Source: Octopus vulgaris
Lineage: Eukaryota
Assembly: GCA_951406725.2 (NCBI GenBank)
Contig: OX597815.1
Span: 71,300,001-71,364,000, forward strand
DNA: 64,000 nt
Direction of reading: 5' to 3'
Shown: piece after piece, positions 1 through 64,000 of the stretch
Layout: every line of letters begins with the position of its first letter
Position numbering within the stretch: the first letter of the stretch is position 1
The notes under the pieces: model-generated
What the model was told of the DNA's origin: nothing
Seen by the model: the letters and a program-made list of their open reading frames with translations, nothing else
Databases searched by the model: none
Translations under genes and position numbers: made by a program

Positions 1-1010
1 TATCTCGAGCATCTTGATAGGATTTCAAATATACAAAGTTGTCGACTATAATAAGCAGAAGTTGTATCGATGATTGTGGAGTGTTCGTGTGCCTGAAGAC
101 CTAATAAACCAAGTGTTCGGTCCTGAAGACTGAGGCATAGATTTTCTTCATCTAAAATAATTGCTGAACTAATGCTTAGATATGAACTAATCCACGGATT
201 TAATAGACTATTCCATAAGACGGTGGATATTGAAACAGAAAACTCCATTGTCATCGATTGAAAAGACTCACATTTTGCAGATTGAGTTAACAGAAGAATC
301 ATACAAATTTATTGTGAGAAAAACGTTTTCATTTTTTTCAAGAACAAATAAGTACCATCCGGTACTTTCAATGTGTCTTCTGTGTGGTTCAACATCTTGT
401 CTATCAAACGTTATCGGCATCTCTAGACGACATCATCCCCCAGGACTACAAAAGAATGACGTTTCAAGGGTTCAGAAAGAAATAATATTTAAACTTTAAA
501 AGTGTATGAGTTAAAATGTGATATTTTGGTTATATAACTAGCACATTTGGCAGTAGATTATCTGGAAAACATATCGATTCTATTAAGAAAACACCAAATT
601 GAAAATATGGTAATGAAGTATAAGCATTTGTTTCAGGTGCCGGGTTTTGTGGGATGTTCATAAATAACATAGAAAACTCAATAATTTTTTGAAAGATAAT
701 GTCGGATAAACTGGAAGAAATGACTGAGGTCACATGGCTCAAACATTACAATGAAAATATGCCATTTATCTTATGAGTTGATGCGTTGTCATAGATTGTC
801 GAAGCGGTTCTGTCACAACGTAAAAATGGAGCTAGACATCCACGGGTTCATACATCTAAAACACTGAATATACATCAACGGCGATATTGGCAAATGAAGA
901 GGGATCATCTGTTATATTCGGTCTTCATAACTTTAATTCTTACGCAGACCACTTTTTGAATTAATCTCTAATCACAAGCAGTTAAAACACATATTCTCTC
1001 TGGCTTAACT
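1..1010 (+). pseudogene. Decayed Ty3/Gypsy pol fragment (RT to RNase H), running off the window start
   Basis: ORF 230-499 has HILQIELTEESYKFIV, similar to the RT segment AYLQITVDDEFSKYLTV in ORF 46014-46607. About 778-985 reads VDALS*IVEAVLSQRKNG..HTSKTLNIHQRRY..VIFGLHNF..ELISNHKQL (gypsy RNase H), with stops and frameshifts. Confidence 0.75.
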
Positions 1011-1356
1011 CCAGTAATAGGTACCGTACCGCTAAAGAGGTAAAATCGTATCGAAAGACCCTGACTGGTAGTCTACTGACGTCACTTGGAGCTCTACTCG
1101 ATGCTATTTTATATACAAAATATATAGAGAAAACTTTTTCTCCAGAAAAAATTCTGTAGTGAATACTTTTCGCATACTGGGGGGCATTACAAATAAATGT
1201 ATACAACTTTAGTTTCATCCCCTGCCTCTGCATTCTTTTCTGCTTCTTATATATAGTAACAATAGTTTCGGCTTAGCTCCAATGACCGAGATGGTATCTG
1301 TCAGTGAAGAGACAATATTACCCCGAAACATCACACACACATATATAGATATATGT

Positions 1357-1692
1357 GAAGGCGCATGGCTCAGTGGTTACAGCGTCGAGCTTACGACCGT
1401 GAGGTTGTGAGTTCGAATCCTGAACCGGGTTGCGTGTTGTGTTCTTGAGCAAGGCACTTTATTTCACGTTGCTCCAGTTCACTCAGTTATAGAAATGAGT
1501 TGTGACGTCACAGGTGCCAAGGTGTATCGGCCTTTGTTTTTCCCTTGGATTACACTGGTGGCGTGGAGAGGGAAGGCCGATATGCAGGGACGACTGGTGG
1601 TCTTCCATAAACAACCTTGCCCGGATTGTGCCTGGGAGGGTAACTTTCTAGGTTCAATCCCATGGTCATTCGTGACCGAAGGGGGTCTCCGG
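1357..1692 (+). mobile_element. tRNA-derived SINE, family A
   Basis: Pol III A box TGGCTCAGTGG (1366-1376) and B box GTTCGAATCC (1411-1420). The body TGTGTTCTTGAGCAAGGCACTTTATTTCACGTTGCTCCAG is shared with the copy at 4496-4755. Confidence 0.85.
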
Positions 1693-2265
1693 TATATATA
1701 TATAAAGAATAAAATATTTTGAATGACACAACAATGCACCATAATACAAACAATGCACTATAATAACTGTTGTAATTTAATCATCCATACTTTTTCGGAA
1801 GCGTCTCCGAAAAAAACAAAGAAAAGCCGTTGGAAAACCGATTTAGCAGCGATTCCATCAATTCCTAGGGATATCAGAAGAAGGAATTTTTATTCCGAAA
1901 TATCATATCAGACTATGGATGATTAAATTACAACAGTTCTTATAGTCCATTGTTTCTCTTATAGTACATTGTTGTGTCATTCAAACTATTTTATTCTTTA
2001 CAAACAATACACAATACTTTAAGCGAACTACAATACTCTCATATATATATATACACATACATATATGCATGTATACATACATACATACATACATACATAC
2101 ATACATACATACATACATACATACATACATACATACATACATACATACATAGTAATTTGCTGATGGCACTTGCAGCTCGTCTTTTCTCCAAGATCGAAAT
2201 ACCACAACAAATCCCTTCCCTTTCTAGTATTCAAGAATGAATGAAAAATAAATCTACACATCATA

Positions 2266-2427
2266 GGCGCAGGAGTGGCTGTGTGGTATGTAGCTTGCTT
2301 ACCAACCACATGGTTCCGGGTTCAGTTCCATTGCGTGGCAACTTGGGCAAGTGTCTTCTTCTATAGCCTCGGGCCGGCCAAAGCCTTGTGAGTGGATTTG
2401 GTAGACGGAAACTGAAAGAAGCCTTTC

Positions 2428-2493
<66 letters not shown>

Positions 2494-2720
2494 ATGTGTG
2501 TGTATGTGTGTTAGTGTGTCTGTGTTTGTCTCCCTGGCATTGCTTGACAACCGATGCTGGTGAGTTTATGTCCCCGTCACTTAGCTGTTCGGCAAAAGAG
2601 ACCGATAGAATAAGTACTAGGCTTACAAAGAATAAGTCCCGAGGTCGATTTGCTCGACTAAAGACGGTGCTCCAGCATGGCCGCTGAAACGAGTAAAATA
2701 GAAAAGAGAGTAAAAGAGTA
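2266..2720 (+). mobile_element. tRNA-derived SINE, family B (internal TA/TG microsatellite, CR1-like 3' tail)
   Basis: Head GGCGCAGGAGTGGCTGTGTGGT..GGTTCAGTTCC. Near-identical copies at 5219, 28857, 32516 and 62820-63246. Confidence 0.9.
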
Positions 2721-2759
2721 TTTTCATAAAAGAAACATTTAATTCTCTACGAGTGTAAT

Positions 2760-3800
2760 ATTATGCGATGTTGCTAGTGCTGTTCAAGTATACTGCATGA
2801 TATGAAGCCTGGAAGAACGCGAAAATGTTGATGCATTATCAAGTCTGACGATCGAATGATTAGGATTTTGGTGAAAATCATAAAAATCCTGTTTTCTGGA
2901 TTCGAAATACATCAAATTATTGATAAATGAAGTCTCCGTGGAATGTCGGTTTCCACTAAAGAAAAGGAATCAGCCATGAAGTCTGATATCGATAGTATTC
3001 GAATTCTACAAGTTGTCGATAATGATTGACCGGAAATAAATGAATGTTGAGCACGAATGTTTATGAGAACATTGGATAAAACGTGATGTAATTAATTATC
3101 ACGGGAATTTATTAATTTTTTTACAGTCTAATTTTCCTAGAGTAATTATTCCGAAAATATTACATATAGATTTTTGACTCGACTACATAAATGTCATTGG
3201 GGCATGGCCCGAATGAAACAAATGAGGCGAAGATACTGCTGTTACTGGTCGAAAATGCAATCTAGTATAGATACGATAATAAAATCATGTCCAGTAACTC
3301 AATCAATTGCTGATACACTTGATAAAGAATATCACGATTGGCCAAAACACATCTGACAATGAACATATTTCAACTACGATGGACCATTTCACGATAAAAT
3401 GTAGCTTATTGTCCGTGATACATTCTTGAGTATTATTCCATATGTTGCATTGTAGCATCGACATCAGCAACTAGTAATAAAATATGACCAATACTACTTA
3501 AAAGTTTCGCCATTCAATGCCTCTCCAAAACAATTATAGCCCAAAATGTAACTCAATTTACGTCATATGAATTTTTTTGAATTTTAATATCATCCGGCGT
3601 CAAATGCTGAAGTAAAGTGAGTTCTTAAAAACTTTCCAGCATGGAATTCGAAAAGCTTAATGAAAATGATTCATCAGTGAAAGAACGATCAAACTTTTTT
3701 TTTTAATTCTCATATCATTCTGCATTATATCCACCATTGGACAGACTATCACCAGCAGGAGTACTGCACGGCTGACAGTCATGAACGATTACGTTACTCA
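2760..3800 (+). pseudogene. Decayed Ty3/Gypsy pol continuation (RNase H end and integrase)
   Basis: ENVDALSSL at ~2821. ORF 3174-3356 RLHKCHWGMARMKQ..YW..IKSCP is an integrase zinc-binding region, followed by YDGPFHDKM*LIVRDTF (start of the integrase core). Confidence 0.8.
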
Positions 3801-4376
3801 TGTATAATAGCAGAAACGTTAGAATGACGAACAAAATGCTTTACAGTATTTCTTTTAGTTCTTTATGTTCTGAGTTCAAATATAACCGAGGTCAAATTTG
3901 TCTTTGATCCGTTTGGTAACATAAATAACAATCAAATACTTGAGTCTGCGGTACAGACTAACTCTTCCTCCAAAATTTTAGGTCTAGGGTCTTTGCAGGA
4001 AACGATCATTATTTCCTCCAGTTCACAATGAAGTAGAAAACACAGAAAAGCATTTCCCAGAAAATGATATATTGATCAGTAATAATTGAAACAAAACTAA
4101 ATAAATTTATTGCACAATCTCGAAAAGCTACTGTTGTTCACTAATGTATGTGACTCGGATGGTCAAGAGTCAAGAGAAACATCCCCAGAATGAGATTCGG
4201 TTGCCGATGCATCGAACTAATCTGATGACTATTGCGCGAAACAGATTCATAACCATCGTCGCCACCTCCATTTGACGATCCACCGTTATTGCCAGAATTT
4301 CTACGACTGTGCAGATCCACTAAGCATCGATATGTACAGCTACTAAATTCACCATCATCAATCAATCAATCGATCG

Positions 4377-4448
<72 letters not shown>

Positions 4449-4495
4449 TACATATATATACATACATACATACATATATATATAATGCATAGAAT

Positions 4496-4755
4496 CTAAA
4501 GTTTCTAAAGTTCATTCCCGAGTCATTATAGATTTATATGGCCGATTTCCGGCTTCTATGGCGTATATATTACCTACCTTGACGGGTCACCGGTCCGTTG
4601 CAGGATTACTCATTTTTCCCAGCTGAGTGGACTGGAGCAAGGTGAAATAAAGTGTTTTACTCAAGAACACAAAGCGTCGCCCGGTCCTGGAATCGAAATC
4701 ACAATCTTACGATCATGAGTGCAACACCCCTAACCACTGAGCCCCACGCCACCAC
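4496..4755 (-). mobile_element. tRNA-derived SINE, family A, with a 14-bp TSD
   Basis: Reverse-complement head GGCTCAGTGGTTAG..TTCGATTCC. Direct repeat ATAATGCATAGAAT at 4482-4495 and 4756-4769. Confidence 0.85.
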
Positions 4756-5218
4756 ATAATGCATAGAATACTCTTTGTTCATGCTTGCTTACAAAAAGAT
4801 ATACGAATAAGTACTACACACATAGTGAACATCCTCAATTTCAAGTCCAGTTATGCCAAAAATGCAGTAGGCGTTCTACATCACCATTTATTGGCAAAGG
4901 GAGGGCCGGTTGCAGATGTCACGTAGCTGGGTATTTAAACTCACGTCATGATGATTTGCCAGTTTTCTGCATCACGTATGCAACATATAAAGTATAAATA
5001 TCGATTGCATTTTCAGCGATCTTACTTTACACGGAGTTCACAAACTTGCCAATCTAAAGTTTTACTCAACAATTCGCACCTTCCGTTGCACCTTTTGGAT
5101 TTATGTGCGTGCGTGTGTGGGGCGTATACTCACATATGTACATACATTTACGTGCATATACATATGTATGTATGTGCATATATGTATACACACACACGCA
5201 CACATTTATATATACATA

Positions 5219-5600
5219 GGCGCAGGAATGGCTGTGGTAAGTAGCTTGCTTACCAACCACATGGTTCTGAGTTCAGTCCCACTGCGTGGCACCTTCGGCA
5301 AGTGTCTTCTACTATAGCCTCGGGCCGACCAAAGCCTTGTGAGTGGTTTTGGTAGACGGAAACTGAAAGAAGCCCGTCGTATATATGTATGTGTGTGTGT
5401 GTGTATGTTTGTGTGCCTGTCCCCCCAACATCGCTTGACAACCGATGCTGGTGTGTTTACGTCCCCGTAACTTAGCAGTTCGGCAAAAGAGACCGATAGA
5501 ATAAGTACTAGGCTTACAAAGAATAATTCCCGGGGTCGATTTGCTCGACTAAGTGCGGTGCTCCAGCATGGCCGCAGTCAAATGACTGAAACAAGTAAAA
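5219..5600 (+). mobile_element. SINE family B, full length
   Basis: Collinear with 2266-2720; ends GCGGTGCTCCAGCATGGCCGCAGTCAAATGACTGAAACAAGTAAAA. Confidence 0.9.
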
Positions 5601-5674
5601 GTGCATATATACATACATACATACATACATACATACATACAAAATACATTTAGAAATCTTGAGATAAAACTGAA

Positions 5675-5891
5675 TAATTCTTTCTATTATAGGCACAAGC
5701 CCTGAAATTTCGGGGGAGGGGACTAGTCGATTACATCGACCCTAATGTTTCACTGGTACTTAATTTATCGTCCCCGAAAGGATGAAAGGCAAAGTCAATC
5801 TTAGCGGAATTTGAATTCAGATCGTGCAGACGCACGAAATGTCGCTAAACATTTTGCCCGACGTGTTAACGATTCTGCCAGCTCGCCGCCC
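5675..5891 (-). mobile_element. SINE family C (head GGCGGCGAGCTGGCAGAA)
   Basis: Reverse complement of the family C head and core (GCCTTTCATCCTTTCGGGG) seen at 50497; carries the alternative tail CTTGTGCCTATAATAGAAAGAATTATT. Confidence 0.85.
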
Positions 5892-5892
5892 C

Positions 5893-5972
5893 TGTTGATG
5901 TTGTAGAAATTCCAGTGAAAGAACCCGGCTTTTTCTCTATTGGCAAGAAATCTTGAATTAAAACTGAATAAT
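5893..5972 (+). mobile_element. Short 3'-terminal stub of an R4/Dong-like LINE followed by (ACAT)n
   Basis: 5940-5972 matches the 3' end of the element at 27685-27717 in 30 of 33 nt. A further partial copy lies at 5652-5678. Confidence 0.6.
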
Positions 5973-6016
5973 TACATACATGCATACATACATACATACA
6001 TACATACATACATACA

Positions 6017-6048
<32 letters not shown>

Positions 6049-6101
6049 ACCCTCACTAACATTGAGGGAATTTGGTACGCAGAAATTGTGGAAGCTCGTT
6101 A

Positions 6102-6141
<40 letters not shown>

Positions 6142-6622
6142 TAGTATATATATCTTTATATATATAAAACTGAGAATGTGTGTCTGTCTGTCTGTCTGTG
6201 TGTTTCCCTAAAACTTGAGAACTACACAACCAATTTCATTCAAATTTTACACATGCCTTACTTAGGGTCCATGGGCAAAAAAAATGTTCAACTTCTTGCC
6301 TAGAGCGAGCCCATAGCAATATCATATCTTCTCCACTATTTCAGTATTACGTGTTAAAAGTGAAACAAAAATATTTCTCTATTTTATGTCAGATGCTTTC
6401 ACTTTAACAATAAAAATAATAATAACAATTGAATTATATGTAGTAAGTAATAATTAAAATCAAACTAAAGTATAATATAATCGTAACATACAAAAGTAAA
6501 AATAGCAATTGGTATAAAATTGCATCAATGATTTGAACTTGAATAAGTGGTTTCACTTGAATGGGAATAAATCAAAAATAAAATTAGCGTGCAGAAATGG
6601 AATAGTCCTACAATTCCAGTCT

Positions 6623-8515
6623 TCATTGACTTGGTTAGTTAATTTTTGTGTGAACTGTTAAATTGGAAAAAAAGTTGAATCGCGAGAGGCGCTTGCCGCC
6701 ACGTGTTGGAACCTTATTATAGAAGGTGCGTCGACCCTCAAGTCATGGAGACTTACGCGGGGGGCGCCGCAACGAAAAGTGATGAGCCTCTTATAGTAAG
6801 AGAAGTGTTTTTTAGAAAAGAACAATTATTGGACTATGAAAAATTCATCAAAGGGAGGGTGACAGCGTAAAGCTGGTCCCACCTGCTGAAACGATAGAAG
6901 ACAAAAATAATAAGACTATAACGTACAGGACGCAAGACAGGATTACATAAAAATTGGTGAGAGTAACGATAGAAGAAATTGAGAAATGTCTGGGGGACAT
7001 TATGAAAAAGGCAACGTACGTGAACAGAGGAAAGAAATATGGTACGGTGGAGGTGAGATGCGCAACAAAAGAAGTTGCGGCCTCGTTAGCTTCCACGGTA
7101 CTAAAAGCTGAAAACTTCATCATGTGGCCTACATATAAAGGAAAAAGAGGGGTACGGGTAAAGATCCCAAAGGTGCCGCCAGAAATAAAAACAGAAATGT
7201 TGGTAACAGCTATTCTAGGGTCAGCGAAGGAGGAAATAGAAATAGGGTCGATCAAGGAGACCAATGTTGTGAACTGGAAGGGATTCGGAGTGGAGATGTG
7301 GCTGATGGCCACAATAGAAGACATAGAAAGGTTTCCCTTCCAAATTGAACTAGAAAATGAGAGAACAATGGCCGTAATTGTGGAGGGGAGAAAGCCGAAC
7401 TGCTACTTGTGTGGGTCAAGAGGACACATAAGAAAGGAATGTCAGCTATATGAATTCACAGCGGAGAAGGAAATGGAGCGAAAAAAGACACAAAGTGGAG
7501 AGACAACGGAAGAAAACAAAAAAGAGAATGAAAAAAAACACGAAGGAAAGAACAGCGAAAGCAAGGAAAAGGAAATAACGGTGAAACAACAAGAGAAAGG
7601 AAGTAACAACACACTGAAGGAAAATGAAATCAAAGGGAAGAAATTAATAGAAAAGGAACAAAATTCACAGGGCAAAGAAGTAATAGAGAAAGAACCAAAA
7701 CAGAATCAAGAGAAAGAAAAGGAAAGTACACTAAAGGAAAGAGAAAAAAACAGGGAATAAACAAGAGAAGGAACAGAAGCAAGAGAAAGGAAAAGATGGC
7801 ACACGAAAAGAAAAAGAAACAACAGGAAAGGAACATAAGGCACAGGGTAGAGAAACGACAGACAAAGAGCCAAAAAGACAAGAGAAGGAAAAAGAAAGAA
7901 GAGAAAACAAAAAGAGAGAAAGAGAGAAACCGAGAGAGGAGAGCAAAGAGGAAATAAGTCCTAAGAGGAAGACTAGAGAGAACAGGCGATACAAATTCTA
8001 TGGAACGTTGGTCTATCACAGGCATTATGAGGAGATGGAAAATGTGATAAACGAAACAGATGGATATACATGGGTCAGGACGGGCACCGAATGGAAAGAA
8101 ACGGGTGCACTAGTTCACGAGGACGGCGCCGATGCATTACTAGGCAGCCGGTAAGAACGTGTTAAAACACATGAAATGCCGACTTGTAAGGTGGCCAAGA
8201 ACAATGGAGAACTATGAAGAATTGGTCGAGGTAATGGAAAATATTTTTTTGAAAACTTTATTGGTGAAAAGAATTTTAAATTCTACAAAATGTTGAAGTG
8301 ATAATACACTCTGAAAATTTTTTTGAAATATATGTAAAATGATTTTGAATTTTATTGTGAAATGTGTCTTTGAGAAAAAAATGACGAAATGTAACCACTC
8401 GATTTCGGGGATCGAGTGGGCATTACACCACATTGTACAAATTCCATAACTCATTATTTTATTTTTTCCCGATTGTATTGTCCCCTCTATGTTTCCCCTT
8501 GTGGGTAGGAATAAA
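6623..8515 (+). mobile_element. ORF1(gag)-only non-LTR retroelement related to the adjacent Tx1-type LINE
   Basis: Flanked by the 13-bp direct repeat ACAATTCCAGTCT (6610-6622, 8516-8528). Its ORF1 is homologous to the neighbour's ORF1, no EN/RT is present, and the last ~45 nt are nearly identical to 13571-13617. Confidence 0.8.
6745..8153 (+). pseudogene. Disrupted ORF1/gag-like protein with one CCHC zinc knuckle and a long E/K-rich tract
   Basis: Probable start METYAG at 6745, then a frameshift and a stop. ORF 6954-7760 contains TYVNRGKKYGTVEVR and CYLCGSRGHIRKEC. The 3' end is approximate. Confidence 0.75.
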
Positions 8516-8760
8516 ACAATTCCAGTCTGTTATATATTGTAAGTTGTTCTATTTCCACTGTTATATTGAAGTACTGTTGATTTTGTCTATATTGTCTGTT
8601 TTTGTGCAATAATTATTATCAGCCTTCGCGCGAGGGCTTCGTGTTAGAGTTCCCCCCCTCCGTGGGGGGAAAATTACTGTTTATTTGCACATACATTTGA
8701 GGCTTGCGAAGCCGAAACAATTTTGTTGTATTGAAAGGCTTGTTAAGCCAGTCTTCGGAG

Positions 8761-10023
8761 ATGGACTCCGATATCTCCAGTTCACCAGTGACAAGTGACG
8801 AGAGTTCACCGGCGGTGTCGCCGAGAAAAGAAGAAACCCCAGCGCCAGCTAGGAAGTTTTCCGAAGTGGCCGGGAAAAAAAAAAAATAAATACAGAGAAC
8901 CTGGAAAAATACGCAGACTGTTTTAAAAAGGAGGGCACAGAAGTAACGGTGTTTACGAATGTCCAAAAACAAGAAGAAATTGAAAAGAAAAGAATCATAT
9001 ACAAAACGTTCAATATTACAAGCAAGTCTATTCAAAGAATAGAGGAAAAAGAGATCGAAAATTGCCTAAAGCCGATATGGAATAAGATTACTTACATTAA
9101 TCGCGGGAAAAAATACGGTACAGTGGAAGTGAGATTTGCAACGGAAGAAATAGCCAAAAAGCTATCTACGGAACCTATGAAAGCAGAGAATATTGTTCTC
9201 CTCCCTCTGTATAGAGGCAAAAGAACCTCAAGAATAACAATCAACAATATTCCCCCAGAAGCGGACGCCACATGTCTGGTGGCAGCAGTTATGGCAGGCC
9301 TGGAGGACAAAATAAACATCCTCCAGGCTACAGTAGAAGAGGAGGAAAGCTGGAAAGGGCAGCGTATCTCAATGGTCATTCAGGCAGAGGTACAAACCCT
9401 CGAAGAAATACCAGAGACACTGAAAATCAGTGAGGAGGAAAGAGTCGTGGTCTTCGTGGAGGGCAGAAAGCCGAGGTGCTTCGGCTGCGGTAAGAAAGGG
9501 CATGTGAGGGCAGAGTGCCAACCCAAACCGCAGGAAGCAGCTCAACCAGAAAAAAAAAATGGAAGAAGTGTCACCAGAAACAACGCCAGACAGCCCAGAA
9601 GGGACAACTGAAGGTGAGGAGGTGACAGATGCAACAGAATCAGCGGCGGAGGTAACAGAAGAAGCAAAAAGCGAGGGGTGGTCAAAAATCACTAGGAAAA
9701 AAAGAAAAACTGAAACCACCCCTCCGAAAGTGAGCCAAAAGAAAAAAAAAGAAACATTGAACTCATTTATGGCCATTAAGGCCTCAAATAATAGACTCAT
9801 TAATGTGTTGGCAGCTATGGCCAAAGTAGAAAAAAATTTTTTTTTAATGATTTCATACTGTACAGAATAGGCCGGAGGGATTACGGACGGATGAAGTCCG
9901 AATTTTTTCATGACGTGGGCCCTCTCAGAATCGACATATATATACGAAGGCCTGCGTCAGACTCCCCCACGAGTCCGGGAAAAAGACAAAAATGAAGAAG
10001 AAAAAGTCGAACCACTGATATAA
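8761..10023 (+). pseudogene. Tx1-type ORF1 (CCHC zinc knuckle), frameshifted
   Basis: ORF pieces 8704-8889, 8949-9611 (TYINRGKKYGTVEVRF; CFGCGKKGHVRAEC) and 9559-9870. Breaks fall at A runs. Confidence 0.8.
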
Positions 10024-10031
10024 GGTAAGTC

Positions 10032-13000
10032 ATGGATTACATTTATGTTGGTTGTTTAAATGTGCGCGGCCTGGGATCAAACTGGAAGCAAGGTCGCTTC
10101 CTTAATGATATCAGGTCGCATAATTTGGATGTTATTGTTGCTACAGAAACCCGGTTAGAGGGGCCAAGAGGTCTACTCCCGCTGTTTGGCGGCTACGAGA
10201 GTTTTTTTCTCTCCGGCCAGTCCTACCGGCGGGGGTGGGGTGTTGGTCCTATAAAAAAGAAACCGGGTTTTTGAGAAAAAGTTAATTTTTTCACACCCAG
10301 AAGGTAGGCTGGTCGTCATGGATTTGACGTTCAGTAACGGTAAAGTTATCAGACTGGTTGCAATTTACGCACCCAACCAAAAAGGGCAAAGTGATTATTT
10401 TCGAGAACTGGATAACTTTCTTGGTACTTCGCATTCATTAGTTGTGCTAGGAGACTTTAACACAATTTGCAAAGCGGTTGTAGATTGTGTTGGCTTGCGT
10501 CCAGATAGAAAAGGTAACATTGGCTTCCTGGAACTGCTAAGCCGCTTTGAGCTAGCAGATCCTTATAGGTTGGAATTTCCGAACGCTCCATTGTGGACAT
10601 GGTCAAGCAGCGACGGATCTTCCAGGTCATACATAGATAGGATACTAATTAGAAAAGTAGACAGAAAAATAGCTAAGTGTCCACAGTTTTACCTGGTCAG
10701 CTACAGTGATCATAAAATGGTCACCTGTAAGCTTGACATAGATATGGTTAAAAATAGAGGCTCCGGTTATTGGAAACTTAATACGTCCCTTTTGGCGATT
10801 AAGGAGTACAGAGACCGGATTAGGACTATAATTCAGAGGGCGCTATCTGGTGCCATCATTAATAACAAATGGTGGTATGCCCTCAAGTGAGCCATCAAAT
10901 TCGATTCTATTAGATATAGCATAGGATTAGTGGCTAGAGAGGCTGGGAGGGAATCTACTCTAGTTAAGGAATTAGAGGAAGCCTTGAAAACTGGCTCTGC
11001 GGCTCAGGTGACGGCCAAGAGACTGGCGTTAAACCAGCACCTCGAGGCCAAACACATGGGCTGCATTGTCAGGGCTAGGATCCGAGCAATGGATTGTGAA
11101 GGAATCAACGCCGTGAGATGGGCTCGAGTGGTGGAAGCTCAGCGTGGTAACGACGTCACAATTCGATCTATGACGAACCAACGAGGTGAGTTGATAAACG
11201 AGCCCGAGGAGATGTGTGAGGCTTTTCAGGAGCACTTCGCTCAGCTTTTCGGTGGAGGCGGCGGACTGGATAAGAGGAGGGCCTTTACGGACCTCCTCGA
11301 CAGGCTGCCGCACCTATCGGGGTGAGATGCGGAGGGCTGTGAAGGGCCAATCACGCCTGGGGAGGTGGTTGAGGCGATGGCGGACTGCGGCGCGGGCAAG
11401 GCGCCGGGTTTAGATGGTCTACCCTATGAGTTATATAAGAGTATGCCAGACTTGTTCGGGCACCTACTGGCGGTGGTCTATGCGAACTGGCAGCAGAACG
11501 GGTTCATACCCAGATCTGTGCGCCGGGGAGTGGTGACACTCGTCAGATAGGACCCGAGCAAGGGGGAGTGCATTGATAATTTCAGGCCCATCACTCTGCT
11601 AAACACAAAGTTGAAGATTTTGGCCAAAGTGTTATCGAAAAAATTGGCGCGTGTCGCGGATGGTCTGATCGGGGAGGCACAGACATGTGCCGTTCCCGGC
11701 AGAACCATTCAGGATAATCTCCATCTTATGCGGTACACTATAGAGGGGTTTAATAGTGATTCTGGCAAGGGTGGGGCACTGGTCCATTTAGACCAATCTA
11801 AAGCATTCGATAGGGTCGACCATCGCTACCTGGTGTCTGCCCTGGCACAGTTCGGACTGGGCCTTGGCTTCCTCAGGTGGATTATCCAAATTAACATTGA
11901 CTCGGTAGTTCGGGTAAACGGCTTCTTGTCGAAGCCGTTCAACATCAAGCGCTCGGTTCGTCAAGGGTGTCCGCTTTTGAGCCATTACTGCGAAAACTGA
12001 GCGGCATCCCGAGACAGCCAGGTTGTGGAAAATCGGTGTCAGCGTACGCGGATGACATCACCATCATCGTAACCGAAATGGATCACCTACAGAGGGTAGG
12101 CAAGGCCATAGAGGTTTACGAGACGGTGACAGGAGCAAAGGTTAATCATGAAAAGTCAGTCGGCTTGCAACTCGGCACCTGGAGAGGCAAGTCGATGCCT
12201 CCTAACAGCGTCGTGGGACGTTGGACGGAGGGTCCGATTAAGTTGCTAGGGGTTTGGTTCGGTCCAGACCTCCAAATAGAGAAGAATTGGGGCGAGGTAA
12301 CGAGCAGGATGGCTGCAGTAGCCAAGATCAGGTCTTGGCGGTGGCTATCCCTGAAAGGGAGGGCGGAGGTAGCCAATGTGTTTATCGCATCGGTTATCAC
12401 CTACCGCCTTTCCGTCGTTCCTTGCCCTGATTCGTGGTTGAACAAGTTGGAAAGACAGCTCTTCTACTTCTTGTGGAAGGGCGGGAAACCACTTGTGAAA
12501 CGCTCTACTTGCTGTCAACAACCGTTAAAGGGTGGGCTAGAGATGCCTTGGCTGATGATGCGCAGACATGCGCTGAGGTTAAGACATCTGTGGCTCTACC
12601 TGGATGGTGAACGGGTGTGGTCTCCGCTAGCAAAACTGATGTTTCCCAAGTTCACTAGTTTCGGTGGATGGGAAACCTGGCTGAATCGTAGATCGAAACT
12701 GGGCACATGGTACACGGAGTGTCGCAAGGCTCTCCTGCTTTTCCGTCGCTCGGGCAACGCCTGCGGTGGGGGTTCCACCACATTCTTCTATAGAGGGTTG
12801 GTAGAGGTTGAATGTGAAGATACCTTGGGGGAAACCCTAGGTCTCGACGATAATCAGCTGGCCAGTCTGTTCCGACGTACGTTCGAGCCGAAGACCCTGG
12901 ACAACTTCCAGAAGTCTCTGGCGTGGCAATGTTACAGAGGAGCTCTAGCTGTTCGGGATAAACTCGCAAGGCACGGTGGCCAAGACAGTCCGATATGTCC

Positions 13001-13376
13001 AAGATGCTAGCGGGATAGGGAAACCGTCCCGTACGCTATTGTTCATTGTTCGGTCGTGTCCGAGGTGTGGGTTTATGCCGAACAGCTGTTGTCAAGCACA
13101 CAAAGAGTACAGCTGTCGACTGAGTCTATTATAAAAATTGACCCACCAGATTTCCTCGCGAAAGAAGGTAAGAATTGTTTTCTCGTTGTAGTAGCAATTG
13201 CGAAAGAGGTGATTTGGAAGACTAGAATGAAAGGTTTACGGTCAGGCAAGTTCATCTCCGGCCCTGGATTGATGAATTACTTCATATTTCACCTAAAAAG
13301 GAAGATAGGGCTGGAGAGAAAATGCCTGACTAAGAGAACGATGGAAGGATGTAGCACGAAAGTTGCGAGTGGATGA
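10032..13376 (+). pseudogene. Tx1/L1 ORF2: APE endonuclease and reverse transcriptase, with several stops and frameshifts
   Basis: Motifs LNVRGL, TETR, GDFN, IDRI, SDH, YWKLNTSLL, KAPGLDG, LDQSKAFDRVDH, SVRQGCPL, AYADDIT and CPRC*..HC. In-frame stops at 10888, 11323, 11548 and 13008. Confidence 0.92.
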
Positions 13377-15044
13377 TACCACATAAATGTAAAACTAGAT
13401 GAAACCAAAGTATCAGTGGGGAGGCGGGGCTCGTGGGGTCCGAGCTAAACCCGCTCCCACTCCATCCGTAATGTCTTCCGGTCTGTTCTCCATTCGATTT
13501 ATATTTGTATTTTATTGAATTTTTAAACTCATCTTTGTGTAACCCCATTCGTGTATCTGACCCCACATCAGATTGTATTGTCCCCTCTATGTTCGCCCCT
13601 TGTGGGTAATAATAAAACCATTCCAGTCTGTTATATATTTTGAGTATTGTTATCACTAGCGATATCAAGATATAACTTTGTATTTTGCATTTTATGTGTA
13701 GATGTATATATATAGATGTACATGTAATATGTACACATATATATACACATATATACATGCACTAGCACTATGACCCGGCAACGACGGGTCTTTAATGCTA
13801 GTAATATATATAGTATTTATGTATCTCATGAATGCAATGTTAAAAAGCTTGAAAGAAATATATACGTAGTGAGAATTAAAAAGAAAGAGAACAATAATAT
13901 TAATCAACTCAGTCTTCTACTTATTTCGGTTGTCTCTACAGGACATAACCTAAATAATGTTTTGTTCTGAACGCAACGAAACATAATTCTTAGTGCATTT
14001 AGTGAATTAATGATAAATAAATCACTAAATAATTATATAAGAATATGTGTAGATATTATACATGCATTATTAACACATGTCTGTTAGCTGAAACATGAAA
14101 TGCATTCGCTGTGGAATTTTGTCACAGAGAAAAATTTTGACCCTCGCTTCTTTGTGTACTTGCACTAAGTTAATTCCATCTTGGAATGCCTGAACACACT
14201 CCAACAAAAATGTATTGCTTGCAGAGTTCTAATTATTAAGTTCCAGTTGAGCTCGATCTGACCGATGTAGTATCTGTAACTGTGGAGGGAAAATCACACC
14301 GAAACACAATGTCTGGTAGTCCGCTGACATTATTTGAAGCACGACTTGATGTGTTTTTGACTCCATGTCTATAGAGATTTACACGTTCTAGTATATCACA
14401 GTGTGTTAACAAAATAAATGTGCACATCTTTATGTTGATTCTCATCATTTCGAGTGCTTATACTAAAAGGAGCTTGTAGAAAAATAAACTCTATGGAAAT
14501 AATATAATTCAGAGACGCCATCTGTATGAAGAGATGATAGTTATCAGTGTTAACATGGATCATTAACATTTTAAAATATCTCCTCTAAAATGTTCATTCT
14601 TCTTATATATCTTGTGTTTTTTCTCTCCTGCCTTCTAATTTATTTCTAATAAACGGCTCAATACATTAGATTTGAGAACACTAACTTATAACCATGATAA
14701 CTAATCTATATCTCGTACCGTTATACTAACCTTTAGGAACCATCGCTTATTCTTAAAACTATTAATGTCTTTCGGATACGTTAAATCCTTAAAATGCCTC
14801 GACAGTTTGCTAACAATAACCGATCTTCTGATACACAACTGTGAATCAATTTTTGTTATTGTTGTTTTATTTCATTTTCACCTTATTTAATTTTTTCCAT
14901 ATCTATTTTCCTTTTTGTTTATATTTATTTTTTGCATTTTGTAATGTATATCTGTTGCCTTCGCTAAATGTTCATCAATCCACTTTCGCACTATGCACGC
15001 AGGTGAAGAATCTCCACGCGATACACACACACGCACACACACAT

Positions 15045-15104
<60 letters not shown>

Positions 15105-15321
15105 GATTTCCAAATTATTGGGAACTTTTCTTCTAACCACAACATACTGTCTTACACTGGAAAACTTATTTTAACTATACAGAAAGACGAGACAGTCACG
15201 GCCGGAACGCTTGTATTCTTTGGCCTGTTTTATCTGGATTGAGTATCAACATGTCTTCATTGTACAGCTTCCCTTGTTTCGTGCAATGTCTTCATCTGAA
15301 TCTAAATTTGATATTTTTAAG

Positions 15322-15690
15322 GCACTGGCATGGCCGTGCGGTTAAAAACATTGTGTGGCACTTTGGACAAGTGTTAGCTACCATAGTTCCGGCCGACCAA
15401 AGCCTGTGAGTGAATTTGGTAAACGGAAATTGTATGGAAACCTATGGTATATATTTATATTTATATATTTATGTATGTGTGTCTTTGTGTTTATACTTGC
15501 TACCTTTCCCATCATCTGACAACCTGTGTTGGTTTGTTTACGTCCCCGTAAATCAGCGGTTCGGCAAAAGGAGAACGATAGAACAAATATCAGGCTTAAA
15601 AATAAAGCACTAGGGTCGATTTGTTCGATAAACCCTTCAGAGCAGTATGGCCGCAGTCCAATGATTGAAACAAGTAAAAGAAGATAAAAG
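15322..15690 (+). mobile_element. SINE family B, decayed
   Basis: Retains GGCCGACCAAAGCC, CGTCCCCGTAA..GCGGTTCGGCAAAA and the 3' GGCCGCAGTCCAATGATTGAAACAAGTAAAAG. Confidence 0.8.
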
Positions 15691-15937
15691 ATTTGACTCT
15701 GGAATTCATTCATTATTCATTTGGAGAATCTACTCCAAGACAAGACAGAGATGCCAAAAGGAATATGATTCAGGCGAAAAAGCAACACAATTAGTTTTGT
15801 CTTAAATATTTGCCAGAAGATTCTCTATACAATAATTACCTTCATTAATATAATATATTCTATTATGCTATAATTAAATATTTATATTACTACGTATCTT
15901 GACTGATTCGTGTAATTACTAACGTTTAGCTCTTGTT

Positions 15938-16017
<80 letters not shown>

Positions 16018-16089
16018 GGCGAATGCCAGCGTCACGATATGAAAGACATACATGCATACATGAATACACACGAAGTTCTAAATACGGAT

Positions 16090-16310
16090 TATTTACCAGA
16101 CATACATAAACTCTATGATACAGTTGCTGAGAAGCCCAAAGAAATCAATTCGCCGTGGTAGTTCAGAAACTGGTATCAAACGAACATCACTTCATAAAAT
16201 ACTTACAAAACTCAATACGAAACCTTACATCCGCGTCTAATTCAAGGACTTCTGGAGGATGATCCTGATCGCAGGTCTCAATCTTGCGAACAGTTTGTAA
16301 GTCAGAGGAA
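16090..16310 (+). pseudogene. Tc1/mariner-superfamily transposase fragment
   Basis: About 16219-16297 reads KPYI/RLIQGLLEDDPDRRSQSCEQF, resembling the PYKxQLxQxLxxxDxxRRxxFC motif of Tc1-like transposases. Confidence 0.5.
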
Positions 16311-16380
16311 GCCAAGAAGTATTGAAGATTTTTGGCACTACATTATAACAAATAACTGTATAGTAACTTTACGGACATTC

Positions 16381-16412
<32 letters not shown>

Positions 16413-16504
16413 TGTATGTATGTATGTATGTATGTATGTATGTATGTATGTATGTGTACTTATGTACGTATATATGTGTGTGTACTAATGTTTGTATGTA
16501 TGTA

Positions 16505-16860
16505 CGTTATTCCTTTTCTCTTTTTAATTAAAGTTAGTTTCAACCGGCTTCTTGCTTGAAAGCAAGCTCGTGAATGAAAGCATCTTATTTTGTTCACCAT
16601 CCTTTAAATCTTAAGGCAGTCTTGTAGAATAGTCCCATGTATCATAATTATTAGCTGTGCATGAATCTAAAAGTAGCACCACCCATCCTAGAATCCCGGT
16701 TTACCGATATTTTGCTCCAGAGGGATTGATACATATCCTGCTCTTCCAATAATAATAGGTATGAAACTGAAAGTATATCTTGGGTCTGTTGGTGTTTGTC
16801 TTTTTCTTAGTGTGTTCCATATTGTTTTAGCCACATCATCATACTTTATTGGAAGATATC
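16505..16860 (-). mobile_element. Probable 3' fragment of an R4/Dong-like LINE ending in (ACAT)n
   Basis: The minus strand reads DPRYTFSFIPIIIGRAGYV (compare the IPIVIGAxG motif of the restriction-like endonuclease C terminus), then a UTR and an (ATAC)n tract. Confidence 0.5.
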
Positions 16861-16965
16861 TTAAAGATACTCTCTCGCATTTCGCAATATATGTATGTAT
16901 GCATGTGTATATGTAGGTACGTATGCATAGTTATATATAATATGCATAGTTATATATAATATACA

Positions 16966-17001
<36 letters not shown>

Positions 17002-17863
17002 CATGGTCTGATCAATAAGTATCCGGACTGTTGCCATAGTATCGAAACTAAAACACTTAGAGTGAAGCCGCTTGGCAAAGATTGACCTAGAACCCTTCTG
17101 TGCATGCGCACTAAGTTTTAACATTCGAGCTCACTTCCGCTGTTTACAGCAGTGCTTGGAAGGAAGGTGTGTAGCGTGTGGTCGTCGCATTAACCATAAA
17201 AGAGAAAGTTGAGCAGAGAATCTGCATCAAATTTTGCCAAAATCTTGGCGACACCTGTTCAGAGACCAACGCAAAGTTTTCAAAAGGTTTTCATCATTCT
17301 CGACACAATCAAGGAAATCTTGTGCAAACCCCAGTGTCTTTTTGATCAGCTGAAAGCAGTTTTAGCACAAACTTGGCAGACACGTGTCACATACCCAAAT
17401 CTTCAGTGATAATGGACTGAACTGAACCGTAACTAATCTGCACATCCCCTGATATCTCACGGATAGTGATTCGACGATTTCCTCTTACAGCTGCACGCAC
17501 ATCTGTGATGTTTTTCTCAGTTCGCCAATATCGACATTTTTTCGGCCATCTTGGAAACGTCTGAATCACTCATACGCTTGTGTGCGGCTCATACACTCCT
17601 CTCCATACACTTTCTGCAACTTTACGCAGGCCTCTGAGCAGGTATCGCCATGACAATTTTCTCTGTTATGGTCAATGCGACAATCACACGCTACATGCCT
17701 TCCTTCTAAGCGCTGCCCTAAACAGCCGAAGTGAGCTCGAACATTAAAACTTAGTGCGCATTCACAGCAGAGTTCAAGGTCAATCTTTCCACAGTGGCTT
17801 CACTCTGCGTATTTTGGCTTCGTTACTATGGCAACAGTCCGGATACTTATTGATCAATCCTCG
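17002..17863. mobile_element. Foldback mariner derivative made of two inward-facing left ends
   Basis: 17002-~17275 and ~17620-17863 are imperfect reverse complements with TA on both sides. The plus arm reads EQRICIKFCQNLG; the minus arm reads RRITIREISGDVQISYGSVQSIITEDLGM (mariner HTH). Confidence 0.85.
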
Positions 17864-18459
17864 TATATGTGTGTGTGTGCGTGCATGTGTGTGTGTGTAT
17901 ACATTATATATATATATAATATATACCTTACATATATTACATGTATGTATGTATTTATATTTATATCTATGTATGTACAGGGATATGTAAAACGTCAATA
18001 GTCTCCATCATTTACTGTAACAATTTTAACAGGAAAGAAGGAAAGAAATTTCGAGCAATTATTTCTTTGATGATATTCTTTTAGCTGCCTTATGATCAGT
18101 AAATTCGTTTAGGCAAAGAATTATTGAATTCTGAAATTAAAGCTCCAGATATTTCTGATCAATGTTTGACAAAAATTATTCGCCAGTTCTGACCGATTTT
18201 CCCCCTTTTACTTGTTACATAAAATGTTGTCTTGCATTAGTTATACATGTTCTATGTTCTATGGAGTCAGTCTATAGACGTGATGCCAGAGGACTGATTT
18301 GGTCAAAGAGATCCTTTGATACCATTTTCCGCCTTCCATTTTATTTATTTATTCATTGTTTCAATTATCTATTTATATTGAGACATAAAGTTCCATCTTG
18401 TGTAAGCATAGATCTGCTTTGTTGCAGTTTGACCATTTAAAAAGTATTGATATTACTTT

Positions 18460-19112
18460 GTGTGGTTAAGAAACTCGCTTTGCAATCGCGTGGTTTCGGG
18501 TTGATCCCACTGCGCAGTGGCACCTTAGGCAAGTGTCTTCTATTATAGTTCCAGGCCCACCAATAAGGAAACTAAGGAAGCCCATCCAATATGATAAAAA
18601 CAATTTTACATTAAGCTGAAGGATTACTTGATACTTTTTGTAGTGTACAAATTTATCATTCTTTAACGAGAATTGCTTTGGCAGTAACTTCGAAATTTTG
18701 CCAGCTAAGCCACAATCGGACGGTCTGATGATATCTTATTAGGCCGAAACTGTGAAGTACTGTGAAAACTAGTCTTGTTAAAGAATAATGTGTGCGTATG
18801 TATGTATGTATGTATGTATGTATGTATGTATGTATGTATGTATGTATGTATGTATGTGTGTGTGCGCGTGCGTGCGTGTGAGTGTGTATGTGGCGTGTGT
18901 ATGTGTGTGTGCGTGTTTCTAACCATTGCTTGATAATTGGTGTTGGCTTGTTTACATTCCCGTAACTTCGCGGTTCGACAAATGAAATCGATAAAATAAG
19001 TACTGGGGCACTGCCTTTAATGATTTAGTCGAACATTTGTTCGACTAAATCATTAAAGGCAGTGCCCTAGTATGGCCGGAGTCCAATGACTGACACAAAT
19101 AAAAGATAAAAG
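18460..19112 (+). mobile_element. SINE family B, decayed, with an insertion and an internal palindrome
   Basis: Head at 18460-18590, 3' part at 18920-19112, palindrome at 19001-19072. Confidence 0.7.
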
Positions 19113-19117
19113 ATATA

Positions 19118-19816
19118 TCTAATATAATAAATGCGAAAACTAATTTCTGTGTGTCAGTGTGTCACACTTAGACCCTCCACTCTTAATAATAAGAGAGAGA
19201 GAATGAGTGGGTATGTGAGAGAAAGAGGGACTAAACACTGAAGAAGTACCCTGAATAACATACTGAACGAACACACACATTTAGCCTTTTTGTGATGGTA
19301 ATGGGGTGATAGTAATAGTATGAGCTGCAGTTGTGATAGAAGCGGTGGTGGTGGTGGTCAGGGATGATGGTGAGAGTAAGTGATGGTGATGGTGATGGTG
19401 ATGGAGGGAAAGGCGTCGAAGTCAAAGGTATTGATCGTGGTGGAGTCAGAAGTCAGAATGATGTGTGTATGACAGTTGTGGTGGCGCTGGTGGTGGTATT
19501 GGTGATGGTGATGGTTGAAAACAATCAACAGAAAAAGAGAGAGGAAGAAAGAAGTTAGATAGAAAAGAAATTGTACTGACCCCCGAATGGGAAGACAAAA
19601 AATGTTGTTTATCATGTAGCTTTGCAATAAGTTACAAGTCGACATATATCATTGTTTTGATGAAAATTATTCATTGCTTGAAAAATATTGTTCAAGCTTA
19701 ATAAAATTTAATATATACTCAATGCATAAAATGCTGTTGTTGGGCCCAAAGCCTAATGAAGAGCTCTCCACAGGAGCTAACTTAAAAGCCGCACAATAGG
19801 GCGGCTTTTAAGCTAG
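19118..19816 (+). mobile_element. Non-autonomous Helitron-like element
   Basis: 5' A|TCTAATATAATAAATGCGAAAAC (shared with 51716); 3' hairpin CTTAAAAGCCGC-N8-GCGGCTTTTAAG followed by CTAG|T. Confidence 0.75.
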
Positions 19817-20067
19817 TTTATAATAAAACCGAAACATTCTGCTAAATCTGATCTCTCACTGTTTCAGGTAGCTCCGCTAACCATAACAAATGCCCCCAAC
19901 ACATTTGGCTTTTGATTGTAGCTTGGTTATATCAAACTCTTGAATGGGCCACTCCAACCCAAACACCACCATTATCAGACAACAAAGCAAATTTTGACTC
20001 GTCAGAAAAATTGAGTTAAAAAACCGCAGACATGTTACCTATTTCGTTTTAATATTTGTTGTAACTG

Positions 20068-20240
20068 GGGCGGCGAGCTGGTAGAATTGTTAGCATCCTG
20101 AACAAAATGCTTAGTGATATTTCGCCCGTCTTTTATGTTCTGAGTTCCACCGAAGTCGAATTTGCCTTTCACACTTAGGGGGTCAATATAATAAGTGTCA
20201 GTCGAAATTATTGTTCTTGTGCCAAAATTTGAAACCTATA
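20068..20240 (+). mobile_element. SINE family C, decayed
   Basis: Head GGGGCGGCGAGCTGGTAGAATTGTTAGCA; tail CTTGTGCCAAAATTTGAAACC. Confidence 0.75.
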
Positions 20241-20580
20241 TTTTCCTCAAAGCGGTATCACGGTAATAACAAAGCTGATGATAGCTTAGTTTTTCTTGGA
20301 CTAATTTTAACTCTTGCTAAAGAAATCTTGTGATAGCATTCGCACTCCCCTTTTTGCTCATCTTGCTAGTGCACCCAGTTCTCGTTTTTGCATTAGTTGT
20401 AACTAAAAAGGACTTCTTCCTCGTAGCAATCCCACAAATAACTAAGACGATGATGACAGTTTACCGTTGTTTTTTTTGGCTATTTTTTTTTCTTGGATAG
20501 CATTTGTATTCTATACATCTCCACTTTTGGCTCATCTCGGTAGCCCATTCAGTTATCATTTTAATATTAGTTGTACCTAA

Positions 20581-21225
20581 ATGCAATGAACTGACAGAAT
20601 CGTTAGCATGCCGAGCGAAATACTTAGCGGTATTTCGCCCGTCGCTACTTTCTGAGTTCAAATTGCGCCGAGGTCGACTTTGCCTTTCATCTTTTCGGGG
20701 TCAATTAAATAAGTACCAGTTACGCACTGGGGTCGATATAATCGACTTAATCCGTTTGTCTGTCCTTGTTTGTCCTCTTTGTGTTTAGCCCCTTGTGGGT
20801 AGTAAAGAAATAGGTATTTCGTCTGCCGCTACATTCTGAGTTCAAATTCCGCCGAGGTCGACTTGGCCTTTCATCCTTTCGGGGTCGATTAAATAAGTAC
20901 CAGGTACGCACTGGAGTCGAAATAATCGACTTAATCCGTTTTGTCTGTCCTTGTTTATTCTCTCTGTGTTTAGCCCCTTGTGGGTAGTAAAGAAATAGGT
21001 ATTTCGTCCATCATCACGTTCTGAGTTCAAATTCCGCTGAGGTCGTCTTTACTTTTCATTCTTTTGAGATCGATTAAAATAAGTACCAGATGAGTACTGG
21101 AGCCGTTGTAATCAACTTTCCCCTTCCCCCAAGTTGCTGCCTTTGTGCCAAAATTTGAAACCAATATTAGTTGTACTTGAAGGCGGCGAGCCGGCAGAAT
21201 CGTTAGCAAGCCAGGCGAAATGCTT
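20581..21225 (+). mobile_element. SINE family C trimer (~185-bp unit) followed by another head
   Basis: TTCTGAGTTCAAATT..GAGGTCG recurs at ~20650, ~20834 and ~21019. Flanking repeat AATATTAGTTGTAC at 20563-20576 and 21163-21176. Confidence 0.85.
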
Positions 21226-22344
21226 AATTGATTAACCGAATGACCAATCAATTCATTATTTAGATGGTTATATTTAGTTGGTCAACTAGTTATAAAAATA
21301 ACAAAGAAGTGAAATAGGACTAGTGCATGTGTTTATCATTGGCATCATTTAATGACCCTCCCGAGATACAACAAACCTGTCACATTTTTCTAACACAAAA
21401 TTTCGTTTTACACACGCAAGAATAACCATTATTCATTAAAAAAAAAAAAAAAAACTGGCGGAATCTATTGAACGCAGATGAAAAATTCTAAAATATTCAA
21501 ATACTATCTCACTACATAGATAATCTACATCTCAAAGTGCTCTACTCTCAGAATCAGCCATTAATAATTAAATTCAGAAGAAAGCTATAATGCTATAAAG
21601 TTATTTTTATATATTTGTATATTATCACTTTGAAAATTTAATTTTTTTCTAGTTCACTTAGCTGCACAAAAGAAATATACTCATTATATCTACAAAATAT
21701 TGCTAATATCATTATAGCTAACTTCTGAATTTAATTATTAATGCTTGATTCTGAAGGTAGAGCTCTTTCAAGTGTATATTTTGTCATAATAGAGCAAGTA
21801 TTGTAGTTTACTCGAATTTTCTATTTGTCTCGGAAATTCTAGAATTTCAAAAATGTTCTGGCAACGCCACCGTATACAAAAACTAATAGCGCTCTTATAA
21901 TTCTTGTTCTTACCATCTGCTGACGAAGGTAAGTGGTGTACGTTTGCGCGCGCATGTGTGTGTGTGGCCTACGCAGTATAAATGGAAACGCTTAAAGTTT
22001 AAACATTACTCTATAGACTGGAAAAAATTAACCTTATTCGATTTGGGGATTTTATCAGAGGTGTCTATATCGTTTTTACCAATACCGGGGATATTAGCAA
22101 CCAATCTGTTTCTATACTTATCAAATCCATTAGCTATTAATTTGCACACCATAAGTGTTTAACATTTTATTTGATATCAGCGGTTTGTTAACGGAAATCT
22201 CAGTACACAGTGCCAAGGTATGAAATATTATATGTAACCGACGTAGTATAAATACAAACACTGCAAAAATAACCATGTGTGTATGTGTGTGTGTATATAC
22301 ATGTGTGTATGTGTGTGTGCTGTGATTTATTGTATATATCTAAC

Positions 22345-25300
22345 TTCATCAAACCCAAGCCCGCAGGTGGGACTACCCACTATATACCAGACCACCACAG
22401 CAAACAGACACAGGATGGACACCGCCGGCAACAACGTACACCTCACCTCGATACTCCTACTGAACATCAGAGGACTGCAAACACTCAGTAACAGGACAAA
22501 GATCTCGTTCCTGAGAGACTTTGTTGCATGCAATCAAGCCTTATGCATAGCACTTACAGAAACGCACCTGAAACCGGACATAGCAGATGCGGAGTTACAC
22601 ATACCACAGTATGCTGTACTACGGACCGACAGGAAAGAAAGGAGTCATGGAGGTGTTGCTATGTACATCCGTGAGGACCTTACACCCCAGGTCCTCTTGT
22701 CATACTCAAACTCGGTGTGTGACACACTAATTGTACATATTAGGCAACTTGATGTAGTTGTGTGTGCTACATATCGCCCTCCAGATGCACCAAGCCATGT
22801 GGGCAAGTTTGAAGACTGCCTTATAAAAATAGAAGAAATTCTAACCACATTAGAACAACACATAGGTGTGCTTCTTATGGGAGACTTCAATCTGCCCAAT
22901 GTCAGATGGCCCGAGGGCCTTTCTCTCCCAGGAATGACAAGATGTGAACGAGGACAGGCGAGGTCCCTCCTGAACCTCATCAACACCCTGTACATGGAGC
23001 AGGTAATACTCCAACCAACCAGGGCAGGTAACACACTGGATCTCTGCTTCACAAATGACATGGATCTCATCCATAATGTGAAAGTGACACCGACACTACT
23101 CTCGGATCACAACATGATAGAGCTGACCATGTACGGGCCAAAAAGAGAGCACGGACATGCAGCCTACAAGAAACCCTCAAAATCTTTCCAGCTTGAACTA
23201 CCATAAGGCAAACTGGAAACAAATTGAGAAAGAGATCCTCAAACAAAACTGGCCTAAATGTCTCTCCTCGCCAGACATCGACGTGAAACTTCAACAATTC
23301 ATGTCTGTAATGCAAGCCATATGCTACAAATGTGTCCCAGAGAGAAAGGCCGCTGTACACAAGAACAAAATCCCCAGAGAGAGGAAAATTTTAATGAGAC
23401 GGCGTACGAAATTTTCAAATCGCCTAAACAAACAGATTGAAAGCAGTGAAAAGTCCCGCCTAAAAATGAAACTGTTGGAAATCGAAAAATGTCTGCAACT
23501 CTCCCATGAAAAAGAAAGAGCAGACAAAGAAGCCTGGGCTATAGAAAACATAAAATCTAACCCCAGAGCTTTCTACAGGTATGCCAAAGAAACAGCTACA
23601 GTGCACTGTAGAATAGGGCCACTCCTCGAAAAGGATGGCACACTTACAGGAAAACCAATGAGGGTAAGTGAAATACTGAATGAGCAATTCAAGAGTGTTT
23701 TCACTCCACCCCTTGGGCATCTCCAAATCACCAATCCAACTGACTTTTTTACCACTGCAGATATAAAATCAGAGGCGGCGACGATAGATTACATCGATAT
23801 AAAGGAAGACGATGTAACCAAGGCTATAGATGAAATGAAAACAGACTCAGCTACTGGCCCCGATGGATTCCCGGCAATCCTCCTAAAAGCATGTAAGAGA
23901 GTCCTAGCAAGACCACTGCAGTTCCTCTTTCAGAGCTTCCTTGCAGCTGGCAAACTTCCAGGAAAACTGAAGGAAGGTAAAATATGCCCCATTCATAAAG
24001 GAGGTAGCAGAGCGGAAGCCAAGAACTATAGACCTATCTCTCTGACCTCACACATCAGCAAGGTCATGGAACGAATAGTCAGAAGGAAGCTGATCACCTT
24101 CCTTGAAGAGAATGACTTGCTGCCCGACACCCAACATGGTTTCCGACCAGGGAGAAGCTGTTTAACTCAGCTCCTACAACACTATGACTGGGTGCTGAAA
24201 CGGCTGCTCAACCACTCAAATGTGGAAGTGATATATCTCGACTTTGCAAAGGCCTTTGATAAAGTCGATCATGGAATGATATGTCACAAACTGCGTGATC
24301 TCAACATAATTGGAAAACTGGGAGAATGGCTTCATGACTTTCTGAAGGATAGAAGTCAGGTGGTAGTAGCCAATGGGGCCACCTCCATTAACACACAAAT
24401 AGTGAGCGGTGTCCCGCAGGGCACTGTTCTGGGACCACTACTGTTCATAATGGCCCTCTCAGACATGCCCTCAGCCACGCAGAGAGCCACGATCACAAGT
24501 TATGCAGATGATACAAAAGTTTCACAGGCAATACAGAACCCTGAGGACACTAAACACCTGCAATGTGAGCTGGACGAAATATACAAGTGGGCTGAAAAGA
24601 ATAGCATGCAGTTCAATGCTGGAAAGTTTCAAGCTTTATACTATCAGCATGCAAAACTGAATGCAATACCCAATGAATACACTGGACCCGGAGGGATTGC
24701 AATCCCAGAGGCACAATCAGTGCGTGACCTGGGTATTCACATGAGTGATGACGCGACCTTTCATGTACATGTTGCTAAACTGACAATGAAATGTAGACGG
24801 CTGGCTGGATGGATTCTTAGAACCTTTAGAACAAGAGAACAAGAAACCATGATGGTCCTCTGGAAGACACTTGTCCTAAGCCACTTTGACTATTGCTCTC
24901 AGCTATGGTCACCATCCAGTGTCAAGTTGATCACAGAACTTGAGGCGATCCAACGAAGCTACACAAAGAAGATAGCCTCTATGCAGAATGTAAGCTACTG
25001 GGAAAGACTCAAGAGATTAAAATTATATTCCCTGGAGCGTAGGCGGGAAAGATATGCCATAATATACATCTGGAAGATCCTGGAGGGAAGTGTCCTGAAC
25101 TTTGGCATCGAGAGTTACGCAAATGCCAGAACTGGGCGCCACTGCGTGGTGCCTAGGACTCCAAACCTGCCATCAAGATGTAGGACAAGATTCTGTGATA
25201 GCCTGGGCTTCCGAGGCCCACAGCTCTTCAATATCCTCCCGAAGAACCTGAGAGACCTGCATGGGGTGGATACAGATGTCTTTAAAATGAAGCTGGATCT

Positions 25301-25500
25301 CTTCCTGTCAGGTGTCCCAGATGAACCAACTTCACGGCAGGAGGGGCAGATGAGGGCAGCTGCATCGAACTCTCTCATGCACCAAATAGCAGTTGCTAGA
25401 AAGCCTCCATGAAGTGAAACCAAGTAGCAACACCAAATGGCGGTGCCCCAGCATGGCCACAGCTCATAAGCTGAAACTAGAATCAATCAATCAATCAATC
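22345..25500 (+). mobile_element. CR1-group (CR1/L2-like) LINE, probably 5'-truncated, with an (AATC)5 tail
   Basis: EN-RT ORF, short 3' UTR with a stem-loop, and tandem AATC tail at 25481-25500. Confidence 0.9.
22415..25412 (+). pseudogene. APE endonuclease-reverse transcriptase (ORF2), ~1000 codons with one frameshift
   Basis: LNIRGL, TETHL, YRPP, GDFN, TLDL and SDHN in ORF 22277-23206; GPDG, YRPISL, QHGFR, LDFAKAFDKV, GVPQGTVLGP, YADD and LERRRER in ORF 23157-25412. The shift lies between 23127 and 23206. Confidence 0.92.
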
Positions 25501-25530
25501 ATATATATATAACGTTTATATATATCATAT

Positions 25531-25563
<33 letters not shown>

Positions 25564-25590
25564 CATACATACATACTTACATACATACAT

Positions 25591-25792
25591 GATAGATCGC
25601 TAGCCACTACACATTCTTTATTTTCTCTCCTTGTTTTTTTCTGTGTTCCTTTCTATGGAAGAGCGTATGCTCGAAACGGTAAAGACTTTTTCACTTCCTG
25701 AGCGTTAAACTAATACATCTGTTTGTTGTCTACACCACTTGTCTTCGTCTTTTGTTTTTTTTTTTTTTTTTTTTTTGTGAATTCTCCCCATA
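25591..25792 (+). repeat. Dispersed repeat with a degenerate hammerhead-like motif (possibly Penelope-like terminal repeat)
   Basis: Homologous to the reverse complement of 63866-64000 (GAAGAGCGTA.GCTCGAAAC, CCTGAGCGTTA, TGTCTTCGTCTTTTG). Confidence 0.65.
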
Positions 25793-25849
<57 letters not shown>

Positions 25850-25980
25850 CATACATACATACATACATACATAGATGTATGCATACATATATACATACAT
25901 ACATACATACATACATACATACATACATACATGCATACATACATACATACATACTTACTTACATGCGTACATAAATACAT

Positions 25981-27717
25981 AGCTGTAGTGTCTAAAGTAA
26001 ATAAACAGCGTAGAAACCTTGTGACAGTATGGCTTGACTATAAGAAGGCATTCGACTCTATCCTTCATTCCTGGCTGTTAAAGTACCTACATCTGGCAAA
26101 AGTACTTACCACCCTAATTGCTGTTATAGAGAGACTCACAAAGACATGGACAACAATTCACACCCTTCCAACTGAGAACAGAATAATTGTTTCATATACT
26201 ATAGGCATTTCAAAGAGAATATTCCAGGGAGATAGTATTTTGTACTTCTTTTCATTTTGGCACTGAATCAACTATGGTTCCAAATGCAGAAAACAAATGG
26301 CTACAAACTACGATCTTCAACTGCTAGAAATGTCAATATAACACATAATTTCTTTGTAGATGATCTCAAGATTTATTCTAAAAGTGTTAACAATGCCAAA
26401 AAAACAACTGGAATTAGCAAGATTTTCAGCTGATACAGGCATGGAAATTAGCCAAAAGAAATGTTCAGATTTGGATATAGAACGAGGAAAGTCAGTCCTC
26501 CAAACCCAAAACCTGTGCATCAACGGGCTCTCTATCTGCCCCATTCCACACAAAGAATATTACAAGTACCTAGGCATAGATGAAAATTTATCATATGGAG
26601 GCACTGTGAATAAAGATAGCATGACCCGAGAATATTACACCAGACTTAGGAAAATATGCCAATCGGAACTCTCCTTTTACAACAAAACAATATCCCACAA
26701 TGCATTTGCAGTACCAGTGCTGATCCCAACATTTGGGATACTTAATTGGTCTGTAGAGGAAATCCACTCTATAGATATCAAAAGCCGCAAAATCCTGACA
26801 ACAACTGGGAACTTTCACAGAAGCAGTGATGTTGTCAAGCTTTACCTGAGAAGAAATGAAGGTGGTAGAGGCCTGAGATCAGTGCAGACGGCCTTCGAAT
26901 GCTGTATGGTATCACTCAGGCAGCACCTGCTGAACAATAGCAGCAGAAATAAATATATAAATGCAGTGCTGAAAAGTGAGCAACATTGTACAAGCTGGCA
27001 GCGAGCTCCTCAAGAAGCACTCTCTTCTTGGGGCTATTACATCAGAGAAGACCTGGATGGAAAGCCTCAGCATACAAAAATAAAAACTATGCATGGGTAT
27101 GTTACCCGAAAGCTTGAAGAAGACAGTAGAATTGACACGAAGCGTAGCCTCTCTCGGACACAAGACCTCTACATCACATCACACTTTGAATGTTTTGCGT
27201 TTGCAGTCAAAGAACAGGAGATAGCCACAAAGTACCTGGTGAATAAGAGAGACAGTGACGCTCTTGTAATCTCAAGGTACAACCGCGTGTGTAAGCTATG
27301 TCATATTCCAGTGGAAGACATCATGCATGTGATTAGCAGCTGTCCTAAAATGTCGTGGTACTACCTCCCTGTGCTGTACGATGTTGTTGCTAAAACAATT
27401 TACAATGTCATCCGCAAAAAAACCTACTCTGAAATAAACTTAGAAATTCCCTCTGTTATGAACACCAACTCAAAAAATACTGGTGGAATATTCCCATCAA
27501 AGCTTCTGTCAAATGTAAACATAGCAGGCCGGATATGGTTGTTTGGAAAAGAGGGGCAAAGGTATGTATCGTCATAGAGGTCAGCTGCCCTACAGATATA
27601 AATATCTGTTTGAAAATCTAAGAAAAAGAGGATATATATGGACAACTGCTTCGAAACCTCTAGCTTCTGGATCCAGACTATGAATTGGCAAGGAATCTTG
27701 AAATAAAATTGAATAAT
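25981..27717 (+). mobile_element. 5'-truncated, decayed R4/Dong-clade LINE (RT, zinc motif, restriction-like endonuclease)
   Basis: WLDYKKAFDSI, IFQGDS, FVDDLKIY, YKYLG, LYLRRNEGGRGL, CKLC..H....C and RPDMVVW..IEVSCP. Flanked on both sides by (TACA)n. Confidence 0.85.
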
Positions 27718-27785
27718 GACATACATACATACATACATACATACATACATACATACGTACGTACATACATACGTACATACATACG

Positions 27786-27850
<65 letters not shown>

Positions 27851-27898
27851 CATACGCATACATACATACACACAGTCGAATCAAATTGTTTTAAATTA

Positions 27899-28805
27899 TC
27901 TATATACTAATAAAAGTGAAGTTGAATCTTGCTTACTTGCAATGTTACACACCCAAACTGGCGCATAATGGGAAAATACTATAAATTAAGTTGCCTCTGA
28001 AATGTTAATACGAACAGAATAAAACAAGTTTCGCATAAATCACACCAGTAGTTATGGAGACATTCGGGATTTGGGAGTATAAATACTCAAAACAGTGCAT
28101 AATGGGAAAATATTCCGAATATAACTTCATCCAGAAAGGGAAGAAACTCTAACCTTTCTATTAGAAACAGTGGCTTGACAACGAAAAGATACGATTCGTT
28201 TTTCACAGTAAATGTTTCTATTTTTACTTTTGTTAAACACAATATTTTAATCATTTAGAAATATTTTCAAGTTAATGTTTTTTTTTAAAAAAAGTAAGTC
28301 GTTTGTACATATATAAATATATTTTAGCTTTCTCACAATATTATGTTTTTTTTTATTTATTTTCAAGTGACTATTATTGCAAAAATTTCTTTTGGCATAT
28401 TAAAAAATATTTTTAAGTGAAAATGACTTTAAAAATACGGTAAATATTTCGTAAATCGGCCGTTCGTAATCTCAGTGAGAAATATTTTTTTCCATAGGTT
28501 TTTTTTTTTAGTGCATTCAACATATCTCAAGTCCAAAGATTTGACTGCCATCTCAAGCAAGCCCTGCTACCACGTAACTGCTATTTGCGATAAAGGACCC
28601 GAAATACTTATTACGTGGTAGCAGAGTGTGCAAGAAATAGTAGCCAAATCTTTCCTTTTCTAGAGAAAGGAGCCGTTTACTCGTGATTCCGATGTCACAT
28701 TCGTTGAAAGCATGCGAAATAACCTGGAAAAGAAAAAAAACAACGAAACTAAACTCCATATTGGGAAACTCAAACCATCCCGGTGACCCAAAGGGTCACG
28801 AGTTG

Positions 28806-28810
<5 letters not shown>
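27899..28810 (+). mobile_element. Non-autonomous Helitron-like element
   Basis: 5' A|TCTATATACTAATAAAAG; 3' hairpin GTGACCC-AAA-GGGTCAC (28783-28799) then CTAA|T (fits CTRR). Confidence 0.65.
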
Positions 28811-28856
<46 letters not shown>

Positions 28857-28858
<2 letters not shown>

Positions 28859-29466
28859 CGCAGGAGTGGCTGAGTGGTAAGTAGCTTGTTTACCAACGAC
28901 ATGACTCCGGGTTCAATCCCACTGCGTGGCACATTGGGTAAGTGTCTTCTATTATAGCCTCGAGCCGACCAAAGCCTTGTGAATGGATTTGGCAGACGGA
29001 AACTGGAAGAAGCCCGTCGTGTGTGTGTTTGTAAGTCTGTGTTTTTCCCCCTAGCATTGCTTGACAACTGATGCTGGTGTGTTTATGTCCCCGTTACTTA
29101 GCGGTTCGGCAAAAGAAACCGATGGAATAAGTACTGGGCTTACAAAAGAATAAGTCCCGGGGTCGAGTTGCTCGATTAAATGACTGAAACAAGTAAAGAG
29201 TAAAAGAGTAAGAGATACATATATATAAACTGAAAAAAGCCCGTCGAATGTATGTGTGTATGTATTTGTGTGTCTGTGTTTGTCCCTCCCACCATCATTT
29301 GACAACCGATGTTGGTGTGTTTACATCCCCGTAACTTAACGGTTCGGCAAAACAGACCGATAAAATAAGTAATAATTTTACAAAGAATAAGTCCGGGGGT
29401 CGATTTGGTCGACTAAAGGCGGTGCTCCAGCATGGCTGCAGTTAAATGACCGAAACAAGGAAGAGA
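28857..29466 (+). mobile_element. SINE family B plus a tandem partial second copy
   Basis: Head at 28857 and first copy to ~29212; the second copy (29228-29466) lacks the tRNA head. Confidence 0.85.
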
Positions 29467-29712
29467 AAATTAGAAAAATAGACGCCAAAAGACGCTATTA
29501 CCACCTTAAAATTTTTTATATAGTTATGGTATATTCTGTAAAGAACGTAGTAGAGTACAGTATAAAGCTCGTCCACCTTCAGATTTCACTGCGCTATCCA
29601 ATAGTGGTATCATACATACTTCCAGGTTTACGTCTGGGCATGTGTCGCGTGTGAATAGATAATTGGAAAAATTTGGAGTCAACAAGGAGTAAGGTTGGAC
29701 ATTTATTTCTTA

Positions 29713-29818
29713 ATCGCTACAATTGTTTCCACACAACGTAGTTCTCCAGGTGTGAAGGTACTTGATTATGCAATTGTTTCCCTGCATTTTGAGATCTAGT
29801 GGTGTTTCCTCGGGCGAT
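29713..29818 (-). ncRNA. Degenerate type I hammerhead ribozyme-like motif
   Basis: Minus strand: ATCGC-CCGAGGA-(long stem/loop II)-GAAA-CAATTG-TA-GCGAT. Confidence 0.35.
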
Positions 29819-30088
29819 GTGTAAATACTGGCTCTGCTTCACATTCTCTGCTTCAAGAAAATCCTCTTTGTCATGGTCTGAACTTTACTAATAGTCACTG
29901 AATTTATCACGATGTGTTATTGCTGAAGGACAGTTCGCAAACTACTTTAAATGTGTAAATGTAGTGGAATGGTGATTCTGCTCCTGTTAAAATGGTTGCC
30001 GTTTTAAAGGGATTGGCATTTGATTTTTTGTAGTGATTAAACAATTGTAATGATTAAAAATAGATATATAGATATCCTTGTTGACTCC

Positions 30089-30184
<96 letters not shown>

Positions 30185-30487
30185 TGTATGTATGTATGTA
30201 TGTATGTATGTATATGTGTGTGTATGTATGTATGTATATATGTATATATATATATAGAGAGAGAGATACACACACATACATATATAAATATAATTACTGT
30301 AATTTATTGTCAACATGCCACTCCATTTTTGCTGTATCTACCGCTCTATCTAGTTGTCTATAAATCTATCAATCTAATTACTTTCGAGGTCACTATTAAT
30401 ACATCCTCTGATGAAAATAAACATTATACTCTACTCCAATATATTGATTACTTCTTCGATTATAGATCGATATGGTGTGTGCACTTA

Positions 30488-31754
30488 TCAGGTCATCCCA
30501 TAAGTAATGTCTGAATTTTGGGTAAGGAAAAAAATGTGATCTAATTTTATATATTATTAAAATTTAATCCTGTATATAATTCCCTTCATTATAGATAGCT
30601 TCCTTCCATCTACACATCAGTTTGTTGATTCCATTGGTGAAAAACCCTTTTGATCTTGAAAAGACGGAAGACAGGTCAGTTTCGACCTCTTTGGGGCTTT
30701 TGAGTACTGAATCTTCTAAATGATTCTGTGAGCTTCGAAGCAAATGGTAATCAGAAGGAGCGAGGTCTGGGGAATAAGGCGGATGAGGGATTTTTTCCCA
30801 TTCAAGTTCTTCGATTTTTTTCTGATGTAATTTTTACAATGTGGGGCCTTGCATTATTATGAAGCACCACTTCCTTATGATTCGTCAAAGCAGGCCTTTT
30901 TTTCTTCAAAGCAGCATTCAAACGCTCTAATTGTTGGCAATAGGTGTGAGCAGTAATTGTTGCATTAGTTGGTAGCAGCTTAAAGTGGATCACTCCAATG
31001 CAATCCTACCAAACAGAAAGAAGAACCTTTTTTGCATGGATGCCTTGTTTTGGTTATGGTTTAGCCTTTTCCTGCGTCGCTTAACATTTTCGTAAAATAT
31101 CCATTTTTATCATCAGTCAATAATCTGTCCAAAAATAGTGAGATACGTTCCCGAGAGTGAAGAGATGAGCAGATGTCCACTCGTGATTTTCGGCTAGCTT
31201 CTATCAGAGATCATAAGGAATACATTTTCCGAGTTTAGGCACCTTTCCAAGCTGTTGAAGATGGAGGTGAACAGTTGAATAACTTGAACTGAGCTTGCTT
31301 GCCAATTCTTCAGCTGACACAGCAATATCCTTCTCAAACTCAGATAAAAGAAGCTCATCATCAAGTTTATATAGGACGTTCTATTTATGGCCTCTCTCTT
31401 AGACTGAAATCAACATTTTTTAACTTTTCAAACCATTTTCCGCAACTTCTTTCCTTCAAGCACTCTCCCCCACAAACTGAATGAATATTTCGGGTTGCTT
31501 CTGCAGTACTGTTTCCCTTTTTGAACTCATAAAGCATTATGTGCCATAAATGCTCTTTCGATATGTTCATCGTTGAGGGGTTAATATTAGTTATTAATTC
31601 AGTAATATCATTCTGTAAAAAGAAATTATAATAAGTTAAAGGTTTCCAAATTCATATGATTATCAATCAATACCATCTGACATTTCAGAATACTGTAGAA
31701 TTTTATAGACATTACATATACGATATTTCGGAAATTATTTATGAGATGACCTGA
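30488..31754 (-). mobile_element. Full-length decayed mariner transposon
   Basis: TIRs TCAGGTCATCCCATAAGTAAT / ATTATTTATGAGATGACCTGA with TA on both sides. Transposase relics MLYEFKKGNSTAEATRNI, YCQQLERL..HNNARPH and HPPYSPDLAPSDYHL. Confidence 0.92.
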
Positions 31755-32346
31755 TAAAACGTACACACATCAATATGTGTAGAATATATGCATGGGTAAT
31801 GTTGACCGACGGAGGCCATCCAAACGGTAGGTGAGTATGTGCATATAAGTATGTAGATGTGTTCGTCTGTATTTATGTATGCCTGCATCCATCCACTGTA
31901 TATCAGTATATCCACCCGAAGCTGACTTTGCGTGTGTGAGAATGTGTGCGCATGCGTATCATCCAATGCGTGTGCGTGGGGTAGTATGTGTGCATGAGTA
32001 TATATGAGTGTATGTACGTGTGAGTGTTTGTGTGTATGGGTGTGTGCGTATGTTCACGAGCTTGCATATACGTGCCTGCATTGGCATGTATTTACATGTG
32101 AATGTGTGTGAGTGAGTGAGTGAAGACGCATGCATGTGTCTATAAAGTGAGTATGCGCATGCTTGTCTGTGTGTTTATGTATATGCGTATGTGAGTATAG
32201 GTATGTGTATGTGCGTATTTCCATGTTTGAAAAAATGTGTGTGTGTGTGTCGACGCGCCAACGACTGGACACACACTTTTATCTTTTATCATTTATCTTT
32301 AATTTGTTTCAGTCATTGGGCTGCGGCCATGCTGGGGCATCATCTT

Positions 32347-32464
<118 letters not shown>

Positions 32465-32465
32465 C

Positions 32466-32515
<50 letters not shown>

Positions 32516-32518
<3 letters not shown>

Positions 32519-32872
32519 AGTGGCTGTGGTAAGTAGCTACCTTACCAACCACATGGTCCCGGGTTCAATCCCATTGCGTGGCACATTGGGCAAGTGTCTC
32601 CTACGATAACCTCAGACCGACCAAAGCCCTGTGAGTGGATTTGATAGACGGAAACTGAAAGAAATCCATCGTATGCGTGTCTGTGTTTGTCCCCCACACT
32701 CGCTTGACAACCGATGTTGGTGTGTTTACGTTCCCCGTAACTTAGCGGTTCGGTAAAGCAGACCGATTGAATATGTACCAGGCTTACAAAGAATAAGTCC
32801 TGGGGTCGATTTGTTCTACTTAAGGCGGTGCTTCAGCATGGCCACAGTCAAATGACTGAAACAAATAAAAGA
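32516..32872 (+). mobile_element. SINE family B
   Basis: Collinear with 5219-5600. Confidence 0.88.
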
Positions 32873-32888
32873 ATATACATATGCATTG

Positions 32889-33228
32889 GAGGCGTAATGG
32901 CTCAGTGGTTAGGGCAGTGGACTCGTGGTCATAGCATCGTGGTTTCGATTCCCAGACCGGGCGTTGTGAGTGTTTATTAAGCGAAAATACTTAAAGCTCC
33001 ACGAGGCTCCGACATGGATGGGGTGAACGCTGCTGTACTCCTTCACCACAACTTTCTCACACTCTGTCTTCCTATTTCTGTTGTACCTGTATTTCAAAGG
33101 GCCAACTGAATCTCCCCGATTAAGGGTACACGTGTCTGTGAAGTGCTCAGACACTTGCACGTTAGCAGGCTGTTCCGTTGATTGGATCAACTGGAACACT
33201 CGTCGCCGTAACCGACGGAGTGCCGTAA
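32889..33228 (+). mobile_element. tRNA-derived SINE with a family-A-like head and a different body
   Basis: A box TGGCTCAGTGG and B-like GGTTTCGATTCC. Part of the body resembles ~47910-48020. Confidence 0.7.
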
Positions 33229-33255
33229 CATTATATATATATATATATATATATA

Positions 33256-33636
33256 TCTCTATATATAAACGGCAGTTTGTCTGTGCGTTTTCTGTGTGTC
33301 TGTTTTCTCGTACCCTCACTCTGACCACGGCTTTCAACCGATTCTGATGAAACTTGACACACACATAGCCCAATGTCATAATTCAAAACTAACGCATCGA
33401 AAATTTTGAAAAGTTCCCCCAGTTCTGAAAAAAATCGATAAATTCGACATGGGGTCGAGAATCAGAAACCCAAACCACAGACCGTCTAGGGGACGCAACT
33501 CCACCTTTTTTAACTCTCAAAAAAAATTTACCATCATTTTTTTTCCATTTTTTTGTTATTTTTTGGCTATAACTCTCTAAAAATGCTTTATAGTTATTTC
33601 CCTTACAAACCTGAGCAACGCCGGGCGATACTGCTA

Positions 33637-33637
<1 letters not shown>
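33256..33637 (+). mobile_element. Non-autonomous Helitron-like element (~380 bp) in (AT)n
   Basis: A|TCTCTATATATAAA ... CCTGAGCAACGCCGGG-N-CTAG|T, with (AT)n on both flanks. Confidence 0.8.
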
Positions 33638-33689
<52 letters not shown>

Positions 33690-34635
33690 GAGCTCCTACA
33701 CTTGCCAAGTCCACTCACAAAGCATTGGACGAGCTAAAGCTATAGCAGAAGACACGTGCTCCAAGATGTCAAGCTGTGGGACTGAACTTGAAATCATGTG
33801 GTTGCAAAGTTAGCTTCTTAAGCACATAGCCACGTTTGAGCATGTGTCTATGTATTCTTGGTTGCAAGAGTGTGTTTATGTATGATTATACGCGTCCGTT
33901 TGTGTGTGCGTGTGTGCGTGTGTGCGTGTGTGCGTGAGTGCGTGTGTATATGTGTGTGTGAGTGTGTGTATGTGTGCATGCCTGCGTGTATGTATATCCA
34001 TCAAAAGGATTCAAATTCAAAAACGACTCTGTCGTTCTTGGACATTCACAAATAATTTCACAACCTTTACAGTCGTTTATTTATTCTATCTGCTTTAGCC
34101 TGTGGCACTTCCTCCAAACCAAGGTAACTCATACATACACACCTTAAAACCCATCAATCAATTCACTTTATTTTGTTTGTTGTCATCTTATGTCAAGTAC
34201 AACCTAAGTGGATAAGAAATGTAAGCACCTTCTTTTTCTCCTCTTCTCTAAGCTTATCAAACCTAGTGCACTGCGAGCTGAATAAAATTATATCCTTCAC
34301 TCGCGTTATAACTTATATTGTATTCATAATCATTGTGAAAGAACGGTCACAAGAATACGAAGCTCTGACTTACCTCACTCACGAAAATGGCCGAAACTAG
34401 TCGAAACGTCGAGCTTTCTCTTATAGAGGCGCTTACCTCTTTGCTTCATCCCATAATGTTCGTAACAATGCAAAGTTAAAAGCATACAAATGAATGAGTG
34501 ACAGAGCAAATAAGAATATTGTAGAACAGAAAGGAAATGTTTCATATATATCACAGTTGTAAGTTTAATCGTGGATTGCTGTTCCTCTAAAGCAGCAACA
34601 TGTTTGGGAATATGCAAGGACATACGTTTATATCG

Positions 34636-34716
<81 letters not shown>

Positions 34717-34920
34717 TGTATTTGTGTGTGTGTGTGTGTATGAGCAGGGATGAAGGTAGGTATGTAAATGTATTGACAGACAGATAGATAGGTAAATAGA
34801 GACTATTTTTGTCTGTGTCTATATATTTGTACGTATGTATGTGTATGTGCGTGTATGGGGGTGGTGTATACATAAATACATATATACATATGTATATATG
34901 TCTGCATATATCTATGTCTG

Positions 34921-34968
<48 letters not shown>

Positions 34969-35489
34969 ACATGTTATATACAGGGAGAGAGATTGAGAGA
35001 GAGTCAGCATTTCAATGAAATTCGGTGTGCGCGTGCGCATACATACATGCACGCCTGTGCATTCTTCTAATTCTATTTGTGAGTGTGCAAGACTTTTGGT
35101 GTATGTGTGTTCCTTTTGTCGATAAATAAGAAATTCCCTTACCAAACCACAATAAAGTCTTTGAACTTGTTTACCCATTCAAGGAATTTGAAGGGATTTT
35201 ATTTCATTTCACTTACTTTTCTCTTTATTTTTTTCAATAATGGATTTCTTCATTTTTTTTTTCTTTCGAGTGACGGTTACAAGATATCTTTTACTTCCCT
35301 TTCTTAAGAAGCAGAAAAAAATAAAAGATAAAACCCTTCAAAATAAATCGACATCTTATTGTGGAATCATCGATATTAAGGTCAAAATCTTGTTTGAAAT
35401 CGATTTTTATTTCTTTAGAAGTCACAACTCGATTCTCATGCTCCTGACAAGATTTTCTAACAACTGAACGCCACCTTCTTTCCGCTATA

Positions 35490-36100
35490 TTATGGCATTT
35501 GTTGCTGTTGTTGTAATTTTTGTTGTTGTTGTTCCTTTTCTTCTTCTTCTTCTTCTTCTTCTTCTTCTTCTTCTTCTTTTTCTCCTTCTTCTTCTTCATT
35601 TTCTTTTCTTTTTTCTTCTTCTTCCTCCTCCTCCCCCTCTTCTCACCCATCCTCTCCCTACTTGTTTTGTTGTGATTGTTGTTGTTGTTGCTGCTGCTGC
35701 TGCTAGTGGTGTTGTTGCTCTTCTTTCTTGTTTTTGTTCTAGTTGTTGTAGATGTTCTTTTTCTTCTTAGTATTATTAGTCTTGTGATTGAAGTTGTTAT
35801 TGTTGTTCTGGGGAGGGGCAGGAGTTGGTCTCTTCTTCTTCTTCTTCTTCTTCTTCTTCTTCTTCTTCTTCTTCTTCTTCTTCTAATTGTTGTTGTTTCT
35901 TTTGAATGAGTGATTTTGGTTATTCGGTAAATAATGGTTAATTATTGCTGAAAGAGTTAATTTAGGCATCAATAATTCGGTTTTGAGAATTCTCTCAGAG
36001 AAAGAGAGAGAGAGAGAGAGAGAAGAAAGAGAAAGAGCGAGAGAGAAGAGAACAAGAGAGAAAGGGAGAGTAAAAGAACGAAAAAAAGACAAAAAGTTCT
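35490..36100. repeat. Compound simple-repeat region: (CTT)n, (GTT)n, (GCT)n, (GA)n
   Basis: Visible directly; it explains the poly-K and poly-L ORFs. Confidence 0.9.
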
Positions 36101-36409
36101 TAGAATGAAGAAAGAGAACAAGTTTTGAATGTACCAAGATGTCAACTAATAGGCGAAACACGAACTCATTTCACATTATTTTATGCTATTTGGACATGTT
36201 CCAGATACTGCAAGAACTTTCTAGATATAGCGAGCAAATGTTTTCTTTCTCTTCTTTCTAGTTTCTTTTTGTTAATTTTTTTATCTTTCTTTCTGTCCTT
36301 TCTTTCTTTTTCGAAATACAATTACTGCATTGATTACAGCCAGTATATGTATGTATAATGGCTTTAATTCTATAAGGAAGTACTCAGTTCCATTTGCAAA
36401 CTATAAATG

Positions 36410-36790
36410 ATAGGCATAGCTGTGTGGTTAAGAAACCCACTTTGCAACCACGTAGTTTCAGGTTTGGTCCCCCTGTACAGCACATAGGGCAAACATCTTC
36501 TGCTAAATCCTTGTGACAACTAATGCCTTGAGTTAATTTCGTAAACAGAAACTATTTGGAAGCCATCATCTATGTATGTGTAGGGACAGGTGGGAGTGCC
36601 TGCCACCGCTTCACAACCGGTGTTAGTTTTGTTAGGTCTCTGTAACTTATCGGTTCAACAAAAGAGTCTCATAGAATAAGGACTAAACTTCAAAAAATAA
36701 ACACTGTGATCGATTTGTTCGACTAAACTCCTCGATGCGGTGTCACAGAATGGTTGCAGCCCAATGACTAATACAAGCAAACGATAAACG
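36410..36790 (+). mobile_element. SINE family B, old and diverged
   Basis: Recognisable head AGCTGTGTGGTTAAGAA and tail CAGCCCAATGACTAATACAAG. Confidence 0.65.
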
Positions 36791-38057
36791 ATGTCAAAAC
36801 TTAAATTCTGATGATCAAAATAAATAAAACGAATTACGAAGAATTCCCAACTTCGCCATAAAGACACAACATTTATTGGGAAGAATTCAGAAAATGATTG
36901 AAGGAACCAAAGTTACATTACTAGTACTTCTTCGAACCAACGTAGATGCTCGTAATATACACACGACTTGCAAAATGCAAAAGCCAACTCTACTTCAAAT
37001 CTCTTACTGTCGTCCTGAAAGAAGGAAAGACAGATTAGTAATGTTGCCTTGGTTATACTAAAAGGCTAGTCGGTCGCCGCTGGCACACTTTTGCTCATTA
37101 GTATGTATGCTCTACTCGGTAAAAAAAAAGTCAAAGCTTCTTCAAATCTCATACCACCGTCTTCAAAGAGAAGGAAAATGTTGGATGATGCAGTTCTGGT
37201 TATACAAAAAGGTGAGATGGTCATGACTAGCACGCCTTTGATCAGAGTGAAAACAAGAATTTCATGCCTTTTGTAAAGGAATTTAGGTCATAAACAAGAT
37301 GAAGATATAATATCGGTAGTTTACCTCCGTTACCACAGAGCTCATCAAACAGAGGAGTGGCAGTTCTTTTAACATACCTATTGAGATAAAAAAAAAGATT
37401 AAAATAGCCATCATGCTTAATTTAGATCGCGAAAAGCTAGATTTATTACGGTATTCGTCGGAGATAATATTCTTTATGGACGTGTTTTGTTTAAAAGCGC
37501 AAAACTATATCAGTAGCAGACAAAAATCGTCGGGCAGCAGTGGTTGGAATGCTTGATGCATATATCCGCCTTTCTGAGCTTTGTCAGTAGGATGCACTTA
37601 TGTCAGCCTCATATTGTGGAAAACTGGGATTGGAAATTCACTGATGTTACTATTAGTCGTCCGGGTGACTAGAAGTTCATAATATACGACAGAAGCAGTA
37701 TTGTAAAAAAATAGCCATTTGCGTCTCATACTTAATGCAGATACATCTCGAAAAAGCAAATTAACTGCGGTATTAGTGCAGAGAAAGTTTAATATTTCAT
37801 ACAGCAACGAACAAATTTCTGGAGGGTATTTTGTTGCAATTCTTTATGAACTGATTTCGTACCCCATCAAGATCAAATTCGCTTTCCTTCATTTTGGGAA
37901 CAATACAATAATTGCCAGTCAGATACTGGGATCAATAAAATCGATTATACCCAATCCCCAAATCAATATTTCTTTAAAAAAATCTACTCGCAGAAAATAC
38001 CAATATACTCAGTATATCGCATAACGTTACACGTGTGTGGTGGTGACGGTGGTTGTA

Positions 38058-38102
<45 letters not shown>

Positions 38103-38221
38103 ATGCGTGTGTGCGTGTAATAACTTCATTCAGCTCCACGTTACTTAAAATTAGGTTCCTGTCTCCGATGTGGTGGACGTGACCTATGCGTCCACGAAAC
38201 TTTAGGCAATAAATATATGTA

Positions 38222-38271
<50 letters not shown>

Positions 38272-38275
<4 letters not shown>

Positions 38276-38530
38276 GAAATGAAGAAAATGCTGACAAAAT
38301 ACTTTAAGTAAGGGAGAGTGTATTTAATTAGGTGAAAGTTCTTTTTACCGGTTGCGCATTTGTTATGCTTATCAAAAGATATTTTTTAAGAGAGATAGAT
38401 TTTTTTCTCTCTTAAAAAAATATCTTTTGATAAGCATAACAAATGCGCAACCGGTAAAAAGAACTTTCACCTAATTAAATACACTCTCCCTTACTTAAAG
38501 TATTTTGTCAGCATTTTCTTAATTTCCTTT
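38272..38530. repeat. Near-perfect long palindrome (~124-bp arms, 10-nt spacer)
   Basis: 38272-38395 is the reverse complement of 38406-38530, with one substitution and a 1-nt difference in a homopolymer. Confidence 0.95.
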
Positions 38531-38830
38531 TTTTATATATCACAACTCGTGTTCCACATCTCCTTTTTTAAATATATATATAATTATGAGTACCGAAGAG
38601 GCAACACCATGCGAGAAATAACAGTCAAAACTGACGCTAGAGCCACATCAAGTATTGATGCATTCGGTACCCTTAATTATAATTATATTTATATTATTAT
38701 ATATCTATAATAATTATTACCTAAACGTTTTTTTCATGCTGGCCACTTGATATCATCGTTAATCTAAATAATGATCTTATACTTAATATATGTGTATACA
38801 CACACACACGCGCATACACACATATGTATA

Positions 38831-38909
<79 letters not shown>

Positions 38910-38957
38910 ATGTATAATATATATATACATATGTGCGTGTGTTTGTGTGCGTATATG

Positions 38958-38996
<39 letters not shown>

Positions 38997-39217
38997 TCCA
39001 TCCTGTGCCATCGCCCGACAAACGACGTTGCCTTGTTTATGTTACCGTAACTTAGAGATTCGGCAAAACAGACCGATGGAAAGAGCACTGGACTTAAAAA
39101 ATCATAAGTACCGGGGTCTATTTATTCGACTAAAATCCTTCAAGACGGTGCCCCAGTATGCCCACAGTTTTATCTCTGAAACAAGGAAAAGATAAACTTC
39201 ACGTCAAATCATTATTA

Positions 39218-40267
39218 TTGGGTTGGCAACTAAGTTCCCGCGGGTTTTTTTTTATTTTAATTTTTTTAAAGGTTTAATAAAAAATAACAACTAATTAATC
39301 AATAATGTGTTCACCCTTGTTTACAACTTCTTCCCAACGTTCAACAAGATTTTCAATACCTCGTTGGTAGAAATCATCCGATTTCGACTCGAAAAATTGA
39401 TACAACCAGGCTCTCAATTCTGCATCAGTATTGAACAAAACTCTGCGCATAGAGTTCTGCGTTGACCGTTTGGATCCGTTCAAGCAATTCGTAATGGATA
39501 ATCCCTTCCCAGTCCCACCAAACGCACAACATCGTTTTACGCGGATGAAGATCTTGCTTCACGCGCGGTGTCGCTTGTTTATCGGGGCTAAGCCTTTACT
39601 TACGCTGCTTCATATTTATGTACAGGCACCATTTTTCGTCGCCAGTAACAATTCGGTAAAGAAATCATTACTTGTGTCCATGAATAGAGCGGTGATGAGC
39701 AAGCAAACCAACGGAGATTGTGGCTCGCTGATTTTTGTTGTTGTCACTTAAAGCATGAGGAACCCATGCTCCATACATCTGAACCTTTCACATCGAGTGA
39801 ATATGCTTCTCTATAGCAGTGTGGGAGCATTCCATTTTCTCTGCCAGTTCCCTTGTCATTTGACGAGAATTTTCGTGCAAAAGTTGGTTTAATCGCTCTT
39901 CATCGAACTCAACTGGACGGCGAGAACGAGGTGCGTCTTTGAGGTCAAAATTTCCATTTTGAATTTGGCATACCAATAACGAGCAGTTCTTTCAGATATG
40001 GTACCGTCTCCATACACAGCGCACATGTCGCGAGCAGCTTTTGCGGCCTTAGAACCTTGATTAAAAGCAAAAAGAAGGAGGGTCGAAAATGCTCGTTTTT
40101 CTTAACTTGACATTCCATTTTAATGATCTGAAAATAAACAAAAATTAACTAAAATTAACTAGAAAAAAAAATAGATTCCAAAATGATTCAAAAATAGATT
40201 CCAAAATTTAAAAACGCAATAAATTCCCAAATTTAAAAAAACGGCGGGAATTTAGTTGCCAACCCAA
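39218..40267 (-). mobile_element. Internally deleted mariner transposon
   Basis: TIRs TTGGGTTGGCAACTAAGTTCCCGC / GCGGGAATTTAGTTGCCAACCCAA with TA flanks. Relics FDLKDAPRSRRP and FYQRGIENLVERWEEVV; the HDNA/YSPDLAP region is missing. Confidence 0.9.
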
Positions 40268-41329
40268 TATTTCTTAACATCTTATTTTTGTCGTGCAGGG
40301 GCATTTCTTGGAACGCGCAGTTCACGTTAAAAGTGTGATATAATCAGAAGATTCTATTTAACAGCTTCCCTATCAAACCCATTTTGCGCCATATTTTCTT
40401 CTGCACCAGCAGTTTAATTACATTATAAATTACGCGGTTTTAGCTTCTTTTAACCATATATCTTTTTGTTCATTCTTTCAACTACTTCATGAATGTCACT
40501 GGTAACTCCCACAATACAGAACGAATTTTACATTCAATCTGTACTACAGGAGTCACTGGTGATACACTTTAAAAAATGTCAAATGTCCATAATACCTCCA
40601 TTTATAGATTTTTATTTTCATTTATTTATAAATTTTTTCTACAGATCATATTTTAAATTATATCATATAAGTCTTAATGGCCTCTTTTTCACATAATTTA
40701 TTTTATGGAGGTCAGCACTTCAATAATAGAGATGGCAGGGACTTGCACCCTTCTTATCAGGTCCTATCGCAGCTTCTATTCATTCCAGTAGAAACCCTCC
40801 AAGAAATACAAAGAAATATGTATTCTGTAAATTGGATAAAAATCAAATAATGTAGTTTGAACTACAGTAATGTGAGGCGCCATAAAAAATAATCACTACT
40901 GGGAGTCACCGGTGTTAAATATATTTCTTTCATCGCTCCCAAAAGTAGTATGGTTGGCGTGTAAAAAAAAATAGCAGAAGAGAATTACGTAAATATTTGA
41001 GAAATCATAACCTACTACACAGCAATTTCGATGTGTGTTTCATCCAGTAGCCACATGTTGACCAATACTTTTGGGGTAAAATTTCATAGACAGGTACTGT
41101 GCAGAAAACTGCCTTCTCTCTCTTTCTCCGAGCAAAACCGAATTTATTGAACGAAATATGTTTTGAAAAGTCACCTGACGAGATGCATCTGCACCGAAGG
41201 CTACACCATAACCAGTTGTATAGTAACCTCACTCGCAAGGGGTTGATGCAAGATGGGTCGAAACGATTGTTGTAATTGATAAAAAATTTCGTGAATTCCG
41301 TTTTCAGTTTCTCTCATTTATTACGCACA

Positions 41330-41371
<42 letters not shown>

Positions 41372-41451
41372 CAGTACACATGAAGTACAACAATTATCAT
41401 ATCATTGACACAGGGATGGAAGACTAGGAAGACAACCGTAAAAAGACAATT

Positions 41452-41704
41452 ACTCTTTACTTGTTTCAATCATTTGACTGCGGCCATGCTGGAGCACCGC
41501 CTTTAGTCGAGTAAATCGACCCCAGGACTTATTCTTTGTAAGCCCAGTACTTATTCTATCGGTCTCTTTTGCCGAACCGCTAAGTTACGGATCTCAAGTC
41601 CTGAATGTTATCTCCTTACCTGTGTCATTCAATCAATATACAGTTCTCTACACCCAACGATATTGAGGTCTACCTCTTTTGTTGTTACACGGCTGTTTGT
41701 CGAG

Positions 41705-41736
<32 letters not shown>

Positions 41737-42157
41737 TTACCCTTCATCTTTTATCTTTTACTTGTTTCAGTCCTTAGACTGCGGCCATGCTGGGGCATCA
41801 CCTTGAAGATTTTTGATTTAGTCGAATGAATCAATCCCAATACTTAATTTTTTTTTTGTTAAGCCTGATACTTGTTCTGTCGAGTCTTTGACGAACCGCT
41901 AAGTTACGGGTACGTAAACACACTAACACGAATTGTCAAACAGTGGGATGGGGGCACAAACACAGACAGAAAGATACACACATAGATATATAATATATAC
42001 GATGGTCTTCCAGTTTCCGTCTACCAAATCAAATCCACTCCCAAAACTTTGATCGGCTCGAGGTTATAGTAGAAGGCCCATGCCCAAGGTGCCACGCAGT
42101 GGGACTGAACCTGCACAAAAAATCATGGGGCTAGAAAGCAAGCTTCTTACCATACAG
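41452..42157 (-). mobile_element. SINE family B: a 3' fragment (41452-41590) and a longer copy (41746-42157)
   Basis: Reverse complements of the family B tail and head. Confidence 0.8.
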
Positions 42158-42837
42158 CGTATATTCCGGGAGTGCTAGGTGTGCTCTACACACCCATCGA
42201 AAATGGCAAATTCATTATAAATATTAACCTTACTCAATAATTTAATCCCAAATCTTAATAAAGGACTTTTGTTATACCCCTGCTTAAAATTTGGTGGCAC
42301 ACCCATTACTACAGCCGCCATACGCCACTAAGGTACAAAAAGACGCAAAGATGGGATGACCGTACAACAAACAGGATGCATCAGGTTTACACTCAAGAAA
42401 AAAAAATTGAAAAAGTATTTAACCGTTAAACGTTTCTAGCCTACATTCTTCTACAGAAAGGGGTGAAAAGGTTAAAGAGAAAAAATGTGGCTGAATTAAA
42501 CGGTCAAGGCTTGCTGGAAAGGGGCCGGTATCCCATTCAGAGAAAATATTATGATCTTGGTCAATTATACACCGTAGAAACAGGGACTTATTAGGCTGGT
42601 TTTCATGAAAACCGGGATTCATTAGGCTGGTTTTATGTTGTATAAGTGACCGTGATCACAACAGTCCTCTTGAACGGAACACTGGTCCGTTGCAGGGTTC
42701 AAGGCCAGCAGTTATTTACCCCAGAACTTGACTGGTACTTGAGTTTATCCAACCCGAAGGGGAGAAAAAGGAGAGTATTGATATTAATATTATTACTATC
42801 ACTATTATTGTTACTGTTATTATTATATTTATTATTA

Positions 42838-43198
42838 CTTGATGAAAACTCTCAGCTTATTTTACTGGATATGATGGAAAGTATCAGTTGTCCATAGCCA
42901 GCAGACTAAGGTCATGCTTCAAGAACCCTGCTAAAAATTCTTGCAGTTCCAAGCAACGCTAATTTTGGTAGGTGTTCTACCTTCACACTTGCAACGATCT
43001 TTTTGAGCCATGTTGGCAGTTGAGTGCTGATACTTCCATGTGCGCCAATTACTATTGGTATCACGTCTACTCTCCTCACTGATCACAACCTTCGTACTTC
43101 CCAGTTCGAATCGTCGTTATTGTTCCTCTTGATACCAGGGTATGCTGTCGATTATCATGCAAGTTCTCTTTTTTTAGTTCACCACAACAACGTCCGGT
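42838..43198 (-). mobile_element. 3' fragment of an R4/Dong-clade LINE within (TAA)n
   Basis: Minus strand VDVIPIVIGAHGSI..VEHLPKLALLGTARIFSRVLEA*, with (TAT)n-type tracts on both sides. Confidence 0.75.
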
Positions 43199-43228
43199 TT
43201 ATTATTATTGTTGTTATTATCATTATTA

Positions 43229-43273
<45 letters not shown>

Positions 43274-43276
43274 GCT

Positions 43277-43428
43277 AAGGCGGTGAGCTAGCAGAATTGA
43301 TAGCACGCCAAAATGCTCGGCGGTATTTCGTCCGATTTTACGTTCTGAGTTCATATTGCCACCGAGGTCGATTTTGTCTTTTATCCCTTTTGGGGTCAAT
43401 AAATTAAGTACAAGTTGAGCACTGGGGG
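43277..43428 (+). mobile_element. SINE family C, truncated
   Basis: Head AAGGCGGTGAGCTAGCAGAA and core GAGGTCGATTTTG. Confidence 0.7.
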
Positions 43429-43827
43429 TGTGTTACGCTTTACATCGCACTGAGAGGGGGAGAGGCAGTAAAGCAGGAATACAAAGAGAGTATATGTAAG
43501 AGGTGTAGGGTGGGTGTCATAACTTTTTGAAAACTGCAATTTTTCATGAAATTTTGCAGAGACAGGAATTTGATAAAGTAGACTGCTATTATGCTGATAA
43601 AATTTAGAAAAATAATAGCATACATCAATTGCAAATTTACAAATGAGACAAAGTAATAAATATTTTTCCTTTAAAAATTAGTATTCATTTCATCATTCTG
43701 TATGACTGCCAAAACATTTGATAGCAGTTAAATTACAACTATTGTATGCATGCCATATTTCTTGATATTTTCCATAGTGGCAAAAGTATATTTCCAAAGT
43801 TATGTATCAAATGACGGGTAAAGCTAA

Positions 43828-43865
<38 letters not shown>

Positions 43866-44420
43866 CTTATCCATATGTGTGTGTGTAGACCTACACACGT
43901 GTGTGTGTGCGCGCACGCGTATGCATGTACATGTATAAATCAAAGGTAGGACAAAATGAACATTACAAGTGGAATTGAACAAAACACAACATGCGGGAAA
44001 ATAGACAATATCATAACATAAGCGATAACATAGACGATAACATAACAACCGGTAAACAGGATACCCGGGCCATTTGCAACAGATTCCCTCATCGGTCGGT
44101 TTCTGGAGAGCCATTATACTTTCACATAGCTTAGCTGTTGTTAGCAAGAGAGAATCATCTGGTGTCTTATAGTCTCTTTAGGTGTGCATGCAGTCGCACA
44201 CCCATGGCGCGCCACCCTTGATCTCCTAGGAGATCGAGGATTTGACAAATGGAGAACTTGAGGAAGAGATTGTTTTAGTTGAGTAAACTGGAGTACAGTG
44301 CGGTGAAATGAAATAATTTGGTTAAAGGTCACAAGTTGTCCGTCCAAGAATCGAACCTACGACCTTATGCTCATGAACCCAATACTCTGAACAGTAAGCC
44401 ATGTGCCACTAGGCCACACA

Positions 44421-44532
<112 letters not shown>

Positions 44533-44580
44533 CATGTATGTATGTATGTATATGTGTATATATGCATGTATGTTTCTACG

Positions 44581-44611
<31 letters not shown>

Positions 44612-44656
44612 GCGTGCATGCATGTATCTATGTATGCATGCATGTTTATATGTATA

Positions 44657-44702
<46 letters not shown>

Positions 44703-44867
44703 ATGTGTGTGTATGTATGTATGTATGTATGTATATAATATATACATATATACATACGTACATGCATGCACAATTGAAAGAAAGACTGTACAGGTAAACA
44801 ACAGGTATCAGTTTAGGTTAGGGAAATTATATATTTAAAGGTTATTGCTAAGTTGTTACAATAGAGT

Positions 44868-47471
44868 TGTTAGAAAAGATTATATCATCGTCGAAGAGAA
44901 AGAATGGAACTGTTCATTCCTAAAATACTCTATTAATAATCAACCTCATTTTTTTTCTCTCTGAAGATGGAATAGTCCGCTACTATATGGATAGCTTTTA
45001 TATCCTTCTATACGTTGGATATACAGATTTCATGAAGCGATAGACAAAACTGTCTTAATACGACGTACTTCAAATTACTCCACTAAACACGATACTCCAA
45101 TAAATACAAACTCTCAACGATTTCAAAGACTTCCTACGACTTCCTCAAACTCTCAACGACTCCTACGACTTCCCTCGTTTCAACCAATACGTTACTCTTT
45201 ATGAGAGTTCTGCTAGCCCAGCCTTCCAATTCCACGAGGCAGTCAATAACTCTCGCCACAACATCTCCCCCTTTGAGATTTACTTCCTAGGGAAGTTTAA
45301 TATTTCTTCCGTTTAGGCACTACTTCCAACCGTTCTGCTTGTGTCCTCTTTCTTGTGCTGCTACGCCTAGGTTCGACTTCTTGTGGTGTTGGAACACCAA
45401 AGGTGTCGTAGAGCCTTCATGTTACCATCTTTATATTTATGTAGCATTACTGCTCCTACACCGTACTAAGAAGCGTCTGAAGCTACAACAATCTCCGCTG
45501 CAGGATCGAAGTGAGCTAGCGACAAATCAGATAGCAATATTTTTTTTAATTTCGTCAAACGCCTTTTGGCAATTGTCTGACCAATTCCATTTCATCTTTT
45601 TCAGTAAATTATTCAATGGAGCCCTAACCTTATGCATCTTTAGGATATAACTTTGGTAATAATTTGGCAGTCCTAAAAATGCTTGTATGGTCGCTATATT
45701 AGTCGAAGGAGGCATATTTTTAATTGCGTCTGCCTTCGACGGGTCAGGACGTCGTCCATTCCTGTCAATGACATCCTAAATATCTTATTTTCGGTAAGAA
45801 AATTCACACTTTTCTTCATTAATGGTAAAGCCATAACCCTAATTTCTTCCAAATAAATATTTTACCTGCTCAACGTGTTGATCCTTAGATTCGCTTTTAA
45901 TGAGTATATCATCCAGATATGGAATAGCGAATTCGCAGTCAGCTAATATTGCAACCATAATCTGTTGGAAAATTGCTGGTGCGACCTTTAAACCAAATGG
46001 TAACCTGTTGTATTTATAGTCCTTTATGTGTGTTCACTGTTAGGTATTTCGAGAATTCATCGTCTACTGTAATTTGTAGGTACGCGTCAGGGAGATCCAA
46101 TTTAATAAATATCTTTCCACCGTTTAATTTCGCAAAAATATCCTCCGGAGTAGGTAGCGGATAGTGGGATGTTGTAAGACAATCGTTTAAACCAGTGGAA
46201 AAGCCAGCGCACACTCTGATTTTATTATTCTTTTTCTTAATATTCACAGTTGGTGCAGCCCATTTAGAATATTCCACTTTTTGGATAACTCCTATTTTTT
46301 CTAGTCTCTCTAGTTCTTCATTGACTTGTTTCATCGCTGTGAAGGGTACCATTCGTTTTGGTTTAAATACTAGTATGGCGTTTTCTTTTGTTTGGAAACA
46401 CGCCTTTGTCTTGATACACAGACCTATTTCATCGGACAGAACTTCAGGAAAAATATTTTCTATTTTTTCTTTCAATTCGTCTGACGACTTGTTTTTACTG
46501 GAGGAAAAGCCATTTATATTTTTACAGAACAGATTTATGGGGTGGTCCCATAAATCAAGCAATTCCATCCAGTCTGTACCGAACAAGTTTGTTGCATTAT
46601 TTAACACAAAACTTTCAAGTTTTACCCTTAAATGTAACCTCAGTTATCATTTCGCCCCAAAAATGTTTTTTTTTTTTTCTGCGACACTATTCACAATTTC
46701 TAAAGTTTCCATTTATTTAGGCTTTCCAAATTTTTTCTAAGTGTCAATGATAATAATTGTAATATCACTTCCTGTATCTAGCTGTAACTTCACGTTCAAA
46801 TTATTAATCTTTATGTACACAAATTTTCTTTTGTGAGCCTTGCCTAAACTTTCTGTTGAGAAAACCTTTCCAGAATTTTTTTCCGTTCAACCTTTTTTTT
46901 TCTGCAATGAGATCTTTTATGTCCGATTATGGATTGAGTATTGATCTTCGTTTTTCTTTTTCCTTATCCGTTACAAGTCGACACGCATGTATCTGTGAGT
47001 AATACTTTTCTTCAATTTTATTAATTCTATGACATTCTTCTGCCACTGCCTGCTGAGTCAAATTCTAGTCCTGTTCTAATTTTGTCAATATCCGGGTACG
47101 TATCTCTGCATCCTTGCTTGCAGTTAACCCTTGAACAAAAATTAGACATTTGAACATGTCCGGGGTTAATTTTTTTAGTTAGACTTTTTCGCATTCTCGA
47201 TTGACGACTCCGGCATACGTGACGGAATTTCCATCATCTTTTTTACTAAATTCAAACATTCCCAGCGAGTATTGAACAGGGAACTTCTCTCACTGAAAAT
47301 CTTCGGTAACAATTTAATTGCTTTAATAAATACAAACTCTCAACGACTTTCTCCGACCTCCACGAACTCTCAACGACTACTATGACTTCAGCCAATACGC
47401 TACTCTCTATAAAAGTTCGGCTAGTTCATTCTTCCAATCCCATAGAGGTGTCAATGACTCTCGCCACAACA
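44868..47471 (-). mobile_element. Internally deleted Ty3/Gypsy LTR retrotransposon with two diverged LTRs
   Basis: LTR homology between 45099-45263 and 47325-47471 (both end CTCTCGCCACAACA). PPT (TCTCCCCCTTTGA on +) at 45264-45276. Gag FNTRWECL..FKCLIFVQGL, protease LDTGSD, RT YLDD and RNase H start SDAS*YGVGAV, after which most of RNase H and integrase is deleted. The left boundary is approximate. Confidence 0.9.
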
Positions 47472-50346
47472 ATAGCTTATCTTCGTTCACTGGGAAATTC
47501 TCCATGTGCACATCTATTCAGGGAAAAGCTGCAAAAGACTATCTGCTCACCTTCTTACTTCCTCATTTCTTACGATGTACTTTTTTTCTAACTGTATTGT
47601 AACAAATCAGCAGTTATGTTTAAAAATATAAATTCCATACCCTACACTAATACCTGTTGTTAGCCTGTTCATTCATTCTCTCTTTCTTCTATACATGAAC
47701 ATGCTCAATTATAAACCACTTATAGGCATTCGTTGCTAGACATTTGCAATCCCACCTTTTCTTTCTTTTTTTTTTTGCTTTTGTTGCAGTTCAAGTCGGA
47801 ATTTTAGGTAGTAAGTCAACTCAACTCAATGAAAAGGACAAAAGATATGATCTATTTGAGCATATTGATATATTAAATTGATCGCTGGATCATTGACGAT
47901 GGAGTAGGAAATTCCGTTGATCAATCAACTGAATTACCTGCCCCTAAATTAACGTGTAAGTGGCTGAGTATTCCACAGATACGTGTACGCTTAACATAAT
48001 TCTCAGGTGGAATCAGCGTGATGCAGTTTCACTTTTTCCCCCAGGCTCACTCATAATGTATGAGTTGATCCAATGCTATAGAAAACAATTAGTACCTGTG
48101 ATGTCACACATTAGGAGTGAACCCGAAATCTCGGTCTGGCGAGATAAATTTCTTAACTATTCAGTAATACTTACGACAATGTATTTTAAATATCAAATAT
48201 TTAATTCTAATTAACACGCCACAAAAACATGTAACCTGTTTGTACACATTAAAACACGCACATACAGATATTGAAGTATCGGGAAGAACACAAGTGCGTT
48301 TCAGGCAGCGGGATATCGGCGAATTCAGAAATATACCACTACCTTCCTCTTGAGTTTGGCACAGACTAACGGCCGAACTAAAAATAATTCTTAAACATAT
48401 AGAAACTAACAAAATGAACCGAGACATCTAATTCGGTCATAGTCTGTCTGAGTTGTAAATAGCTTTATAGAAAGAATTCTTATTGCACAAATCGGATGCT
48501 GTAAAACAATTTAAAGTCAATTTACAGAATAATTTTGGATATAATTAATGTTGAAGAAATATTTCATATGTGAAGGATTTAAAGAGAACTTAATATTGAG
48601 TAGTGGACCCCGGCCATTTTTTTACCAATGGGCCCCCAAGGAATTCGATACGTAAAAGCTAGTTTTATAGATATTTCTTTGAAAATACTTATTTTGCTTT
48701 TCACACAACTTGTGTATGTAAAACGTTAGAGAAAGAAAACCAAGCTGTTTCTCGCAGTAAATGCATTTAAATGAACATTTTCCATGGACCTTTAAAATAC
48801 TACTGGGGATCCTTAATTTACTATTTTGCTTGAGTGGACCCCTAAAAATCTTACACGGACCCCATCCATGTGCGCGCGCACATACACACATGTACACGCA
48901 CACACACACATGTATACGCGCACACACACGTGCACGCACATACACACACACACATACATATGCGTGCGCGCAAAATAGAAAGTGTGAGAAAGAGGACAGG
49001 AGAGAAATAAAGAAATACAAATAATAAAGAGGACAGGAGAGACAGTGCAATTTATTAATCGAATAAGAAAGAAAGAAAGAAAGAAAGAAAGAACAAGAGA
49101 AACATTAAAACACCTGATGTCAAATAAGTGAGCGTTGAGTCAGCTAAAATGGCTGTGTAAAAATGTATCTTACCTAGTGTAGAACATTGATTGTTATATT
49201 AAGTATCTTTTACGTTATATTAAGTATCTTTTATTTTTTATTGTTATATTAAACATCTTTTAATTTAATTAGAACTTTCACATGGTAACTTCGTTATTGT
49301 CAAGCATTTGCTCTGGGCAAGACGTTGAAACATAATTTGATGGTGAGGCACCAGCGCAGGAATTTAAGAATCTGGGGGCGTGTGGAGTTACTTCATCAAC
49401 AGTATTCTCCAATCCACCCTGATATGCAAAAGATGACTTAAACACAACTCAATGTATAAATCCAAATAAATAAAATCATCTTATATCAGTTAAAATTCTG
49501 AATTTGATATAAGTAATATCTTAGATCATTAAATTGGTAGCTTTGTTATACATATTAAATGTATATTGGAAGGCGTTTATCCTAATCAAGACATTAAAAC
49601 CGAATTTGCTCGTGAGGTACCGGTTCCAGAGTTCCGTAGTTTGGAAGATTATGGAGTTACTCCTGCGTCACCACTACTCACAGGTCCGTTCGGAGCCCGA
49701 TATGGTACTATCTATCAAGGCCCCTAGTATGTATTAAACAGCAGAGAATGGTCCTATGGTTTAAACATACAGGACATGAATGTAAACACTAAGTAGAACT
49801 TGTAAATAAAAGACGAAATTAGTCAAAATGATTTTCAGTTCGTTCGACAGAGAGAGAAAGAAAGAGAGAGAGAGTGAAAGAGTCCTGTGGTTTAATGGTA
49901 AAGTCTAGTTTCACAGCGAAGCTAGGCTAAATGTGTGTACTAAAGTACACGTATGAATTCATGTGAAATAGCGTTGAACAAAACTGGGTCTAAGACGTGT
50001 AGTACTTAAGTGAAATACAAACCAAGGATTCCGTGTCAGTTGCAGCTCCTTAGAAACAGCTCAAATATGTGTAATACGGTTGCACATAAGACGTAGAGTG
50101 TTTGTGTGAAAGGTTTCGTCAATGTTCGATTTTAGGATGTTGGTACCGGACGCATTTTCCTCCGATCCGTCATTGCGACGCATTCTCTTCAGACTAGACA
50201 ATGCGTGTATCAATGGGTGGCAGAGTTTTGATCCTGGCTGTGGGTGCTCTTAACAAGAGGCAGATGAATCGAAGTTTAGAGTTTTAGCTTGTTCTTCGCG
50301 CGCGCGCGCACACACACACTCATTTTTGCACACTAGCATCACTACC

Positions 50347-50392
<46 letters not shown>

Positions 50393-50496
50393 CCATCGTT
50401 ACCAAAACTGCGTAACTGCCAAGCAAGCTACTGAACCATACAGCCATGCATGCACCTACACTGTAATGTTTTTGTTAACAGATATACGCATAACAA

Positions 50497-50729
50497 TAGG
50501 GTGGCGAGCTGGCAGAAACGTTAGCGCGCCGGGCGAAATGCGTAGCCGTATTTCGTCTGCCGTTACGTTCTGAGTTCAAATTCCGCCGAGGTCGACTTTG
50601 CCTTTCATCCTTTCGTGGTCGATAAATAAAGTACCAGTTTCGCACTGGGGTCGATATAATCGACTTAATCCGTTTGTCTGTCCTTGTTTGTCCCTTCTAT
50701 GTTTAGCCCCTTGTGGGTAGAAAAGAAAT
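50497..50729 (+). mobile_element. SINE family C monomer with a Tx1-like tail and a perfect 17-bp TSD
   Basis: AGATATACGCATAACAA at 50480-50496 and 50730-50746. Confidence 0.92.
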
Positions 50730-51156
50730 AGATATACGCATAACAAGAGGAATTGAATCCAGTCGGGTTTCATGGAATGTCCTTACTAAATATTGCTGAA
50801 CTTGAACGCATTCACTCTACAGCGATATGATTTGGTTGTTATCCAACCAAAAACATTATTTACTATTATTCACTTTAGATATTTTCTTCGGTCACTGCTA
50901 TTTCTGGATAGTTTAACGCAATGTTGCCGGTTATCTCTTGTTAAGCTGTCATCATCAGCTGATACGTTTTCAATGGTTTATGGTTATCATCAAAGAAGTA
51001 TAGAAGTTACCTTGTGATCGCTTGTTTCTTCCACATACGAAGCAGTCTTGGTTGAAATCGAGAAGCTTGTTATTCTTCATTGAAATTCGATATTTTTAAT
51101 CTAAATCTTTTTAAAGATTTCAGTGCTGTTAAGAGATCGGCTACTAATGTTCTACG

Positions 51157-51347
51157 AATAATTTATTACTTTTATACATACATGCATACATACATACATA
51201 CATACATACATACATACATACATACATACATACATACATACATACATACATGTATGTGTGTATACATACATACATGTATGTATGTATGTATGCATGTATG
51301 TATCTATGTATCTATGGTCGGCTTATAAAGTTTTCAGCCGACCCTCG

Positions 51348-51381
<34 letters not shown>

Positions 51382-51434
51382 TGTATGTATGTATGTATGT
51401 ATGTATGCATGTATGTATAAAAGTAATAAATTAT
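51157..51434. repeat. Inverted repeat of unique flank plus (TACA)n
   Basis: AATAATTTATTACTTTTATACATACATGCATAC... versus ...GTATGCATGTATGTATAAAAGTAATAAATTATT. Confidence 0.85.
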
Positions 51435-51435
51435 T

Positions 51436-51490
<55 letters not shown>

Positions 51491-52125
51491 CATGTGAAAA
51501 CGTAACTTAACAATCATCGGACAAGGGTGAACGGAAGAAAACTTACTGGACGATTATATACTTACACATACACGCATATAAATATGCATGCGTACAGAAA
51601 TACAATCATACATGAATATATCTTCTATGCGCGCGTATTTATACATGCATACGCACAAACGCACATGCATACATACATATACATTCATACATAAGTACAT
51701 AAATATACGCATACATCTAATATAATAAATGCGAAAACCAATTTCTGTGTCAGTGTATCACACTTAGACCCCTCTCTCACTATTCAGTGACACTCCTACT
51801 ATTTCTCATGATGAGGTGAGAGTAATAGTAGGCATAGAGACGGTGAGGACGAAGACAGACAGAAAGAAAGAAAAACAGAGGGAGAGAAAGAGAGACAAAG
51901 AAATTTAGAGAGAGTTGATGATGTTTTATTAAAAGTAGTAGTGTTGATGGTGACAGTGGGAGTAATGATAAGAGAGAGAGAGTAAGACTGGGTATGTGAG
52001 AGAAAGAGAGAGATTTTGTACAACTTTGTTTAACCATGTCTCTTTGATAGAAATTTCTGTCACCAACGTACTGTATGCTATAATTTTTGCTTTCTTTAAT
52101 ATATATACATAAACATACACACATT

Positions 52126-52215
<90 letters not shown>

Positions 52216-53087
52216 GAATATCCCAGTGATTAATGCGGTAAGGCTGAGGCTGCCAGCCAGTGCTTGAGCTATTATATGCCTCGGTCGTGCAGGAACAAAA
52301 GTGTGGCATGCTGGCGCGTTGTAAGGGACAAACAACTTTCTCTATGTATGCGTGACCGACCTAGGGTCTTACAGAGATGAGTTGTGTTTACAAGGGCACA
52401 TTGAGCATGGAAAACAAGCGAGAAAGGCATGTGTGGCGTATGAATGTGACAGAGATAGCATTTGTGTGTGTATTAACTATGTGTGTTCGTGTGTGCGACA
52501 GAAGTACAAACAAGGTGTATGCGGGCAAAACAAAATACAGCGGATAGGAAAAGTCTCTCAGGGTATTTCAGACAAGATGGAGTTAATTTACCAGTTCGTA
52601 GTAAAGTACATAATAGCAGTTCGTTCTGTAACAGGATGTTCGGATCACAAGTGCAGATTCCGGTTGAACACATGTCGTGTAGTGGTTGTGGATTCAATGT
52701 TGTGCCAGGTTACATTGGTACAGAAGATCTCGCAGGTAGTGCTGTGCTGTTAACCTCGGTGAAAATCATAACAGCGTGAAAGCTAAACCTGAATGAGTGC
52801 TATGTACATATTAGTTTTGCTGGCGATGAAGGCGACGGAGATGGAGATGACGTGTAGGTGAAGGACGACGATGGTGATGGCGATGGCAGAGAAAGGCGAC
52901 GTTGAGATGAAGGCGTCGGTGGCATTGCTGGTGTATGTTAGCGTCGTCATTGGCTGGAGCAGGAACATGACTGGCTGGTCTGGTCGTCTGTCGCTGGAAC
53001 TGGAACATGGTTGAGTAAGCTCTGTGTGGATGAAGACTGCGGCGGATTGATTGGTTCAGACTAGGTAGAAACTAGATTTTAGCTAAG

Positions 53088-53549
53088 TGTTCTATGGTCT
53101 ATGACCAGAACTCGGGAAACTTGCTTGAATGTTCTATGGTCTATGACCAGAACTCGGGAAACTTGCTTGACTGTTCTATGGTCTATGACCAGAACTCGGG
53201 AAACTTGCTTGACTGTTCTATGGTCTATGACCAGAACTCGGGAAACTTGGTTGAGTGTTCTATGGTCTATGACCAGAACTCGGGAAACTTGCTTCAGTGT
53301 TCTATGGTCTATGACCAGAACTCGGGAAACTTGCTTGACTGTTCTATGGTCTATGACCAGAACTCGGGAAACTTGGTTGAGTGTTCTATGGTCTATGACC
53401 AGAACTCGGGAAACTTGGTTGAGTGTTCTATGGTCTATGACCAGAGCACGGGAAACTTGGTTGAGTGTTCTATGGTCTATGACCAGAGCTCGGGAAACTT
53501 GGTTGAGTGTTCTATGGTCTATGACCAGAACTCGGGAAACTTGGTTGAG
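53088..53549. repeat. Minisatellite, 11 x 42 bp
   Basis: Unit TGTTCTATGGTCTATGACCAGAACTCGGGAAACTTG(C/G)TTGA(A/C/G); it appears as a 14-aa repeat in two open frames. Confidence 0.97.
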
Positions 53550-54238
53550 TCTTCATCTTATAAAATGTGGCCCCAGTAGACCCGAATGAAATCGGGTTAT
53601 ATTAACCAAAATGTGAAAAGGGGTCTAAATGGGGCTGGAAGGGGATTAAAATTTAAAGGAGCGGGTGTTTAGCAATTCTCTGTTACATCAAGCTAAAAAA
53701 TTTGCGCCAGCCTTTTAATCGTCAATGTGTTGCCGTCCATGATGAAGAAGTTTTGAATGCTTGCCATCGTGAGTCTACTGTCGTGAGAAAGAATCAATTC
53801 AAAACTTGGTGTTTAGGGATTTTCTTTTACATCAAGTTCAAAATTTTACGCCAGCCGTTGAACTGTCAATTCGTTGCTGTCCGTCGTTAAGAAATGCCAG
53901 CCATGGTGACTCTACTATCCTCAAATTCTATCCCTTCAAACTTTGGTTTCCAATATTTTATTATTTTTATTCAGCTCGCAAATTCGTCTGTCCCTTTTAA
54001 ATGTTAGTGTTTTGCTGTCTGCCTTGAAGCAGACCTTTCCGTTGTTACTGCCTGATATTTATGATTGATCTTTCTAAATATTTTATTTCTCAACTTACTC
54101 AAGATCTTTTGTTGTTTATAAATGGGAGAGAGATAGATAAAGATAGAGAGTAAGAGAAAGCGAGGGAGAGTCCGAGAGAAAGGAAGAGTAAGAGAGTGGG
54201 AAAAGTGAGAGAGAAAGGAGAGAGAAACAAAGAGGGAG

Positions 54239-54558
54239 AATCATCATCATCATCATCATCATCATCGTTTAACGTCCGTTTTCCGTGCTAGCACGGATTG
54301 GACAGTTTGACCGGGGCCTGGGAAGACAGGAGGCTGCACCAGGCTCCAGTTTGATCTGGCAGTGTTTCTACAGGTGGATGCTCTTCCTAACGCCAACCAC
54401 TCTGTGAGCGTAGTGGGTGCTTTTTTCGTGCCGCCAGCACAGGTGCCAGGGGGCTGGCAGCGGCCACGATCGGTTGGTGCTTTTTACGTGCCACCGGCAC
54501 AGAAGTCAGTCAAGGCGGCGCTGCAATCGGCCACGTTCGGATGGTGCTTTTTACGTGC
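54239..54558 (-). mobile_element. Probable RTE-related non-autonomous element/SINE with a (GAT)n tail
   Basis: Minus strand has GGTTGGCGTTAGGAAGAGCATCC and ends GGAAAACGGACGTTAAAC(GAT)n. Three internal repeats of GGTGCTTTTT(A/T)CGTGC. Confidence 0.6.
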
Positions 54559-54625
54559 TGAAAGGAAGCAACATAAAGTAACAACCACACTCTTACCCGC
54601 GCGTAGAGTGGGTCACCTTCAGCTA

Positions 54626-54669
<44 letters not shown>

Positions 54670-54756
54670 CACTTCAATTGAAATAAAGTTTCCCCAAAAT
54701 TAAACATATCTAGTATAATAAATGTGAATGTGTCACACTGTTTTAACTTTATTAAA

Positions 54757-55131
54757 TCCTTTCTACTGGATGCACGAGACCTCAAATTTGAGGGGAGGGA
54801 TTAAGTCGATTACATCGACCCCAGTACATAACTGATATTAATTTTATCGGCCCTGAAAGGATGAAAGTCGACCTCGGTGGAATTTGAACTCAAAAACCAA
54901 ACATCAGACGAAATACCTATTTCTTTACTACCTAAACACAGAGAGGACAAACAAGGACAGATAAACGGATTAAGTTGATTATATCGACCCCAGTGCGTAA
55001 CTGGTACTTATTTAATCTACCCCGAAAGGCAAAGTCTACCTCGGCGGAATTTGAACTCAGAACGTAACGGCAGACGAAATACGGCTACGCATTTCGCCCG
55101 GCGTGCTAACGTTTCTGCCAGCTCGCCGCCT
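54757..55131 (-). mobile_element. SINE family C dimer
   Basis: Same unit junction (GTAGTAAAGAAATAGGTATTTCGTC) as the trimer at 20581. Confidence 0.85.
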
Positions 55132-55147
55132 TGTTATAATATAATAA

Positions 55148-55660
55148 TATAATATAATAAATGTAAATGTAAATGTCAGTGTGTCAGTGTGTCACACTTT
55201 TTGAACTTTACTTTGAACGTAGCCCAGCATATCATACTATTATGGAATCAAGCTGACTCCGTGAGTAAATTAAAAGCATTCCGCGCCGAATCCGCGCCCA
55301 CAATCCTGAAATTTGAGATTCCCAAGTTTTCATTACTGTAATTGTTTTCGGCGATTTTTTTACGCGACTTTTTGCGACAATTTCTTTTGTACAAATATCA
55401 ATTTTTGTAATCTAAAGGCTAACTCCGTGAGTAAATTAAAAACATTCCAGGCCGAATACGGACCTACAATCCTGAAATTTTGGATTCCTATGTTTACATT
55501 ACTGCGATTGTTTTCGGCAGTTTTATTACGTGATTTTTTTGCGAGGAATATGATCATTATTGGGATATGACTCTGGAGGAAGCAATTGCAGCAAACTCTC
55601 CAAAACAAGTCAGATCTGTTTGCAGATCTTCCCATTCGGGATTAGTTGTTTAAAAGCTAG
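55148..55660 (+). mobile_element. Helitron-like element with an internal ~166-bp-period direct repeat
   Basis: 5' AATATAATAAATG..GTCAGTGTGTCACACTT as in 19118; repeats start at 55252 and 55418; ends CTAG|T at 55657-55660. Confidence 0.55.
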
Positions 55661-55859
55661 TAATATATATATATATATTAGATGAAAAAGTCATCACAAA
55701 TACGAGGAAGTTAAATTTAATATTTACCTTTCTTCTTGTAATCGCACGAAATGTACCTCTGAATACCTGAGGTGGTCTGTGCTAGAAGATTTAAACTGTG
55801 GTTTTTACCGCATATACTGAAATGTAGGTTTATTCTGATAAAACATCATTACTATGATA

Positions 55860-56040
55860 ATATCGATGACAGTGACTATGATGAGGATGTTGATGATGAT
55901 GATGATGAGGAGGAGGAGGAGGGGAAGGGAGGGGGATCATCCTCGCTTCATTATCATCATCATCATTCTCATCCTCATCATTTTCATCTTCATCAATCAT
56001 CATCGTCGTTGTCGTCATCAACATCTTCTTTATCATCATC

Positions 56041-56073
<33 letters not shown>

Positions 56074-56197
56074 GTTGTCATCATATTCACCATCATCGTC
56101 ATTGTCATCAATCATCATCGTTGTCATCGTCGTCGTTGTCGTCATGCTAATCAGTCATCATCATCACCTTCATCATCATCATCATCATCATCGACTT

Positions 56198-56232
<35 letters not shown>

Positions 56233-57360
56233 TCAACAACAACAATAACATCTTCCTCCCCTTCATCATCCCCACCGTCGTCTTTGTCGTCATCATCATC
56301 ATCATCATCATCATCATAATGCACACATACATGCACACATGCAAGATCAGCTAAAAACTGCTGAGAAAAGTACCAGCATCAGTAGTAACTAACTTTGGAG
56401 GTACAAAAAAGAAAAGCCAGATTTCCATAGATTTCCATCCATGCTGAGTATTACAAAGGAGTGGTTGCTTAGGTGATGATGGATTGGTTGAGTTTGAAAG
56501 ACAAATGAAATAGATCTTTTTTTGTTTGTTTGTTTGTTTTTGCTTTATATATATATTATATTTATTTATTTATTTATTTATTTTATTTATTTTCTTCTTG
56601 AATGAATCGGTTGAGTATACAACAGGAGACTGTTGTTGTTTGGCAACAAAACAATGTAGAGAAAGAAATTGTCTGAAATTATTCAATTTTTAGAAATGTT
56701 CCTGGTTTTAGAAAGATAACGGATTCTTCTTAATCAGGAATCTCCCGATTCATTACTTGTTGCTGTTGTTGTTGTTGTTGCTGCTGCTGCTACTGTTGCT
56801 GCTGCGATTGCTGCTGCGGCTGCTGAAGCGACTTCCGCGGTGGCTGCTGCTGCTGCTGCGAAGACGTCGGCAACCATCACCACCACAATCAGTGGCACCA
56901 GTAAAAATTTCACCAATACCACCACCACGACCAACAATACCAACAACACTAACATAACCCCAACAGTAAGAGAACACCACTACCAACATCACTACCAACA
57001 CGACCAACGCTAACACCAACACATACAGCAATACCACAACCAACAACACCAGCACCAGTACCACCACCAATACCATTACCATCAGCACTTTTACCACAAC
57101 CACCAGCACCACCACACCACCACTGCCACTAACACCACTATCATCAATAATACCAGTACCAATACCACCACCAGTAACATCAACATCACCCACACCAATA
57201 TCATCAACAAGAACAGTAACAGTACCACTATCGTCACCACCAACGCCGCCACTACCAACGTCACCACCACCAACACCACCATTACCAACGTTACCACCAC
57301 CACCACCATCATCACCAACGCTACCACTACCACCACTATCACTACTACCCACCACCGTGC
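55860..57360. repeat. Cryptic trinucleotide low-complexity region (CAT/GAT, CAG, GCT, ACC/AAC)
   Basis: Visible directly; it yields poly-H/S/Q/A/T/P ORFs in several frames on both strands. Confidence 0.85.
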
Positions 57361-57553
57361 CAACGACGATGGAGACGACGGATGTAGTGACGGTGGTTAC
57401 GATAATAACGGTTTCTTTTGATAAGGAAACAAAACTAATAATGTTTATTGGCGGAAGTTGCGATTGAAGAAATCTATCTAGTATATTACTGGTGATTGGC
57501 TCATCTACAAGAGGAAGATGGATAATTAGACCGGATTTTAAAATTAGGATTCG

Positions 57554-57599
<46 letters not shown>

Positions 57600-58155
57600 G
57601 GAGAGAAAGATGGAGGAGGAGAGGGAGGATGAAGAGGAGGAGGAGGGGGAGTATGAGGAGGGGGAGGGGGAGAAGGAAGTGAAGGAGGAGGATCTGATCA
57701 TGTATTTGGACAGATTAAGATCATACTTTAGTTTATCCTCTTTCACTTATTGGACTGCAGCCATGCTTGATCATCGCGCTGAAGGTCTTTCAAATCGACC
57801 GCCGAACTCCGCGAAGACACGAGGACGTTAACAAACCAGTTTCACTTGTCAAGCGGGGTGGGGAACATAAAGATACGCACATATGAGGCGCGCACGCACA
57901 TACACACACATTATATATATATATATTAAGAGCTTTCATACAGTTTCCATTGATCAATTTCACTCACAAAGCATTGATCGACCCGTGAGTATTGCAGTCG
58001 ACATGACCACTTAAACCCTTAGAATGTTTTCAACACGTTATTGCAGTCCAATGTCTAAAACCAGTGAAAGAATAAACGCACAACAAAATAAACAAAGTAA
58101 AAATACATTGAAAAAATATGGTGACCGCGCATCAGTGGTATAAAACATACAAACC

Positions 58156-58323
58156 TTAGATCAATTCAGATATATTTGGGATATATTTGACTTGTATAAA
58201 AGCAGTTTCACAGCGTTTTGCCACGGAGTAACTAAAGTGAGAATTTGTTCTCCTCCGCAACCTGCAGTAAAAGTGGCCTTTTTATAAGTTAAATATGTCC
58301 CAAATATATTTGAACTCTTCTAA
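58156..58323. repeat. Decayed inverted repeat (old MITE-like element)
   Basis: TTCAGATATATTTGGGATATATTTGACTTGTA versus TATAAGTTAAATATGTCCCAAATATATTTGAA. Confidence 0.6.
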
Positions 58324-58334
58324 AATGTATTTAA

Positions 58335-58560
58335 TAATAATTTCTGATATAAGCACAAGGTTTGGGACTTTTTACTGGGATGGGGGTGGAGGGTGCAAGT
58401 GGATTAAATCGAGTCCAGTGCTCGACTGATACTTATTTTATCGACTCCGAAAGGATGAAAGTTCGAGCCGACTTCAGTTGCTTTTAAACCCAGAACGTAA
58501 AGCCTGATGAAATACTGTAAGACATTTTGCTCGGTGCGGAAACGATTTTGCCAGCTCGAC
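58335..58560 (-). mobile_element. SINE family C, decayed (further decayed copies at ~59680-60020, 61100-61540 and 62048-62250)
   Basis: Retains CCGAAAGGATGAAAG and AACGATTTTGCCAGCTCG. Confidence 0.7.
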
Positions 58561-60627
58561 GTCCCGAGTTTATTTATAATAAAATAATATATTAAAATAA
58601 AACTAAAAACCTAAAAAAATAACTCTATAAAATATAGAAAAAATGCAGAAAGACATTGGTTAACACTTTAGTCTATAAAAAAGAAGAAGGTGACGTCGTC
58701 GCAAAATGTCTTGGTCACAGATTTAATAAAATTGCGATTGAGACAGTTGGCCAACGTGCATAGTACCGGGGTCCATTTCTTAGAGAAGTATTTCGGCAAG
58801 GAATATCCTGAATAGATCAACTCCATATCCATTTATGTCCTTCGGAGAAACTTGCGAACTGAGGTAATTTGGGTGGGGGCGGAGATTAGGCCAGAGGTAG
58901 TCACTGTGCTCAGGACATCCATAGACCTTCTGATGAAGTCGAGATCTTTGATGTTCATCTTGAGTAACTGCAACTTGGTGACTACAAGACAAATATCGAA
59001 ACATTATTTAATCATCATCATCATCGTCGTCATCAACTCCTGGACATTACTATCTCAAGTCGTAAGGCTGGTTACCTGGTTTCTATTGCATATAATTGAC
59101 CGAGACCACAACATTCCCCTTGAACAGGAGCCCAGTCCGTCGCAGGGTTACGCATTTACAGCGGAGGGAACTGGGGCAACGTGAAATAAAGTGTGTTGCT
59201 CTATTAGAGCAAGTGCCTTCACTTTTTTAATCTTTGTTGAGGGTCCTCAATTGTGGAAAAGTATTTTATTGCCCTGACGAAGAATGTTAACCCTTTGGAT
59301 GCAGTATTTGTTATATTGTTGATGTGATATTGTCCCTGACTAAGATAAAGTTACAAGACCTGCTTCTATGATATTCCTGTTAGAGGATATATTTGACGTG
59401 TCTGTATGCAGAGGCAATGTTGGTTTGGTGCCTAAACTATATGTGGATGACACCTGTGTCCAGAAAGTTAGAGAGGAGTTAAGAGTAGCATCATCTATAT
59501 TTGTGTGGAGGTTTTGGGGGGTGACCGTAGGCGGTGACCGTTGGTATATGGCCGATGATGGAGGCCGCTGATATGAAAGAGGCAGAGTCCGAGATAATAC
59601 CTGACGTATTGTTTTTATGCTTTTTAAATAAAGGTTTCTGAATAAGGCACAAAGTCATTAATATTAGAAGGAACAGATAACTAGTGGGACGAAAAGCTAA
59701 GTTAACTCCGAGAGGAATTGAAATCAGAACATAAAATGCCGGAACGAATACTACAAAGCATTTTTCCAACACTCTAACAATTCTGATAGCTCACCACACT
59801 TCCTCCTTCAAATAATGATTCTTAATTTGATGCACGAGGCCAGCAATTTTTAGGGGTGAGATTTAGTAAATTCTATTGCTTCCACTTGACTAGTACTTTA
59901 TCGAGCCCAGAGGGATGAAAGGTGAGGTGGAGTCCGACGGGAATTGAACTTAGAACGTAAAAAGCCAGAACAAAACCGCACATCATTTTTGCCCGACGTT
60001 CTAACGTTTCTGTCACCTCGCTACTTTTGAAATAATACGATATGTTTGGGGCTAAGACCGGTAAGTGCATATTGAACTTTGCAGACATTTTAATTATTAA
60101 TTACTAGTTCTGAGTAGTGTGTTGCATCTTAAAGTGAACGATGGTTACGAAAAGATTAACAAACTATGCGCGCTAAACAAACTATATACGAAATGCTGTT
60201 GTTATTGTTTTCATATATTTTCATGAGTTAGTCTAATCACTCCATAGGGAAAGCACCATAAAGACATATCCCGCAAATTTTGCTTTATCGAGGCTGTCTT
60301 TTATAATGATATCATTTACATCGTTAATAAAAGCAGCTGAGTTCTACCCTTGTATACAAAGCGTGCGTCCAATGAAGTTTTCAGATATTACAAAGTGGTT
60401 GTAGCCATATTTGACATTAAATGATAGCTGTTCAATATTTGAAATGTCACACGTCTCCGTCACATAGAACAGAGATAGAAAAATATAAAAGGATATTGCT
60501 TTAATTTCTGAAACGGAGTATCTTTGTGCAGTCAAAACAAAGAGTTCTTTATATTCATATAATATAGTCATGTGTAAAGTACTTATACTCAATTGGCTGT
60601 TAGCCTCTTAATCTTTCTCTGTTTTAG

Positions 60628-60736
60628 CCCCCAGGATGGGACAACTGGGCACAGCTGTTTCGACGCTGATAATTTGGCACAGCTGCCCGGATGGAGATTC
60701 GGCCTGTTTTGGCGACAGTGCATTTCGGCGCCGGAG
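60628..60736 (+). other. Possible host exon (unverified)
   Basis: GC-richer, non-repetitive open segment after TCTTTCTCTGTTTTAG, ending GAG|GCAAGC (GC donor). The peptide is not recognised. Confidence 0.2.
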
Positions 60737-62819
60737 GCAAGCACACATGCACGCGCGTACAGCTGTATACGCATACATATAGAAAGAGTGAGAGAGGGAA
60801 AGGAAGAGGAGAACATTACAATTTATCAATTGAACACAGGTGACATAAACACTTTCCTTCTTAGAGAAATATGTTCATATACAAAAGCAGAGAGAAAATA
60901 GACACGAGGGAGGAATTGAGAAAACGAGAGAAAAATTAAATCGTTTGACGTAAGATAAGTCAGCGCTGAAACAGCATCGCCACATAAGCAGTGCCAAAAT
61001 GGCTGTGCCAGAACGCCTCGTATTCTCTAGCCTTGAATATATTTGAGAGGATGTTATTTCCAGCAACTATGATGCCTTGCCAGAATAATGGTTTCTTTTT
61101 TTCGCACAGTGTCAGCAATTTTTGAAGGGAAGGGTGGGTCGATACCATTTATTTCAGTATTTGGCTGTACTTTATTGTATCGACCCTAAAGTGATAAAAG
61201 GCGGAGTTGACTCTGGCCGGATTTCAACTCAAAAGGTCGAAAGAAATAGTGGAAAGAAATAGTGGGAGACATTTTGTCCGACGCTCAAACGATTTTAATC
61301 GCTCGCCTTTCCAAAATTATGATTCCTAATATAGGCACAAGACCTTCAACAATGTTTCTGATTTAGTCACAAGGCTAGCGCTTTTGAGGGGAAGGGTTAG
61401 TTGAAAGAATTGACTTGACTGGTACTTTATTTAATCGATTTAGTAAGAATGGAAGATAAAGTTCACTTCGGAGGGATTTCAACACAGAATGTAAAGCCGG
61501 AAGAAATACCGGAAACCATTTTGTTCTGCCAGATCGCCTTGATAATGCTTCTATTGTATGTTGGTGTGAATAATTTCCTTATCATCAAAGTGATTTCATT
61601 CCGTGAGCATTGAATCTGAAAATATTGCTTGATGTATTTTTATTTTATATTTGCATGTTGGTCATTTTATACTTGTATGTTACCATTTTCTCACTCATCA
61701 AATCGCTCTACGGCATTTTCCCTCAATTATTAAATCAATATGTACGGTGAAATATTGACACTTTATTTAAAATCTATATCTTTTCATCTTTTTAATCAGG
61801 AAGGAAGGGCAATGCCCATGATCCTTTACAGGGCATTTGAGACTGGTATGACGGAGGACGGTATCCTCAAACCAGAGATCTGGTTCAAATGCTTATAACA
61901 GAATGGACTCTGCTTAAGGCTCCCTAGGTGCCAAGCTGTTTCGGAAATATATAAAGGTTACTTACGAAACTTTCCCTTTTCGCATAGTAAAACCCCTCCG
62001 TCTCCATTATTTAAACTTACATATTCTTTCGTTTATAAATCAGTTCGAAGTGGCAGAGTGATTAGCACACCGGGCAAAACTCTTAGCGACATTTATTACT
62101 TCTGATTACGTTCTGAGTTCAAATTTGACCGAAAGCGATTTTTATCTTTTCGGGGTCTAAAAAATGTGTACTAGTTGAGCACTGGGGTCGATGTAATCGA
62201 CTCATCCTCATCCCACCGAAGTTGCTGGCATCATGCCAAAATTTGAAACCATTTAAATCATATTCAGTTATCAGTTTATAATTGAAAACCAATCTAACTA
62301 TTATGAAGACCGCTAAGATTTCCTCGTTGTATTGTCTATAACAAAGAATTCAGAAAGTTCAAGGCACATCCACATCAAGCTTAAAAACATTCTTCCACAG
62401 CGCAGGCATGACTATGTAGTTAAGAAGCTCGCTTTGCAGCCATGTTGTTTTGGGTTCAGTACCACTGCACAAGTATCTTCTATTTACACTTTGAGTCAGT
62501 GAATTTGTGAGTGAATTTGGCAGACGGAAACTGAGGAAGTCCGTCGAGTATGTGCGCGTATATATATGTATGTGTGTGTGCATGTGCGTGTATGTATGTG
62601 TGTGTGTTTGTACTGTCGTCATCGCTTGACAACCGGTGTTGGTTTGTTTACGTCTCTATAACTTAGTATACAAAAAAATTAAATAAAATAAAAATAAGTA
62701 CTGGGAGGTTTAGTCGGACAAATCAGCCCCAGTTTACTCAGCAACTCTAAATATCTTTTAACTCAGCTTATCTAGCTATGCCGTGTAGCACTATGTTCTC
62801 TTTTGTGAGAAGTTATTCT

Positions 62820-63042
62820 CTTTTTACTCTTTACTCTTTTACTTGTTTCAGTCATGTGACTGTGGCCAAACTGGGGCACCGCTTTTAGTCGAGCAAATCC
62901 ACCCCAGGACTTATTCTTTGTAAGCCTAGTACTTATTCTATCGGTATCTTTTGCCGAGCAGCTAAGTTACGGGGACGTAAACACTCCAGTATCGGTTGTC
63001 AAACGATGTTGGGGGGAAAAACACAGACACACAAACATATAC

Positions 63043-63075
<33 letters not shown>

Positions 63076-63246
63076 CATATACACGACGGGCTTCTTTCAG
63101 TTTCTGTCTACCAAATCCACTCACAAGGCTTTGGTCGACCCGAGGCTATAGTAGAAGACACTTGCCCAAGGTGCCACGCAGTGAGACTGAACTCGGAACC
63201 ATGTGGTTCGTAAGCAAGCTACTTACCACACAGCCACTCCTACGCC
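62820..63246 (-). mobile_element. SINE family B, full length (a decayed plus-strand copy lies at ~62400-62700)
   Basis: Reverse complement of 5219-5600. Confidence 0.9.
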
Positions 63247-63777
63247 TTGTTGTTAATTTTCATTTTTATTCACCTAAAGAAAACGGTTTTTTTGTGGGGG
63301 GTTTTTTGTGTTTTTTTTGCTTTTGAATGATGTAACACTTTTGTTCATCAATAAAGAACGCATCTGAAACAGTGCAGTGAACTGCAACCCATTTGTGTTA
63401 CCTATCCTTCACCTAACTCGGAACCTTCCATACGTTTGGACCTGGAGTCGACTGTAGAATACGTGCAGTGAGTGTGTGAGTGTATCCATGAGTGACTTTG
63501 ATAATGCGTTGTGTATTCAGTCAGTAACTGTAGATGTATGCATAACTGGAAAAAACAAATCTGTATTTACTTTAGTAAGTATGTATACGTGTATGTCAGT
63601 ACACATTGTTGGTACACTGGTGCGCTGTCCCCGACTCTACTTTGGTGCTTTTACTATTTACTATTTAAGTGCCTGATTCTTTCGGATTCTGAAAATGTTT
63701 CATATATATATATGTACATATATATACATACATATACATACATATATACATACATACATATATACATACATACATAC

Positions 63778-63866
<89 letters not shown>

Positions 63867-63953
63867 GGAGAGCTTACGAAAAAACAAAAGACGAAGACAG
63901 GTAGTGTACAAAACAAACAAATGTATTAGCATAACGCTCAGGAATAGAAAAGG

Positions 63954-63991
63954 TCTTTTACGTTTCGAGCCTACGCTCTTCTACAGAAAGA
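63954..63991 (-). ncRNA. Minimal type I hammerhead ribozyme-like motif within dispersed repeat 63866-64000
   Basis: Minus strand: TCTTT-CTGTAGA-A-GAGC-GTAG-GCTC-GAAA-CG-TA-AAAGA. Stems I and II pair perfectly; there is one core substitution. Confidence 0.5.
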
Positions 63992-64000
63992 GACACAGAA

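Follow-up and report, generated by a model that had tools for sequence, protein, structure and literature searches.

How did two related LINEs come to lie head to tail at one and the same position of a Helitron in the genome of Octopus vulgaris? The stretch of DNA that we analysed, referred to here as the window, comprises 64,000 nt (GCA_951406725.2, contig OX597815.1, 71,300,001-71,364,000, forward strand) and contains an ORF1-only element (element 1) followed by a broken element with ORF1 and an EN-RT reading frame (element 2), both within a non-autonomous Helitron (Table 1). We consider it probable that this is one of about 130 Helitron loci to have received separate target-primed insertions, with the nick likely set by the endonuclease complex of the LINE.

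Table 1. Features of the locus, with positions in the window (TSD, target-site duplication).
Feature	Position	Strand	Remarks
Helitron host, left arm	6153-6612	+	5' TC after A; alleles of host variant V3
Target box, left copy, 10 nt	6613-6622	+	TSD and/or 5' leader of element 1
Element 1, ORF1-only non-autonomous LINE, ~1.9 kb	6623-8518	+	Frameshifted ORF1
Element 1, 3' tail	8471-8518	+	92% over 48 nt against element 2 tail
Internal junction, 20-nt target copy	8519-8538	+	Partly element 2 leader
Element 2, autonomous-type LINE, ~5.1 kb	8539-13619	+	ORF1 and ORF2 both broken
Element 2, 3' tail	13571-13619	+	Homologous to element 1 tail
Helitron host, right arm	13620-13801	+	Begins with target; V3 haplotype; hairpin 13772-13790; terminal CTAG before T

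Element 1 codes for ORF1 alone, which survives in two pieces, 6951-7760 (with a CCHC knuckle; domain match zf-CCHC) and 7735-8154, and is 39% identical to the ORF1 of element 2; its tail ends in AATAAAA plus 2 nt, with no poly(A). Element 2 retains a broken ORF1 at about 8761-9870 and a broken APE-RT-zinc-finger ORF2 at 10032-13386, the latter 93% identical to an intact 1131-aa copy in L252 from which it differs by stops and by indels of 1, 6, 25 and 11 nt. An earlier note on this DNA had described a 13-mer at 6610 and 8516, and with one mismatch at 13617, together with Helitron ends at 6153 (TC after A) and 13801 (a hairpin, then CTAG before T) and element 3' ends that both adjoin the same target base; all of these observations hold. 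The 13-bp and 23-bp duplications that it proposed are present as repeats but were drawn too long, the exact repeats being 10 nt (6613-6622 = 8519-8528) and 20 nt (8519-8538 = 13620-13639). The first 2-3 nt of the longer versions belong to the element 3' ends or represent microhomology, since in copies of the family outside the target the TSD starts directly after a terminal AATAAAA plus 2 nt. Searching the window for the 13-mer with two mismatches allowed gave 5 matches against a shuffle mean of 1.85, and it is genome-wide junction counts, with reversed-pattern controls of 0, rather than these matches that support its reality.

The family appears to be a Tx1-like LINE. The intact ORF2 in L252 matches PF03372, PF00078 and PF13966, that is, an N-terminal APE, an RT and a C-terminal zinc finger, and an ORF2 of this kind alongside a CCHC-knuckle ORF1 is the Tx1-type layout. 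Among 120 listed protein matches the lone informative name is 'Transposon TX1 uncharacterized 149 kDa protein' (P0087), at 35% over 421 aa. Human L1 ORF2p matches the family ORF2 at E 7e-65, a protein search with the EN region gave no named Tx1 match, and a protein atlas search returned unnamed CCHC proteins of molluscs and arthropods.

Helitrons have a 5' TC and a 3' CTAG with a subterminal hairpin, and insert between A and T. The host of elements 1 and 2 fits this description: TC follows A at 42 of 59 host 5' ends (10 more have TA after A within TA repeats), CTAG precedes T at 23 of 25 host 3' ends, the subterminal hairpin is present, and flanks, inspected by eye, are unrelated between copies. 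The host comes in four deletion variants, V1 to V4, of which V1 is the longest. In the left arm of the window a segment of about 75 bp that carries a purine-rich motif is absent at 6608/6609, leaving a V4-type junction; we considered and rejected the short variant V4 as the host, the arms being V3-like. There are 150 RepHel matches in the genome, intact RepHel genes among them. A host-like 3' architecture follows RepHel ORFs in four of five stretches examined, and the host end is matched by none of the five RepHel 3' regions examined.

Evidence that the position is fixed comes from the family's 427 exact 3' ends in the genome: the first 30 of these represent 16 loci, and 27 of the 30 ends, at 13 of the 16 loci, are in Helitron arrays. 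We count 25 junctions at the site used in the window (site 1) and 105 at a sister site (site 2), with none in reversed-pattern controls; the fixed Helitron position is occupied at well over a hundred loci, often in head-to-tail trains that reach ten copies. Tx1 families have been called target-specific where over 20% of copies share the same flank, according to one survey (PMC4494074), and the share here lies above that level both in the first 30 of the 427 ends and among element 2's 30 closest 3'-end relatives, 8 of which adjoin site 1 while the others are sister subfamilies elsewhere. Empty hosts with a contiguous target, which the earlier note proposed to seek, make up all 29 of the 29 other best matches, 25 of 30 V3-allele copies, and 87 of the first 100 listed copies at site 2. 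A third host repeat ('site 3') was set aside as a target, its loci sharing kilobases of flank and looking like a duplicated segment.

By sequence comparison the insertions into the Helitron are independent events, because 5'-truncated copies inside the host have TSDs of their own (12-19 nt; L317 and the last unit of the C1:64.2 Mb array) and because hosts have diverged more than the elements within them, elements 0.1-1% apart sitting in hosts 3-9% apart. That a Tx1-like family repeatedly enters a non-autonomous Helitron at one fixed position is therefore supported, and the further suggestion that the Helitron spreads the LINE is, given this independence, not supported. It is very improbable that one or a few captures were followed by rolling-circle spread of the filled Helitron. 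Filled site-1 copies do share the V3 right-arm haplotype, and intact RepHel genes exist, but the haplotype also occurs in about 160 empty copies, array composition differs from locus to locus, and filled V3 hosts are united by no derived allele (20 filled and 25 empty compared). Moreover, among the 45 closest listed element pairs, host divergence exceeds element divergence several-fold in 44, and the remaining pair shares flanks beyond the host, being a segmental duplicate. We rejected spread within the Helitron on this pair divergence and on the V3 allele comparison; the pair divergence argues strongly at site 2, whereas the case for site 1 relies on truncated copies and on the alleles of filled and empty V3 copies.

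What marks the position? Variant V1 includes a segment of another Tx1-like element, its 5' UTR and the beginning of its ORF1, which is 40-50% identical to the ORF1s of the family (E about 1e-13). We found no full-length source for this segment, all 30 best matches being Helitron-borne. Judged by sequence, the anchor is this relic of a Tx1 ORF1, which travels with the Helitron; at both sites the insertion point lies 7 nt behind one purine-rich motif of the relic. Site 2 lies in variants V1 and V2, and site 1 in V3, in which a deletion brought the motif up against the right arm. The 13-mer does not suffice as the target: element-1-type left junctions number 10 in about 160 motif-bearing copies and 0 in about 1,800 host copies with the 13-mer but no motif. 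The V3 allele is present at 20 of 22 scorable site-1 right junctions. Beginning 7 nt before the site-1 nick, V2 does not differ from V3, but insertions are seen in V3 only, so that some feature farther upstream than the leaders observed must play a part. There is a second determinant to the right of the nick, since site-1, site-2 and off-target lineages begin their TSDs with different bases. The window is the sole element-1-type junction among 91 V4-type junctions, and, since it lacks the motif, a loss of about 75 bp has to be assumed there.

It is unlikely, although worth weighing, that a factor of the host, a nucleosome gap or a bend in the DNA sets the position at the A-rich motif, tethering or exposing the DNA for several LINE families. 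Other families, more distantly related, terminate 6 nt and about 14-28 nt upstream of this nick, one copy lies inside the 5' UTR of the relic, and the motif was not evident on inspection of off-target sites. Every lineage nevertheless nicks at an exact base and starts its TSDs with bases of its own, both on and off target. We regard the LINE endonuclease as the likely chooser of the position, likely helped by target sequence on the element RNA.

Full-length units carry 10-20 nt of target sequence as a variable 5' leader, and the duplications are for this reason partly element-borne, their 5' copies being at least in part leader sequence. The possibility, raised in the earlier note, that the repeat belongs to the elements' own ends is borne out in part, and targeting stands nonetheless. 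Off target, the leader is retained after the local TSD (C16/C31, the C11 triplet and C3:117.2 Mb), and a host variant just upstream of the nick is found in 6 of 19 filled but 0 of 25 empty V3 copies (p=0.004). R2 RNA begins up to 36 nt upstream in its 28S target, as described in one report (PMC3774820); relative to R2, the octopus family has an APE rather than a restriction-like endonuclease, makes TSDs, has variable rather than uniform leaders, and gave no Rfam match to an HDV-like ribozyme in window positions 6100-9000.

A doubtful but serious alternative is that site choice is inherited mainly through the RNA, with target sequence at both RNA ends pairing with the new site, each lineage thereby going back to a site like that of its parent, and an endonuclease that is only loosely specific. 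Leaders are indeed carried along, overwriting host bases; ORF1-only lineages, which have no endonuclease, have moved to another site three or more times, clustering thereafter; one allele just right of the site-2 nick is found in 11 of 13 filled copies as against 27 of 87 empty ones among the first 100 listed (p=0.0003); and EN divergence between sites is not clearly in excess. However, the use of V3 and not V2 despite their identity around the nick is hard to reconcile with such pairing, the changes of site among passengers can be accounted for by autonomous partners simply succeeding one another (ORF2 divergence is 3.5% among site-1 copies and 0.8% among site-2 copies), and the site-2 allele bias tracks host variant V2 as well.

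Under the reading that we prefer, in which the LINE complex sets the nick, ORF2p would nick the bottom strand and reverse transcribe from the shared 48-nt tail. The RNA would start a few bases upstream in the target and probably end inside the downstream target copy (AATAAA lies at the very end), so that both ends could pair with a new site; its 5' end would overwrite host bases, as postulated for R2. ORF1-only RNAs would use ORF2p in trans while retaining an ORF1 of their own, and each insertion would leave a reusable junction, reused probably within a short time, so that trains would build up.

The trains themselves are polar. ORF1-only units lie 5' and autonomous units 3' in 29 of 33 arrays (hand-coded; 11 expected), and the last unit is autonomous in 32 of 33. 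Make-up varies between loci, with several families mixed per array. Unequal crossing-over or local duplication of one unit is an improbable source of the arrays: some neighbouring units are 99.2-99.8% identical and the two copies of the duplicated C16/C31 locus are distinguished by a single near-identical unit, but units in one array can be up to 8% apart, the closest relative of a unit can be at another locus (99.8%), and families are mixed within arrays. It is refuted as a general cause, and single extra units may have been made in this way.

We tentatively raise, as a minority view, the idea that all units of a train enter together, in a single integration event or burst, the RNA-borne box acting as a heritable memory of the site. 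The autonomous RNA would be copied first and the unsealed nick re-primed or, alternatively, the RT would jump through the target box found at either end of the RNA; the RNAs of ORF1-only passengers at several loci would then be added successively on the 5' side. Support comes from the polarity, from similar ages within arrays (p=0.02 at site 1, p=0.06 at site 2), from an array in which eight passengers up to 5% apart lack any private change, and from off-target trains with a repeated local TSD. Private changes as a guide to the direction of growth gave the left unit more in 10 cases and fewer in 21, with 37 ties (p=0.07). If this were so, a dead Tx1 ORF1 fragment, multiplied by a Helitron, would be a habitat for the LINE's relatives; insertion of several units in one event is a testable possibility.

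The passengers have ORFs of 421-428 aa and share their tail with the autonomous partner. Their dN/dS of 0.06-0.14 up to the knuckle (ORF1-only units, sister lineage) indicates that their ORF1 is kept under selection, and they are HAL1-like in working, not L1-derived. HAL1 (half-L1) is an ORF1-only L1 derivative (PMC5753468) and likewise a non-autonomous LINE coding for ORF1p alone; the octopus partner is instead Tx1-like and site-specific, and the passenger ORF1 is a separate lineage with only the 3' tail shared.

Tx1L of Xenopus sits in Tx1D, crocodilian Tx1-Mar/SINEU-3 in Mariner-N4_AMi, Tx1-9_AMi in Harbinger, and Tx1-8_Crp and Tx1-4_AMi in LTR elements (PMC4494074). As those families are portrayed there, the octopus family resembles them as an APE-type LINE at a fixed site inside another transposon, with non-autonomous partners at the same site, tandem copies that sandwich a TSD and truncated copies that show independence. 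It departs from them in its Helitron host and LINE-ORF1 anchor, in partners that encode a selected ORF1 rather than being SINEs, in mixed, polar arrays of up to 10 units, in a second site made by a host deletion, and in a site switch between lineages about 5% apart. We found no Helitron host in print for transposon-targeting Tx1 elements, and the octopus family would extend such LINEs to Helitrons; it also shows ORF1-only passengers under selection. Head-to-tail trains of gag-only and complete elements are also seen in the telomeric HeT-A/TART/TAHRE arrays of Drosophila, where HeT-A is without RT; the octopus trains, unlike these, are internal, TSD-bounded and inside a mobile element.

In the autonomous-element tree, copies cluster by site label, and the younger site-2 lineage would have a single origin in the site-1 group, accompanied by changes in surface loops of the endonuclease. 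Site-1 and site-2 proteins differ at 16 endonuclease residues (the excess of amino-acid change is not significant, with 16N:14S in EN and 8:18 in RT, p=0.11, or p=0.67 when EN is compared with the remainder of ORF2), and a comparison with 'site 3' copies (p=0.007) involves two copies from one locus and carries little weight. Several observations sit less easily with the preferred reading: the EN excess falls short of significance and the specificity hairpin of EN is unchanged between the lineages, the motif is missing in the window and not evident off target, passengers change site with no endonuclease of their own, and most of element 2's closest 3'-end relatives lie elsewhere. The system offers a natural experiment on site finding by an APE-type LINE, in which a host deletion set sequence beside the anchor motif and turned it from unused to used, and neighbouring sequence became the target of a young lineage whose ORF2 copies are intact at 1131 aa. 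LINEs that are site-specific and carry target homology on their RNA are also of interest as insertion tools. As to RNA structure, no ribozyme or RNA gene scored above gathering thresholds at 5' ends or targets, 3' tails folded no better than shuffles, and the 5' UTR contains one hairpin pair (z -2.2, folding without pseudoknots).

The earlier note had read part of the window as two related retroelements inserted in tandem at one position inside a Helitron. What it described is present in the sequence: three copies of the motif, both Helitron ends and a 3′ position common to the two elements. Element 1 (ORF1 only) and element 2 (autonomous type, ORF1 and ORF2) have in common a 48-nt tail (92%) and 39% identity in ORF1, with no other likeness at the DNA level; the nearest named relative of ORF2 among the matches listed is from Argonauta hians (64%). 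The window lies at 71.30 Mb on contig C2 of the 2.8-Gb genome, and its other features are included in the table.

Features of the window, in window coordinates
Feature	Position	Strand	Coding content	Remark
Element 1	6623-8518		only ORF1, frameshifted	CCHC knuckle in ORF1
Element 2	8539-13619		ORF1 broken	APE-RT ORF2 broken
Other LINE	22247-25412	+	EN-like and RT-like frames	separated by one frameshift
Remnant of other retroelement	26360-27577	+	RT-like	translation inspected
Remnant of other retroelement	46014-46643	+	RT-like	translation inspected
Tandem repeat	53076-53589		several frames open	unit ~33 nt

The host has Helitron ends and also exists without LINEs, as the proposal of a fixed target carried by the host implies: all of the other best left-arm matches (29/29) are empty, with the target uninterrupted. 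Its 5′ ends read A|TC in 42 of 59 scored and its 3′ ends CTAG|T in 23 of 25, with a subterminal hairpin, a 3′ layout that is also found behind ORFs for the Helitron protein RepHel in the same genome. Matches to RepHel number at least 150, and many of them fall within open frames of >1,500 codons, which points to several potentially active Helitron families. The host occurs as four variants, V1 to V4, whose differences would represent successive deletions, because junctions and alleles are held in common; divergence among copies inside each variant is 3.6-4.9%. V1, the longest, carries a relic of ~930 bp comprising the 5′ UTR and the initial portion of ORF1 from another Tx1-like element (40-50% identity to the family ORF1s), and the best 30 genomic matches to this piece are all Helitron-borne. 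The relic is mostly lost from V2, reduced to ~75 bp in V3 and absent from V4. Host copies also occur in head-to-tail tandem, V2 then V1 (fetched stretches L269-L271, L376-L377).

Exact matches to a 23-letter tail pattern, by which we counted family 3′ ends, number 427; among the first 30, all on contig C1, arrays inside the Helitron hold 27 ends at 13 of 16 loci. The family uses two insertion points in the host: site 1, which is the one occupied in the window (25 junctions, ≤1 mismatch allowed, one of them internal), and site 2 within the relic (105 junctions; there are 1,094 site 2 rows, and the first 100 include 13 filled ones). Of the 30 nearest relatives of the end of element 2, only 8 adjoin site 1, and the remainder are members of sister subfamilies, found either at a locus that is duplicated or at scattered sites. 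One subfamily forms tandem arrays at two close positions of a multi-copy, segmentally duplicated locus (L324-L325, L386-L390, L118, L119, L409); a variant-tail subfamily (L035-L046) lies at scattered sites with TSDs (target-site duplications) mostly starting GAT, and no common host was seen for it.

What sets the site can be narrowed down from the variants. We counted 1,968 exact occurrences of the site 1 sequence, the first 100 comprising 93 of V1/V2, 6 of V3 type and 1 of V4, and V3 has ~159 empty copies. Nevertheless, with matched patterns, left junctions of the element-1 type were found 10 times in V3 context and 0 times in V1/V2 context, and the V3 allele is found at 20 of 22 scorable site 1 right junctions (23 rows, one unscored). 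V2 equals V3 from 7 nt before the site 1 nick onward; V3 differs from V2 in having a purine-rich motif, which precedes site 2 in V1/V2 and site 1 in V3 by the same 7 nt, so that both sites amount to a single position when measured from a motif of the ORF1 relic. The sequence to the right of the nick also counts, because autonomous copies at site 2 group in one supported clade that lies within the site-1 copies, and off-target TSDs start like the respective lineage's own target. Among 27 off-target rows the 5′ end is absent in 9, and 7 of the remaining 18 have TSDs of 12-19 nt, with an eighth found by a longer fetch; these TSDs begin 2-4 nt past AATAAAA, and the purine-rich motif is not evident upstream of the TSD-bearing sites. 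Between the site-1 and site-2 endonucleases (EN) there are 16 residue differences; one falls at the position that aligns with L1 I204, and several belong to the loop region surrounding L1 R155 (L1 positions as given in PMC1950540). The excess of EN over RT changes between the sites is not significant. The same hot spot also serves more distant LINE families, whose 3′ ends are shifted (L312-L315, L322, L395-L398, L411): one with 83% ORF2 identity ends ~6 nt upstream of the site 1 nick, others ~14-28 nt upstream of the site 2 nick. An 86-88% relative is inserted, with a TSD, into the ORF1 relic of a V1 host, within the relic's 5′ UTR portion, which makes a further site (L263, L394).

The window locus is an atypical member of this system. 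Its host arms are V3-like (3/3 left alleles, right haplotype and nearest arms), with the three left alleles occurring also in 2 of 29 V4 copies, and its left junction is the sole one of 91 V4-type junctions followed by the element-1 leader, the target sequence at the units' 5′ end. Local conversion or a leader-guided deletion may have removed from this host the 75 bp kept in V3. A second, independent pair of ORF1-only and autonomous units lies 30-40 kb upstream in a V3 host (C2:71.266-71.273 Mb; L249-L250), its first unit just 87% identical to element 1.

The earlier note had also suggested that the Helitron could spread its inserts, and we see no such spread. Truncated copies (at the 5′ end) within the host each have their own TSD; in the closest 45 pairs listed the elements are 1-10 bases per kb apart while the host right arms are 3-9% apart, save for one pair whose outside flanks are common to both loci; and no derived allele unites filled V3 hosts (n=20) relative to empty ones (n=25). 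The Helitron supplied sites without visibly spreading what they received.

Arrays contain 1 to 10 units of ~1.8 kb (ORF1 only) or 5.2 kb (ORF1 and ORF2); intact 1131-aa ORF2 copies are present in the genome, and ORF1 of the ORF1-only passengers is under purifying selection. Of the 33 arrays that mix both kinds of unit, 29 have every ORF1-only unit ahead of all autonomous units, with 11 expected, a polarity coded by hand and including some arrays without both ends in the fetched stretch. Units of one array have similar private-change counts (p=0.02 for site 1 and p=0.06 for site 2), a measure that varies with sampling. The polarity and these similar counts favour, without proving, rapid or single-event assembly, and the array mechanism of these LINEs is testable.

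It is well supported that this system adds a real, new case to the transposon-targeting LINEs, one with an unusual anchor. PMC4494074 describes Tx1 families with piggyBac, Mariner, Harbinger and LTR-element targets, as well as SINEU-3 copies in tandem. An octopus repeat annotation reports 13 L1-Tx1 families as recently active, to which 421 insertions belong, along with 8 families of Helitrons, and the word 'nested' does not occur in its main text as far as this was available (PMC13282606). We found no Helitron-targeting Tx1 element in literature searched by title and abstract start; Repbase and the tree figure and supplements of PMC4494074, where targets are named, may bear on novelty.

Lastly, the window repeats, taken earlier as duplications around each element, are present as copies, but the 5′ ones are not to be taken as pure TSDs. 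Three off-target events show a local 16-17-nt TSD and then full-length units whose first 14-20 nt are target sequence of the Helitron. Among V3 copies, 6 of 19 filled ones but 0 of 25 empty ones carry a variant immediately upstream of the nick, and one unit's box (its leader target sequence) matches that of its 99.8% relative at another locus, not its neighbour's. The element therefore carries target sequence along with it, a behaviour that has been postulated for many R2 elements (PMC3774820). We also note that the 10-nt leader box (junctions in L238-L257 and L398-L417) is far more variable than the element bodies, with at least a dozen variants, often with 2-4 changes.

Follow-up and report, generated by a model that had tools for sequence, protein, structure and literature searches.

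Non-autonomous LINEs that retain ORF1 have been described in three clades, namely HeT-A in Jockey, HAL1 in L1 and Ag-Sponge in CR1, and the passages that treat them in Kojima 2018 (PMC5786205) do not mention Tx1. HAL1 (half-L1) of mammals is a non-autonomous element of the L1 group that encodes ORF1 only (PMC5753468, PMC5786205). In Drosophila, about 40% of telomeric families are described as ORF1-only, and non-telomeric Jockey elements are said to lose ORF2 rarely, in the sections of a survey that deal with these families (PMC13534243). Tx1 families have been reported in piggyBac, Mariner, Harbinger and LTR hosts (Kojima 2015, PMC4494074), examples from the pertinent sections of that paper being Xenopus Tx1 in Tx1D, crocodilian Tx1-Mar and SINEU in Mariner-N4, and Tx1-9_AMi in Harbingers. 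Tandem SINEU-3 copies sandwich a TSD, and a target preference is recognised there when more than 20% of flanks share a sequence (PMC4494074). Tails shared between SINEs and LINEs are treated as a standard sign of trans-mobilisation in the relevant part of PMC3747384. Our search of the literature, which extended to neither Repbase nor subscription journals, found no Helitron-targeting Tx1, no non-autonomous Tx1 with an ORF1, no octopus pair of SINE and Tx1 sharing a tail, and no Tx1-type ORF1-only family. Retention of ORF1 alone is a known strategy; what appears to be new is the Tx1-type clade and the Helitron-like target.

The locus described here lies in a 64-kb stretch of octopus DNA (the window), which has the character of animal DNA, with many microsatellites and SINE-like repeats. 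It consists of a 1,894-bp unit (body 6623-8516), bracketed by a TSD of 12-13 bp and followed by a LINE (Table 1). The unit has an ORF1 without EN/RT, a LINE-type 3' end and its own TSD, which are traits of an ORF1-present non-autonomous LINE. Like HAL1, it is of the L1 group, encodes ORF1 only and is non-autonomous. However, it differs from HAL1 in that its ORF1 combines a CCHC knuckle with predicted RRM-like domains, in its cephalopod host, in being known here from one copy, and in sharing a sequence tail and an insertion site with a LINE. Judged by its sequence, the unit is not HAL1 in the strict sense, which implies an origin from mammalian L1, as its named homologues come from Octopus. HeT-A and the other ORF1-only telomeric elements of Drosophila are similar to the unit in being ORF1-only and in standing head-to-tail beside an ORF2-bearing element, but they belong to the Jockey clade, form telomeric arrays and average ~8 kb, whereas the unit is 1.9 kb long, TSD-flanked and interstitial (PMC13534243). 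The unit is not HeT-A, given that the EN and RT of its partner match human L1 ORF2p and that it is TSD-flanked inside another repeat. Ag-Sponge is likewise an ORF1-present bipartite non-autonomous LINE, but of the CR1 clade (PMC5786205). Tx1-Mar and SINEU resemble the present arrangement in pairing a Tx1-type LINE with a non-autonomous partner in a non-autonomous DNA transposon, where tandem copies sandwich a TSD; in contrast, the partner here encodes an ORF1 and is not snRNA-derived, the host is Helitron-like, and the apparent target preference stems from 2/2 insertions at one locus (PMC4494074).

Table 1. Features of the locus and of tail-sharing repeats, in positions of the 64-kb window.
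Feature	Positions	Strand	Remarks
Host, 5' part	6153..6622	+	TC start after A; (GTCT)n tract; ends in target site
Left TSD of ORF1-only element	6611..6622	+	12-mer match; 13 bp counting 6610
5' UTR of ORF1-only element	6623..6744	+	no match to LINE 5' UTR
ORF1, broken, ~500 codons	6745..8253	+	N-terminal motif, core, knuckle, linker, C-terminal domain; end from homologues
3' UTR without ORF2 remnant	8254..8470	+	predicted hairpin ~8395-8419 (z -3.7)
Terminal tail	8471..8516	+	common to LINE (43/47) and SINE-like copies; invariant 13-mer 8495-8507
Shared target copy	8517..8538	+	right TSD of ORF1-only unit (8517-8528) and left TSD of LINE (8517-8538)
Full-length decayed L1/Tx1-type (likely) LINE	8539..13617	+	ORF1 ~8758-10020; ORF2 ~10032-13390; 3' UTR with hairpin and shared tail
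Right TSD of LINE	13618..13639	+	21/22 identical to 8517-8538
Host, 3' part	13640..13801	+	hairpin 13772-13790 (z -5.0); CTAG 13798-13801, then T
SINE-like copies with unit/LINE tail	20588-20815, 20813-21000, 50506-50731	+	tail match
SINE-like copy, tail partly missing	55124-54915	-	tail match

An initial annotation of this DNA had described a ~1.9-kb unit with its own 5' region, a single ORF1 and its own TSD. This description holds: the unit occupies 6623-8516 and has a 5' UTR unlike that of the LINE, and the flanking duplication of 12-13 bp is unique in the window. The duplicated 12-mer, CAATTCCAGTCT, occurs within the 64-kb window only at positions 6611-6622 and 8517-8528 (the per-position chance of a given 12-mer being ~6e-8), and the TSD grows to 13 bp if the matching A just before it (6610) is counted. 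The right-hand copy extends to a 22-mer (8517-8538) that recurs with one mismatch (21/22) at 13618-13639, behind the 5.1-kb LINE. The ORF1-only unit and the LINE accordingly used the same nick, i.e. 2/2 insertions, at one locus. The simplest reading is that one target was hit twice at the same nick, which left a TSD of 12-13 bp around the unit and one of 22 bp around the LINE, and either order of insertion yields the observed pattern. The partner LINE may have a preference for this target.

Helitrons begin with a 5' TC, end in a 3' hairpin followed by CTRR, and insert between A and T. With both insertions removed, the host measures ~642 bp, and we take this ~640-bp sequence to be a putative non-autonomous Helitron on the strength of its ends, which follow all of these rules. 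No second copy of the host was found within the 64-kb window. Other Helitron-like ends were seen at 27898-28810, ~33620-33640 (minus strand) and ~55650; a comparison of their interiors with the host at 6153-13801 showed no similarity. We also considered the sequence from 13640 onward as the start of a third element, and rejected this because its alignment to the LINE 5' UTR was like that of shuffles (p 0.53).

The neighbouring LINE carries a CCHC knuckle in its ORF1, and its ORF2 contains an AP endonuclease, an RT and a weak zf-RVT (Pfam Exo_endo_phos, RVT_1). Both its EN and its RT have PDB matches to human L1 ORF2p (E 1e-6 and 3e-5), and these domains place it in the L1 group. Several stops and frameshifts show that the element is decayed. 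A CCHC-bearing ORF1 is a feature of Tx1. The more specific 'Tx1' assignment is likely, based on the knuckle-bearing ORF1 and on the abundance of L1-Tx1 elements in coleoids, as stated in the relevant part of PMC8967140.

The ORF1 of the unit starts at the ATG at 6745, and its N-terminus resembles that of database protein P0002. It is laid out as an N-terminal motif, two predicted RRM-like alpha/beta domains, a CCHC knuckle (~7398-7445), a K/E-rich linker and a C-terminal domain (~7987-8250); all four peptides quoted from the two ORF1s in the initial annotation are present in the sequence. The frame is not open in this copy, as it is broken by a frameshift near 6855, a stop at 6948-6950 and frameshifts near 7745 and near 8140. 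With about three frameshifts and one stop, the ORF1 of this copy is dead. The suggestion that the unit supplies its own RNA-binding protein therefore fails for this copy, because such a protein cannot come from a broken ORF1. An HMM built from the C-termini of five homologues gave the C-terminal domain 52 bits, compared to 11 bits for the best of 400 shuffles. The last ORF1 segment aligns weakly to homologues (6 bits; E 0.028), so that its end near 8253 is an estimate.

Pfam searches of the frames 6951-7757 and 7735-8151 returned either zf-CCHC alone or no match. The predicted model of the ORF1 core had a mean pLDDT of 61.6, and its top Foldseek match was the tandem RRM12 of IMP3 at a weak E of 5e-3, with ferredoxin-like folds at Z ~8. 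The fold search with the core gave nothing at E<=0.001, and since all fold matches were weaker than E 0.001, the RRM-like designation is a prediction only. In the Atlas comparison, CCHC clusters scored 0.90-0.93; RNA-binding clusters of the ZCCHC3 type scored below 0.9 and are leads only. L1 ORF1p was absent among 14 PDB sequence matches, and Rfam gave a single weak chance match over 6100-7000.

Comparison of the two window ORF1s upheld the earlier description of them as homologous yet clearly diverged, since their cores are 43% identical (70/162 residues, E 3e-44). Identity at codon positions 1, 2 and 3 was 52, 68 and 38%, respectively, over 162 codons, and 41 of the 70 identical residues are encoded by different codons. 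The low third-position identity and the differing codons argue for an old split of the unit and LINE ORF1s. The codon-position pattern (0.52/0.68/0.38) probably reflects past constraint on ORF1, and does not give the timing of that constraint relative to the loss of ORF2. A quick ORF1 tree was built with 110 rows, comprising 108 of 158 proteins and the two window ORF1s (six rows being under half filled). In this tree the unit grouped with seven relatives (SH-aLRT 95) within a 49-row group (SH-aLRT 97), and the LINE ORF1 grouped with P0010 and P0011 (SH-aLRT 99). The unit ORF1 thus belongs to a separate Octopus ORF1 lineage. Given these separate, supported clades, the unit did not arise by deletion within the neighbour's family; the view that it does not derive from a recent deletion there is borne out both by these clades and by the 38% identity at third codon positions.

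All named homologues of both window ORF1s are Octopus proteins, and a search for ORF1 relatives gave 1020 representatives at E<=0.001. Nine database proteins match the unit ORF1 at 53-77%, eight of them on at least seven different contigs. Over the ORF1 core, 8 of 158 proteins reach 64-86% identity, several of them across 50-80 residues only. P0001 and P0016 have open reading through the C-terminal domain. P0003 and P0006 shift frame in the same A-rich part of the linker as the window copy, a switch that may be due either to recurrent slippage or to inheritance from one broken master. P0004 and P0008, on two different contigs, have a common N-terminal piece joined to this type of ORF1; an origin of this piece as the C-terminal domain of an ORF1 lying upstream was not supported by the C-domain HMM, with which it scored below 5 bits. 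Fusion to EN/RT was found in 0/11 relatives and in none of the 24 scanned of 150 listed (0/24), with LINE-type controls included, and among longer relatives (search range 794-2265 aa) the one match was a WD40 gene-model chimera. We dropped such fusion as a test of autonomy because LINE-type relatives are unfused as well, which makes its absence uninformative. An ORF1 profile matched 2 of 209 candidates in metagenome contigs by the knuckle only, and these were rejected; it matched none of 121 candidates in viral contigs (0/121). Twenty of the 24 sequencing runs listed contain part of 6400-8700, with a best share of 0.47 and no RNA run among those listed, and we did not count them as evidence.

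The initial annotation had also reported that the unit lacks EN/RT. We confirmed this by tblastn of LINE ORF2 pieces against the two flanking parts of the unit (6623-6950 and 7961-8516), which gave a best E of 0.05 and hence no EN/RT remnant, together with the Pfam searches of the inner frames. As ORF1 reaches the C-terminal domain of its family and no piece of ORF2 follows, the loss of ORF2 appears clean at both ends.

The region after ORF1 is ~265 nt long in the unit, compared to a 3' UTR of ~230 nt in the LINE, and a hairpin is predicted in each. The last ~45 nt had been noted as nearly identical to those of the LINE, and indeed the tail at 8471-8516 matches the LINE at 13571-13617 in 43 of 47 positions (91%, E 1.6e-13). 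DNA similarity between the two elements ends abruptly ~47 nt from the terminus, and homology of their 3' UTRs outside the tail was rejected, as the alignment was within chance (p 0.16). Because the upstream alignment is at the level of chance, the tail is the sole DNA conserved between the two UTRs, as would be expected for a recognition signal. Neither covariation (0/4 pairs) nor folding better than shuffles was found for the tail, and its pattern had 0 matches in metagenome contigs.

The 13-mer CCCCTTGTGGGTA within the tail has five occurrences in the window, two of them in the unit and the LINE and the other three in SINE-like copies. These three copies match the tail at 83-88%, and its presence on them suggests that the tail is a portable signal. 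One of them, at 50506, is flanked by an unrelated TSD of 17 bp of its own (50480-50496 and 50730-50746), so the tail is not always paired with this target. Either targeting is loose, for which SINEU-1 and SINEU-2 are a precedent in the account of PMC4494074, or several LINE families use the same tail. Many Tx1-type families of octopus may simply carry this tail.

We favor the explanation, with a probability of about 0.65, that the unit is a dead copy of an ORF1-only non-autonomous family, whose RNA would have been packaged by the family's own ORF1 protein and reverse-transcribed by the ORF2 protein of the partner at the partner's preferred site. The unit has its own TSD, an end-to-end ORF1, no ORF2 remnant, the shared tail, and the LINE's nick in a Helitron-like element. 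From these features we infer both that the unit belonged to a family and that it was mobilised in trans by the enzymes of the partner LINE. An ancestor in the separate ORF1 lineage would have dropped ORF2 and retained its 5' end, ORF1 and 3' UTR, after which the ORF1 protein made by active copies would have packaged their RNA. The partner ORF2 protein would then bind the ~45-nt tail, nick just before CAATTCCAGTCT and prime reverse transcription, and a second element landing at the same nick would produce the tandem pair. Such a nick could be used again because a TSD leaves the target site intact.

Two other origins of the unit were weighed against this one. The unit could have come from an autonomous sister LINE family, with this ORF1, an ORF2, and the same tail and target, of which a single copy lost its ORF2 once, during or after insertion. 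Such an event would account for the shared tail and target without trans-mobilisation, the ORF1 radiation is large, and the 49-row lineage (SH-aLRT 97) probably includes autonomous families; moreover, the junction of ORF1 to tail is known from this locus alone. However, a random loss must have spared the whole of ORF1 and yet left no trace of ORF2 at either end, for which the chance of a product of this size is roughly 1 in 10 (an estimate, not a computed value), and multi-copy families are likelier to be sampled than singletons. We regard a sister-family deletion as unlikely, if far from negligible. The abrupt end of DNA similarity ~47 nt from the terminus would also fit a one-off chimera, in which reverse transcription started on a tail of the LINE/SINE type and jumped to the ORF1 RNA of another family, and exchange of tails is visible among the SINE-like copies of the window, which bear at least three different ones. 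A jump of this kind would have to land just past ORF1, but ~220 nt of UTR-like sequence with a hairpin of its own separates ORF1 from the tail, and we consider a template switch highly improbable.

If the unit does represent an ORF1-only family, this Tx1-type example from a mollusc would extend the list of clades beyond L1, Jockey and CR1, which are those named in the corresponding passages of PMC5786205. The sections of the Drosophila survey that concern ORF2 loss tie it to telomere-specialised elements (PMC13534243), and an interstitial case with a shared target would test clustering as the cause. We tentatively extend the favored explanation to a broader proposal, which we consider possible though on balance doubtful: Octopus may harbor a Helitron-targeting Tx1-type LINE, an old ORF1-only clade and a SINE subfamily that share one 45-nt tail and one RT, the ORF1-only clade persisting as site-specific insertion stacks it by autonomous partners. 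Site-specific clustering might then lead to loss of ORF2 in general, which would not be a peculiarity of telomeres. Three kinds of element ending in one tail (LINE, ORF1-only and SINE) would moreover offer a compact system for mapping recognition by a Tx1-type RT.

Several other features of the window were observed. The same SINE body occurs with at least two other tails, at ~5725-5884 (minus strand), 54798-54896 (minus strand), 62047-62260 (plus strand) and 20998-21160 (plus strand), and the differing tails on one body suggest tail exchange among partner LINEs, as far as can be read from these copies. Three or four partly truncated SINE-like units form a head-to-tail run at 20588-21230. A tRNA origin of the SINE heads was not indicated by ARAGORN, which found 0 tRNA genes. 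A second LINE of another type lies at ~22250-25500, with long open frames of 319 and 761 aa, a distantly related RT and an (AATC)n tail, and part of another RT-like element, with an open frame of 405 aa at 26360-27577, lies at ~25980-27680. By eye, the segment 16999-17845 has long terminal inverted repeats, and it resembles a remnant of the Mariner type.

What the first reader, a model, noticed from the sequence alone, without database searches (positions are those of the whole stretch)
50497..50746. SINE family C ends in the 3' terminus of the Tx1-type LINE
Seen: the SINE tail TTGTTTGTCCCTTCTATGTTTAGCCCCTTGTGGGTAGAAAAGAAAT (50684-50729) matches the LINE end TTGTATTGTCCCCTCTATGTTCGCCCCTTGTGGGTAATAATAAAA (13573-13617) and the ORF1-only end (8473-8515). 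The match includes a small CCC-CTTGT-GGG hairpin. A perfect 17-bp TSD shows this is a functional 3' end. Known: SINEs borrow the 3' tail of stringent partner LINEs, whereas mammalian L1 recognises poly(A). Inference: a three-member system (LINE, ORF1-only element, tRNA SINE) using sequence-specific 3' recognition without a poly(A) tail. This SINE copy is not at the ACAATTCCAGTCT target, so a related LINE with other or relaxed specificity may have mobilised it.
Basis: partly seen in the sequence, partly recalled or inferred. Interest (0 to 1): 0.72.

Follow-up and report, generated by a model that had tools for sequence, protein, structure and literature searches.

The report
Octopus SINE with Tx1-type LINE tail
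A short parasitic repeat in an octopus-type genome ends in the same 40 to 60 bases as a nearby site-seeking L1-group retrotransposon, a pairing we found no animal example of in the papers searched, and most copies in this window sit at one fixed spot inside related repeats.

Summary
Observation confirmed. The SINE (50500-50731, perfect 17-bp TSD) ends in the 3' terminus of an L1-group LINE (33/37 identical) and of an ORF1-only element (36/41 columns); 0 of 300 and 0 of 2000 shuffles reach these scores. The host is an octopod (best named RT relatives: Argonauta hians, 57-60%). The two LINE-type elements have ORF1s only 43% identical, yet share their last 46 nt at 91%, lack poly(A), and sit at the same nick with 13- and 23-bp TSDs, as target-specific Tx1 elements do. 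Tx1 clade membership was not tested by a tree. New: 3 of 4 family-C tails in the window (2 loci) are followed directly by position 51-52 of a SINE unit, between A and B box; the last units carry two other tails. The hairpin is no more stable than shuffles, but sister tails keep the CUUGU loop with flipped stem pairs. Best reading: Tx1-type stringent tail partnership with SINE-into-SINE targeting. One window only; Repbase and Dfam unchecked.

The parts
50480..50496 (+). Left target-site duplication of the SINE (17 bp)
   Evidence: Exact match to 50730-50746
50500..50731 (+). Full-length family-C SINE: pol III-type head (A-box-like 50510, B-box-like 50574), central body shared with families A and B, family-specific tail from about 50668
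   Evidence: no run of 4 T inside the unit
50668..50731 (+). LINE-like tail: core 50684-50723, a 5' extension 50668-50683 matching LINE 13547-13562 at 12/16 (P about 0.005), hairpin loop at 50710-50714
50730..50746 (+). Right target-site duplication (first two bases may belong to the SINE end)
6610..6622 (+). Left 13-bp TSD / target of the ORF1-only element
6623..8515 (+). ORF1-only (HAL1-like) element; broken ORF1 with CCHC knuckle, no ORF2 remains; ends in the shared tail and AATAAA
8516..8538 (+). Shared target copy: right TSD of the ORF1-only element (13 bp) and left TSD of the LINE (23 bp, 1 mismatch to 13617-13639)
8539..13616 (+). L1-group (Tx1-type) LINE: ORF1 with CCHC knuckle, ORF2 with AP endonuclease and RT; several stops and frameshifts, so this copy is dead; ends in the shared tail and AATAAA
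13617..13639 (+). Right 23-bp TSD of the LINE
20579..21165 (+). Composite locus: old non-C head plus C body and tail (to 20813), a second headless C unit (20814-20998), then the headless remainder of an A-tailed SINE (20999-21165)
54750..55130 (-). Composite locus: C unit with C-type head and deleted hairpin (55130-54917) followed by the headless remainder of a B-tailed SINE (54916-54750)
6153..13801 (+). Putative non-autonomous Helitron-like host of the two LINE-type insertions (A|TC at 6153; hairpin 13772-13790; CTAG|T at 13798-13801)
   Evidence: Sequence shown; Helitron end rules recalled; no second copy in the window

Best explanation
Family C is a pol III-type SINE of an octopod that carries the last 40-60 nt of a Tx1-type (L1-group) LINE and is copied by the ORF2 protein of that LINE lineage, which starts reverse transcription at this tail rather than at poly(A). 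Shown: shared terminal sequence, TSDs, no poly(A) in DNA, the LINE's domains, two insertions at one nick. Inferred: the tail is the recognition signal; the enzyme that moved family C belongs to a sister family of the LINE in this window whose endonuclease prefers a site inside the octopus SINE head (position 50-52, between A and B box), with occasional off-target events such as the 50500 copy. Inferred further: after the nick, the target's upper strand pairs with the matching internal stretch of the SINE cDNA, so the insert lands headless and in register; host A box plus insert B box rebuild a complete promoter now ending in a C tail.
For: Tail match beyond chance and in the range accepted for SINE-LINE pairs, 35-61 bp at 72-95% (PMC11481361 section 13). 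LINE and ORF1-only element: ORF1 43% identical over 162 aa, only two short nucleotide matches inside ORF1, but last 46 nt 91% identical, so the end is conserved or was swapped in. RT and endonuclease pieces match human L1 ORF2p best among solved structures (E 5e-13 and 1e-6; R2 2e-6 or worse). CCHC-type ORF1 is 'consistent with the Tx1 clade' in non-mammalian animals (PMC5203782 passage). Same nick used twice, TSDs 13 and 23 bp; Tx1 families often target other transposons (PMC4494074). 3 of 4 C tails are followed by the identical 14-nt junction into SINE position 51-52; the last units carry two different tails and are 76-83% identical to C bodies, which are 89-93% identical to each other. At 20579 the head is non-C at 4 of 4 diagnostic positions up to 62 (34/48 identical to C) and C-type at 5 of 5 from position 66, a switch 11-15 nt after the nick, the size of a TSD. 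Only 6 of 147 CTTGT sites have a G-C-rich stem and all 6 are element tails.
Against: One window: 4 C tails, 3 junctions, 2 loci; no further octopus DNA could be fetched (blank). The LINE's target and the SINE-internal site resemble each other no more than chance (7-8 of 13, P 0.08-0.27), and the 50500 site resembles neither (P 0.88 and 0.25), so the partner that targets SINEs is not in hand. The hairpin is not more stable than shuffles and one C copy (55130) lacks it. That copy has a fully C-type head (46/48), which simple insertion does not predict, and its outer repeats are only slightly diverged, which fits a read-through dimer. No Tx1 reference was available for a tree. Direction of tail donation cannot be read from these data.
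Confidence: 0.68

Rival explanations
1. Tail partnership is real, but the composites are read-through dimers: one or two old C-into-A and C-into-B insertions became master copies that were then spread as dimers by the A or B partner LINE, so ongoing targeting is weak or absent.
For: The 55130 composite has a C-type head, a deleted hairpin and about 40-bp outer repeats with few substitutions; C units mostly lack TTTT terminators, so pol III can read through (2 of 3 C units tested have none). Dimeric SINEs are known (PMC10702118 discussion).
Against: Still needs at least two insertions at the same base in two host families. At 20579 the head is old and non-C while two C units behind it are young, which a dimer moved as one piece does not give.
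Confidence: 0.3
2. The composites arise at DNA level (unequal recombination or tandem duplication between homologous SINEs), not by targeted retrotransposition.
For: [quoted passage not shown]
Against: The junction joins the end of the C tail to an internal position with at most 1-2 nt of homology and is identical in 3 of 3 cases; terminal units have different tails and are much older. Duplication could explain only the second C unit at 20814, and that unit is 91% identical to the first, no closer than unlinked C copies.
Confidence: 0.08
3. The tail moved the other way: Tx1-type elements captured a SINE end (template switch or 3' transduction), and the shared hairpin is an old SINE feature recognised by some other LINE.
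For: A and B tails carry the same loop at the same distance from the end with family-specific stems, so the motif could be ancestral to the SINEs.
Against: Two LINE-type families with 43% ORF1 identity share more with each other (91% over 46 nt) than with the SINE, and end flush at their TSDs; the C-specific region coincides with the LINE-like region. SINE tails deriving from LINEs is the general rule (PMC3747384).
Confidence: 0.1
4. The shared tail is a relic: family C was born from a LINE 3' end but is now moved by a relaxed L1-group enzyme that needs only an A-rich end.
For: Ends are A-rich (AATAAA; AAAGAAATAG); hairpin not unusually stable; one copy without hairpin; the 50500 copy lies at an unrelated site.
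Against: Conservation of the end across otherwise unrelated 3' UTRs; no poly(A) tract in 6 of 6 ends; stem pairing kept across families.
Confidence: 0.15

Closest known systems
SINEU and Tx1-Mar of crocodilians (PMC4494074; parts 1, 3, 4 of 5 read)
   Same: SINEs tied to target-preferring Tx1 elements; insertion into another transposon; tandem insertions; transcription helped by the flanking target is discussed.
   Different: SINEU has snRNA heads, and the paper found no LINE sharing the 3' terminus of SINEU-1; the link rests on shared targets. Here the link is a shared tail, the head is pol III-type, and the target is a sister SINE.
Maize/sorghum ZmSINE2 and ZmSINE3 with LINE1-1_ZM; Chlamydomonas SINEX-3_CR with L1-1_CR (PMC3472496 passages; PMC3747384 passages and Table 1)
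   Same: L1-clade LINE and SINE share about 45-80 terminal nt with a stem-loop: the stringent L1 type.
   Different: [quoted passage not shown] Here: an animal, a target-specific lineage, no terminal poly(A).
HAL1 (half-L1) ORF1-only elements (named in PMC5786205 passage)
   Same: Non-autonomous L1-clade element that keeps ORF1 and the LINE 3' end.
   Different: Its ORF1 is only 43% identical to the neighbouring LINE's, so it is not a recent deletion product of it; it shares the LINE's nick site.
Mollusc SINE superfamilies with swapped tails (PMC4824008 parts 1-3; PMC11481361 section 13; PMC4758252 passages)
   Same: One head and body combined with several tails (A, B, C here).
   Different: Reported partners are CR1, CR1-Zenon, L2 and Nimb; none is L1 or Tx1. 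No site-specific SINE-into-SINE route to tail change appears in the parts read.
Octopus OK, OR1, OR2 SINEs (Ohshima and Okada 1994; seen only as a citation)
   Same: tRNA-derived octopus SINEs; OR1 or OR2 is cited as a CORE SINE.
   Different: Could not compare sequences; family C may well be one of these or a Repbase/Dfam family.

Membership tests
SINE (pol III, tRNA-derived) | Short, non-coding, interspersed, with TSD | tested here: met
   About 232 nt, 16 related units in the window, exact 17-bp TSD
SINE (pol III, tRNA-derived) | Internal A and B boxes | tested here: inconclusive
   A-box-like 50510 (4 candidates at <=2 mismatches) and one B-box-like site 50574 (1 mismatch) with recalled patterns
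SINE (pol III, tRNA-derived) | Head homologous to a tRNA | tested here: inconclusive
   No ARAGORN or Rfam hit; usual for diverged heads, so neither met nor excluded
Stringent SINE/LINE pair | Significant similarity of SINE 3' end to LINE 3' UTR end, same strand | tested here: met
Stringent SINE/LINE pair | Conserved stem-loop with compensatory changes | tested here: inconclusive
   Invariant among C and LINE tails; across A, B, C tails 77% of cells pair against 56% shuffled, 0/500, slid controls 39-48%, but this rests on three related groups and an anchor on the loop; no excess stability
Stringent SINE/LINE pair | Tail required for mobilisation by the LINE protein | not testable with these tools
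   Needs a retrotransposition or binding assay
Stringent SINE/LINE pair | Overlapping activity in time and shared insertion signature | tested here: inconclusive
   TSD sizes are alike (13, 15-17, 23 bp) but targets differ; one LINE copy gives no age profile
L1 group of non-LTR retrotransposons | ORF1 plus ORF2 with AP endonuclease and L1-type RT | tested here: met
   Pfam Exo_endo_phos and RVT_1; best solved relatives are L1 ORF2p; zf-RVT in the named relatives
Tx1 clade | RT phylogeny groups with Tx1 rather than other L1 lineages | not testable with these tools
   No hit named Tx1 among 42 and 109 proteins; Atlas names uninformative; cluster look-up unavailable
Tx1 clade | ORF1 of RRM/CCHC-knuckle type | tested here: met
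   zf-CCHC in both ORF1s (E 1e-4 and 0.03); Atlas neighbours are CCHC proteins; criterion from PMC5203782. RRM itself not detected
Tx1 clade | Target-sequence preference, often for repeats or transposons | tested here: met
   Two different elements at one nick; one locus only
HAL1-type ORF1-only element | ORF1, no ORF2, LINE-type 3' end, own TSD | tested here: met
MetaSINE | 66-bp Meta domain after the head | tested here: inconclusive
   By eye only, the body does not resemble the BivaMeta-SINE1 and BivaMD-SINE1 alignments in the supplement; not computed
CORE or Deu SINE superfamily | CORE or Deu central domain | not tested

The most novel reading that the evidence does not exclude
Family C is a homing SINE: a Tx1-type endonuclease cuts sister SINEs between their A and B boxes, the headless in-register insert rebuilds the promoter, and each event converts an A- or B-tailed locus into a C-tailed, transcribable one whose read-through target sequence favours further targeting. 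The CUUGU stem-loop, kept with family-specific compensated stems in A, B, C and the LINEs, would be a common recognition code, making poly(A)-independent Tx1-type LINEs the engine of this whole octopus SINE group. The C-type head differs from A/B heads at positions 46 and 51, at the cut, which may be escape from self-insertion.
Probability: 0.3. Interest if true: 0.86.

Novelty: new variant of a known kind. Interest (0 to 1): 0.64.

Why it matters
Whether animal L1-group elements outside mammals recognise a specific 3' RNA signal is posed as open in PMC3472496 and PMC3747384, where the only L1-tailed SINEs were from plants and an alga. A 40-60 nt tail shared by a LINE, a half-LINE and a SINE gives a compact, directly testable signal in a target-specific lineage without poly(A). 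If the SINE-into-SINE targeting holds genome-wide, it supplies a concrete mechanism for SINE tail exchange, which the mollusc papers read here attribute to template switching or recombination, and it bears on a genome class where SINEs are 11.6% of the O. vulgaris assembly and recently active families are mostly unclassified (893 of 900; PMC13282606).

Tried and rejected
More copies: exact tail pattern in prokaryotic genome contigs, in the hope of octopus contamination, 0 hits; RT alignment in the same collection, 34 pattern matches, 0 confirmed; SINE against plasmids, no match. Cluster names could not be looked up; an ORF1 search of protein representatives stayed in the queue and was never collected. 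Rejected: chance similarity; secondary SINE fragment in the LINE ends (both ends flush with TSDs). Considered and not supported: that the SINE-internal site is a degenerate copy of the LINE target (P 0.08-0.27) or that the 50500 site is a degenerate copy of either (P 0.88, 0.25); a near-copy of the LINE target 27 nt downstream of the 50500 insertion was noticed after the fact and not weighed. A and B tails match no LINE end in the window. 'TX1' in PMC4176376 is a mutant label, not the element. The Xenopus Tx1L paper is not held, so its TSD length and end were not checked. Sequence motifs searched in paper texts gave 13 unrelated papers.

Full report
Setting. The window is 35-49% GC, rich in microsatellites and retroelements. 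The best named relatives of the LINE's ORF2 piece are Argonauta hians proteins (60% and 59% identity) and a short Octopus bimaculoides match, so the host is taken to be an octopod; the species was not determined.

The observation. SINE 50500-50731 is flanked by an exact 17-bp repeat. Its end aligns to the LINE end with 33 identities in 37 columns and to the ORF1-only end with 36 in 41; none of 300 shuffled SINEs reached either score against the whole elements on both strands, and none of 2000 shuffles did for any of 10 end-to-end pairs. A further 16 nt upstream match the LINE at 12 of 16 (P about 0.005), so the LINE-like part begins about where family C departs from its sister families. The tail pattern occurs at 5 places, all element ends; a sixth C tail (55130 copy) has lost the hairpin. 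No end has a poly(A) tract; the LINE-type elements end in AATAAA, so their RNA may still be polyadenylated.

The LINE-type elements. 8539-13616 encodes a CCHC-knuckle ORF1, an AP endonuclease and an RT, all broken by stops and frameshifts; the closest solved structures are human L1 ORF2p. 6623-8515 has ORF1 only. The two ORF1s are 43% identical over 162 aa, and the DNA shares only two short ORF1 stretches and the last 46 nt, at 91%. Both sit at the same nick: the target 13-mer occurs at 6610, 8516 and 13617, giving TSDs of 13 and 23 bp. ORF1 type and target preference fit Tx1 (PMC5203782 passages; PMC4494074), but no Tx1 reference could be had for a tree, so 'Tx1-type' is a working label. The pair lies inside a sequence with Helitron-like ends (rules recalled; no second copy in the window).

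What the other copies add. A search with the SINE found 16 related units with a shared head and body and at least three tails, called A, B and C. Four units have the C tail. In 3 of 4 the tail runs directly into position 51-52 of a SINE unit by an identical 14-nt junction: twice at 20579-21165 (C, C, then an A-tailed remainder) and once at 55130-54750 (C, then a B-tailed remainder). C bodies are 89-93% identical to each other and 76-83% to those two remainders. At 20579 the head is non-C at positions 22, 46, 51, 62 and C-type at 66, 89, 145, 160, 173 (positions counted from 50497). This is the anatomy expected if a young C element inserted into an older SINE between its A and B boxes with a TSD of about 13 nt and joined in register. 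The 55130 copy fits less well: its head is C-type (46/48), its hairpin is deleted and its outer repeats differ little, so head replacement or a read-through dimer must be invoked. With about 13 such sites among 128,000 strand positions (rough count), even two independent hits are not chance, but only two loci were seen. The SINE-internal site is not significantly like the LINE's target (P 0.08-0.27), and the 50500 site is like neither. The direct partner is therefore probably a sister family that is not in this window.

The hairpin. Anchoring 15 tails on the loop (5 C or LINE-type, 10 others) gave an ungapped alignment. Majority stems are GCCC/GGGU in the C and LINE group, UGGC/GCCA in A (position 11 only 2 of 5) and AGGY/GCCU in B. 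77% of cells pair against 56% in shuffles (0 of 500), covariation 0.55 against at most 0.25 for slid partners. Caveats: the anchor contained the loop and the inner pair; the sequences form three related groups, so this is two or three events; individual A and B copies are decayed; left out were the 55130 copy (no hairpin), the tail-less units at 43276 and 21179, and a second tail at 61341; at two loci two anchors tied and the first was taken. Independently, only 6 of 147 CTTGT sites in the window have a stem of at least 3 pairs with 2 G-C pairs, all at element tails.

Mechanism. Shown: shared end, TSDs, domains, repeated nick, fixed junction. From established knowledge: target-primed reverse transcription, SINE tails recruiting LINE proteins (PMC3747384), endonuclease-set target choice in Tx1 (PMC4494074). 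Inferred: the tail is the signal; a sister endonuclease cuts SINE heads; pairing of the target's upper strand with the same stretch of the cDNA gives headless in-register inserts that restore a promoter; lack of TTTT in 2 of 3 C units tested allows read-through into target sequence, which is reported to strengthen targeting in R2 (cited in PMC4494074). Confidence 0.68 for the whole, higher (about 0.85) for the tail partnership alone.

Literature. Ten searches of open-licence PMC and bioRxiv found no description of an octopus SINE with a Tx1 or L1 tail. Seen: PMC3472496 (passages), PMC3747384 (passages, Table 1), PMC4494074 (parts 1, 3, 4 of 5), PMC4824008 (parts 1-3 of 6, part of the supplement), PMC5786205 (part 2 of 5, passages; supplement listed, not read, and it may hold further SINE-LINE alignments), PMC11481361 (passages, section 13), PMC13282606 (part 1 of 3, supplement search), PMC10702118 (abstract, discussion), and passages of PMC4758252, PMC10294476, PMC3531059, PMC8967140, PMC7245038, PMC5203782, PMC4176376. 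Not seen: Ohshima and Okada 1994, Kojima and Fujiwara 2004, Repbase, Dfam, SINEBase records, preprint supplements. A prior database annotation of this pair is quite possible.

Verdict. Real feature; a new variant of the known SINE/LINE tail partnership, in an animal L1-group lineage, with evidence from two loci for targeting of sister SINEs. Interest 0.64.

Noticed in passing
window 6153-6609 and 13640-13801: The two LINE-type elements interrupt a Helitron-like non-autonomous element set in a (TA)n run; Helitrons may be this family's target. No empty copy in the window.
   Followed up: partly
window 20568-20625 and 21164-21226: The 14-bp repeat flanking the composite is followed on both sides by a SINE head; the right head breaks off at position 48, two to three bases before the preferred insertion site.
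   Followed up: partly
window 50542 and 50547; same positions in the 55130 copy: Both C-type heads differ from A/B heads at positions 46 and 51, at the inferred cut; possible escape from self-insertion (2 copies only).
   Followed up: partly
window 13556-13574: A second, 6-bp hairpin in the LINE 3' UTR just upstream of the shared core; the SINE lacks its right arm.
   Followed up: no
window 61310-61420 (minus strand): A SINE with two successive tails, A-like then B-like, each with the CTTGT loop.
   Followed up: partly
window 22247-25500: A second LINE with intact-looking long frames (endonuclease 319 aa, RT 761 aa), ending in short tandem repeats; clade not determined, CR1-like by recollection.
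   Followed up: no
window 25847-27720; related ends near 5640-5680 and 5935-5975: A degraded RT element with a C-terminal zinc finger; its 3' end resembles, by eye, short sequences on both sides of the SINE at 5725-5893, suggesting another short element that this SINE interrupts.
   Followed up: no
window 2261-2746, 5206-5577, 29050-29470, 62860-63326: A further abundant short repeat family recurs in these stretches (seen in translations), unrelated to the C tail except for a weak 23-nt match at 29265-29287.
   Followed up: no
window 53076-53589: Tandem array of about 42-bp units, open in several frames.
   Followed up: no
window 46014-46643 (minus strand): Fragment that reads like a Ty3/Gypsy pol region (from the translation; recalled resemblance, not searched).
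   Followed up: no
protein P0045: A protein annotated as from a bacterial MAG is 54% identical to this LINE's ORF2, probably eukaryotic contamination in that assembly.
   Followed up: no
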